Source of the DNA: Microbotryum violaceum | Lineage: Eukaryota | Length of the DNA stretch: 64,000 nucleotides | Direction: 5' to 3' | Assembly (NCBI GenBank): GCA_001244265.2 | Contig: CDLV01000009.1 | Coordinates: 186,001-250,000 of the forward strand | Part shown: positions 1 to 64,000 of the stretch, piece by piece | Numbering within the stretch: position 1 is the stretch's first letter | Layout: each line of letters begins with the position of its first letter | Notes under the pieces: model-generated | What the model saw: the letters and a program-made list of their open reading frames with translations, nothing else | Databases searched by the model: none | Told to the model about the DNA's origin: nothing | Program-made: the position numbers and the translations under genes

Positions 1-1646
1 GTTCTCGAGATCAGCATGCATCACAAAGGTGTCGCTAGTGAGCGCGAGAAGGCGGACGCGTACTCCAAGGTGCTCCGCACGTTATCGCCGGACACATCCC
101 TATGCTTCAACCTTCCCGCCGGAGTGGTCCTCCCACCCGAGCTAGCCAAGTATGCACCGGTCATCCATGGGGTCACCCCGGAGGCGGTCCAGATCAACGG
201 TAACACCCGTTTCAAGTTCGTCGTGCGATGCGCCAGCGTGGAGGCTCTTGACAAGGTGCATGAAGCGGCGACCAAGATCGAGTGGCAACGCTCGCCTGTC
301 CAAGTCCGCAAACGCCTGGCTTTCGTCAAGATTGTCGTCGAGTTGCGTTTCGTGATCAGCCCCGACGTCGATTACACGACCGACCTCCTTTGGACGAAGC
401 TGCAAGGTCTCGTCGCACAGATCACCGCCGGCGGCCACAGCTGCTCTTTGCTGCAACTCCAGCAGCCCCTCCACGTTGTACAGGACTCCTATTTGGTCGC
501 TCGAGGCAACTACTCAGCCATCGTCAGGTTTGACAACGACGACCTCTTCAAGAATCAGGGAGCCCAGCTTCGACAAATTCTCCCGACGAGGATCGACCTC
601 CGGGACGACTCGCCCAAGTCACGCCACTTCGACACGACTTCGAGTCCGAAGCTTCTTGTCGCCGATGCGGCTTCGTAGGCCACATCGACAGCTGCGTCCA
701 AAAGGCGGTCCAGCGTCAGCAGGCCGCCCAGAAGAAAAACAACAACCAAAGGCCCCAGGCCGAGCCCCAAAGCAACATCGAGCAAACCTCGACCCCCCAA
801 AAACAACGCAGTGATGTAGCCTCTCCCTCTCCCCCAATGTCTCCTGTCGCGTTCAAGCGTTCAAAGAAGAACGCATCTCCCTCAAGGGACACTAACAACT
901 CACCACGAGTCTACCCCACTCGTTCACAAAGCTCTACACCCACAGCATCCGCCCCTCGCGGTTTCATCGTCGCCGTGAACCCATTCGCAAGTCTGGCCGG
1001 CGACGTGGCCGAAGAGGCGCAGGAGGAGCCCGCTCAGGCTCTCGAGGACGACGAGGACGCGATGAGCGTAGTCGAGGCACAGCTGGAACAACAGCAGGAG
1101 GTGCCGCCGTTGGAGCCTTCGGATCTGTCGGATCTGCAGGACCGCAGAGCGGAGGGGAGCCAGGAGGAACACACGGAGACGAGTGACGCGGAAGAAGGGG
1201 AATTGCAGTCGGCCGAGACGGGCACTGTGCCTGTGGTTGTTTCGACGACCCCTGAGCTGACGCGGTCCCGATCGGCCAGTCACCATCAGCTTGATATGGA
1301 CGGCCTTCCCGACGACTGGATGAATCGTGTGTCGGACCGCGAGCGCAAACAGGATGCTGGTCTGTACGATGAGATCACCGAGTTGGACCGCACCCCGTCT
1401 GTAACCGGTTGGATGCCTTCGCCGTCTCCAGGTCCAGTGTTTGATCCCGAGCCCGAGCCCAAGCAGGAGGTGGACAAAGGAAGTTCCCAGGGTCTTCGCC
1501 GGTCCGAGCGTATCCAGCGTCTCACCAGCGTTGCGCGCACATCGGACTGGAACGAATCGACTGCTGCGGACCCGCTCCCCTCACCCACATTCGGACCTAT
1601 GTTGTCCATCAAGGGAGCTGCTGCTGCAACGAAGGCGCAATCGTAA
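1..1646 (+). pseudogene. LINE ORF1 (gag-like, CCHC zinc knuckle), frameshifted near 600; 5' end probably outside window
   Basis: ORF 16..678 is open from base 1. Shifting -1 at about 600 gives ...SCRRCGFVGHIDSC (Cx2Cx4Hx3C, from 657), which runs in frame into ORF 837..1646 (acidic, low-complexity tail). Lies directly upstream of an APE ORF. Confidence 0.75.
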
Positions 1647-2690
1647 TGATTGACTTCATCACCATGACCTGGAACGTCAACAGGGGCTTCAATACCCCTG
1701 AACGACGTCGTCGGCTTCTTTCGTATATCACTTCGCTCACACCTCCCCCTTCTGCTATCCTTCTCCAGGAACATAATGTTCCTAAAGCACGGCAACCTCA
1801 CATACGCCACGAGTACGCCCAGTCCCACCAGGGCGAGGCCTACTTTTCTCAACACTGCCTCACTTTGATTCCAAGCTCTTCTCCTCTTCTCGGTGGTCAT
1901 CGTCGCACGCGTCAGTCTCTTGGCGGGCGCTTACTCGTGACCACCTTCGATGTGCGGGGTTCGACGGACGTCGTCGAACTCAACAATATCTACGCTCCGG
2001 TTCAACCCGCCGAGCGCCTCCTCTTCTTCACCTCCCTTCACTTTCGGGCGACCGTCTCCTCTCATATTCGGTTCATCGCGGGAGATCTCAACGACTGCCC
2101 TATTCCCGCGGTGGATCGAGCGCAACAGGTGGACCGCCCGAACACCCACCACTGGCCTGTGCTTATGTCTCGGCTTGACGGGGCGTACACGGATGCCATT
2201 CGGCTCATGCACCCACTGTCGCCGGCGACCACGCGCCCGCATCTCAGCAAGGATGGCCAGCTCATTTCGCGCGCGCGCATCGACTTTGTTCTGGTGCAGC
2301 GGCGACACGAGCGACGGATCGTTTCTGCTTCTACTCTGTACAATATCTCTCGACCCATGTCGGATCATCGACCGGTTATGGTCACATTTAGGCTGCGCGC
2401 AAGTGGTGCCGAGGTCGAAGAGGAGCTCTGCCTTCCCCAGGCGGCGCATTTTCTGACCCGCATCAACTCGTCGACCTTCAAACACGCCGAGTTTAAGGAG
2501 TTCGTCACTCCTCTCCTTGAGCAGGCGCCGTCTGGGGATCCGGTCGCGGACCTTCAGCGCGTACTCTCGGAGTCTCGGGTCCAAGCTCTCGAGCTGTCTC
2601 GGCGTCTGTTTCGGGAGCGCAACGCCCTCGAGATGATGCTGGTATCTCGACTGCAGGACATTGAGTCTCGTCGGGTGCTGAGCCCCTTCG
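1646..2690 (+). mobile_element. LINE ORF2 N-terminus: APE endonuclease (L1/Tx1-like), truncated before the RT domain
   Basis: APE motifs TWNV, LQE, NIYAP, GDLN, RIDFVLV, SDHRPV. The start overlaps the ORF1 stop (TAATG, 1644-1648). Coding character ends at about 2690, just before a T13 run. Confidence 0.9.
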
Positions 2691-2705
2691 ATATTATCCA
2701 TGTGA

Positions 2706-4670
2706 TTTTTTTTTTTTTGTATGAAACTCATCGCTAATTTGCAAGACGAGAAACCCCCCTACGGAACTAAAGGTGATGTTGCCCAGTATGCACGTTGATG
2801 ACCACAACCGCCGCTCGATGCGTTGTAACTAGCAGAACAGACCAACCCGATACATCCGAGTTCAAGTCCCCCCACCCACGGTTGCTCCCTCCCAGAGACG
2901 AATGAAAGGAAGATTGAAGATAATACACGGGGAATCTGGAAACGACGGAAGAAATGTTGGTGGTGGTACATGTGTTGTACAGGTGAATCCGATCATAGTT
3001 GTACAGTTGAACCTTCTTCGATCTTTTGACTTCAGACCCCCCTGAGACTGCCATACTCCTTGAGGCCCTTAATTCTTTGAGACGCGTCGACCAAGGCCTC
3101 CGATGGCACAAACATCCCGCTCAATCCGAATGATTCACGTGGTCCAAAAGGGGAATGTAACCCCCTGCGACCGCAGCAATCACATACCCCTTGTACCCGT
3201 CTGCGCTGGATCTCCACCGCGGAGTCCAACCCCCTTTTCGGTTACCAAAGTCTGCCCCCCTCGCGACCGCACGACCCCAGATCACCCCCATTTCAATGAC
3301 TGCAACTGCGAAACAGGCCTACTTCGCACAAAAACACACAATCCAGAGATTTCCGGGGAAAGTCACGGAGCATGTGACAGTCCATTGGACACGCCTCGGT
3401 CGGGTGCAGCGCGGGCGGGTGGCCGTCAACACCGGCGCGCGGCTGGAGACAAGGGCGGGGTATACCTTCCGCAGGGGCCTCGCTTCCCTGCGGCGTACTC
3501 CCAATCTCGGAACGCACACTCGAGTCCCCTTGTACGTGCAGGTGGTTCCCAATCACCGCAGATACTGGGGAAAGAAGGAGCATGAGGCCCATGACGGTGA
3601 TGTCATTGGGTGGGACCTCGCTCGAGTGTGGATGTGTATGGCGGTTCGGTACCCGAGTCACCCGCCGCGGGGCCGCGACTCCGAGCGAGCAGCAAAGCAA
3701 GGAGAGGCGAGCCACGCAGGCAGTTTGTGCCGGCCTTGAACAGGAGATCACGGGGTCGCTCGACCGAAAGAGAAGACAGACCCGGCCCTTGAGAGGAGTG
3801 GAAAACTCACGATATAGTCCAGGAGAGGGCCAAGGGGATCCGTTTTCGCTGTGTGTCATCGTGATGTGGCAGAAGCTCGAACCAAGGGCGACAATGCCCG
3901 CCGGCGCAAAGAACCCGAGGCTCCTGGGGAGTACGGAAGCCTATGAGGAGGAATGGCAAAAAGAGCGAGAGAAAACAGGTTCAGTATTCTGGCGTGTTTG
4001 GGAGACATTTTGGAGATTGAGAAGGAGGGAAAAGGGACTTGTGATTTTTTGGGGGTTTGGTTTTTGCTTGGATAGGGAGGGAGCGCCATCTACTTCATCG
4101 CGCCAGTCTGAGCTCCAACCTCTCCTTCAGTCCCGCCATCTCCTTGTCCATGCTCGACATCGCTCTGGCGTGGCGATGGAGATCCCAGCGTCGGTTGCTG
4201 AGAGTGTCGAGCGCCAGCGCAATGAAGGCGCGGATTGGACGCTTTTTCGACGTCGGAAGGCGAGCGCGCAGTCGAGGGAGGCCGTGCTCGATCTGAAGTG
4301 CCGTGTAGTCGAGGTCGAGGATCGACACGACCCCAGCGCGTCGCAGATAATGGACCTAGCTGCTTGCCAAAATTGAGAAGAGTCAGGGCAATCATGCCAA
4401 AAGTGAGTAAAGTCATCCTCCACCCCTGCCAGGCTGCATGCCTGCACAAGGCAGCAGGCTGAGTCGCCATGCCGCTGCACAAACTGGCGCTTCCGCGTTG
4501 GCGTGAAGTGGTACGCCAGCTTGAAGTGCACCTCGCGCTCGCGGGCCGTGGCGGGCCCGGTGTTGAACCACCCCCAGAAGAGTCGCCTTTCTTTGGGTGT
4601 GGCGAGTGATCCAGGGCGTTGTGTGTCGTCGAAACGTCGATGGTTGATGACGCGTCGAAGTCGCGCAAAA
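2706..4670 (-). mobile_element. 5'-truncated LINE: ORF2 C-terminus (zf-RVT-like Cys/His domain), long 3' region, A-tail
   Basis: Minus-strand LFWGWF...HFKLAYHFTPT...CCLVQAC...DDFTHFWHDCP..QFW, frameshifting near 4330 into the 4095..4328 frame (stop at 4095). A13 on the minus strand at 2706-2718. Flanked by an 18-bp direct repeat. Confidence 0.75.
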
Positions 4671-4688
4671 TTTTTTTTTTGTATGAAA
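2709..4688. repeat. 18-bp direct repeat T10GTATGAAA at 2709-2726 and 4671-4688 (candidate TSD or repeated LINE 3' end)
   Basis: Identical 18-mers are read directly at both boundaries of the minus-strand LINE fragment. Confidence 0.7.
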
Positions 4689-4767
4689 AAAAAAGATCGC
4701 CGCAAAAAAATGCTTATGTATACACCAAACGCGACAATGCGGGGTAATGCTTTTGCATCGCAGCAAT

Positions 4768-4899
4768 GCTGAGATGGTCGAGTGGTCTAAGACGGAGGAC
4801 TTAAGGTATTTTCTTTGGATCACTTGCGTGTTCCATTGAATATCGCTTTCAGGCAACCCTCTCCGGAAACGGGCAAGGGTTCGAACCCCTTTCTCAGCA
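4768..4899 (+). tRNA. tRNA-Leu(UAA) with a 50-nt intron (4806-4855)
   Basis: Acceptor stem GCTGAGA/TCTCAGC plus discriminator A; D-arm GTCG-AGTGGTCTA-AGAC; anticodon TAA at 4802-4804; long variable arm CCG-GAAA-CGG; T-arm AAGGG-TTCGAAC-CCCTT; TTTT terminator at 4908-4911. Confidence 0.93.
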
Positions 4900-5125
4900 A
4901 ACAACAATTTTGCCACTCGCCGGGCTTGGATTTGGGGCTTAACAACAATGAAGAGGTAGCTTCTCTCTATTTTTTTTAGTCACTCGGCGGCTGCTTGAAC
5001 GCGACTGCGGCAGACTGCGACCGACACAAATTGGCGAGGGCCGGAGAAGCGATCGATCGCCGAATCTCTCCCTTCGCTTCCGGTTCGCGACCACAGACTC
5101 GACGAACACCGACCCAGCAACCGAC

Positions 5126-6223
5126 ATGAGCTCGCACAGTCCGACTCCTTCACGCACTGCAGCCGCCCACCTAGTGAACACCACCTCGTCCTCTGCTCCC
5201 AACGATCTCGTAGCTTCTCGCTGCACGTCCTCCTCTTCGACGACGGACGATTGCGAATCGTTGTACCTCGTCGCGCAATCCCTGTTGGCACAGGTGGTGA
5301 CGCTCCTGGAGGATGTTGTCGTATCGGATCAACAACTGACTACGGTCAGTGAGTACGTTCCGGGGAGTACGATTGGGAAACACCTTAGGTCAGTACAGCA
5401 GCCAACGCTTCTCCGAGAGAGAGGATGACGTCGCTTGCGAGCGCAAAGAGCAACATCGAGTCTAGGATGTGACGCGGCACTTTTGGCTGATTTAAGAATC
5501 TGATCCTGATCCTACAGACACCTGCATGATCACTACCGACTCTTATTGGACTCGTTACTCCTCGCAACGCCACACGACCCGTCGTCCTCCTCGTCCTCGC
5601 CGTCCCCGGTCGAGCTCTCCTACGACGTTCGATCGCGCAACATCGCTTCCGAAACCTCCCACAAAGCCGCACTAGAGGCCTTCATCCAACTCCAACACCG
5701 TCTCGAGACCGAGACGAGGAGTGGGACCGCGATCGAGCCCGATCGGACGATCCGGTTGGAGGCGGTCACACCGTTCAAGGTTCGCGTCGAGTCGAGTTGG
5801 GCTAGAGAGGTGGGTTGCTTCCCTTCCTGGATCGAAGGGCATGACCGAGAATGCTGATGTGTTCAGTTGTGTCCCGTCACCACGCACTCTGTCCCTCGCA
5901 GCTCTGGTTCGTGAGCTTGCATGCGACACATCATTTGGCGCTCGTGAGGGTCAGTTTCTTCATTTCAACCCAAACTCAAATAATGATCCCACAACTTGAC
6001 CTTGACCTCGACTTTAACCCATTCCCAGGTCGTAGCAACCGAACTAGGCCTCACCGTTCGGGACGAGTTTGGAGTGGCCCCTTCGACGCTGGTCGCACGG
6101 ACCCAAAAGCACGACGACGAGACGCAGACCCGATCCGAAGCGAAGGACAAGGTCGAGCACAAGATCAAACGAGATGAGCAGAAACCGGGGAGGAGTGCCA
6201 AGAGGAGGGAATCCAAGTTGTAG
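5126..6223 (+). CDS. DinB/YfiT-like four-helix protein (exons 5126-5388, 5518-5809, 5902-5949, 6029-6223)
   Basis: The spliced product has STIGKHLRHLHDH, LSYDVRSRN, RELWFVSLHATHHLAL and FGVAPST. Three GT-AG introns restore the frame. Confidence 0.7.
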
Positions 6224-6812
6224 GATAGATTTCGCCTCGGCGATCGCGCATCGCTGTCGAGATCATTAGAGGGCCACTGGAATGATATTGCATTATGGCT
6301 ATTCGCGAAGGAGAAGTATGGGAGAGACATGTAGGACCGACAATAGTCAAGTGAACTCGTCGGGAAAGTATCAAGGAAGAACACTCCGGCTTAAGATGGG
6401 TCCCTCGTGTGTACGGGTCACTCTACGATACAGGGGCCAACACTACCTGGGCTCGATCATGGAAAGTGATACAAGAGGTGGTGCTTTGCTTCTTTCCTCA
6501 CTTTTTGACGGAGAGGAGAGAGGCGAAAAGCTGTGGCGATCGAGAAACGAAGCGATCCTGACCGGAGTCGCAGATGCTCGTGCGAGAGAGAAGAGGAAAG
6601 GAAAAAGGGCGTCACTTCGCTGGCGCGTCCGGGTTGCGCGCCGCGTCTAATTGGGCATTAGGACTGCAAGTAATCTAAAGGGGAATTGCGCCGTGAAAGG
6701 GACGCGTCGCGCGGTTAACTCTTCAATTTGGGTTCGCGTTGACGCGTCGGCACAAGTCAAAGCTCGCGCTCAGTCGTGATCGCACTCCCTTCCGCTACGA
6801 GTACACCCAGTC

Positions 6813-8601
6813 ATGGCAGCTATTCTAGATCATCAAGATGGCGACACCCCCATGCTCGATGTCCCCCACCCGGCATTGGACAAGGGCAAGTCGAAGGCAA
6901 GAGCGAGCGCGAGTGCGAGCAATGGTCTGGACGCGTTGGCGATGGATGTCATGCCCTGGGTTGAGAAGTACAGGCCGGTCACGTTGGACGATGTAGTCGC
7001 TCACAAAGACATCATCTCTACTAGTAAGTTCTCAGCCCGAGGGTGCCTTCACCCGGCGAGCAGGAGAGCCTTGGACTGGCGAGGACGACTCAGCACGGGG
7101 CAGCCGGATCAGACGAAATTGAGTTGTGTTCTAACACCCACTTTACCCCTTGACGCAGTTGATCAATTCATCTCCAAATCGAGGGTACCCCATCTCCTTT
7201 TTTACGGGCCCCCAGGAACAGGCAAGACCTCGACGATCCTCGCCGTAGCGCGAAAGATCTATGACGGTAACGAAGCGAGCATGAGGAACAACTGTCTAGA
7301 GGTCGGTTTCACTCGATTTAATAGAAACCGTTTCCCTCACCTTGAAGTGACTGACCTTGTGTTCTGGGGTACCGGCAATCTCCACAGTTGAACGCCTCGG
7401 ACGATCGTGGTATCGATGTCGTACGGGAGCAGATTAAAAACTTTGCTTCGACGAGAATGTCCAATGCTGGAACGCGAGTCCGAAACCCACCCTGTTCCCT
7501 CGGCCTATTCAACCCTTGCTAAACTGCGCTCTTCTTCGATGAGGACAGTGCCGGATTCAAATTGATCATTCTTGACGAAGCCGACCAGATGACCTCGGCC
7601 GCTCAATCCGCCTTGCGACGAGGTGAGCTTGCTCGAATCTCCCGAACCGGAAGAGGGAGTTTTCCACTGACCAAGAGTCTTTCTCCTCGCAGTCATTGAA
7701 CAATACACCAAAAATGTTCGCTTCTGCATCATCTGCAATTACGTCAACAAAATCATCCCCGCCGTGCAATCGCGATGCACTCGCTTTAGGTACCTTTTTT
7801 TTTTTTTTGAATGTTTTGTCCGTCCACGGCAAGCAATGCTGAATAATGTCTGGTGATCCTGCAGGTTTGGTCCTCTACCCCGGCCCGAAGTGGAGAAGCG
7901 ACTGAACCATGTGGTTGATGCTGAAAAGTACGTTTCGTCGATGGCTCGGACAGAGAAAGTTGGGGGTTGATGCTGTTCTCCTCGGCGATTACGTTCTTAG
8001 GGTCAATTTGACCGAGGACGGACGGCAGGCACTGCTGAAGCTCTCGAAGGGGGATATGCGACGCGCTCTGAACGTACTGCAGGTCAGTGTTCGGGCTCTG
8101 TTGGGTCAGGGCATGTGCCGCGCCAGTGCTGAAATTTCGTTCTCGCCACTCCAATAATAGGCATGCCACGCCGCATACGACGTCACGGACGAAGCCGCCG
8201 TCTACAATTGTACCGGCAGCCCCGATCCAGCCGACATCGAAGCCATCATGCAATCAATGATGAACGAATCCTTCGAGACGTCGTATCGACGCATCTCGTC
8301 CCTCAAGATGGAAAAGGGTTTGGCGTTGCAGGATATCATCCAAGGGTGTTTTGATTTCGTCGCGACGGTTGAGTTCCCGAGGCAGACGAGGGTCGTCTTG
8401 TTGGATCATTTGGCGCAGGTCGAGTGAGTGATTGGTTCCCACATCGGATGGTCGGAAAGCGCTTTGGGGTATATCGCTGATCCTCCTGAATTCACTCTAC
8501 TGATCAGGCATCGCTTATCGACCGGTGCGAGTGAGAAGTTGCAGTTGACGGCCCTGCTGGGAGCGACCAAACTCGCTATCGAACTCAGTCAGAACAAGTA
8601 A
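6813..8601 (+). CDS. RFC3: Replication factor C small subunit (yeast Rfc3 / human RFC5 type), multi-exon
   Basis: PWVEKYRP, PHLLFYGPPGTGKTSTILA, ELNASDDRGIDVVREQIKNFAST, KLIILDEAD, SRCTRFRF, GDMRRALNVLQ; stop TAA at 8599-8601. Confidence 0.93.
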
Positions 8602-9258
8602 AAGCCATACCAGCGTGTACTGTAATGTTACTGTAGACTTTCCAGGACCGTTGTCGAGACAAGTGTGATGATTGCGGACCGTGCCTCGAGGCACTTGGTC
8701 GGATTATCATGCTCATGCGCTGGACAGCCGCCGGGCGCGTTAAACGCAGCAGATCTTGGCAGGCAGAGGTGACCGTCGTCCAGAGTCCGGACTGAATCCT
8801 CCGAGCCGTGGCATTTGCATCAACAGTTCGGAATAACACAAACTCGGTACCTACTGCTGCTGTTGCGAACGATGGATCCGGATTCTGACCAACTTCAACT
8901 TCGTCAACTTTGAGCTCGCTGCCGATCGCGCTCGCGGTGGGCCTGGTTGGGCCTGGCGCGAGCCGACATCGATCTCTCTTCGTAGGGACCTACCTCGGTT
9001 CAGACATTCTTGATTTCGGGTCGTCGCGTAAGCCTTTCTTTCCGCTCTTCTTGAGCCAAAGCTAGGTTTACTCAATTTGGTATAGTCTGGTTGTCTACTT
9101 CTACCATATCGTTTTCTGTGCCTTGATCCTTTCGAGCTTGGTTCCCGGATTGGTTCCCGGTGGTCGCAGGCAGGTGTAGTGGGGTGCCGCGGCGTATCAG
9201 GTTTACGGTATAAGCTACATAGCATATTTTACAATTACGCACGGCCACGTAACGATTG

Positions 9259-10506
9259 TCACGCGAGACTGCGGCAACAGTCCACCAGTTCGCGGTGGGC
9301 TGGCTCTAGCTTCGGGCAGAACACGCCGCATGTCAACTTTTTACAATCACCCTGCATATGGAGCGCCCACAGCACCTCCTCAGTCGCCTCGATACGCAAA
9401 CGTCGGTCCTGCGTCTCGTCCGTCATCCATTTCGCATGCGCCAGGAATTTCTCGGGCGAGAGGCACGCATCGTCACCCATGACGCGCGGTTGCACGATTG
9501 TGGCGAGCAGTTTCGGGTTCACAGGCTCGTACTTGATGACGGGCGTGCTGGAATAGACGCGTTGGAACTCGACGAAGAGGAACATATCGCTGATTTGTTT
9601 GGGTTTTTGTTCGCCGCAATCGACGAGCTGCTTCTTGACCCATTCGTCGTCCCACATTGGAACGTCGTAAATGCCCCCGATGGCATCAATGTCGGCGCAG
9701 ACGGATCGTGCTGGTCGATCGTAGAAGCTGTTGATGTAATAAACGAACGCGCCCATCCTTGCGCGCGACCAGATGGACATGTACACGCCTCGCTCTTCCG
9801 GGAGCCAATCTTTGTAGGGGAAGCGTTTAAGGATGTTGCTCATGGGGAAGAGGTCGGCGTCCAAGACGAGCACACTCCGAAATTGTGGCACGCACAAGGT
9901 CAGCGCAAACGCAAGATAGGAACGAGCATCCACAATTTATATACTTCCTCAAACGCACCTGTCTATATTCTGCGTGATCAGGTACTGGTGGAGTGTCGCC
10001 CATCGCTGAAAGCAGAACAGCTCGTAGGCGACCGGGTTCAACGACGAGTGCTTGTACGTGCGCGCGAGTTGTCGATGCGAATCTGTATTCTCCTCGACCC
10101 AAACGACCTTTACGGCCGCAGCTCGGAAGAGAGATGGCCAATCGACCTTGATATCGTCCACGACCTTGTCCTCCAACGGATTCCGAAGCAGGTGGATCGT
10201 CGCATCCGGGTGCGAATAGCGCGTGTACAGCAGCGCGATCGCCTGCCAGTCGAGCATGTGGCCCGATTGCACGAATGCGATGTCATTCGTCGTAGTGTTG
10301 TGGTTGGTTTGGTTGAGGTTGGGAGGCTGCAGGCTTCCTCCAGATGACGAGAACGACCTCGACACTCCGAACAGGAGCAGCAATGCAAGGGCCGTCACGG
10401 TCGCGAAAATCACTGGCTTCACGTATGGCCGGAAAGCGCCCTGGGGCCGTGTCGGTACATCACTGCCCAATATTTGAAGCGGGATATAACCCCCTCTTGT
10501 CGTCAT
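9259..10506 (-). CDS. Type II membrane glycosyltransferase-like protein with a DxD motif (exons 10506-9959, 9874-9259)
   Basis: N-terminal TM anchor VIFATVTALALLLLFGV, S/T/N-rich stem, HSSLNPVAYELFCFQRW, then VLVLDAD after one in-frame GT-AG intron (9958-9875), ISDMFLF. Confidence 0.6.
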
Positions 10507-11820
10507 GTCGGCGGGCACACGGGGTGCAGCTCGTGAAGGATCAGGCTGCTGGCGGAGTCCGAGATCGCGCGACCGCGCACCGCGACTAACTTTAGGCCCC
10601 CTTGGTTGATCGAGTGGACGTCGCGCGTCTAGCAGCCATTTGAAACCACCCGAGGTGCTACACTGCCTCTTCAAGACAAGACGCTCGCGGGCCCGAGGAA
10701 TCAGGATACTCGGCGCCCGTGCCATGTCTAAACAAACATTATATTGTATTTACTAGCTGGAACTACCGTACCGCGTGGCGGCGACTCAAGGAATCAATGA
10801 ACCTCACTCGCTCGCGCCCTCGCGCCCCGACCATTTCGTTGACCAATCCTGCAGGTCTCAGTAGCTGAGCTGAGAGCTCAAAGGATTTTATTTGTCGTTC
10901 TCATTGATAAGAAGCCGTCCATCTCAATCAATTGGGACGGCCAATAATCAAATATTGAGCTAGATTCGTGTATAACGTTCGTCTAAAAGGATGGTGGCAG
11001 GGAACGGCGGGAAGTAGACAGATCTGCCAAGGAATGGCCACGCTACTTTTTTCATGAACTTGAAGACGAAACTGCCGTCTTCAAAAGGTATCAAAGCCCT
11101 CGTAATATTAGTCTATTCAGTTACATGATACATCGTCAACGCGACTATACATCCAAAATTCGCCATGACTGTAGGCGTGCAGTGCGATTCGGTGCCACTG
11201 GTGACCGGGCGGATTCTCTACTAGGGACTAAGTTCGACTGGAACTCGGCCACTGCTTCCGCTGAGAACCCAACGTTTCGAACTTACAAGCTGCAGGCGTT
11301 AAATGATTCCCAAGCCCCACCCGGGAGTCGTCTTCAATTTGGCTTCGACGCCCATCTCTATGTGGGGTTTTGGTAGCCTGGACTGCAAACGTTGAGTTGC
11401 ATCATCGTTTTAAGTCTCCTGAGTCCTCGAGGATACCGCTGACCCACTGCAATGCCAGCCAAAGGAAGCCTCAGGCTCAATCTGTGCAGCCGAGTCAAAC
11501 GAGCCCCTCCGCGCAGCGGCAAGGCTGCGAGACTGAAGAGGGTCCCTCTCCCCTGGGCTCGAGGTGGTACAACCGAGGCATACTTTACGGCTCGCCGCCG
11601 AGAAGCAAATCCTTGCCCAGACGCGCGCCATCGTCGCCGACCATCATGTTCTAACACAATTGCAAATGTTACGAGTGTTTCAATCGGAGATAATTGACCA
11701 TGAGGTTCCATCGCGAGATAAATATATCACCTAAAGCAAAAGTCTTAGCTCCTCGGTGTCTCGGGGTCGATCAGCCCGCGCTGATGTACTGCGCTGTTAG
11801 ACTGCGGAGGAACACAGCTG

Positions 11821-14131
11821 TTATACTTTCGGAGGAACACGGGCCCAGATTCCATCTAGGTATGAGGTAGAAAACCAAGGCGCATCAAGAGCGCAGCTAT
11901 GAATGAGAGCGAATTTGTGAAGAACGTGTGTAAGTGAGCTGAAGAGAGTTGCCCCAGCCGTTCTACTTACATTCGGCCTCCGGCGCGTCCTTGAGGCATA
12001 GCAGGCGCCTTGGGGCCTAGCAACGCCTCGGACTCCCCAGCGAATCTGTTCCAGTAATTCTCGACATTAGCGTTGGTCTCCGAGGACAGTCGCATTCGTA
12101 CCCGCTCCACTCACAAGGCGACCAAACGACCGAGGTTGCTTGCCATTGTTATCACTGCGGCGTCCGCCTCCTTGGCGGCTACAATGAGGTCGCGAATCAC
12201 AGCGCGCGCGCTTGCAACCCGAATTCGCAGTGGCAGATCGTTGAAATCCTTTTGTACAAAAGTATAGTGGGGAGCCAGGTCGACGTTAGGGGTACGATCA
12301 AATATGAAGGGGGCGGCGATGGCGTCATGGGCCATCTGCTCTAGCGCATCGTCCTCGATCGTCAGGAGGATGGCGCGCGGCTGCTTCTCGATCGAGAAAC
12401 GACGAGCCGTTGGGGAGAGGGGATAGCAAGGATTGGCTTGTGACGATGAACAACCGACCATACGATCGTAGAGGCCGTGCATAACCTGGAGGTGTGCGGT
12501 CAGGTTCCCGCTGCGCGGGGGGGGGGGGGGGGGGGGCAGGGGTTAAACCAAGAAGGCTAAAAGTGTGTGGACAGGCAGTGCCGGGATCACTGCTACCCCA
12601 TTGCTCACAAGGTATTGTTGATGAACAGGGTGCTATTCCCATATTCTTCCAACTTGTCGCCCAATCGGACTTGGACCGCGATTGTCGGGTGCTCGCCTCC
12701 TATGCGCATCATCGTCTTGACCCTTTCAACGTCGTCCAGTATTGCCGGCACGGGCTTGAACAGGGTAGGTAAGAGCTGGGCGTACTCCTCGAAAATGGGT
12801 ATCAACGGGCGTGGAAGAGTGTACGATGGAGGCAACACTTTGGGACAGGTGGTGTGATTGAACAGCTCCCGTTCCACCCTCTGCAATTCGAAAGTCTCCC
12901 GTTCGTAGAAGAGCTCATGATCAATGGGGTCTGTGTTGTCGTCTGTGGAAAACCTGATCCGATCGGCCGTTCTCCAGCCGGGTTTCCATACAGGCATGGT
13001 CATAGTCTCGTTGTACCAGTTTTCCGGGGGAACGCAATCGATTGTGTAGGGCTCGAAGTAGTACTCCAATCGACCATACCCCCTAAACGAGTTGAGGTGA
13101 TTGGGAGCAGATCGTGCCGGCGCAAGTCAATTTAGCGTGACAGCAGGTTCTGTCGGCTCGGGTTTTTACCAAGTACGCGTCGCCGCAGTACGAATGCTCA
13201 CCATCTACAGCTGTTGTCAACTAATAGTGTGATACCCAACTTTTTGGCAAACATGGCCCCACGGAGCTGCAGTGTTCAGGCAAAGCGAAGCTGTCGCTAT
13301 CGTCAGCCCCAAAGCCCGGGGTAAGAATTGTACCTCGCTCAATAGGCCAACCGCGGTACAGCTTGGAGATTGTGCTGGACTGACGCACCATGATTAACAT
13401 GTTTGAACCAATGCCTCCGGCCCGGAAGGGTGTGAGAATGAAACGTCCGCACGGTGGAAGGCGGCTGGCGTCGTCCGAAAGTCGCCAGGCTGCTATGTGC
13501 GAATCCTTCGGATCATCCACGGCGAAGGTGGAGCTGTCCATTGGTGGCGGCGGGCGACGCACGGTAATCGACGCTGGGTACATGTCCTCCAAGGGTATGG
13601 ATGCGCCACCCGCTCTATAACTGCTGTTGGTGGCCGATAGTCTGATTGTTTGGACGGTGAGTGCGATCGTGAGCCCGAGCACGATGCCGTAAAAGAGCTT
13701 AGGGCGAGAGCGCCTTTCTGGGACTGCCGCAAAGTGCGGGCCTTCTCCAGTCCTGCTTTCGAGCCAATTCTGTAGAAATCAGAACACACACAGTTTTGAG
13801 TAAGGAGAGGAGCCGAACTAAGCAGTTCGTTAGCGGCGCCGGGTCAGGAAACACGCCAATCTGCTGCCGGGCTCACCGGAACAGTTCGGGTTATGCTGTG
13901 CGTCCACCGCCGAACCGTTACTAGCAGCCGGCGAATAGATCCACTCCATAACCCGCTTTTCTTGCTTGATGCGTAATACGGGGACCCGATCCCTTGCATC
14001 GTCAACTCCGTGAGCTCGTCATCTCCTGAGCCCGAGTCCACGCTCCTACGCACGCCTTCCTCGACGAGTTCGTACTGATCGCCGCTGTCGTCGTGGCAGG
14101 GGGGGCCACGATCGCGGGTCGCGTCAACCAT
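11821..14131 (-). CDS. Fucosyltransferase-like (GT23/FUT8/NodZ-like, GT-B) type II membrane protein, multi-exon
   Basis: TM segment LFYGIVLGLTIALTV; GGIGSNML; IAVQVRLGDK donor-binding motif; VITMASNLGRL; last exons splice to ICALDAPWFSTSY...PPKV* (stop 11821-11823). Start ATG inferred. Confidence 0.7.
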
Positions 14132-15471
14132 GCTGCCAACGATCGATGCAGTGCCAGGTCGTCGAAAGAGTCGATGCGAACAGGTGGTAAGTGGTAAGCG
14201 GTCCAGTGACCAAAAGTGAATTATTTTGGAAGGATATGGCAACTGCGACTTCTCGAGACAAGCTAGTCTAGCGCCGAGTTTCAGGCGGTGACTCTACCCG
14301 ACCTCTAAACAGGAGAACACGCGTAGAAAGGCGTAGCCACAACGGACGCCCCTGAGGCCGGCTCACGAGGACCCTGCACCGGAGCCGAGCTCCTAGTAGT
14401 AGACACGGATCGTGAGATTGCTTACATGAGGATACATGTCGTTTGCAGCAGCAAAACCCGTCACTTTTTCTGGACCTAACTGACAAACCAACGGGTAGTC
14501 CAGTTATTTGGCAAGGTGACCGAGTACCGGACTGCCCGTCCGTTCCGAGACTCTGACCCGCTTGACCCGCTTTCTCGTCCAAAGAGGACCATCGAAGATT
14601 ATCGGTTGCACTTGGTTTTTGGATTCTCAATGAACGACAGCTTCTACTTCGTCTAAGATCAACAGGAGTATGTATAGACCGGAGCTCGGACACCCGCCGA
14701 GAGAAAACATTGCGGTCATGGCCGTTTGATGAGGCATCCCGATCGCGCAGAAGTCAATACAGTGCACTTGTCAGGGCTCGTTTGACGCCGTTTTCATCTG
14801 GACCTCTGGAAAATTTTCGATGATCATTTGCACAAAGTCAACAATACGACCCGAAGCGAGGACAAGTGAGCGACGGGTCGAGTCCCGGTGCTTGTTCGGC
14901 TCATCCGCTCCTTCTACAATTGTTAAGCCTTTCGGAGGGGCGACGAGATGGGCAAGTGCACCAAAACTTGACTCCCCAAGCAAGATGACGTCGTTGTCGG
15001 CCAGCGAAAAGAGATCCGCCGACGAGTTGCCGGTGTCGACGAGTGTGTAGTCCTTAAAGTCGAGCAAATTCAGAACGGTCGAGTTGGCGTTCTCCATCAC
15101 GACCCGAATGTCGAGCTCGGCGGATGCTGCGCGCAGTTTGGAGATGATATCGTTGATGTGGGAGAGCTGCATCGAGCTGCGGGGTGCTTCCATCGTTCCT
15201 TCATACATCGCCGCGTCTCCCCATCGGATGTGTATCCCACAAGAGAGCGCATTTCGACTCGCCGCATTACCTGGCGGCAGGAGTCGCTCCAGCCTACGGC
15301 CATCCAGGGCGTCAATCCGCTGCCGTTCAAAGTCGCGGTAACAGTCGTTGAGATCTTCAAAAAGTTTCCCCACAACGTCATCGAGAATAATGGCGCATCC
15401 CCGCTGATCCATCCGCCGTTTCACTGCAAGCCCATATTCGTACCCCGAGCCCACTCGACTGCAAGCCCCTC

Positions 15472-15674
15472 TTTTAGAACCCTGAAGCCCAGGGACGAGA
15501 TACGTAAGTATGAGAGCCGAAGATGATAGTAAAGATAGTTGGAGAAAGGAGAGAAGGGCTACGGAAGCGCGCGCGAGGCAGGCTCGAGGCGCGCGAGGCA
15601 ACCAATACCAACAACTAGTAACTAATCATATTCGGGAATCCAAGCGGGATGAAACATTAATATACTCTCTGACA
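15472..15674 (-). repeat. 3' LTR (TGTCAG...CTAAAA), preceded by a G7 PPT at 15675-15681
   Basis: Matches the split 5' LTR with about 5 substitutions and one 3-bp indel, counted by eye. Confidence 0.92.
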
Positions 15675-18656
15675 CCCCCCCGTGCTGTCATACCACTGCA
15701 CCCCGTAAACCCGAGTTTTCCCGATGGAATAGGAACGGCTTGGGACGCAAGGCTTTGGTGAAGATGTCGGCAAACATGTTGCCGGTGTCGATGTAGCGGA
15801 CCTCGATCTCTTTCTCAGCAACCCTCTCGCGGACGTAATGCTCCGAGATACGAACGTGACGAGACCCCTGATAATTGGTTGGATGTTGTGCAAGAGCCAG
15901 CGAACCTTGATTGTCGCCGTAGAGCACGACTGGGCCGGAGACCGGGGCGCCGAGTTCAGCCAGGAGTTCGCTGAGGTGGATGGCATCACCACTTGTGTAC
16001 GAAAGAGAGAGGTACTCGGCGTCTGTGGTCGACTTAGCCAGCCTGTGTTCGCGTTTCGAGCACCAGGCGATTGCGGCTCCGGAGTAGATGAACGCGTAGC
16101 CCATGGTTGATCTCGAGGTGGTCAGACAGGCTCCCCAATTCGCATCCGAGTAGCCATGGAACTCTTTGCTGGTCTTGCGGTAGGTGAGACCCAAGTCCAG
16201 AGTGCCTTTGATGTAGCGAAGGACCTGCTTAATTGCTGTCCAATGCGCGGGACCTGGCTGTTGAGAGAAGCGAGCGAGGTAGCTGACCACGAAGGCAAGA
16301 TCGGGGCGAGTCTCGACTGCGGCGTACATCAACGAACCAATGGCCTGCAAGTAGCGCGTACGGTCCTGAGGAGTGGCAGCCGAGTCCTGGAAGTCAAGGA
16401 CGACACCCGGCTGCATTGGAATACTTGCGGGCTTGGCGCCGGCAAATTGGAACCTAGCGAGGATGTCCCGAAGGTAGCGTTCCTGCGAAAGCGTGATGGA
16501 TCCGTCTTGTCCACGCTTGACTCAAATGCCTAGGATGTATTCGGCTGGGCCGAGACGTTTGATGCCATAGGCGAGTTCCAACGCGTCGAGCGCCCGGTCG
16601 ATCTCGGCGACTGAGGGCCCTACCAACAGCAAGTCGTCGACGTACAAGGCGATGTAATGGGATTTTCCGTTGTGTTCTCGGCGGTAGATGCAGATGTCAG
16701 ACTTGGTAGGGACATAGCCGAGAGACCGCAGAGTCGAGTCGATCTCGGCGTTCCAAATTGTGCCGGCCTGGCGAAGGCCGTAGATAGATTTGGATAGCTT
16801 GAGGATCTCACCAGGCAGGTCAATGCCCTGAGGGACGCGTATGTAGAGAGGTTTGTCAAGTTTTCCGTGCGGGTACGCCTTGTTGACGTCGGCTTGATGG
16901 ACGTGATATCCGTTGGCCGCGGCAAGTGCAATGAGGGCACGAATGGACGTGAATTTGACGACGGGGGCGTAGGTCTGTTCGAAGTCGAGGCCGGGACGTT
17001 GAGCGCATCCGTGAGCTACGAGTCTGGCTTTGTGATCGGTGATGTCCCCGTGCTGGTTGCGCTTAGTCCGAAATACCCAACCCGATCGCAAGAGGATCTC
17101 GCCTGAGGGGAGCTCGCAGGATTCAATTATCTTGAAGACCTTGTAATCGTTGAGAAGCGGATTAAATTCGTCCTGCGCAGGAGCCCGCCAAAGCTCTTCT
17201 TGTCCCGATCGAATGACGTTGCCCCAATTCGACGGGTCGCGAACCACTGCCAAGTCGTGATCGGCAAAGCCCTCCTTGGTGGCTGCAAAGGCGAGGAGAA
17301 GGCTTTTGAAGGAGTCGGTGGGTCCATCGGGACCGTCGCTATTCTTGCGTGATCAATGTGGGAGCAAGCTTGCGACGAGTCCTGGGGCCTTCAATGATGT
17401 TACTAGCGTTGACTTCGCCGTACTTCCCTGGATCTGGACCAACCTTCGCGACGTCGCCGTATTCCCAAGTCGGCTTGGCTTTGGCGAATGGGGCGGGAGC
17501 CGGAGGTGGTTGCGTCATGTTTGCGTCCGCGACCGAGGCAGGGTCGTCGTCGTCTTCCGATGTAATTGTTGCTGGTGGTGAGGGAGCTTCCGACGTGTTC
17601 GTTGCCGGTGGTGCGGGAACTTCCGCGGGTGCCGGTGCCGGTGCCAATGGAGCCTCGACTGGTGTAGAGTCGACGACTGGCGGCGTAGGTTCGACGATAG
17701 ACGGACTAGCGCGGCTGTAACCCGGGATCGACGGCGGCGCGGCGCGAGCGGGCGCGGAGAAGGGGAATTCGGTTCCGAGAAAGGACACATCTCGACTCAG
17801 GCAGACTCGCAACGAGGAGGGATTGAGGAGACGATAGGCTTTGGCGTGTCTATCGTAGCCGACGAAGACCATCGGGATGCCTTTTGGATCGAGTTTGTCG
17901 CGCCGGTGGGCAGGCAATGTGGCCCACGCGCGGCAACCGAAAACCCGGAGAGCCGCTACGTCTGGAACACCGCCCGACCATCGAGTGTTGGGGATGGCCT
18001 CGCCCAAAGCCGCGTGGGGTGAGAGGTTCTTGGCGTGGATGTAACACATGGCCGCCTCGTCCCAGCACGATCGTGGAAGTCCTGAGTGGGACAGGAGAGC
18101 CAAAGTGCCTTCCACGATCGACAAGTTGACGCGCTCCGCTCAACCGTTCTGCTCAGGGGTGTAAGGGATGGTCAACTCGCGACGAATTCCGCGCGCCACG
18201 CAAAAGCCGTTGAAGGCGGTAGAGATGTATTCGCCTCCGTTGTCGGAGCGTAGAGTTTTGACTCGGCGCCCAGTGGCGTTTTCGATCTCCAAAAGCCAGT
18301 CCTTGAACGTTTGCAGAACCTCGCTCTTGTGCCCTATGGGGTAACCCCAAACCTTGCGCGAGTGGTCGTCGATGAACGTGACAGACAAGGTAGCGTTTGT
18401 TCGAGGCGGATTCCAGTCCTCGGGGAAGGCCGCTGGTGCGTTCGGTGGAAGGAGATGACGGGGCCTCGGGGCCTCTTCGTCGCGGATTCGCTGGTTCCTG
18501 ACCAGCTCGTCATATTGCTCTCGTGTGAGAGTGATGGAGCCGATGGCTGAGACGTCGATGTTTTGGCGTTGGGTCGATGTCGATGACGGAGGGGGAGTTG
18601 ATACCCTGTCACCGGGCCCGGCCATCGTGTTGACGTCCGCCGCTGGTAGGTCGGTT

Positions 18657-18668
18657 GGGCTCATAACC
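18657..18668 (-). other. Primer binding site GGTTATGAGCCC (half-tRNAiMet type)
   Basis: Abuts the 5' LTR; complementary to the initiator-tRNA anticodon arm GGGCUCAUAACC; contains the gag ATG (18664). Confidence 0.9.
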
Positions 18669-21460
18669 TTTTAGAACCCTGAAGCCCAGGCACGAGATAC
18701 GTAAGTATGAAAGCCGAAGATGACAGTAAAGATAGTTGGAGAAAGGAGAGAAGGGCTACGGAAGCGCGCGCGAGGCAGGCTCGAGGCGCGCGAGGAGGCA
18801 ACCAATTACCCTAACTAGTTACCCTAATTATTATTACCCTAACTAGTAAAAAAAAGCGGTGAGTTAAGGAATGTACCTAAAATCGCTGTTTTTAACTAGG
18901 TTGCGGCCCTCCGGGCCGCCTGTGGTGGATGTACCAGCATACTGTTGTGTCTGCCGCACCTGCCTGTGGTGTTGGGGTTCGGATCAGAAGTCATGTACGA
19001 GCCCTATGGTGACTTTTGTATTTTCCGCGCCGTTCCAACGAAGCTACAGCGCTCCCAGTATTCTCCTTCTTTTTTCGCTCAGATAAAACAATGCTTCCAC
19101 TCATATTGCATTTAATGAATTGCAAGCGCGTGGCTTTGCATGATATTGCTTCTACAGCAGAGCTCTGCTTGACGTGCGAGGCGAGGGCTGGCTTTTGTCA
19201 CGTGATGCGGTGCGCCGGCGGTGGAGTGTCATTCCGGCAGTCGACCAGCGGCATTAGGGGCTGAACAACAAATCAAACCACGTAAATAATCCTGCGCCAC
19301 TCCCTCGAACCTTTCCTTTCTCCCTCCCACTCTCATCCGACACTCATTCAAGAACAAACCTTCGCTACTGTGTAATGCCCCGGTCCCAAGGTCGCCAGGG
19401 AGGGCCATCGCAACCTCGCCAAGTCTTGGGCGCGAGGATAGCGCCGTACCATGGGCCGTACCATGGGCCAGCTCGAGCGCCCGCTGCTGGGCGCCCCGCG
19501 GCTCGACCCTCCTCTTCGTCCCGCACCGATCAACAGAATCAGCCCCCCGGCGAGTCATGACAACAATTCAACCGATCTTGGCATTGCGACACGTATACGA
19601 GCCCGCCGTGCAGCTGTGCAGAACGGACAGCGTGGTCAGCGCGATGGCCAACTCGACGCTGGGCTCGCCCCACCACCACCTCCGCAAAGGCGAGTGCGCC
19701 GGGCTCGAATCGCGCTCAAACCCCTCAAGCCCCACGTTTTCGCAGGGCAAGGTGCAGCTACCTCCCCCTCCCCAGCCCAATCTCGAGTATCGGCAGCTTC
19801 TTCAAGGCTTGGATAGCGGTCAGTTGCTCCGTCCAACAACATTCGTCTGCAGTAGACCCACATGCTGAACTGTTCTACCCACCCACACAGAAGCTAAAGC
19901 ATTCCGCGAGAATGCCCGGTCTTACAATAACGCGTTGTCCTTTACTTCGCTCGCTGCCCACTGGGACCAAACCCAAGTGGGCACTCTAGGACCCCCGTGT
20001 TTCGCGTGTTTGGTCGCCTCTACCATCGACTCGGCGCTCTGATCCCTGCCGTGAATCAATGCCCAACCTTTGCCCAGACATGGCTGATCGACTCGGCCGA
20101 GGCCACCGACACTCGACTTGAACCCGACGGCGCAGACAGTCACATGCAACGATCTACTTTGACCAAGCTCGAGTCCATGTTGCGTACCAAGAATCACTTT
20201 GTGAGGGAGTTCGCATCGGCCAAACCTCGCGCAGGTTGGGATACGGCCAAAGAGTGGATCCTGCGCCTCTGCCTCCCGCCAGACCGGGACCGACGCACCC
20301 ACAACCCTCCTACATCAAGCACAGAAATGGCGATGCTTATCTGCGATTCCGACACCAACACGGGAGATCGTGGACCGCAAGACCTTATTCTCCGGGTGCA
20401 CGGTGATCGATGTCCCGATGGTCGGCCCAAGTACCAAATCGTTAGCTCGCTCCATCTGTCCGCGATGCCTCTTCGTTACCCACTACTTTTTCCTGCAGGG
20501 GAAGATGGCTTCCACCCCAACATTCCTCTTTGCGGGTTCCACCAAGCCGGGCCGCCAATCGCCAGAAACCGAGAGCAGATCGACAATGGTGTCCAATTGC
20601 GCGAGGTACTTGCCGGTCTTGGTCTGGATGACGAAGACGAACAGGAGGACGAAGACCGCGACAATGAGGATGAAGACGGCGAGGAAGGGGACGAAGAGGA
20701 TGGTGATGGCGAACGTACGCTTCTTCAGCTCTTTCTCTGATGTTCCATTCTGTCTAAGGCGCAAGCACAGACTGACATTGAACTTTTGAACACCTAGGAC
20801 GAAGGTCAAGTAAAGGGGTCGAGGTGGCGAGTCTCGCGTTCACCATTCTTTGTGCACTACTTGCCAAACGCGACGAGTACTTCTCAATCCCGCATTGCAC
20901 CCAACGTCCCTTCCTGGAGTTTGTGATTTACGGATATCCTCCCAAGTCGAGACCGATCGACTCAACACATCCGATTGCATCAAGAGAACCTACGCCTCAC
21001 CACGACCCAAGGCATCAACGGCTTGACCCCGAACCAAATCGCGACATCATGCAGCGATACCAGGATGCGATGGCGTGCGTTGTCAAACATGGAAAGCCTC
21101 CGCTGCTGATCACGACGACGTACGACCCCGACTCACCGGAAATCAAGGCTGCACTGGGGCCGATAAAGCATGCAACCGTCCGGATCTCATTGCACGAGTG
21201 TTTGAAGCCAAGTCCGGCAACAAGCGACATGCAGGCTGTTTCGGCAATGAATGTAAGATGAATGGATTTTGTTTCTTTGCTGTATTTCGTATCGTCTTAA
21301 CCTCTGCGCTGATATCATGTAGACTGTTCGATTATCCTGCTATTTTTTGAATTTCATCCTCCCGTTAATTTAACGGGTTCCCACTGGGTTATACCAACAA
21401 CTAGTAACTAATCATATTCGGGAATCCAAGTGGGATGAAACAGTAATATACTCTCTGACA
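18669..21460 (-). repeat. 5' LTR split into 18669-18805 and 21392-21460 by a Helitron
   Basis: The two halves join as ...ACCAA^TACCAAC..., as in the intact 3' LTR. Confidence 0.9.
18806..21391 (+). mobile_element. Non-autonomous Helitron copy 1 (RepHel N-terminal remnant; no HUH catalytic motifs or helicase seen)
   Basis: GKVQLPP, FRENARSYNNALSFTS, GRLYHRLG, PLRYPLLFP.GEDG, YQDAMA..KHGKP, RPDLIARVF; hairpin CCCGTTAA-T-TTAACGGG (21361-21377) plus CTGG (21384-21387); inserted at A^T in the LTR with no TSD. Confidence 0.88.
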
Positions 21461-22701
21461 CCCTCTGGCCACGGCGTCTCGATGAGATTGGGGCAAGTAG
21501 TCTAAACACTCGCAAATGATCAGCTTCATTCACTGCACTCATTGGACAGAGGGATTTGGGATGCGGCGTACCAGAGATGCGACATATTCTGCCGGCGGGG
21601 ACTTGCCAAGCCTCGACACCGAGCGCGCCAAAAGCTTTGGGGTTCAGGACCTCGTCGTGGTAGTAGCCATGTTCGGACAGCGTTTCTCCGAGGACAAAGG
21701 TCGAGTCAAAAAAGATGGAAAGGATGGTGCCACCCTTGATGCGCTGCAGTGTTGAGCCAATGCCCTCCTCGTTCGCGACGGAGCGGATCCACAAACGTGA
21801 CGTCTTGCCGATCTTGACAGATGAAGAGTGCCCTCCGTCTTTCCATGGATTGGCCATTTGCTCCGATGTTGATTTATCATGAAGGAAGGTGGCGAGCAGT
21901 AAGTTGCTGACGAAACCAGAGACTACACCGACGAGGAGAGCCACCTTCGCCGTTGGTCGCCACATGCCAACCACGCATCCTGGCCGACCCCCTCATATCT
22001 AGTGGACATGTAGTTGAGCTACGGATGCCTTCAGCATCCTCTTGCGGCTGCGTATGTGAAGACAGAACGTCATCGAGGGTTACGAGGGTAAGAGTACTGA
22101 CTGCACGTGTGGCGGCAGCAGTGATTCCGACTCGGCGTGGAAATCGTGCTGACACAGACCATCGACGCCATCGACTGAGCATCGACACGAGTGCGTCTGT
22201 TGCAGTTCCATCGACTGTCGGCGGGCGAAAGAGGGTGGAAGGAGACAAGAACCAGCCTCGGGTTGCGGGTGTAAGACTAGTCCCAACGGTGACGACATGG
22301 CTATGTCGACGGCCCTCCTGACTGTGCACGGGCTGTTTCCGATTGTCTCTCCTATCCACGTAAGACGGCCCCGGACAGCTAAGGTTCGACGAAGGCTGAC
22401 ACGAACCGCGATCCTACTTTATTTGTGGTAGTTGTAAAAAAAACCATATCGAATCAATCCTCGACGTCATAGAAACAGGTAAAGCCTGCACGTGACCGAA
22501 TGGCACCTTGTCCGTCTCGACGAACGTCCTTGGCCGACCCCCCCCCCCAGGCGGCCCCAGCGCGCCCGTCGAGCTATGTGGATCAGCTCGGGCTTGGAGC
22601 TCAGAGTACCGAATGTGCGAACACGCAAGGCCACGTTGTGTATGGTCGAATGCGATGCATTGCGATGGTTCAGAGCCCAATTCCTTACCCACGCCTTGAT
22701 C

Positions 22702-25566
22702 CTACACCTCCTTCCGAGCCCAATCGATCATCCTTTCTCCGACCCCGCCCACGATGCCTCGAACCCATTCCCTCTTCTTTCCTTGTCCACTGAACGTCAC
22801 CGTCTTGGCCACGACCAAAGGCGTATTGTACATGACCCGTTTGATCCCAAGTCTCAACTTTTCGCGCCTCGAAGGCGTGCGAAGGACAATGAAGAACAGG
22901 AAGGCGTAGATGTAGCGGTCGAAATGGGAGAGACTGTCGAACGCTGGATGATGGGGCACGGCGAATCGGACGGACGGCGGTTTGCCCGCTGAGCTTATCC
23001 GTGTTGGTGTCGAGCTAGAAGATCGATTCGGGTTCCCCCTCAGCGTCGAGGCCTTCGACGCGTCCAGAGAAGAATCGGCGAAATGCACATGCCCTCCGCG
23101 GGTGATCGTCGCCGCCGTCGCTGCCTTCGAGCAGGTCGAGGACTCTAACGTTCTTTCCTTCATCGCCATCCGCGTTTGCGCGAGCCTCGGGTTCCTCAAG
23201 GTCACCAGCCTTAACAAAACTCGAACGACGAACTCGATTCTTGCCTTGAGGTTGCGATGCAAACTCAGGAATCGCAACGCAGCTAGGTAGGTCAACGTGC
23301 GAACCAAGTCTCGCTTCCTTCGACGCTCATGGTGAGGTCGAGGGACTTTGGTTGGATCGACGGAACGGGAGGGGACGACGGCGGGATAGCCGTAGTAAGG
23401 GTTCGAGATATTGTAAGGGGAGAGATCGGTCTGTGACCCTCCTAACCGAGCTGAAGACAGACGCGATGCGTGGAAGTACAAGTGTCGTCGAGAAGGGGAG
23501 ACGTCCCTCGAAGCGGCGCGCGAGGAGAAGCGCGAGGATCGCCCCGAGGTTACCGTCGATCCGATTCGGCTGGCCCCTTCTTCCCCTTCGCCCCCTGCTC
23601 CATCTTCCTCTTCATCGACCAGACTTGTCCCACGGCTAGAGAAGACTGTTTCCGGACCTTCGGTACCCTCCTCCCTGAAACTCGTCTCTTCGAGAATGTC
23701 GTCCGCTTCCGACCCGGAATCGTCAGACTGGATCGCCGCCTGAGTAGCCGCCAGTCGTTCTTGAAGGTCGGCAAAGCTCGTCACCCTTCGTAGAGCCCCG
23801 GCGGCACCCGAAGCGATAGTCGTAGGGATTAAAGCCCCCGAGCCCAGACCATTCGATTCGTGTCGAGTCTGTTCAACCGCTTCTCCAGGCGAAGTGTCGC
23901 TCGCGAGGGGATCATGGGCAGTCGCTGTAGGGGTGGCTCGAGGACTCCGTCGCCAAAGGGTCGGAATGGGCAGAGCGAAGCCTCTCAGCCTACTCTTGGT
24001 CGGCGTCACAGTCTGCTTCGAAGTCAGAGGTGTGGTCGAAGTGATGGGTGAAGCTGGTAGCAACTGAACGCCTGGTAGTGGACTTGTCACCGAGGACGGT
24101 GAGCTCGCTTGCGTGTGGGACGAAAGTTCGAGCGAGGTTTTCTGCAATGGGGATGCCGGCGTCATGAGCATATTTCTCGGTGCTCGGTTCGAAAGGTTCT
24201 CGTTCGTAGAGGAGCGACGCGGATGCCCTGGTGTCGTTGCTCTCGAGTTCGTGGCGGATTGGAAGACGTCAGCATGCAAGGTCGAGGAAGAAGGTGAGGG
24301 GGAAGGTGATGGTGAAGGGTAGGCGCTCGTGCGCGGCGAATTCGTAGCCGAGCGAAGGACCAGGGGAAGAGGTGTCGGGGAATAAGTGGTAAAGATGGGA
24401 TTTGCCGGCGTGTATTCATAGTCGACCTTGCCTCCGTGTTCTGAACGAGAATTGTGTTAGTCGTCGTCGGTTTGTATGTTAATTAGTGAAACTCTTGTCA
24501 AATCCAGAACTGACCAATTAGTAGATGGTCTTCGTCAAAAAACTCGAGGAGATCCGTCTTGGTCGGGAACAGGATTCTCTCGAGCGCAGTGTTGGGTAAT
24601 ACGCGCTTTGCGAGCTGCCACATTCCGGCGTACATCCAGCCGTAGTTGAGGACAAAGACTGTAAAAGGGACTGAGGTCAGATTGCTCATCGTGCCGTCTA
24701 GATCGGATGGTCGTTCGCGTCACTCACTAGCACCGACCATGCCAGGAAAGTGCTGCTTGAGCATGTCCATGAAGAATGGCAGCAGCTCAAATTCCTGTTG
24801 AACGACCGCAGACGCGCCACATCAGCCTTGTAAGAAAAGCCGCCTGGGGAGAGAAGCAGACTTGTTCCTCACCAGATTGGCCATCCCTGCGCCTTCGAGA
24901 TCGACGATCATCACGATCTGCAACATGACCTGGTCCTTGCCTTCTTCTTCCTGCTTATCCGCCTCTTTACTGAGTGCGGTCAACCACTTCCGTGCAACCT
25001 CCCACCCGAACTTGACAAAGTTCTTGAGCTCGTCCAGCTGGCCATCCTCGGTCCTCGTTACGCGTCGGAGATTGAGCACCCCACATGGGCGACCGAAGCG
25101 GTCCCTCAACGAAGGGTGGAAAAAGAAGAGTGGAGTTTCAAGGTAGATGGGGTCGATCGATTGGTGGCTCAGCGAGGTGAAGGATGACGACAAGCGGTAC
25201 GAGAGCGTCGCCTGCAAGAGCTTGTAAGCTGCCGGGGCCGAGAAGCGCGCTCGTCGACAGAAGCGAAACACCGTATCTGAACGAGAGATGGGAGATCGAA
25301 CGAGTTTCAGTCTTGCTGAGGGATGGGCCCCGATGAAGTGGGCATGCTCCAAGGTGCAGCAGGTGTGACTGACAGGGGTCATTCAGAAAGGCCTTGGCTG
25401 CCTTGATCGCCTCGTCCGAGAGGTCGAACTCGGTGCCCAACGACGCAATCAATTCGTCGAGACAGTCGTTCTGGACCTGGTGCACAAGTGGGAGATGCTC
25501 GTGGTATTGCTGCGTGATGGCATCGTGGCGGGCTCGCAAGGATTCGACGGTCGCTCCGCCGGTCAT
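22702..25566 (-). CDS. CRAL-TRIO/Sec14 domain protein with a long low-complexity C-terminus, multi-exon
   Basis: FRFCRRARF, DRFGRPCGVLNL, QIVMIVDLEGAG, HFPGMVGA, FVLNYGWMYAGMWQLAKRVLP; introns with canonical ends. Confidence 0.85.
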
Positions 25567-26368
25567 ACCGGCCCGAATAGATCGCCGGAGACGTCAGATC
25601 CGATCAGAGAACAGCGTAACGCAGAGCTGGATCGGTTCTGGGCAAAGAGAGATTGGCCTCGTCGGGCGTGCTAATGACTGTGGTAAGCAGCTCTGAACTT
25701 TGTCGGGTATCGAGCTCGCACAGGAAGCCTGAGCGTATTGAGTCTGGGACAAGCTGAAGGGGAGGCTCGCAAAGCGCTCGCCGCCCGCCCCCACACGCAG
25801 CGCGCGGGTCGATTACTTTGGTATAGGCGCGCTTCACTATTTGTCGCGTTTTGTAATGACGACTTGCGATGGATCGCGCTTACCCCGAGACGCGTCGCGC
25901 GAGGTCAACGTTTGAGCATGAATTCACGCTGATCATGATTAAACCGTACGTTGCGGCCAATGCAGACTTTCAGCCTCCGAGACTGCGGTCGCGGACGAGG
26001 AATATTTGGCCTGCTAAGTGCTGGGCTAGGTCAAGGGCAAATTTAGACTGGCTCGCCCAATCGAAACGCTACTAGGTCGTAATGATAGGCACTCGAGTCA
26101 AAGTAGAATTTCAAATTACGGACAGATTCTGACGCGTTCAAGACCCGCGCGAGTGCGAGCTGACGCGCTGACGGCTTATTAGGACTGCTAACTTGCGCGC
26201 GAGAGGACCGTGCGAGTCGAAACCCACCGGGATCTCACCAAACACTGATCGAGCGCCCCCTTTCTTTTTGGTGCCAAGGCTCACACCACCTATCCCTTTT
26301 TACCCGCCGTCTGCTCAAGTCCCGTTCGTACTTCAAAAGCTGCGAGGTCGAGGTCGAGGCGTGCTGTG

Positions 26369-29300
26369 ATGGAGTACAAGAACGAGTCGCTGCCTCCTCC
26401 CGCACCTCCGCCAAAGCCGAAGTGGATGCCTCAACATGGTCGCACCTCGTCCAGTTCCGCATCCGCGTCCGCATTTGCATCCACTCCCGCATCGGCCACG
26501 GCTTCGACATCGTGCTATGCATCAACCTCGTCGACCACGCTACAGGTGTATCCGTCGCGGGCGGTAGCTACTCCCACCACGGTAACCCGATCGCCGACGG
26601 TGACTCGCTCGATCCAACCGGCAGGCACGGCCGCTCACCAGCGACAAGCCGAGCGCGCCAATTCGTCATCGACGACCCCGACTCGCTCGCCGCTCAACTC
26701 GATCATCCGCAAGAGGAGTACATCCAACGCAAGTGCAACGACCCTCTCGTCGTCCGTCATGGAGGCAAGCAGAACTATGGCTGGTGCTTCGGTGTTTTGC
26801 GACGTCGTCGTCGATCAGCTTCGAGTCGACGCCGGCAGCGGAGAATGCGTAGAGCCAGAATGTGAGTCCTCGCGACAATAGGGCGGGCCCCTAATCTCGC
26901 GCTCGAGCTCACGCTAGAAGATGAGCCCCGCACAGTCTCCTCTTCCTTTCTCAACGGTCTCGGCTCCCTCTTGCCCTTTAAACAAGGTGATGGCCCCGGT
27001 CTTGGCACCTCGACTTCGTCGCGACCCTCGTCCCCTCGCAAGCCGGCCAAAGTCGACCTCGAGATGGTGCGCAGGATGCTGATCGAACTCGCCCACACCG
27101 AAGACAACTATTACAAAAAGATCAAGTCACTGCATGAGGTAGGTTTGATTCGTCGAGTTACAGTGTCGGTGATCGGCGTACTCATTCATGTCCACCGATC
27201 ATGCGATCTAGGACTTTGAAAAACCTTTGCGCAAGTTCGCCAAGGTACCAACGACGGCCATCATCGGCGAGCGAGCCGTCGCTGGTCTGTTCTCCAACTT
27301 GCAGTACTTGGTCCCGATCGCGCACATGTTCAATCAAGACTTGCAGGCCATGTTGGGCGAGATGACTCGGGAACGAAGGGTGTTGCCGACCGAGTTTGGG
27401 CCCATGATTCGACATCATGTACGTTGTACTCGAGCTGCAATACCGTTTTCGTCCAGATTGCCCACAGCTAACGTGATGTACTTGTCTCCTTATGATAGAT
27501 TCGAGGAATGCGACCTTTCGCTGAATACCTGAACGACCATCGAGCCGCAGATGCTATCCGTCGAGCCCTCGACTCCAAAGTGTCGGGCTTCCGTACCTTC
27601 ATCGAACGGCAGCAAGTCACGTCGCGCGAAAAGACGCAGCAGACAGGAGGGTTCAAAGAGATCTTAGCTGAACCGTTTCAGCGGATAGCGAGGTACCAGT
27701 TGATGCTCGAACGTGAGTGTGTACTTTCACTGAATGCTCTTGATCGAACCACGATTACTGACCGTTCGCCCTCGATACTGCAGCTATCCTGCGACATCTA
27801 CCCGAGGACGACCCCAATGTCGAGCCCTTACAACAAGCGCTGGATACGTTGATTGATATCTGCAGTATGCGAATTGACACCTCGAAACACCACCCCGCAA
27901 TTCAATGGGCCCTGCGAACGTCGATCGACTCCCTCCCCTCCTCATCCCGCGGCGGGAAATACCTCGCCTCGATCGATGTCGACGAAACGTACGAAGCCGA
28001 ACTGGGGGCCAAACCCACCACGCTCCGGTGCACCTTGCTCTTATTTGAGAACGAGCTCGTGTTCGCAAAACGTCCGTCGGGCAACGCGAAAACGGGGTCG
28101 CAGTTGCTGGGCTTGAACGATTTGGAAGAGCTGCTTGTGCAGTACAAGGTCCAGGAAGCAGTCATGTATTCCGGCAACGCTGGAGGAATCCCTTCGTCTC
28201 CTACCAAAAGATCAAAGGGTGGGTTGGGAAGCACGACTGTGATGGGCTACAGAGGTCGCGTCGATATATTGGACAGTGAGCCGCGCAACTTTTCGGTCGA
28301 TGGGCAACCCGGCTTTGCATTCGTGCTGGATCCACCCCCAATGGACCAAAGTGAGCGATGGAATGGGCGCGGAATCAGGAGATACACGATCGCAAGCACG
28401 TACTCGAGTGACGCCAAAAAGTTATCGGAGAAGAACGAGTTTCTGAGTCGCTTGGCCGAGGCCAAGGCGAGGAGATGGCTTGGGAAGGGTGCGCAGGCCG
28501 TGAGGAGGGGCGGTAGTGGGCAGAATCAGGTCTATTGGGTGCTCTGGGGGACCAAACAATGGGAGGATCTGGCGGGGCAGAGACGCGTGAGTTCAAGTTT
28601 TTACGAGTCTGCGCAGACCAAAACGTGATCACGTGAAGCTGACTCTAAAATCTGGACGTGCACAGGGGAAACTCGCGCTCTATGTCGACGATGTCGGCAG
28701 TGGCACCAGTCGTGAGATCCTTCGAGGCGTCGATGGGCATCCCATCGAAATGGCTCGTGCTACTTTGCTTACCGAGAACCAATGTCGGTTCTCTGTTCGG
28801 TCGATTCGCGACAACGCCTTTCCGAGAGGTGAGATCATCGAATTGGGGCGAATTCCGGCGGTCATCAGTGAACTGGGGACGAGTCAGAGCATGCTCGACG
28901 TGCCCGTGCCTCGACCGACGACGCCGGGTGGTTCGGCACGCAGGACTCGATCTGGTCTCATGGATGCCGCTCTCAACGTCTTTGGTGGTGGATCGGGTGG
29001 TGGTGGAGGTGCGAGCTCGACCACGTCGTCCTTGTTCAAAGGAGGTAATTCGACGGCAAGTCGGACATCGACTGGGTCGATGTATGCCACACGCGTCTCT
29101 TCTTCCAGTGGATTGGAAGGCTCCTTTTCCCCACAATCGCCGAAAGAGTCATCCGTCGCGTCGCGGGATCGTCCGAGAAGTGGCTTGTTCGGCAACAAGA
29201 AGCGATCGGAACCGGACCTTCCGTCTCGCCGACGGGCAGATTCGACGTCCGAACAGATTTATAGCCTGGGCAAGTACGACCTCGAGACATCATCGACGCC

Positions 29301-31616
29301 TCCCGTGCAGAGCCCGGCCTCGACGACGCCCAACACTTCCGTCGTCTCTCGAGACTCTCGACCGAGACATCTTCGTTCGTCTTCGTTACCACCACCGCTC
29401 CACGCTCGGTTCGACTCAACATCCTCAGCGATGGATGTCATCGTCTCCTCGGCAGAGATCGAGGACGAGGCTGCTGCATCATTCGCCAGCCGAAGGCGCT
29501 CCCTCACCGAGCCATCGGAGCAGCGATTGTACTCCATCCCGCCGATTATCCCGCCCACGCCTGTCGATTCGTCGCGGATCCGTTCAGAACCTTGGGCACC
29601 CGCTTCGTCACCGATGGAGTACCGCCCCCCGAGTCGACGTCGAATGATGGGCCCCCGGGCTCCCGGCTCGACACTAGGAGGTACTCCGGGCAGTGCAGGC
29701 CCACCCGAGTCGCGATCCCAGCCCGACGGTTCGCCGTCCAATACCGACACCCTGATGTCATCTCCGACGAGAAGTTCCGAAACCGATCGTGTTGTCCGAG
29801 CAGTTTCCCACACTTCTACCCATTCGTCCGTCCCAGTCTCCAGCGCTCGCGATGAGAGCCCTTCGCCTACCCAAACCCTCACGCCTGCGTCAGCATCAGC
29901 TACGATGTCGAACCCCAATCCTCGGTCACCCACACCTTCCGCAGCAGCAGGATCCGCCGTCCCGCCCCATATTGTAGCTGTCACGTGCCCACCCAGTCCT
30001 CTGCGTCATTCCATCTCGCGGCGTGATTCAGATGCTGAGTCGATGTCGGCTCCGACAACGAAGCGTCCGCTCGCTCGCAACGACGGCTCGGTACCCAATT
30101 CGCCCGCACGTAAACGCCCTTCGCTCGGGGACGCATCGGACACACTTTCAAACACCAAAGTCCGCGGCCCTCGTGGTCCCGCTTCGGGGATCAATCGCCC
30201 TCGCTTTGGTGCCCAGTCCGGTACTTCCTCATCTGAGAACAGCACCGACGGACGATCGGCGTCACCCCCTCCTCGCAAAGTCTCAGCCAGTCAGATCAAG
30301 ATCCGCAGCCGACGAGTAACGTCTGGAGCTTCGATCGGTTCTGGGTCGTCGACGGTTCGCGGAAGCTCGCCGCCTCTACATCGCCATGCTACACCCCCTC
30401 TTCCTCTGAGTGAAGCCGATGCTCAAGATGTTTTTGTCGCGCGTGAAGCAAGCCCGGCCCCTCCAGAGCTCAAGCGCGTCGCTTACAACCCCGACGACTC
30501 AATGGATGACGACGACACTACCTTGGGCAAGATTGGACGTATCAGAAAGCACGTTCGGTTGTTGAGGAGTCGCCTCTCGAAGGAAACGGCGAATGCGTCC
30601 TCGTACAACAAGGAGAATGATCGCAACGTCCCTTCGCCTGGAGGGATGACGAGAAGTCCGCATACTCGGAATGTCGCTGTAAGTTCTGAGATGGCCTTCT
30701 TGTTGGCCTTTGGTCAGCGACATGCACTGAAAAAAACTTGTCTGTGTACTGCAGATCAAAGCCAATACTCCCTCTTCGGCCTCTTTCACTTCAGCTTTTG
30801 CGGGTGGTCGACTCGCAGCAGGAATGTTCGATATCCACTACCTCACCCAATGGCTCGAACAGCTTGAAGACCTCGTTGCTAAGTCGGAGGAAGTCGGAAA
30901 GCTCGGCCCAAATCTCACGACACCACCAAAACCGGTCGTGTCGCAGAGCATCTCGCCGACCGAGGCCGAGTTTGCGATGCTTGAAGCGGAACGGGAACTC
31001 ATCTCGGCTGAGTTGGATGCGTTGAAACATGAATTATCGATGGTGAGTGCTTGTTCCGTTATCATAATGAGACCAAGACCACATAGCTGACCGTTTGGCG
31101 ACGCTTGTTTCCCATTTCAGCGCGTGGACGACGCACGAAGCGCCGCAGAAGCAGAACGACTGGGCAGGGAGAACACCACTCTGCGGACGGCGTATCAGGA
31201 CATTCTGAGCGAAATTGAAGCGCTCTACGAGGTGAACTCAAGCGACCCCTCTCTGTTCGTCTTTCGTAAATGACAAGGCTGACAATGCTGACTGTTGATT
31301 CGTTCTGCGCAGCAATTCAACACGCGCCTCGGCGAAGGTGAACGACTCGTGACCTCTGACGGAAGCAAAGATCTGGTACTGACATGCTCTCAATATACCC
31401 GCAGTTGTAACAGCGATGCAAGTTGATCCCACGATTGGTGTATCGGACGACACGTACATCATCCTTACCAGCCAACTGCGCGAGGCCGTCCTGGCGCGAT
31501 CCAACGCCGAACACGCGCTAATGATCGCGCAACACCGCTTGCAGCGTGAGCTGGACGAGAAGGAGGAATGGAGGAAGATATTGGTTACGCATGGGTTGTT
31601 GCCCGTTCCGATTTGA
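26369..31616 (+). CDS. RhoGEF (Dbl-homology) protein with an S/P-rich middle and a C-terminal coiled coil, multi-exon
   Basis: DH motifs ELAHTEDNYYKKIKSL, LFSNLQYLV, ILAEPFQRIARYQLMLE; long disordered exon at about 28666-30678; coiled-coil exons to the stop at 31616. Confidence 0.8.
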
Positions 31617-32089
31617 GAATCACTCGCCTCACGGTGCGTTCCGTCGCTTTGAACGTGTGTTTCCATCAGTAGAGAGCCCCCTTCTGTGTCGTCGCGCATG
31701 CTCTGTTGAGGTACCTCGCATCTGTTTTTTCCTTTGTCTTTGTTTCGTGCCCATATCATACTCAAGCTTGCCCTGAAATACTTACCAACGCGTTGCGCTA
31801 CCTCAGCGGGTGACTGGCCCTCCCCTCCGGCTTGCGGGTGAATGGACGGCCGATTCGGCCAATGCGAGACTGTTTCGACCCGCTCGGACTTGGTGGGGCA
31901 ATCCGTCAGTCTCGGGCTGCAGCACCTCTCCCCGATTCCCTCTTCGCTGCAGTTGCAGACCGAAGCCAGCGCTGGGCACGATTCTTTGTCGTCTTCCGTC
32001 TTCCCTTTTTCTGCTCCCCTTTCGACCATAACACAGTAACTACTGTTCCCCCTCCCCCCTCCCCTCCTCTTTCCGTGCTCTCCCCCCAA

Positions 32090-34403
<2,314 letters not shown>

Positions 34404-34540
34404 TAAGGGTCAGTGAGCTTTCGCGTTATAGTGTTCGACGAGCCTTGGACCGTGCACCAGACTTTTTCAAGGATGATTCCGAGCGAGTAGTTCCATTCCA
34501 ATAGTTGCCCTAGCTTGTATGAGAAGCTACTCTATGGAAC

Positions 34541-36548
34541 CTATTCAACCTGAGAAGTCCGCCAAAAAAGACCGTCAGAGGGAATGATTGTGCTGTGTGA
34601 CCCTGAAAGTACTCACCTGGACTGTAAGATCGACTGGGGCATCGAAATCGATAAAGTCGTCCGTGAAGCGTTCGAGGCTCTCGGTCTTGGTCTTTCCTCC
34701 ATCTTCAAAGACGAACCAGCTCGGCTTCTTCGAGTCGAAAGGTTGCCAGGCCTCAACGGGCTTGCCATCAATGGCAAACCGACTCCAGTTCTCGCCAAAA
34801 ACAGCGGCCGAAGCCTCCTCGTGGGACCCTTCGTCCCAGCAGGGCTTGGTGTTGAAGATGAGCGGCAATTCGATCGTGTGCCTACGCAGAGGGTAAAGAG
34901 ATACCATCAACCTCCGATCGCCAGGCTACGATAAGAGTTGAAACCCACATGGATCCGAGTTTTAAGGGTCCACGAGTAACGCTGTCGATCTCTGCGCGGC
35001 AGCGGTAGAAGTAGACGGTGCAGGGCTTGCCACTTTTGGCGTTGGGCTGACTCGCCATCGCCTTGGCCTGATTGTAGGCCGGTTGGGAGAAGATCTGATC
35101 GTGTAGGAGGCGGGAGGCAGGCGCTTCGACGAGGGACACTTCTTCCGGGTGAGGCGCACCCCTCAGATACTTTTTGTTGATCTGCGCTTTGTATCTCGGC
35201 AGGACATTCGCGACATATCCATCGAACGCGGCGGGTGTGTGCAACTTTCGGGTGGCGGCGGGCCAAAGGCAGAACCAGCGTTAGTGGGAAGAGAGTCGAT
35301 GGTGTGTGGGGTTGCTCACCTTCATCCCAGCAGTGAACATGGTCCCTTCGTCCTCGTTCGTCCCCAGAATGACTCGCTCGATCCAAGGGTCCCACTGCCC
35401 GTCCCTGAGTTTGTCTACGACTTTGCGATCCCACGTGGCGTTCGGACCTTCCTCGATCGAAAAGCCGACACCGGCGAACGTCTGGGACGCCGTGTGCGCA
35501 GCCAGGATTTGCTCCATCGGCGCCTTCTTCAACGCCTCCACCCTTTCAGCCGCCGTAGGCAGTTTGTCAGCGCCGATGGCGGCCAAGATGGCGGCGTATG
35601 CAGGGAACGCTGTATCGACGGGACGAGTTGACATCGTTCCGGCTGCACCGGATTGCATGATCGCTTTTTGGAACAACCGGCGACCAGAGCATAGCAGAGT
35701 GGATACCATCCAACCCCCTGCCGACTCTCCAAAGCACGTGACGTTGTCCTTGTCGCCACCAAAGGCACCGATGTTCTCTTGCACCCATTCGAGCCCCTTG
35801 ACGCAGTCGTAGACGCCATAGTTGCCACTCAGCCCATCCTTGTCAACCTCTTGTAGGTCCTTGGAGCTCAAGAAGCCAAATGCGTTGACCCGGTAATTGA
35901 TCGCAGCAACGACGAACTTTCGACCGAGCTTGGCCTGATCACGAATCCAGTGCGACGGATCGTAGATGATCCGCGAGGTCGAGCCGGTGTTGAGCGCCCC
36001 TCCGTAGATCCAGACCAGGCAAGGGAGAGCATCGCCTGCCTTGGTTCCTTCGGGTGTGTATACATCGATCGTATGCGATACCTCGGACATTGCCACGAAG
36101 TCGCGACGATAGTCACCCAGGCGGGCCTGGTAGAGCGCTTCCGAGGCTCCAACAGGCTGGGGAAACTTGGTGCCGAACTCAAAGCACTCGATAGGCTGGG
36201 TCCAAGGATCCGGTGAAGTAGGTCGCTCGAATCGACCAGCTTTCGCAAAAGGGATGCCCTGCAACGCGGGCCGGCGAATTGGGGAATCGTATCAGCGGGT
36301 TCCGATCAAGTGGGGATGCGCCGGAGCCTCGGCAATCATAAGCAACCGGACCGGCTCTAGCGAGTAGCTACCGCAGTTGTGTTTGGGCATGTCTGCTGCT
36401 GCATCTGCGTACTTACAAGCCATTTATAGATTGGTGCTTTTGTACCACCTTTCAGAGCTGCACTGCTTGCATTGCGCAACGGGTGCGCATCCTCAAAACC
36501 TTGGACTGGACCAGCCGAGGTCTGTACGAGAAGCGTAGACGAGGCCAT
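34541..36548 (-). CDS. Type-B carboxylesterase B, convergent paralogue of A (5 exons)
   Basis: WLGIPF, WIYGGAL, NYRVN, NVTCFGESAG, GTNEDEG, MHTIEL; final micro-exon V-E-stop at 34549-34541. Confidence 0.9.
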
Positions 36549-36909
36549 GATTTCTGATGTTCGTTACGGCCTAGGTCGGGAGAGGGCGAGAGGAAGAGAG
36601 TGGGCGTTGTAAGAGCGTGGCCACAAATCAAGAGGCCCCGCTTTGGGCGCTTGCCAAGAGCTTGAGCGGCGACCCGATTCAGAGCAAGTGCTGCTCTAAG
36701 TGATGCTGGGGGGTCGCGCGCTTGCCACAAGTGACTGTTCCCCGAGACACACCTCCTGCCCCAAGCGACTTCTGACGCGGGCAACTCCTGACGGAGAGCC
36801 CGGGCAATACGGGTGATTGATCTAGCTTGTAGCCTCTTATCTAACCGAGAAACTGATCCTTGGCGGAGCCGCAAAGAATGCCAGGCTTGATCATAGTTCT
36901 TTCGAAATA

Positions 36910-39466
36910 CCAGTGGGAACCCGTTAAATTAACGGAGGATGAAATCCAAAAAATAGCAGGATAATCGAACAGTCTACATGATATCAGCGCAGAGGTTAAG
37001 ACAATACGAAATACAGCAAAGAAACAAAATCCATTCATCTTACATTCATTGCCGAAACAGCCTGCATGTCGCTTGTTGCCGGACTTGGCTTCAAACACTC
37101 GTGCAATGAGATCCGGACGGTTGCATGCTTTATCGGCCCCAGTGCAGCCTTGATTTCCGGTGAGTCGGGGTCGTACGTCATCGTGATGAGCAGCGGAGGC
37201 TTTCCAGGTTTGACAACGCACGCCATCGCATCCTGGTATCGCTGCATGATGTCGCGATTTGGTTCGGGGTCAAGCCGTTGATGCCTTGGGTCGTGGTGAG
37301 GCGTAGGTTCTCTTGATGCAATCGGATGTGTTGAGTCGATCGGTCTCGACTTGGGAGGATATCCGTAAATCACAAACTCCAGGAAGGGACGTTGGGTGGA
37401 ATGCGGGATTGAGAAGTACTCGTTGCGTTTGGCAAGTAGTGCACAAAGAATGGTGAACGCGAGACTCGCCACCTCGACCCCTTTACTTGACCTTCGTCCT
37501 AGGTGTTCAAAAGTTCAATGTCAGTCTGTGCTTGCGCCTTAGACAGAATGGAACATCAGAGAAAGAGCTGAAGAAGCGTACGTTCGCCATCACCATCCTC
37601 TTCGTCCCCTTCCTCGCCGTCTTCATCCTCATTGTCGCGGTCTTCGTCCTCCTGTTCGTCTTCGTCATCCAGACCAAGACCGGCAAGTACCTCGCGCAAT
37701 TGGACACCATTGTCGATCTGCTCTCGGTTTCTGGCGATTGGCGGCCCGGCTTGGTGGAACCCGCAAAGAGGAATGTTGGGGTGGAAGCCATCTTCCCCTG
37801 CAGGAAAAAGTAGTGGGTAACGAAGAGGCATCGCGGACGGATGGAGCGAGCTAACGATTTGGTACTTGGGCCGACCATCGGGACATCGATCACCGTGCAC
37901 CTGGAGAATAAGGTCTTGACGTCCACGATCTCCCTTGTTGGTGTCGGAATCGCATATGAGCATCGCCATTTCCGTGCTCGACGTAGGAAGGTTGTGGGTG
38001 CGTCGGTCTCGGCTGGCCGGAGGCAGAGGCGCAGGATCCACTCTTTGGCCGTATCCCAACCCGCGCGAGGTTTGGCCGATGCGAACTCCCTCACAAAGCG
38101 ATTGCCGGTGCGCAGAATGGACTCGAGCTTGGTCAAAGTAGATCGTTGCATGTGACTGTCTGCGCCGTCGGGTTCAAGTCGAGTGTCGGTGGCCTCGGCC
38201 GGGTCGATCAGCCATGTCTGGGCAAAGGCTGGGCGTTGATTCACGGCAGGGATCAGGGCACCGAGTCAATGATAGAGGCGGCCGAACACACGAAACACGG
38301 GAGGTCCTAGAGTGCCCACTTGGGTTTGGTCCCAGTGGGCAGCGAGCGAAGTAAAGGACAACGCGTTATTGTAAGACCGGGCATTCTCGCGGAATGCTTT
38401 AGCGTCTGTGTAGGTGCATCACACAGTTCAGCATGTGGGCCATACTGCAGAGAGATGTTGTTGGACGGAGCAACTGACCGCTATCCGAGCTTCAAAAAGC
38501 TGCCAATACTCGAGATTGGGCTGGGGAGGGGGAGGTAGCCGCACCTTGCCCTGCGAAAACGTGGGGCTTGAGGGGTTTGAGCGCGATTCGAGCCCGGCGC
38601 ACTCGCCTTTGCGGAGGTGGTGGTGGGGCGAGCCCAGCGTCGAGTTGGCCATCGCGCTGACCACGCTGTCCGTTCTGCACAGCTGCACGGCGGGCTCGTA
38701 TACGTGTCGCAATGCCAAGATCGGTTAAATTGCTGTCATGACGCGCTGGGGGGCTGATTCTGTTGATCGGAGCGGGACGAAGAGGAGGGTCGAGCCGCGG
38801 GGCGCCCAGCAGCGGGCGCTCGAGCTGGCCCATGGTACGGCCCATGGTACGGCGCTATCCTCGCGCCCAAGACTTGGCGAGGTTGCGATGGCCCTCCCTG
38901 GCGACCTTGGGACCGGGGCATTACACAGTAGCGAAGGTTTGTTCTTGAATGAGTGTCACTAAAATTGGGATGAGAGTGGGAGGGAGAAAGGAAAGGTTCG
39001 AGGGAGTGGCGCAGGATTATTTACGTGGTTTGATTTGTTGTTCAGCCCCTAATGCCGCTGGTCGACTGCCGGAATGACACTCCACCGCCGGCGCACCGCA
39101 TCACGTGACAAACGCCAGCCCTCGCCTCGCACGTCAAGCAGAGCTCTGCTGTAGAAGCAATATCATGCAAAGCCACGCGCTTGCAATTCATTAAATGCAA
39201 TATGAGTGGAAGCATTGTTTTATGTGAGCGAAAAAAAGAAGGAAAATACTGGGAGCGCTGTAGCTTCGTTGGAACGGCGCGGAAAATACAAAAGTCACCA
39301 TAGGGCTCGTACATGACTTCTGATCCGAACCCCAACACCACAGGCAGGTGCGGCAGACACAACAGTATGCTGGTACATCCACCACAGGCGGCCCGGAGGG
39401 CCGCAACCTAGTTAAAAACAGCGATTTTAGGTACATTCCTTAACTCACACCTAACTAGTTAGGGTA
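36910..39466 (-). mobile_element. Non-autonomous Helitron copy 2, inverted relative to copy 1
   Basis: Near-identical to about 18859-21387 (same ORF remnants, e.g. the 145-aa MASLAFTIL... ORF). Similarity stops at CTGG (36910) and TACCCTAACTAG (39466). Confidence 0.9.
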
Positions 39467-39695
39467 GCGTGAGGGTGTCAGGGGCCAAACTCAGCCCCTT
39501 CGACGAAGTTATGACGTGATATTGTACTATAGTAAATATATAGATGTAGATCATAGGGCATTCAAATATATGGAGAGTAGAGAATAAAAAACCAGTTGGA
39601 TGAATGAGCAGCGAAAAACGGAAACAAGAGAATGCAGAAGTCTATAATGATGTCTGAAAGTTGGAGTCGATCGAAACAATTTTTTAACCGCACAA

Positions 39696-42600
39696 TCAGA
39701 GCGGCAAAACTCGGGGACCACTTCCTTCGGCTTCCTCCACCTTTTCAGCATCTTCCTTCTGGGGTTCTTGGGTCTTCTTCCCCTTCTTGGAGAAGAAGGA
39801 AGCTGACATCTTGAAGTCGGCGATGCTGAACTGTGGACGAGAAAGGTGATAGGAGATCAGTGCTCGGAACAGTTACCGGGAGCTCTGTAGTCGATGGTGC
39901 GCGCTTACAATGTAGGTCAGAGCGAAGACGGCGAAGTAGTTGAAGCAGATGTAAGCGCAGAAAATGCCGACATCGCGCCATCGATGGCTGTACTTCATGC
40001 CGACGGTGGCCAAGAACTCGTCACCGTTTCGGTAGGTGCAGAAACCGCACGATCCGTTGTCGAGGACCTGGGCGTAACCGCCAGCACGGGAGGTGTAGGC
40101 CGACAGGTAATCGACGCAACCTTGGCCAGCAGGTGGCACAACAACTTGGTACTCTTGCTGGCCGCAAGTGACGGTCTTGCCACCGACAGCGTTGACCACG
40201 AGACCTTCAATCAAGTAGGTGAAAGGCGTCAAGTGATACATCCACGAGGACCAGAACTTGGGCAATTGGGCGACCGGTTGGACAACACCTAGAGGGGGAT
40301 AGCAGGAAATGACGATGGTAAGGATGTAGTTCAACTCCTTGCTGCAAGAGCCTTTGCAATTTTGAGGCACTCACCGTTGAAAATGATGACGAAACTGAAG
40401 AAGCAACTGAACAGAACGGACGCGATCATGCTGTTGGCCGACATAGCGGCAACGAACTGGGCGAAGGAAGCGAAGTACAGCTCAAAAAGAACGGCGTAGA
40501 GCAAGTAAGCGTAGCCGGCGCGATCAGGGCTCGAGTCGAAGCCGCAGGTGAAGTACCAGCACAAGAAAAAGAGCGTTCCGGCGAGGATGTTCCACGGGAT
40601 CTCGGCGACGATGTTGGCAAAGACCATAACGGGCCAATTGTACATCCGCGAGGGGCGCTCGCGGGCAAGGTAGAGCGTGCGGAGACCGATGAACTTGGGC
40701 TGGAGCTGCTGCGACAAGGGGGCTGCCAGCACGACGGCCATGAAGACGGCGAAGAGATTGTTCTGGAGACCACTGAGCGACATGGGCGTCTTGTAGAAAC
40801 TGAAGCCGATGAACAGACCGGCGACAATGTTCAACATGATCTTGGCAACTGCGAGCGTTCATGGAAACGAAGATGTTAGCATCCTGGATCGCATGGCCGC
40901 CGTGCGCGACAGTCCTCGGAAGTTGACGTACTGAGGTAAGTGCTGTCCCTGTAATAGTTGGCAAACACTCTCTGGCAAACAATCTTGAGCTGGGTTCCAG
41001 TGTGCGCAGCGTAGCCTCGGCCAGAGTCAGGGTCGGCGGAAGCAGCTGATTCTCTGTGGGCATATTCGCGGTGGTATTCCTCGATCTCGCGTTGAACAAT
41101 CTTGTTCCTGAAGCAAGATAGCAGAAATCGCGTAAGCTCAGGCCATCTCTGAAAGTCAGAGGAGATATTTGAGACTTACTCGTCAGACTCCTTCCAAAGC
41201 GCGTACCAATCTTGCTTGGTCTTGGCTCCCGCACCAGCTCCGATGACTGGGCAAGTCGATCAACACCGTCCGTCAGCCTTCATGATTTTCTGGGAGAATT
41301 GGAAAACGAGCTCACCTTCGAGAACGTACTCGGCAGGGTTGTCCGACTCCTGGCACTTCATGTCGGATCGATCACCAAAGTACTTGATGAGCGTTTCCGA
41401 GTTCTCGCCGAGGTCACCAAAGTAGACGGTCTGGCCACCCTTTTTGAGTAGGAGCAAGCGATCAAAAACCTGGAAGAGTTCGGACGACGGTTGATGAATG
41501 GTGGCGAGAATGGCTTGGCCGTGATCGGCGAGCTTGCGAAGCAGTTGCATGATAGACCACGAGGACTGCGAGTCGAGACCCGACGACGGCTCGTCGAGGA
41601 AGATGAGCAGCGCCGGCTTGGCAGCGAGCTCGACACCGATGGTGAGACGCTTGCGCTGCTCGACGTTGAGACCCATACCGACTTCACCAACGAGTGCCTC
41701 GGCGTAAGCCTCCATCTCGAGGAGCTTGATGATCTCTTCGACGTAGGCATCCTTGTCCGCGGTCGAAACCGAGGCGGGCTGACGAAGGCGGGCCGAGAAC
41801 TGCAACGCCTCGCGGACGGAAGCAGTCGCCAAATGCGTGTCTTGCTGTTGGCAGTAACCGGTTTCGCGTTGAAAGGAGATGGGGAGAGGCTTGCCGTTGA
41901 CGCACATGTCACCCGTGACGACACCGGTCGTGACGCGCTGAGCGAGAACGTTGAGTAAAGTCGTTTTACCAGCGCCGGATTCGCCCATCAAGCAAGTCAT
42001 CTTGCCCGGTTTGACGTAGCCCGCGACATTGTCGAGCAAGCGCCGCGTCTCGCCCTTGATATGGACATCGTAGCAAACATCGCGCCAAGTGAAAATGTCG
42101 GTCGCCGCCTTGAGTCCCTCGGCGGCTTTCTCCTTTTCCTCGTCAGACAACTTGTGCTCCTCGACACGTTCGGCCGCAGAGCCGGCCTCTTCGTCGCTGC
42201 TATCGGAGACACCTTGGAGGGCGGTTTTGAGCTCCTTGGGTGCCGCTCCACGCTTGAAGATCATGACACCACCGGCGGCGGACTCATCGGGCTGGAACTC
42301 GGACGAGATCAAGTTGACCGCGAGCCAGAAGACGAAGTAACCGAGGACGATGCCCAGGTTGCGCCAAGTGTGGGCGTAGGTGTAGCCAAAGGACGCCTGC
42401 AAATAATCCGCACCAATGACGATCGATTCACCCGTGCGCGAGCCGGCGACGGTGCAGACTTGGTTGGCGAGGGCGACGTTTGCGTAGCCCGCTCCGCTGG
42501 GGACGAGGCCGGCACAAGGGACGTCGAGGGTTCGGACTACGTGAGAAGAACAGGACAAGAATCAGCTTGCCGAACTTTAGTGGCAGTCCAGGTGATGGAT

Positions 42601-45135
42601 TGCATGGGGCGGCTCGACTTACATTCGTTCGCAATGAGGGCCTCGAATCCAAAAGAGACGGGCTGCGCATACGACAGCCAGCGGAACCAAGGCTTCATGC
42701 TGGGGCGAGGGATCGTGTACCCGACGTAGATGGCGATGATTAAGACAAGAATACCGGCCATCATGGTGGCAGGAGGCTGTCAAAGTAGCGTAATGAAGTG
42801 TGCAGGTCAGCTCATGTCCATTCAAACCCCATAGACCGATAAAATGCGCGGATGAACCTCTTTGCGGTTGATGGAGGCGAGCGAACGGAAGAGCGCGAGC
42901 ATGGCTAGATTGGCAGCGAAGGTGAAGAGCAAGAAGACGAAGAACTGTGATGCCGAGTTCTGCAGACCACTCATGAAGTAGAGAATGACGTCGAAGAAGA
43001 AGATGGTGACGAGTTTAAAGGGGATGTCGACCAGGTTGAGCGCAAACATATCGGCTGAAGGATGCAACATCGCGTACTGGCGTTGGCGGACAATGATGGG
43101 ACGCTGACTGAAGGCGGTGGTGATCTCGGCCATGCCGGTGAACGAGTTGTACAGGATCGCGAAGAAGACGACACCACCGCGTGAGAAGAAGCCGGAGGTG
43201 TTCTTAGGCATTTGGAAATAGACCGAACCGATGATGAGAGCTTGGAAGATAGCGGCGATGGTCGTGACCATGAGCGTTGAAAGTTCACCCATCTGTAGCT
43301 GGTATCGACGCTTGCAGGCGAGACGGACTTGCATCGGGTACGAGATGAGGTACTTGGAGTCCTTGCCGAGGTGCTTGGCCTTCTCGAGCTTGGCCGACTC
43401 GCGGAATGCCTCGAGCTGCTCGTGGGCGCCGTCTGATTCGTGATGCTGGAGCGCCTTCTCGACTTCGGCGACGTTCTGCTTGCCGAGCTTGCTCTTGCGC
43501 CAGTGCTCGGCGAACTCGTCCGCCGTCCTGGGCACACGACCTTCGAAGCCCTTACGGACGAATCGACCCTTGGGGTCAGTAACGGCGACACAGAAGTCGG
43601 CCGATGTCTGACGAGGCTGAGGCTCGTAGCCCATGTCGACAAAGTATTGCACCGCGTCTCCCCTGCAAATAGGCAATGTACAAGGCAACGCAGTCAGCTC
43701 CAATTGAGATCAGCCGACCGCCGTTGCCAGTATCGCAGCGCGACTCACATCTTGCCGAAAAAGGCCATGCGACCGTCGTAGATAATGCAGACCTTGTCGA
43801 ACAGCTCGAAGATGTTTTGACCGCACTGGTAGATCGACAAGATCGTCGTCAAGTGCGAGATGTCGGTCGCGATGCGCAAAGCGCGCGTGTACTCGAGAGC
43901 GGTCGAGGCATCGAGACCTCGGGTCGAGTTGTCGTGACAGCCAATCTTGCAGCCCGTCATCAACAGCTCGGCGATCGAGACACGTTTTCTCTCACCTCCG
44001 GAGACACCACGAATGATGTCGTTTCCTACTTTGGTGTTGAGGGTGTGTCGCAGACCAAACAGGGTGACAAGCGTGTCCTTGACGAGGTTGGATCGCTCTT
44101 CGCGAGAGCCCAAGCGGGCACCACTGGCGGGCGTACGCGTTCTGGCGGCAAAGTCGAGGGTTTGACCGACCGTCAGACTGGGAAGATGGTGGTCGTCCTC
44201 AGGGAGGTAGGCGACGTCGCCGGCGTCTACGCGGTGTCAGGGAGAGATCGTCAGCTCCAAAGGATCAGAGACAGGGGCTTCGCACGCGAATGGGGGCGAA
44301 AGAATAATACTCACGATGCTTGCGCATCTCATCGGCTGAGGCACCATCGAACGAGACGGCACCTTCGACCGAAGTGAAAGCCTCGGTATTGTTGGACAGC
44401 GTCTTGAGGAGCGAGCTGCAACCACTCCCAGGTCTATGGACGAGTAACGGGATGGGGGTTGGATGGGGGTTTCAAAACGTCAGCGTCGACGTTGAGAAAA
44501 TCTTGAAAATCGCGACCCGCCAATAATGCTTGTGCGAAGCAGCAAATCACTCACCGTCCGAGAACGAGCAGCATCTCTCCGGGCTTGACCGTTCCCGTGA
44601 AATCGACGAGGATGCTCTTGCGCACGGGGTGGCGCATCGACTTGATCATCGAACCCAGACGGAGCGGTGCGGAGAGCAAGCTACCGAGGGTGTCGCCGTA
44701 GCTGAGGCCACTTCCTTCACCGGTGACGTGGAGAGCCTTGAACGTGACACCGATCTCGCGACGCTGAAGGCCTTGGCTATCGGCCTTGCGGATGAGGTGC
44801 TTGAGGTGGGTCTCAAAGTCAAAGTCTTCGGCGGTCGGGTCCTGCGTCGTGGTGCTATACGAGCTCTGGACTCGCGACAGTCGACGTTCGAGCTCGGCGG
44901 CACCTTCACGGTCAAAGTAGTTGAATGGTTCGTGTCGGGTCGCGGTCGTGGTGCGTTGCAAATCGTTGCGCTCGCCGACGGTCTTGAGAGGGGGGGCGAG
45001 GTTGCCCGGCCCACCTTGCGCGGCTCCATTGGTGGTGCGCTTGTCATGCGCATCGGCGGCGGCGGTCGGGCTCGCATACTCGGCGGGGGTGTTGGGAGCG
45101 CGCGTCTCTTCTGAGGACGAGAATGATCGCGACAT
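39696..45135 (-). CDS. Full-size PDR-type ABCG multidrug transporter (Snq2/Pdr5 family), multi-exon
   Basis: NBD1 GRPGSGCS, VSGGERKRVSIAE, DNSTRGLD; NBD2 GESGAGKTT, LNVEQRKRLTIGVEL; two TMDs and PDR_CDR loops; stop at 39696-39698. Confidence 0.95.
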
Positions 45136-46724
45136 AATCACAGGTGGTGGATGCAAGAGGGGGGAGGTTGGAGCAGGTCAAGGGGTGATTGGGCGGATTG
45201 ACGGAGCGAGGGTGCGATTGCGAGGGTCCGGTTCGACGCGAGGCTGAGCAGGCCCACGGCGCAAAAACCAGAAGGCTTCGGTGACGATCGAGCCGGGGGC
45301 TGGACGGACACCGACGAGCGACCTCGCACGGCGACTGGCGGAAGACTCAATCACTCGCAACGACGGCGATGCAGTAGAGGCAAAGCAGGTGTTGACACAC
45401 TTGCAAGCTGATTAGAGGTAGATCGGGTGCTTGGTCGGGAGGTGGGAGGTGTGCAACAGAGCAAGAGGCAAGAGGGACGGACACTGGCCTCTGCGGTCGT
45501 CTAATCCGTTATATTGAGCCCAGATGAGTCCGAGCTGGGTACGGGCGCGCTGCTGGCGCCGTTCCTGACCTCGGAGATGCTTGCTCGGAGTTGTCGAAAG
45601 CTCGGCCATGATGCATGACGTCCCCGACTCCCGGGACGCGAGCAAAACACCCGCGCGCGGGCATTCAGAGTTACAGTTTTTTGAAGGGCAGCTAAGGTGC
45701 CATCCGTCGCACCTAATTTAACGAGGCACGTCGACATTTTTGGCCCTTCCGTTCATTAGAGAGGTAGAGTAAGGCTCGTGAGCTGGGCGGCCAGTGCCGG
45801 CTGACAGCTTACGAGTCGCTGCGTTCAAACCGAACCTGGAGACGCCAGGCTCCAAATGGTCGCCACTTATGTTGCCCTCAATCCAACAGCCGACCCGCCC
45901 CGGACATTCCGGAAACATCTGCATATCTGCATTCGCTACCTCGTCATTTATCATCGGCGTCATTACCTGTGTACATCCAACTTGCTGCAATATAAAAATC
46001 ACGACAACAAAGTGATAGTGATAAAACTGTTGTGCACCAGCGTAAGCGCCTGCCTGCGGATCTGCCTCGACCCTCGCATACAGTGGACCACCGACGACGA
46101 CCTGCGCGCCCCGCGGCCCGTCAAGCAGTTGCACGCCGAGATGCCGACTCGGAGACGTTGACGGGGCGCTAGGCGCCACCTCTTGGCGCGGCTGGATTCG
46201 TCATCCTCTCCACTTCCGAACAGTTCCTGTGCAAGCCAGGTTTCGCCGAAGCATGGCGAACTAGCGACGTGGCCATCGGGTACGCTTCATTATCGGACGG
46301 CGTTCGCGATCAAAACTTCCTCACCTAGGTATCCAGGCACAGACAGGCATCTTCGATGAGCATGTACTCAGGTAAGTAAATTGGCCTTGGCGCCCTATGC
46401 AAAAAAAGTCAATTGACGGCTCACGATTTCAACGGGCAGCTTCACAGTCCAATGAGTCCATGCCTTCGCATGCTTTGAATACAGTAAACGCAACGTGGCA
46501 GTATTATCATGTTGACCTCTTATGTGTTTTTTTAATTACCAAGATTCCTTTACCGACAACTCGACATAGCACGACGCGGAATCGCACGAGGTATTATGGG
46601 GACAGGGCAGTGTCACTGACCGGATTCAGAATTACACGAGGGATGAATCAAACTTCCGCAAATAAGGATCGAATCAAAAGCCCAAGAGGCCTTGTGCTGT
46701 AAAAGCTTGCCTCCCGCACACAAT

Positions 46725-48489
46725 CTAGTCCCGCTTGCCGAGGGGGCCAGTGGGGAGGATAAAAAAGGACGTGTCGGGCGTCAACAAATTGGCCGCAGCG
46801 ACGTACCAGGCATTCTATGGACGGGGAGCCAAGCAACAGTGTTCAGCTACGTTTTCATGCGAGGAACGTCTTAGGTTGGAGAGCCAACTCACGAAAGCCG
46901 TGATAAGGCCGAATGCACCACCCGCAATCTTGATCGTGGCCGCGTGCGCGACACCGAGTTCAGCAACACCGAGAAGGAGGAAAGTGACTACACGAGAGGG
47001 TGCCAAAATGGGTCAACGGCTTTTCAAGGCTTTGTTGAAGCTCGGTGAAGAGCTCACTCGTCAAGAAGAAGAAGACGCCGGTAAGGGCCACAGACGAACG
47101 AAGCGAGGCGATGAACACTGCAGATGGCATCGGAGAACCATAGTCAGTGATGGGCCACTTATGACAAGTAAAAAATTCTACGAACTGACTGATGAAGGTG
47201 AAGATGAACCAGCCCCAAAGGAAGAAGGCAACACCGGAAGCAAAGTCGGCCTCAACCTTATACGACGACGCGATCGAAGACCAAGGCGAGACGATGAACG
47301 CGTACGAGAGCCAGAAACTGAGCAGGTGAACCCATAGGAGGACCGATCAGTTGAGATTCTGTATCATGGCCAGTAGTCAAGAGAAGCGCGCTTACGCTCC
47401 GTAAGAAGAGAAGGCGGTGGCACCGAAAGTGTTACCGACGGCGAACTCCCACATGCCGGCAAGGAGTTGCGCGAGACCACCGTAGAAGAGAGCGGGGCCG
47501 ACAACAACATTAGGCGTGGCGACACCACGGGCACCAACTAGAGGTAGGACCAAAATAGATCAAGTCAGCATTGCAGCGCACTGAAGCACTGCACCGCACT
47601 AGCCCTCGGGAGTGGAGCCAATTTGCGACGCAGAGAAAAAGCGCAAGTAGGACCTCAGAAGGGATAGGAGAGGTTCCTTACCGTTGATCAAGGACAGCAT
47701 GAAGGTGGTAAGAGCGAAGCCGCACAATCCAAGAGGAGCTATGTGCCGGACATTTAAAAAAGAGTTAGTCAAGCCTTTTACGCTAATATGTCCCCCGGGC
47801 CTCGAGAGCCAGCGGGTACAAAGCGACGACACCCTCGCGTTCGATGATCAACGACGTAAGAGCTTGAGCTCCGCCATCGGACACGGCTTCGTGGTGGGAT
47901 AAGTGCTTACCAGGATTGGCAAATTTCCGGTGGCTGTGGGGTATATGATGAAGAATGGTCAGCTCCGTTACTTGAGACCCCTCTCAAACAGGCCGAGGCC
48001 GGATGACACTCACTAGACAGGGAACGCGGGCTGGGTCTGATCGAGAGGGTGACCTCCGGGAGTAATGTTGCCTGAGACATGGCGAAACACACGAGGATAG
48101 ACGCACGTGACGAAAAGAGCGTCGAGGCCAGAGTGAAGCGCGATGCCGGGCCGGGGAGGAGGCAGGTGAGCAGGCGCGCGAGGTCACGAGGAGCACCAAA
48201 CGAATGGGCCGGCCAACGGGGCCGTGGGCCGGGGTGGGAGAAGCGAGCAACGACGTCAGCACTGCAGCAAGTACTCGGCGGACTTGCTCCTGATCCTTTC
48301 GGGTCCGAAGAGCAGCTAGCATGAAGCTAGTGCCATGGCGGATATAGGGTACAGCGGCACTCTCCCACGCAGCCAGAACCAAGCGCCAGCGGCGACATGT
48401 GACTTACGGTTGCCAAGGTTGGCGCCTCCTTCGTGCGAGAACTTGTAGCCATTTCCGGCCTCGACATCGGGTTGGGAAGGGTTTGACAT
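46725..48489 (-). CDS. Gpr1/Fun34/YaaH (Ady2/Ato) acetate transporter family protein
   Basis: Spliced HRKFANPAPLGLCGFALTTFMLSLIN, FYGGLAQLLAGMWEF..GNTFGATAFSSYG, AGGAFGLITAF; stop at 46725-46727. Confidence 0.92.
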
Positions 48490-48802
48490 GGTCGTAGTGG
48501 GTGAGTTGTAATGTTTGGGTGGGCTGTGGAAAGCAACGGAGTTGGTGTGTGAAGGCAGAGTAGAACTCGGAGTGAACCGCAAGAGGGAGAGGAGAGGCGC
48601 CGTTTGGGAGCAGAGGGGAGGCGCTAGGATCGGAAAAGGTCGAACGCGGTCGAACGCGGTCGAAATGAGCCGAGCCGGGGGGCACCGCGGAGCTCCATTC
48701 AGCCCGCGCCGCTCGCGCTGAAGCTGTGGCTAGCGGGCCAAGCTGGCCCAAGCTCCCGCCCCCGCCTGTTCAGAAATGAGGAGAGCTAAAAACAGCTGCA
48801 CC

Positions 48803-48852
48803 CGATCGCGGGAGTCGAGGACGATCGCGGGAGTCGAGGACGATCGTCCTCG
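48803..48852. repeat. 19-bp tandem repeat (x2.3) ending in an 18-bp perfect palindrome
   Basis: CGATCGCGGGAGTCGAGGA at 48803-48821 and 48822-48840; palindrome CGAGGACGATCGTCCTCG at 48835-48852. Confidence 0.85.
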
Positions 48853-50477
48853 CGGGCCATCTCTCCGCTTTCACGCACACCACTTCTGCGACATCACCCG
48901 ACGCTCGACGATCTAAATTCCTCCGTCGAGGACGGGGCCCCGCCCTAAGCGGAGCCAGCCAAAATGATCGCCTGCTAGGAGTTGGCAGCTCCAAGCGAAT
49001 AACATTCTCGGACAGGGGTTGCTACATAAGTTTTCGGCACCTGTGAATTCTCATACCTCATGGTAGGTGGCCACACCACATTCTACCTGCCCAGACGAAA
49101 AAAAAAAGTCATCTACATCACAATGTCATTTCAGCTGCTCTCTTCTGCCAGGACCCAAGCCTGCGAGCAGCTGTAGAATCCCTCCGGAGAGCGCATGCAT
49201 CACGGTTTTAACCCCGAGCATCCCACGCCTCGATCGGGGTCGAAGCTCACGCTGTTCTGCTTTTCGAACGTGCTGCACTACTGGTCCTCGGTCAGCGTTA
49301 GCACGTCAGCCGCCTGCCAAGTCGGCCGTACCCAAAGGGGGAAGCGCGACTGGCGCCTGCCGCTCGTCGCGCGCGATAATCTCCGACGAATCTGCCCCGC
49401 TTTGTGGCCAGAACCATCGCGAAGCTGATTCGACGATTTCGCCCGATCCACCCCGTCTCGCTCCGCCTGGCGGAGAACTTGGGGATACCCACCAAGTGAC
49501 CAAGATGAGCTGAAGGAATGTGTAAGCAGGGTGCCCTGTTCCTGGATTCACCTTCGTTGTCACAGCTGATAAATCGTGTATCCGACTAGCGCCAAATTTG
49601 TCGTCATTCAATCAAGCCCCGTCAAAACGTCTAGGGCCGCCGCTCAATTGCTTGCACTGCAGTTGGCGTTGATTTCATTCAAAGCGTCACGCGTCTCGCG
49701 TCACGAGCCATGCGAACACTTCAACCCTCCCTGACAGCAGGCGTGCCCTTCCAGGCTCCCGAGGTACCTCAGCTGGCTCGGCGTCATTTAGCTTCATCCC
49801 TGGAGGCGGCCTACGCAGTTGAGAAAATCGATCGCCATTACTTACATTCGACGGCAATTTATCGAGCGGCGAAAGCTTCGAGTTGCCGATTATAGCGATC
49901 GTGGTAGCAGTCCGACTGCTCAAACTCCACTGGAGATGCTGGTACTTTATCCAGTCAACAGAAAGCCGCTGAACCCCTCCCTTAGCCTCTCCGAAGCATT
50001 TAACAGTTTCAGTATATACAAGCTGAGATTAGCCTGAGCCTCATGCTGGAAACAGCTTCGATAGATTCCATCCTTATACTTGTCATTGTCGAATTACGAT
50101 ACATGCCGCAGTGTTCAAATGCTCAACTCGTCATCTCACGAAGGCAAAAGGCAGTCTGACGCAAGGGTAAAGTGAAGGGGAGCTTTAAAATGTGAAGTTG
50201 ATGGATCGGGGTGTTGAGAGGGTAACATGGACCGCCATATGAATTGGATTGCGAGTCTCGATCTGACCTATTGCAGAGAGCCTTCAAGGTTATGATGCGA
50301 TATGAGGTTATCAAGACAGGATAGAAAGGTAGTGAAAAGGTAATGAAAACAAGGTGGATACGTAGGTATGGGACCGGGGGTAGGAGCTGCACAATGCGAT
50401 GCTGTGCGGGCTATGCGAGTGCAAACAACTTTCGGAAAGGGGCCAGAGAATGCCTGCCAGGATAGAAAGCAAGGACA

Positions 50478-52143
50478 TCACGACATCGCTGCCACTGCAA
50501 GTACGGCAACGACAGAGAGCACGATAAGGTGACTAATTGTGGCGCGATTCGACGCGGCCCCCGTGATGTTGATCTCGCCGGCAAGAGATTGAATCGAGGC
50601 GAGGAAACCTGTGCCACACGTCTCGCCGGTCCCGGTCCAGAGATCGCCTTGGTGACCGAGCATCGGCGAGTTGGACAGGCCGAGAGCATACGGCATTCGA
50701 ATCTCCCAAGACACGTAAGCGGCGAGGATAGACTTGGTGCAACTCGTGCACAAAAGCGCCGACGACATGTTGGCTGACAGGAACAGGAACGGGAGTGAAT
50801 GCGCGGCCCAGGTCGTCGGATTGGGGAGCACACCGGTCAAGTCAAAGGACACGTTGGACCCAGATGCAGAAGCGGGGGCGGTCGTCGAAGCGGGTGCGGA
50901 CGACGTGGCGTTGGTCGCCACAACGGGTGTTGTCGAAGCTACGACTTGACGCCTCCTGAGGAACCGCCGGGCCTGAACGGTGAATTGCACGAAGAGCTCG
51001 CTCGGGCTGACCAGAGCGATCGAGTACGACTTGGAAAACAAAGCCACAGGTGCAGATGTGGCGACCGGTGTCGAGCTCACTATGGACGCCGACTCTGATG
51101 TGGCAGCACTCGTACTGGCGCTGGCGTCGGCTGAAGAGTTGTTTGCATTCGTCGCGATCGTATCAGGTGACGGAGGAACAGTTCCGGCTGCGATATCGGT
51201 GAGGCAGTAGCCTCCATTCACATCCTTGGAACACACCGAGGCGCGGAACGGTTGCAAGATGTACAGAGTGTCGTATTCGCCGAGCACGACGGCCTGGCGA
51301 GCTTGCAGTTCTGCACTGCAATTCCCGTTGAACGCCGTGAGGGCGGCCCGGATGACGGTGTCGGAGCAGGCGTTCGTAGCGCAAAGCTTCTCAAGCGAGG
51401 TCGTGATCGCACTCTGCGTCGTCGCGTAGCTTGCGATGCCATTCTCGGGAGCGAACAGATCAAGGGTCGAGATCAACGGGACGGTGCACTGCGCGATCAT
51501 TTGGTCGCTGTTCAATTGCGCGAGGAACGTCTGGCAGCGTGTGGAAATCGAGCTTGGAATCAAAGGGTTGCTTGCGCCTGAGATCGAAGACGAGGTCGGG
51601 GTCGAAGCAGACGAAAACGGAGTGGTCGCCCCGGCACTCGTCGGCGTGGTACCAGCCGACAAACCAGCTACAGCTGCGAGGGGGCACAATGCGTGAGAGT
51701 CATTAGTTTACTGCCTAAGCTCTCAACGTACATGTTGAAAGGGATCTGCTTTATTGATTCTAGCCGAGGGAAAGACCCTGATGATCCTCACTGCAAGAAG
51801 GCCGTCCTGTCTCCCGTCCCTCCCACACCTCAAACAAGCCCCTTTCAGGAAGCCGACGGACGGCGGTCACGCGCACGCCCCTCCGGTTCGTTGTTTGCTC
51901 GTTGACCGACGGACGATCACGCGCGAGACCCAGAGGGAAGGATAGACAGGCTCAAAGGAACATACCTGATATTTGATTACTTGCAGCTATGTTGGTGGAA
52001 GCCGGTGCAGCAGCATTCGTGCTGCTTGCGACGGCGGCAGGGGCGCTCTGTTGAGCGCTAGCGCTTGTCGCAACCAAGGCGGCCGCCGCTGCGATCCACA
52101 GCCGCGTGGGCATCGCTAGTCGTTTTGAAAAGGTAGTAGACAT
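50478..52143 (-). CDS. Secreted, Cys-containing, Ser/Thr-rich, probably GPI-anchored cell-surface protein
   Basis: Signal-like LWIAAAAALVATSASA; one intron of about 290 nt; spaced Cys; S/T tracts; C-terminal GAA plus hydrophobic LIVLSVVAVLAVAAMS. Start ATG is 52143 or 52113. Confidence 0.75.
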
Positions 52144-53593
52144 CGAAGGGGTGACTTTCAGGTAGATAGGACGGTCCGGTTCGATCCTGTAAGGCAGGCG
52201 GGCTGTCGAAGCTGATGACTGAACGATGGTCTTTGTTTTCGTGGGTGGGTACGGAGCACGGAGCGATCCCGGCGTTGTGGTGCAGGCCGACGAACAAGGG
52301 CCGTTGTCGGAGAGCGGGAGCTGGAGGAGTGGATGGCTGGCGCAGGGACTTAAGGATTGTTGGTGGTCGTTGTCTGGTGGTCGGGATCTGCAAGGTTGAA
52401 TAGGTTGCAGCGCACAAGGCAAGGCTTGGAGAACCAAGAACCCAAGAGCGGCATAAGTTCTTTTTGGGGGAGCGCTCGTGGGTGCAAGACCTCGGTCTCG
52501 CCTCCGATTCCTTTACATTTTGCAATTCATTAACCCTGCCGTGTGCTTCAAGTAGATGCCTACAGCCGGGTTTGTAAGGCTCCCAGGTGCCATTCTTGTA
52601 CCAGAGTGTATGCAATACCTATATCCTAGGGATTCTCGTGTAGATAGTACCTCTTGCAGCAACGACGACTCGACCGATTTTGCTCTGGTTCGCCCGCACT
52701 CCGTCCCCGATGGGGATCGTTCAACCAACATTCGCTTGAGCGTGGACGTGGGTCACGCCCGGTGGTCGGCAACTTGGGGCCGCTACGTATACCGTCGGCC
52801 ACCGTGAAATGAACTGACGTCAGAAGACCCAGGTTGGGAGATTGCCGTCCCGTCCAAGCGATATTTTTATGTGGAAATCAGTGTTTATTAGTACTAAGTA
52901 CTCTGGGTACATGATTGTTGGTAACTACAGTCACAAAACATACCTCATCGCCCCGCGCCAGCAGAGGCGAACCCAGGGCCGCCGCTGAACTAGGCCGAAA
53001 TCGTTATCTGCAGTTCGCCCAATCATGGGCATAAAGAGAGGTGGATAGTTGGCCATACGTCACCCACCTCAGCGATACCCCCAGGTAACCTGTCCACACC
53101 TCGGGCCGACAAAAAAAGGGACAATTTGCTACTACCGCTGCGCGGCGCGATTAAAAGATCGTCCCTTCTTTTGTCTGCCCGAGGTGCCTGCCCAGAGAGA
53201 AGCCCATCAGCCGCCAGTTAACTCCGGCGAGATAGGCCGACCGGTTTTGGCAACAAAGCAGGTAGGAGCTGTTTATGTCTAGTGCGGAAAGACGGCGAGG
53301 ATGAAGGCCGTGATGTAGATGTTGTTCACTAATTTTCTGAAAACGAGACCCTAGGCTACCACTATTCTGATGAAAAGAACATGATTGCCGAGTCTATATC
53401 CATGATCATGGCGCTCTCTATTCCGACATGAAAAGACATGACCGTTAACGGGGCCGGACGTCTAAGGCTAGGGTCGGGGTTTTCAACAAAGGATCTTAAA
53501 CAACAAGGCAGAGGTACTCGCGATCATTCTGTAAGGCTTGCCTCGCGTGTGCACGCTCGATGCCACCGTCTACTGCACCACGCCGCTAGTCGC

Positions 53594-55791
53594 TCATGCG
53601 TCCCACTCGGCCCACGATCTTGGTGCGGTGTAATTAAATAGGTCCTGCAGTAAAAGTGTCACGACGTTGAAAGCCGAAACGGTCTGTTGCGCAGACGGGT
53701 ACTCCTGGTGGTCAGCGCGTTATATCCATTCCGGGGACTCGAATTTGCGGGAAAGTAAACTCGCCTCGGTTTCCATGGTGGAGATGAGCCTCTCAAACCC
53801 GTTCACATAGTAGAAACCAGCGTCTGGTCGGACAGGTGCCAGGTCTTTGCGGGGATTACGGATAGGATCGAGTTGAGGGTAGGCGAGGAACGTCTTTGTC
53901 CACGTCTTGGCCACGTTACCTTCGCCAAAGATATCGTTCAACGTCTCCGGGGCTAGCTTATCCTCGGAAAACATCTTGACGACGTGCCACGTTGAGTCTT
54001 GGCCGAACTGATCGCCTGCCTCCTTGGAGAGCGATTGGAGGTAATTGAGCGAGTTGAAAGTCGGCCCTGGTGCGACGCCTGTGTCTTTGGTCGCGAAGAT
54101 GGCCTTCGGCATCTTGGTCTTTTCAGACAGGCCAAAGTAGCTCGGTTGAGGTGCCGACAAGTTGGTGATGACGAATGAGACGTGGAGTTGTACATAGGGT
54201 TGAGGCGGGATGAGCTTGGCCACGTCGGAATTTCGGATCCGGATGTCGGTCTGGTGGAAAGGCGCAGCGAGGATCACGATCTGAGGAACGGTACCGAGGC
54301 ATCGTGATCAGCGGAGCGGCAATCGATTCACGCCGTGGTGGTAAAAGTCGCCACCCACATCATAGTCGCCACCTCGATTAGCCTCAGAGGTCTGAACACG
54401 CCACTTGGGTCTATCGCCATCGATCTTCTCAATTTCTGTGACGGTGGCCCCCTCGCCCATCCTCAGTTGCGACCCACTCTGCGCGACAAAGTGCTCAAAG
54501 ATTCGCCGGTTGCCATTGACGACCTGAGATGCGCCAGTAGCAGCCAACGAGACGAGCGCCCCGACGGCATGGATCTTGGACACGGGCGTGCCATAGTTGA
54601 CTTGAGTCGCAGCGGCGACCATTTCGTTGACGAACAATGCACCGACTTGGTGGCGGTTGATGAGAAAGCCGGCCGCGGTCGATCCGCTCATAGAGGCCAG
54701 GTTCGTGGCGCGAGCAAAGTCGAAGAGAGAGGAGAAAGCCCCACGCGATACAAAATCGGCTTTGTAGAGACCAAGAAAGTCATCGACCGTCGTCTTGACC
54801 AGGGATCGCATGGTCAGGGGTGCTCGGCCGTACCTGCGCGGTCGGAAACGGGATATAGAGGTCAGTCTTCCGTTCCGTTCGGTCGCTCGACGGTTTTTCG
54901 AGCTTCTTGTCTACGTAGTACGAGTTGCTGACCTCATGAGCATCTTTGCGTTATCCCACCAGCCCCACCCTTTGCTCTCGGTGAATACGAACTTTAAACC
55001 ATCCCAGATCGCCATCCCGCCCGGCTCGCTGCCGTGGTCCTTGAGCGTCAGGTTGAAAACGCGGGCGGCTTTGTGAAGGTTCTCGTTGGCTTCAGCAAAG
55101 ATGGAAGCGCCGCACTCGACCGGAGGATCGACAAGCTCTTCGTTTTCGTCACGGCCGAGTTCGTTGGGAATCTGGTAAGGGTCGTCGAGCCACGGCCTCA
55201 CCGGGAAGGACCGTCCACCGATGAAGCCGGATCGCTCGTAGATGGTCACCGCGGTCTCGAGCCCATTTTGTGCCGCGGCAAAGTGAGATAGGAAGAATGC
55301 GGAACTCGAACCTGCACGCGATCATGAAGCGGAAGAAATCAGCCAGGCTTCGCATTGCTGGCGACAGACTCGAAGCGAAACTTCGGCTACTGGGTGTCAA
55401 GTGCTCAACCTCTCTTTGACTGACCTCCAGCGCCGGCGCCAAGGATTGCAATCTTGGGTACTCTCGGCTCGCTCCATAGGCTCGATACCGATTCATGATT
55501 ATCTTGTGGCCACTTCGCTACCTGACCGGTATTTTCCCGGTCGTACGAGGACAAGGACTCGAGATCGACGAAGCCAGAGTCGTAACGGGTATCGGTGCGT
55601 CGAGAGATGGGCCCGAATTTCGACACGAGTACGTAGAGGATGATTGCGACACCCAAGCACCCGGGAAGTGTTCGAGTGCGTTCCCACAGGAATCTCTTGC
55701 TCGTGTAGAGTGGAGCGGTCTTGGAGGGGCCCGCGATGGGCTGTTCACGTGGCGCGCCACGGTGGGGGGCGATTCCTTTCTCGGCCAACAT
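53594..55791 (-). CDS. Prenylcysteine oxidase/lyase (PCYOX1-like), multi-exon
   Basis: TM anchor, FAD motif KIAILGAGAGG, TIYER..IGGR, VECGASIF..AN.NL, TQVNYG, VILAAPF, YVQLHVS, AYP.L, YYVNGFE..ISTMETE. Confidence 0.9.
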
Positions 55792-56257
55792 GACGTGACG
55801 GCCTCCCAAGGCTTTTCAGGGGCGGCAGATGCAGACGAAGGTGATGCTGTTCGGGCTTTGCGATGAACGATATGTTGAGCGCAGGTAGAGACGAATTCAC
55901 CACTGGCGCAGCCAGACGTGCGCTGCACAAAGCTGAGAACGAGCCCGCAAACGCACAAAGGACGATCGCCGATCAGCGCGAGCGGTTACTACTAGTACTA
56001 ATTGGCAGGCGACATGGGAAGAAGCTTCGCATGGCCCCCTTAGGCCCACACCCCCTTCACAAGATTCCAACAAGATAGGCTAGGTGTTTCGGGATGGTGG
56101 TCGTCAGGTGCTGAACCCCCCTGTAAACTCGTCGAGGCAAGCAATCGCTTCAGGATTATGCTCGGCCGCGCCAGTGACCGAGGCCGTGGGCGACACGTGA
56201 GAGAATTATTCGGTTGCGCCGGCTTTTCATCCATCCTCCCTTCCATTCGTCCGTGTC

Positions 56258-56976
56258 GTGGCAGGTCATGAATCGACTCATCAAAGCGGAAAGTTGGCAA
56301 ACCTTAGACGGATTACCGGCGAAGTGCGCTGGCCGGACGTACCTCTGGAGGGCGCGAGGGAACTCAATGACTTCACGGAGAAGAACATCGAGAAGTACCG
56401 GAAGCTGTCCAAAGGAGGTGAGAGCTCGGAGGTTTCGGTGATTTGCTGGTTGCAGGTACGTCATCAGCATGAAGCATCGAAGATTGTTTAGATTTGCTGA
56501 CAAGTTTCCAAGCAGAGGATGCATAACCTTTTGTGGGATGATCGGAGGCCGCTGCTTCCTGTAGTGGCCAACCACACCGGCGCCTCGGGCGAGGTCGCAA
56601 GCTGGTTGGCGCCATCGAACAGAGTCTATTCGCAGACGGCACGGTCCAAGGGTGGCGGTGTCTCGACCCCATATTCGAAGTCTACTTCGAATGGATGACC
56701 AATAGTATAACGCGGTACATTGAGGAACAAGGTCTGTCTTTCATCGCGTGGGCCGTCATCCATGGTCATCTGCCGTGTCGCGTCACCCTCGAAAGACCCC
56801 TCGGCTCGACCGCGACAGAGGAATGGGAAGATATCTCGAATCGCCTCAAACGATGGAACCCCAGCGAGCAGATGTACCCAAAATCGGAGGCGCTCAAGGC
56901 TTGGTTCGATGGTCTAGAACGGTACCCCTTGCACACCAAATGGAAGGGGCGCTTCGCCGCAGACAGCGGTCGGTGA
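56258..56976 (+). other. Possible hypothetical gene or pseudogene fragments
   Basis: Protein-like ORFs 56258-56491 (splice donor CAG|GTACGT near 56456) and 56695-56976. I could not build a consistent start. Confidence 0.3.
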
Positions 56977-59203
56977 TGGCTAGGGGTCACCGACGCCGCG
57001 GGGAAAGAAACCAGGGCAGGAGATGAGATGCGTGCTCAGCATCGATCTCAATGCGGTGATTGAGCTGTGGAAGTATGGCAATGTCTTGTGGTTCAAAAGT
57101 AGCGCCAGCTACTGGGGAAGGGGGTGATAGACAGGGGTCTAGCCTAAACCCGTAGGACTGGTGAGGCTTCCCGAGCGGCGCCTCCTGTCGAGCCAGAGCC
57201 ACGCTACTCCGTGCGGTGCCTAGATGTAGGATCATTGATGGTGCAATGTATCTGAGCATCTAGGTAGGTGTCATTTACCTACCTGATCCGTGGGACTTCG
57301 TCCCAGACTATTATAAGTGTCGGGGCCGTGTGGTGGCTTGTGCTACATCGACTCAGAAACAGAGCCCGAGGCCCGGGGGTTACCAAGATACTAGCGCAGG
57401 GCTTGGTGCCCACGCGGTTGTCGCCGCCGCGCCTGCAAGAACCACGTGATGCGGCCGAGGCGCACTGTTTGGTGCGGAAACCAGGTCGTACGGTCGCAGG
57501 TCTGCCCACCTCAGCGGCAGGATCTCACGTTCTTGTGCCCACCGACAAGCCAAGACGATCAACCCGGTAACAGCGAGTCACAGCGCTCCACCCTCCTACC
57601 TCTGCACAACCCAATCAGTGATCACCCAATCTTTCGAACCCTGACGAGCTGCTGCGGCCCGGTCTTTATCTCCGTCCGCGATCGGACACGAGCTGAACTC
57701 GAAATCCAGGCCGACCGGCGCACATCTTGGGTGTTTGGGTCAAAAAAAAAACGAAAACATCGCAAGGTAATTTCGTCAAGAATGAACGTAGCATTTCAAG
57801 CCCACGAGCCTCGAGTGAGGTCACAGCCGGAGTTGCGGTCATGCGGGATTCGGCGCCCGAGACAAGTCTGGCGCGTCGAGCGCTCAGGACGCCTCGAGCG
57901 GTGGGGCGACGAATTGGCAAGCACTCGGCCGAAGGGGGGAGCAACAGGAAATTTCAGTGCCAGGTCGCAGGCTGTATGACGTAATGTCTACATGGTTATC
58001 TCGGGTGTGAACGCTTGTGGCATCGGAGGTCGGCGACCTGGTTTGGAATGATGCTAAAGAAGGCGCTAGTAATGGATGAGCGCTACGAGCACCGACTGGG
58101 CTGCGCCGTTGCTAATAGAACTCGAGGCGCGAAGGGTTGCGACAGGGTCGACAGGGCCTGACAGGGCGCAACCGCTGCGGCCTCTGGAGCTCTTGCTCCG
58201 TTCTAAGCTCTTCCCTTCTGCGCCGCTTCGCCATTTGGCTGACCCTACTACCGACTTGCCCACCATGTTATGAAGCCCAGTAGCCCGCTACGATCCCACA
58301 CCAAAGCCAACTGCTCGGGCTTCCTTCGACTCTTCATCGCCCCGCCTCGCCTCGCCTCGACGCAGCTGCGTTCGTTGTCCTTACTAGTACGACCTCCTCG
58401 CTCCCCCCACCCCGGATTCGCTGTCTGACTCGGCTGTCGTCTGTCGCCCGGCGCACTCGGACTTGGGCTGACGACGCTTGACGTGCTCGACCCCAGCCCC
58501 CACAACGCGTGTTACCTGTACACATCCTCACTCTGCACGATCCCGCCTTCATCATTTACACTTCGACTTGGGTCAGTTCGGCCACGCGACACTCGTCAGT
58601 AGTGGTACACGCGCTCGACGATCATTAGAGTGCGCCTGCTAGCGCCGGAGGTAGAGAGCCCCTCGGTGACTCGGCTCTGCAACCGGCGCCAACTGGAGCC
58701 TGGGGCCTGACGAGGTACGTCACGGCTCAGACGCGCGGATACAGGTATCAACTGTAGTGAGCACACGAGTTCCGGTCCGGGTAACCTGTTCGCCGTGTTG
58801 CTTGTCCACACGAATCGAGCGGCGGAGACAACGTGGCGGCTTCGTCCATGTTCTCCACACGCCCTCGTGACGACGATCACCACTTCCGCCCCCAGACAGC
58901 TCCTCTTTCACCGATCTTGAGCCGCGCTTGGAAAATCCTTGATATCTCCTATCCTCTCTTTTCACTAGAGGACAGGGTACTCCTCGCCGACGCTCAGCGA
59001 AGATCTCGTGGATGATCACGACGAGGGCTCTATACCACCGACGCTTCAGTTTGACGTCGGGTGCCAACTTCTCCGCCTCTCGTGTCCCGTCATGGCCTCG
59101 GCTGCCACGCTTGCTGCACCATCACAAAATTGCTCATTTTACTGTGTCATCACGAGTCGCTGATTGTCTCCTCTACTTTCATTCGTACCCCAGAAGCAAA
59201 GCG

Positions 59204-62200
59204 ATGGCTTTATCGCCAACCTCGGTTTCGGCATTCAAATCACCAGTCGTGCCCCCACCCAATCGAGCCGACTTCCCGCCGCGATCCCCACCCCGCTCGC
59301 CACGTCGGAGCTCGACTCCTCTCGTCGTAGCAGACTCGTCCATCGATCCACATGCGCGCAACGGATCCCCTTTGTCGGCGATGAGCAGCAATGGCAGGCC
59401 CAGCGGAGTTCAATCGCGGCGTGCGGCGGCCGTGTCGCTGGGCCTCGGCGTGTCGTTCGCGCCGCTCGTCTGCGACCCCACCAACTCCTTCTCGAGAGCC
59501 ACATCGCCCAACTCGGTCCATTCTCCGTCGCCACAGCGAGCCGCTTCCCCTCGATCCGACTCGGTACAGTCCTCCTCCTCGACCCGTGATCATTCTCGCC
59601 ATGGCTCATTTTCGGCCACGTCAGGGGCTGCGATGCCCGTCGGGGGCGTGTCAACCCCATCTTCGTCGCGCCTACCATCACGCAGACCGTCATTGACACA
59701 CCTCGCCAGTTTTCTGAGCGGCATCGAACACCACGCCCGAGTGCGAGATCCTGGGCCCAGCGGAGGAAGGGGTGTCAGTCGCTCGGCCTCGCGGTCACAG
59801 AGTCGAGCGGGCCAGAGGCGCCCGGCGACCGCATACGATGGCGACTTTGACGAGGAGGAACTGGATGATATCGATGACGACGCTTCGTCGAGTGTGTCGG
59901 GCCTGGCGTCCGCAATCAGCTCGGCGGCTCGTCGGAGGGCCGGGTCGAGGGCGAGCTCGGTAGCCGCAGCGAGTCGGAGGAGTTCCATCAATCTCTCGAG
60001 CGAGAGGAGGAGTCCACATCCGTTTCTCCACCCTCTCGTTCGGGATAACACAACAGGAGGGCCTTCTCCCTTGGTCAAGAGCCCACCGAGCTCGAATGAC
60101 GGCAGTTCCGGGTGGGGCAGAAGGCGCGACCTGGCGGACGACGACGACGACGATGGCTCGGGCTGGGGCGACAAAACGGCCACTCCTGTACCTCGTGATC
60201 TCGCCACCAATCGGACCTTTGTCCCGCCCATGACCCCTCGCGTACTTTCGACCGAGATGGACGAGGAGCCTTTTCTCGACACGGCCCCCAATTCACCACA
60301 TTCGACCGCCAAGCGCGTCCGCTCGTTTTCTGCGCTTGGGGAAGCCGCCGACCCATCGGTCGTCTCGGACGCCGACCTGAGCAGCGTCGATGTCTTCGAA
60401 GAAGGGGAACGAGTTGGAGTTGACATTTGGCTCGAAGGTCGCGGCGGCTGGGTCCGGGACTGCTTCGGCTCCAACTCGGAAGGCGGACCAGGAAATGGGA
60501 TAGGAGGACCGAAGGAGCTCGAGATAGAGCGACGGCTGGGGGAGGGAACGTACGCCATGTAGGTTGAAGCTCGGGACTCGATCTACTCATTTCAACGTCG
60601 TGTCGAGCTCACCTGGTTTGCTTTCATTCTTCTCGCAGTGTCTATCTCGTTCGGGAAATTCTGTACGACCCCGTGACCGACGACGGCGACGACATCCTCT
60701 CGCCCATCGATCCCATGACGTCGTTCCAATTCGACTCGATTGGCTCGACAGTGCAGAGTGACAGCACGCGCCCACGGATACAATCGTGGGCCTCGGATCC
60801 GTTCGCCGCGCCATCTCAGCCGACTTATGGCAAGCATTTTGCGCTCAAGTGTCTGTGCAAAAAAGATCTGACGGACGACTTGATCGAGGTTCAGCGAGGC
60901 GAAGCGATCTTGCATCGCGCTCTACCTGAACACGAGTACATCGTACGACTTTACGGGGTGAGTGCCTGTTGATCCTTTTTCCCATCGATGCAGACCTTCT
61001 CGTATACTGACCTCGCACATCGTCCTCCGTATACAGGCCTACGAGACCGACGACTGGCTGTTCCTCGTGCTCGAGTACTGCCCCGGTCGGGACCTGTTCT
61101 ATTGGTTGCTCGAGTCGCAGAACGACGATGAGATACCCGAGTCGCTGAGGGCATCACCACGGCGACGCGACGGCTTGCTCGACGAAGACGACCTGGAAGG
61201 TGCGCTGTCGCGAACGATCACGGCCAGCAACGCGCTCGACATCATCGATGCCACTCCACCCTCGCCCTCTCTCTTGTCTTCGACGACCAACTCCCACACG
61301 ACCTCTCGCAAGCGGTTGAGGCTCGTTTCGCGTATGTTCGCGCAGATGTGCCAGGCGGTCCAAGCCTGCCACGATGTCGGGATCGCCCATCGGGACATCA
61401 AGCCCGAGAACTTTATCGTCATGGACGGTCGCAATGGCGGTGAAGGTTTGACCGGCTCCCGCGTTGTTGTCAAGATAACCGATTGGGGCTTGGGCACGCG
61501 GGAAGCAGAATGTGAAGACTTCGATTGCGGCTCCAAACCCTACATGGCCTATGGTAAGTACTCGGCTAGTCTACCGGTGTGTCTGGAGCAGGGGTGTTGA
61601 CCTTGTCCGAATCGTTACAGAATGCCGCAACAACCTGGCCCCGACGTACGACCCGCGTCAGGCCGACGTGTGGTCTCTCGGCCTCGTGCTCCTCAATCTG
61701 CTCTATCATCGGAATCCATGGGCCGACCCCTCACTCGACGACCCCGATTTTGCCGAATACGTGCAGGATGGTCGCTTCTTCCTGCAAAACCGATTCGAGG
61801 GCATGAGCGACGAGGTGGCGACATTCTTGACTGATCGTGTCTTCTGCGACGTCTTGGAAAAGGAGCCAAACGGGGAGCAGCGTCGCCGCGTTTCGGCGGG
61901 CGAATTCGGACGGTGGGCCAGTCGACTCGTCATCATGCTCAGTGCCGACCATAGACCGGCGGGTGGCAACCCCTTTACGGCGGAGATGGTAGCGTCGGCG
62001 AGACCTTCGGCGCCTTCCGACAACTTTTTCGAGCGCCTCGTGGCCACGACGCCCAAATCACCGTTGGCGGGAGGTCCGCTTAGCGGCGGCGGCGCAAGTC
62101 TGCTCTCGCAATTTGCGCCGCGGCCGAGCAACCTCTCTTCGGGTGGACCGCCTCCTGCCGTAGCTGCCCTCACCCCTCGCCTCATGGACCAACTGCCGAT

Positions 62201-64000
62201 TGATTTGCGAGAGGAGCTACCCAAGGTGATCGAAGAACCGGAGAAGGAGGCATTCAAAGACGAGAGAAAGCCGGTGCCTCAAGTTTGGAAGCCGTCCGCA
62301 CTGAGTCCCAGTGGCTTTTCGGACGACGAGTCGCTGCCCTCGCCTTCGTTCTCGCCCTTGATCGCACCGGCTAGACTCCCGCACTCCCCTTCGACGCCGC
62401 TCGTGCCCCTGTCACCTCCGTTTGCCACGACCTCCCTTCCCACTTCGTCTCAAACTGAGAAAGAGGAGACGCCGCCGCCGCAGTCGACGACCGTGCACAA
62501 GATTGAACTTCCTCCGCTCAGTCGCCGGAAGAGCTCGACGCACGAGAATAGCTCGAACGATCTGACTCTGGTGTCCGAGGACAAGGACAAAAGCGACAGT
62601 GAAAGAGGCAGCCCCCCGATCGGATTGACCGAGAAGCCAAAACGGCGCAAACGCGGCGCGAGGAAGAGCAAATCCACCCGCCTGGCCGGCGACATATCAC
62701 CGTCGATGGAATCGATCCACACGCCAGGGTCCCCGACGGGGCGGCTTGCCGCACACGAGCACCAGGATCGGGTTTTACAGGACCTCGCTTCGGCATCGCA
62801 GAACCTGGCCCGCGAGCTCAGCAAAACGCCACGCTCCCATTCGACCCACGACCATCGATCGTTGCGGCATAGGTCGAGTTACCAGACTTCGTCGTCGGCC
62901 GCTTCCGTCCGATCCTCCTCCGCGGCGATCGACATTGTTGATCAGGTCGCAAAAAAGCCAGTCAAGACCGGCGGTGTGTTTGGCCGCTTCAAGACGCTCG
63001 TCACAGAGGGCAACCCCGACCTTCTGGCCTTCAAGCAGCGAGCCGCAGAGCGCGACGCGTCGATCGGAGCTAAAGCCGACACGTACAGTGCCCCGGCCAA
63101 GATGCAAGGTGCGCCACGTCGACACGAGACACCCCTGTCGAGTCGCAGGTCGGTCGGGACGCAATCTTGGAGCTCGACTCGATCGATCGAGGGGGACGAC
63201 GCGGTACGCGGCCGCGTCGGTGCCGCGGGCGAAACAGCCGGGCCTGTGCACTGGTCATCGACTTCGAGTCGTCGGGAGCGTCTGGACAGGCAGCGCCGTC
63301 GGACCGGCGAAGGCGATCTTTCCCCGTCGAGTTCGTCACGCAATGGCACCGCGACGTCGCTGTCTTCCGCGGCCTTCGACTCGCGCAATAACACCCCGCT
63401 GTCCAGTTTCTCCAGCGTCAACAGTGACACGTTCTCGTCGATGCATGCGCACCAAGCAATGCAACCCGTGGCGACTGTGCGAGACTGGCGCATCGCCAGC
63501 CCGCGCTCGACGTCCCGAGAACGACTGGCATGCACCACACGATCCCGAGCACCCACGCTCGAATCGGTGCGCAAGAGCATCAAAGACAGCTCCCATTCGC
63601 CCCCAAGGTTGATCTCCGACCCCAAACCAAAGCTGGTCGATGCTGCGACCGACACTTCAGACCTCGTGTCGCCGGTGTTGCCCGCTTCACCCACGCTCTC
63701 TTCGACCTCGACCAGGACCCTCGCTCCACCACCGCCCCCACTCGCTGCACTCCCAATCCCGATCAGCAAAGGCAAGCCCAAGTTGTCCGATCCGATCACT
63801 CGACCTTGGTCTGCAAACGCGATCACCGGGCGAAGCAACTCGGCCTCGACTCCGAGCTTTGTAAACGATCTCACCTCAGCTCTCCCTGTGGCTGTCGTAG
63901 CTCCTCCCGCGCCGCCGCCCGTCAAAGCGCCTAACAAGCTCGCCAAGATGCTCAATTCGATTTCGGTGTTCAACTCAAGGCCCGCATCCGCAGGGGCCTG
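59204..64000 (+). CDS. Ran1/Pat1 (Sks1/Vhs1/Ksp1)-like Ser/Thr protein kinase; 3' end beyond the window
   Basis: LGEGTYA, FALKCLCK, LVLEYC, HRDIKPEN, KITDWGL, CGSKPYMAYEC, ADVWSLG..LLN....RNPW; long S/R-rich extensions. Confidence 0.9.

Follow-up and report, generated by a model that had tools for sequence, protein, structure and literature searches.

Two LINE fragments of one family beside a tRNA-Leu gene in Microbotryum violaceum: a target-site-duplicated insertion in an A/T tract

Introduction

In compact genomes, the region upstream of tRNA genes receives the insertions of several retrotransposons, among them yeast Ty1 and Ty3 and the dictyostelid element NLTR-B (PMC5911963). The non-LTR elements tabulated as tRNA-targeting in a 2018 review are TRE5, TRE3, NLTR-A and NLTR-B only (PMC5911963). 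Dictyostelium TRE5-A has two ORFs, the second with an endonuclease, a reverse transcriptase and a zinc-finger region, and its copies lie upstream of tRNA genes and are transcribed in the opposite direction (PMC5911963, PMC5006619), at a reported distance of 40-54 bp (PMC5911963). TRE5 is strictly associated with tRNA genes across the genome, keeps a fixed opposite orientation, ends in oligo(A) and makes an ORF1-TFIIIB contact. NLTR-B, an element with an RNase H domain that inserts 39-64 bp upstream, and Ty1 and Ty3, which are LTR retrotransposons using integrase, are unrelated to the Microbotryum element described here.

The canonical L1 nick falls at TTTT/AA with poly(A) priming, and L1 target-site duplications (TSDs) vary in length. 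A/T tracts are described as favoured by L1-clade endonucleases and by Zorro3, a fungal L1-superfamily LINE of Candida albicans that goes into A/T homopolymer tracts, including intergenic poly(A), in intergenic and promoter DNA and has zinc knuckles in its ORF1 (PMC3956500, PMC7175516). L1-clade elements have also been reported from Microbotryum violaceum itself (PMC3956500). Here we describe two LINE fragments next to a tRNA-Leu gene in this basidiomycete, for which a first-pass annotation had suggested Pol III-guided insertion, and we weigh that suggestion against a simpler preference for A/T-rich DNA.

Results

The window is the whole 64,000-nucleotide stretch that was analysed. Its sole Rfam match is RF00005 at 4768-4899 on the forward strand (43.3 bits, gathering score 29), and its only tRNA gene called by ARAGORN with introns permitted is an intron-containing tRNA-Leu(UAA) at the same place, so that the tRNA-Leu gene read by eye beside the LINE segments is borne out by both programs; in its default mode, which ignores introns, ARAGORN calls no tRNA gene in the window. 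A TTTT run follows the gene at 4908-4911. By tblastn, the LINE sequence in the window is limited to two fragments, A and B, which adjoin each other upstream of this tRNA gene. The features of the locus are:

1-2698, forward strand: LINE fragment A, matching residues 94-954 of the relative P0001 (tblastn)
1-1646, forward strand: ORF1 of fragment A, frameshifted near 603 and closed by a TAA stop at 1644-1646
1646-2698, forward strand: N-terminus of fragment A ORF2, matching P0002 residues 1-351, with an apurinic/apyrimidinic-type endonuclease domain
2699-2708, no strand: 10-nt spacer, CATGTGATTT, separating the broken fragment A from the left repeat
2709-2726, no strand: left-hand repeat copy (18 bp), interpreted as the fragment B TSD
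2727-4094, reverse strand: 3' region of fragment B, some 1.37 kb that follows the ORF2 stop
4095-4670, reverse strand: C-terminus of fragment B ORF2 (tblastn with P0001), 5'-truncated at 4668-4670
4671-4688, no strand: right-hand repeat copy (18 bp), at -97 to -80 counted from tRNA +1
4689-4767, forward strand: native spacer 5' of the tRNA, 79 nt, 42% G+C
4768-4899, forward strand: tRNA-Leu(UAA) gene (Rfam RF00005, ARAGORN -i), with a 53-nt intron at about 4806-4858

Fragment A, which contains ORF1 and the endonuclease part of ORF2, is directed toward the tRNA gene, its start being cut by the window edge within ORF1. Relative to P0001 and P0003, tblastn places a shift of ORF1 from frame 1 to frame 3 at 603; a zinc-knuckle-like CX2CX4HX3C follows at about 657-695, no Pfam family was found for this ORF, and its stop overlaps the ORF2 ATG (TAATG). 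The start of ORF2 contains Pfam PF03372 (Exo_endo_phos; 1e-6, interval 1445-2737), and across the endonuclease region the fragment is 99% identical to P0001. The reverse transcriptase expected after the endonuclease is absent: the fragment is 3'-truncated inside ORF2 right after ...SPFDII, with homology to P0001 ending at 2698. Neither a 3' terminus nor poly(A) is present at this end, and 10 unmatched nucleotides, without a match to the LINE or to any known flank, join it to the flank. Fragment A thereby stops 10 bp short of a T13-GTATG-A9 tract, in the orientation opposite to B.

Fragment B spans 4669 to 2727 on the reverse strand, opposite to the tRNA, and comprises the C-terminus of ORF2 and a 1.37-kb 3' region; its tblastn matches agree with the first-pass reading of a segment transcribed away from the tRNA gene. 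Residues 1759-1871 of P0001 align to 4669-4331 with 98% identity and residues 1871-1949 to 4334-4098 with 100% identity, which places the 5' truncation at residue 1759 of 1949 and a frameshift at 4331-4334. The encoded C-terminus contains a Cys/His motif resembling the zf-RVT region of related families, and a search of representatives with it gave 35 matches, all to C-terminal parts of LINE-like proteins. Poly(A) is absent from the 3' end at 2727. The 3' region has no Pfam and no Rfam match, and its ORF at 3293-3940 (reverse strand) is without a protein homologue among proteins of near length; the 1.37 kb may be the LINE 3' UTR, though perhaps not all of it is.

In tblastn searches with full-length models, both fragments belong to one LINE family, which is matched only among Microbotryum gene models. 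The first-pass picture of two abutting L1/Tx1-type segments therefore stands as to their abutting and needs amending otherwise: the family is one, and the distal segment is truncated at its 3' side inside ORF2 and faces the tRNA. The parent family is a young, presumably recently active LINE of the L1 superfamily in Microbotryum, and both pieces in the window are dead copies. Judged by sequence similarity, the fragments are of the L1/Tx1 group, a placement that leaves Tx1-type and L1-type undistinguished; all named homologues in the searches are Microbotryomycetes proteins. The best match of known structure is human L1 ORF2p (8.7e-10, compared with 5.4e-8 for R2), and a protein-cluster search with P0002 returned only unnamed RVT_1/Exo_endo_phos clusters. 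Pfam finds RVT_1 in all four full-length relatives scanned and Exo_endo_phos also in P0002, P0016 and P0018; PF13966 (zf-RVT) is significant in the sister families P0016 and P0018 and not in P0001, P0002 or the window ORF. In the ORF2 alignment A1, three Cys/His positions, C1094, H1110 and C1115, show no variation. A profile of ORF2 built from a 15-sequence alignment gave 77 pattern matches and no confirmed one in bacterial and archaeal contigs, a result that is uninformative for fungi.

Elsewhere in the window the family leaves no trace. Searched by tblastn with LINE proteins, the 64 kb contain no reverse transcriptase, Pfam likewise gives none in the two fragments, and blastn of positions 1-5000 against the window returns no non-self copy. 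Of 161 tblastn matches to LINE proteins, 155 fall in 1-4700, and the other six, in 15703-18430, are the Copia parts of chimeric gene models. Such fusions of LINE gene models to Copia domains occur in, for example, P0076 and P0087, and adjacent locus tags are frequent in this and sister LINE families (BQ2448_1540/1541 and BQ5605_C057g12686/12687 are examples); together these suggest that LINE pile-ups are common in these genomes, with or without tRNAs.

The 18-bp direct repeat, TTTTTTTTTTGTATGAAA, occurs in two 100% identical copies at 2709-2726 and 4671-4688, as had been noticed for the nearer segment, and these enclose exactly 1944 bp (2727-4670); no 18-mer recurred in any of 200 mononucleotide shuffles of positions 1-6000. 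With 4670 as the last inserted base and 4768 as tRNA +1, the distance comes to the 98 bp first given for a 5' end near 4670. Fragment B, which faces the tRNA gene head-to-head, is a true insertion flanked by a TSD, at -97 to -80. It bears hallmarks of target-primed reverse transcription (TPRT) in its exact 18-bp TSD and its 5' truncation within ORF2. The target, T13-GTATG-A9, is the top A+T spot in the window: the empty site reconstructed in silico has 27/30, 34/40 and 40/50 A+T, where the window averages 43%, and ranks first in the window at each length. The spacer at 4689-4767 opens with the remainder of the A9 run and contains an A7 run as well. Only six A/T runs of at least 8 occur elsewhere in the window, and none of them has LINE sequence. 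Read along its sense strand, B has A10 immediately before its 5' end and A13 at 8 nt past its 3' end. If the repeat is taken as the TSD, ...GAAA-3' forms the end of the priming strand, and this end together with the missing poly(A) makes the nick unlike the canonical TTTT/AA pattern of L1.

Set beside the described systems, fragment B shares with TRE5-A its position upstream of a tRNA gene and its opposite transcription, and the family shares the two-ORF plan, with endonuclease and RT encoded by ORF2. However, its target at 80-97 bp lies outside the TRE5 range, its 3' junction has no oligo(A), the association is with one locus rather than genome-wide, and orientation is mixed, B being opposite to the tRNA and A co-directional with it; a counterpart of the ORF1-TFIIIB contact is only hypothetical here. 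The likeness to Zorro3 lies in a fungal host, a zinc knuckle in ORF1, A-runs at or near both ends of the B sense strand and insertion into an A/T homopolymer tract, seen in a single insertion. Zorro3 differs in having two knuckles against the one CX2CX4HX3C here, and in combining a poly(A) tail with the lack of a TSD, whereas B is flanked by an exact 18-bp repeat and lacks a tail immediately at its end. Human L1 likewise yields 5'-truncated copies with TSDs, but its ORF2p is only distantly similar, within the RT core alone, and its T-run primer and poly(A) contrast with the ...GAAA end and tailless terminus of B.

Discussion

We consider it more likely than not that fragment B entered the A/T tract through a preference for A/T-rich DNA and not through contact with Pol III, and that fragment A is no second targeted event. 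A single locus of this kind suits ordinary insertion into an A/T tract at least as well as it suits tRNA-guided targeting, since no spot in the window is richer in A+T than the target and an L1-type preference for A/T accounts for the site no less well than guidance by Pol III. We infer the following course of events, the endonuclease preference included. An L1-type endonuclease would have nicked the A/T homopolymer tract within an otherwise 57% G+C region, and B, a copy presumably dead on arrival and 5'-truncated, would have been inserted by target-primed reverse transcription into T13-GTATG-A9, 80-97 bp upstream of tRNA-Leu(UAA), duplicating 18 bp of target; contact with the Pol III machinery would have played no part in the choice of site. 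Fragment A may go back to an earlier insertion that subsequently underwent deletion or rearrangement, or else to an insertion that was itself aberrant. Its opposite orientation and its break inside ORF2 argue that it is no second targeted event, and they remove the repeated insertion at one site that the first-pass annotation had envisaged, as A is no ordinary second insertion. Some observations pull against the A/T-tract account: both LINE fragments lie at most about 110 bp from the sole Pol III gene, which is improbable for a random window, the six other A/T runs are without LINE, the nick of B departs from the canonical pattern, and the 3' truncation of A has only putative causes. In favour of that account, rough arithmetic predicts that about 0.4 LINE ends across the whole genome would fall by chance in the 110 bp upstream of a tRNA, an estimate that uses figures for M. 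lychnidis-dioicae (26.1 Mb, 134 tRNAs and 392 LINE copies; PMC4469406) from which the genome of the window may differ.

That the family senses tRNA genes, or the transcription complex on them, and goes in at a fixed interval upstream, with repeated hits here, seems to us quite improbable. It would account for a TSD-flanked B at -97 to -80 in the head-to-head orientation of TRE5 (PMC5911963), for two same-family fragments ending less than 30 bp apart beside the only tRNA gene in 64 kb, and for the setting, a compact and gene-dense genome of the sort in which such targeting arose elsewhere (PMC5006619, PMC4469406). Yet the case is one locus, its target is also the top A+T site, the distance is about twice the 40-54 bp of TRE5 (PMC5911963), fragment A is reversed and ends abnormally for a second insertion, and the pile-ups common in these genomes neither require nor exclude tRNAs. 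Unlikely too, though a little less so, is a reading in which the 18-bp repeat is no TSD and the family 3' end is ...TTTCATAC followed by poly(A). An earlier, near-wholly 5'-truncated copy (8 nt plus A10) would have come first, and B would have entered its tail in the manner of Zorro3, gaining an A13 tail of its own. The A10 at the 5' flank of the B sense strand and the TTTCATAC and A13 at its 3' end fit this order, the canonical T-run primer for poly(A)-primed TPRT is restored, and Zorro3 is described with poly(A) on both sides and no clear TSD (PMC3956500, PMC7175516). The price is an 8-nt mini-insertion and two events of which neither shows a TSD, where a TSD is the simplest reading of a perfect 18-bp flanking repeat; moreover, the family 3' end is here judged from one copy and not from a consensus. 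Under the TSD reading, the family 3' end would be ...GCGATGAG without TTTCATAC or poly(A), with TSDs differing from copy to copy.

Replication forks pause at tRNA genes, and LINE insertions independent of the endonuclease, with truncated 3' ends and filler, are established. Breaks at stalled forks near the tRNA gene could thus have captured LINE cDNA without an endonuclease, B being an unrelated later insertion; the 3'-truncated end of A, lacking poly(A) and carrying a 10-nt filler, fits. We hold this to be improbable, as a simple later deletion yields the same structure, the 5' end of A and any TSD lie beyond the window so that its mode of insertion is unreadable, and fragment B is left unexplained. 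Three further arrangements were rejected. Twin priming produces divergent fragments with adjoining 5' ends inside one TSD pair, whereas here the fragments converge and the TSD encloses B alone. Nesting of B in a full-length A fails because A is not resumed past 4688 and tblastn finds no RT-coding LINE sequence elsewhere, and inversion in place of the 3' part of A would give one copy of the 18-mer instead of the two direct copies seen.

A fungal or basidiomycete LINE that targets tRNA genes was not found in the open-access literature searched, outside of which lie subscription surveys of Microbotryum repeats, and the 12 of 24 supplementary files of PMC4469406 that were searched contain nothing on transposable-element positions relative to tRNA genes. 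The first-pass caution that one locus cannot establish targeting holds, because targeting is a property of the whole copy set of a family. There is only a slim chance, in our estimation, that this family is a tRNA-targeting fungal LINE with at least two hits at the locus that evolved apart from the dictyostelid TRE and NLTR elements. If it were, fungi would have their first non-LTR retrotransposon that targets tRNA genes, and such targeting would be known for the first time in a LINE from outside the dictyostelid amoebae; compact genomes would also gain another example of convergent 'safe-haven' targeting. On present evidence this is a locus where two ordinary dead LINE fragments sit in an A/T tract; as a well-defined insertion with exact boundaries and a TSD, it is a good seed for genome-wide mapping of the family in Microbotryum.

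Results

Judged by their sequences, fragments A and B, which lie just upstream of the only tRNA gene in the window, are two pieces of one LINE family.

Features of the window (coordinates, strand, description)
1-2698, +, fragment A: matches residues 94-954 of P0001, a gene model of the same family (tblastn, full-length relatives)
2727-4094, -, fragment B, 3′ region: the 1.37 kb that follow the ORF2 stop, down to the 3′ end of B
4669 to 4098, -, fragment B, ORF2 C-terminus: matches P0001 residues 1759-1949 at 98-100% identity (tblastn)
6780-7388, +, host gene fragment: AAA/Rad17-like P-loop exon, ~1.9 kb downstream of the tRNA gene
15471-21463, chiefly 15703-18430, -, Copia-type LTR retrotransposon remnant: RVT_2, 5e-47; retroviral SH3-like domain, 4e-25
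35281-36291, -, host gene fragment: carboxylesterase
40524-43709, -, host gene fragment: PDR-type ABC transporter
50478-51707, -, host gene fragment: DUF7729 protein

The endonuclease ORF of fragment A is 99% identical to P0001, which comes from M. silenes-dioicae, and all 29 of the 29 proteins found with this ORF at E <= 1e-3 bear Microbotryum names. LINE proteins gave 161 tblastn hits, 155 of them within 1-4700; the remaining 6, at 15.7-18.4 kb, come from chimeric gene models and align with their Copia part. The same searches map no LINE reverse transcriptase in the 64-kb window, so both A and B are dead. RVT_1 is present in the full-length relatives, and zf-RVT also in sister families. The best match among solved structures is human L1 ORF2p, and a review records L1-clade elements in M. 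violaceum (PMC3956500); assignment to the L1 superfamily is thus supported. A scan for the family in bacterial and archaeal contigs, a collection without fungi, confirmed 0 of 77 pattern matches.

In fragment A, ORF1 is frameshifted near 603 and contains a CX2CX4HX3C motif, and its stop codon TAA overlaps the ATG of ORF2 (1646) by one base (TAATG, 1644-1648), an arrangement which suggests that ORF2 may be translated by termination-reinitiation. The ORF2 endonuclease domain is recognized by Pfam (PF03372, 1e-6). Homology then ends abruptly at 2698, at a point where the relatives run on into reverse transcriptase; the tRNA-proximal end of A is an internal ORF2 break, not a 3′ terminus, and is joined via 10 unmatched nt. 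A later deletion or cDNA capture at a break are possible origins of this end. The 5′ end of A, with any target-site duplication (TSD), falls outside the window.

Fragment B lies in the opposite orientation, is transcribed away from the tRNA gene, and has a frameshift at 4331-4334. Its 1.37 kb past the ORF2 stop is long for a LINE 3′ UTR; searches of proteins, Pfam and Rfam gave no match to the region, which could be a genuine UTR or sequence brought from the flank of the source copy. An exact 18-bp direct repeat, T10-GTATGAAA, at 2709-2726 and 4671-4688, encloses precisely the 1944 bp of B, and no 18-mer recurred in any of 200 shuffles of 1-6000 (0/200). Such a repeat is the classical signature of a 5′-truncated insertion by target-primed reverse transcription. 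The duplicated target occupies -97 to -80 relative to the tRNA +1. The first-pass annotation, which had described a nearer segment bounded by an 18-bp repeat, 98 bp from the tRNA gene and transcribed away from it, had these numbers right, and its observation stands with the amendments made here.

The tRNA gene (4768-4899, +) is the single RNA gene that Rfam finds in 64 kb (43.3 bits). ARAGORN with introns allowed reads it as tRNA-Leu(UAA) with a 53-nt intron; by default the program ignores introns and therefore misses it. A TTTT run follows at 4908-4911, and the gene looks like a working one. The G+C content of the window, from this anther-smut fungus of the genus Microbotryum, is 57%, and because host gene fragments are found in it, the DNA around the locus is of an ordinary, gene-bearing kind.

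When B and one of the two repeat copies are taken out in silico, the reconstructed empty site reads ...A's end, CATGTGA, T13, GTATG, A9, GATCGCC..., followed by 79 nt up to the tRNA gene; the broken end of A would then have been at ~-108. At lengths of 30, 40 and 50 bp, this site has the highest A+T content in the window (27/30, 34/40 and 40/50), whose mean A+T is 43%. Nine A/T runs of at least 8 occur in the window, 3 at LINE junctions and 6 elsewhere; none of these 6 has a LINE (0/6), including a T14 run at 7795-7808 that matches the LINE target tract in length.

The Copia remnant, which has no tRNA gene nearby, carries two direct-repeat pairs (15471-15598/18668-18795 and 15605-15677/21391-21463), a pattern that suggests nesting or rearrangement of the element.

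Discussion

The locus is probably best explained by the ordinary insertion of an L1-type element, which would have landed in an A/T tract beside a rearranged older fragment. The fungal element Zorro3 is described as integrating specifically in poly(A) tracts of intergenic regions (PMC7175516, PMC3956500), and such a preference accounts for the position of B without Pol III involvement. Two features of the junction are unusual: poly(A) is absent at the 3′ end of B, and if the repeat is taken as a TSD, the element would end ...GCGATGAG and the priming strand ends ...GAAA-3′, not in a T-run. Canonical priming is given back if the element instead ends ...TTTCATAC plus poly(A) and B inserted into the tail that a tiny earlier copy had left, but this requires an 8-nt mini-insertion, and we consider it unlikely. 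Three other origins of the arrangement are rejected: twin priming would yield divergent fragments, and A and B converge; were B nested in A, A would have to resume past B, which it does not; after an inversion in place, the 18-mer would be present just once.

True Pol III-guided targeting, with repeated insertion at one site, was the earlier proposal, and we hold it to be very improbable. Since A ends in an ORF2 break, it does not record an ordinary second insertion, and with the two fragments opposed, repeated targeted insertion is not cleanly shown. The best tract and the only tRNA gene coincide, so that tract and tRNA are fully confounded here, and from one locus the targeting interpretation cannot be judged. 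TRE5 elements, as summarized in PMC5911963 and PMC5006619, lie upstream of tRNA genes at a distance of 40-54 bp and in opposite orientation, with an oligo(A) end and ORF1-TFIIIB contacts; B resembles them in orientation and the family in its general two-ORF architecture, whereas the distance and the tail of B differ. From the genome size, tRNA genes and LINE copies that the M. lychnidis-dioicae genome paper gives (26.1 Mb, 134 and 392; PMC4469406), rough arithmetic of our own yields ~0.4 LINE ends expected by chance, genome-wide, no more than 110 bp upstream of a tRNA gene, for a species that may differ from that of the window. One such locus is therefore unremarkable in a whole genome, yet improbable in one random 64-kb window. 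The 12 of 24 supplementary files of that paper that were searched hold nothing on transposable element positions relative to tRNA genes.

Among non-LTR tRNA-targeters, a review table names dictyostelid elements only (PMC5911963), and the literature searched holds no fungal tRNA-targeting LINE, so targeting here, if true, would be new. Several Microbotryum gene models join LINE and Copia domains (P0033, P0034, P0044, P0076, P0087), and adjacent locus tags are common among the LINE models, which indicates that pile-ups of LINE and Copia copies are frequent in Microbotryum genomes. The near-identity of A and B to a full-length copy indicates that the family was active recently.
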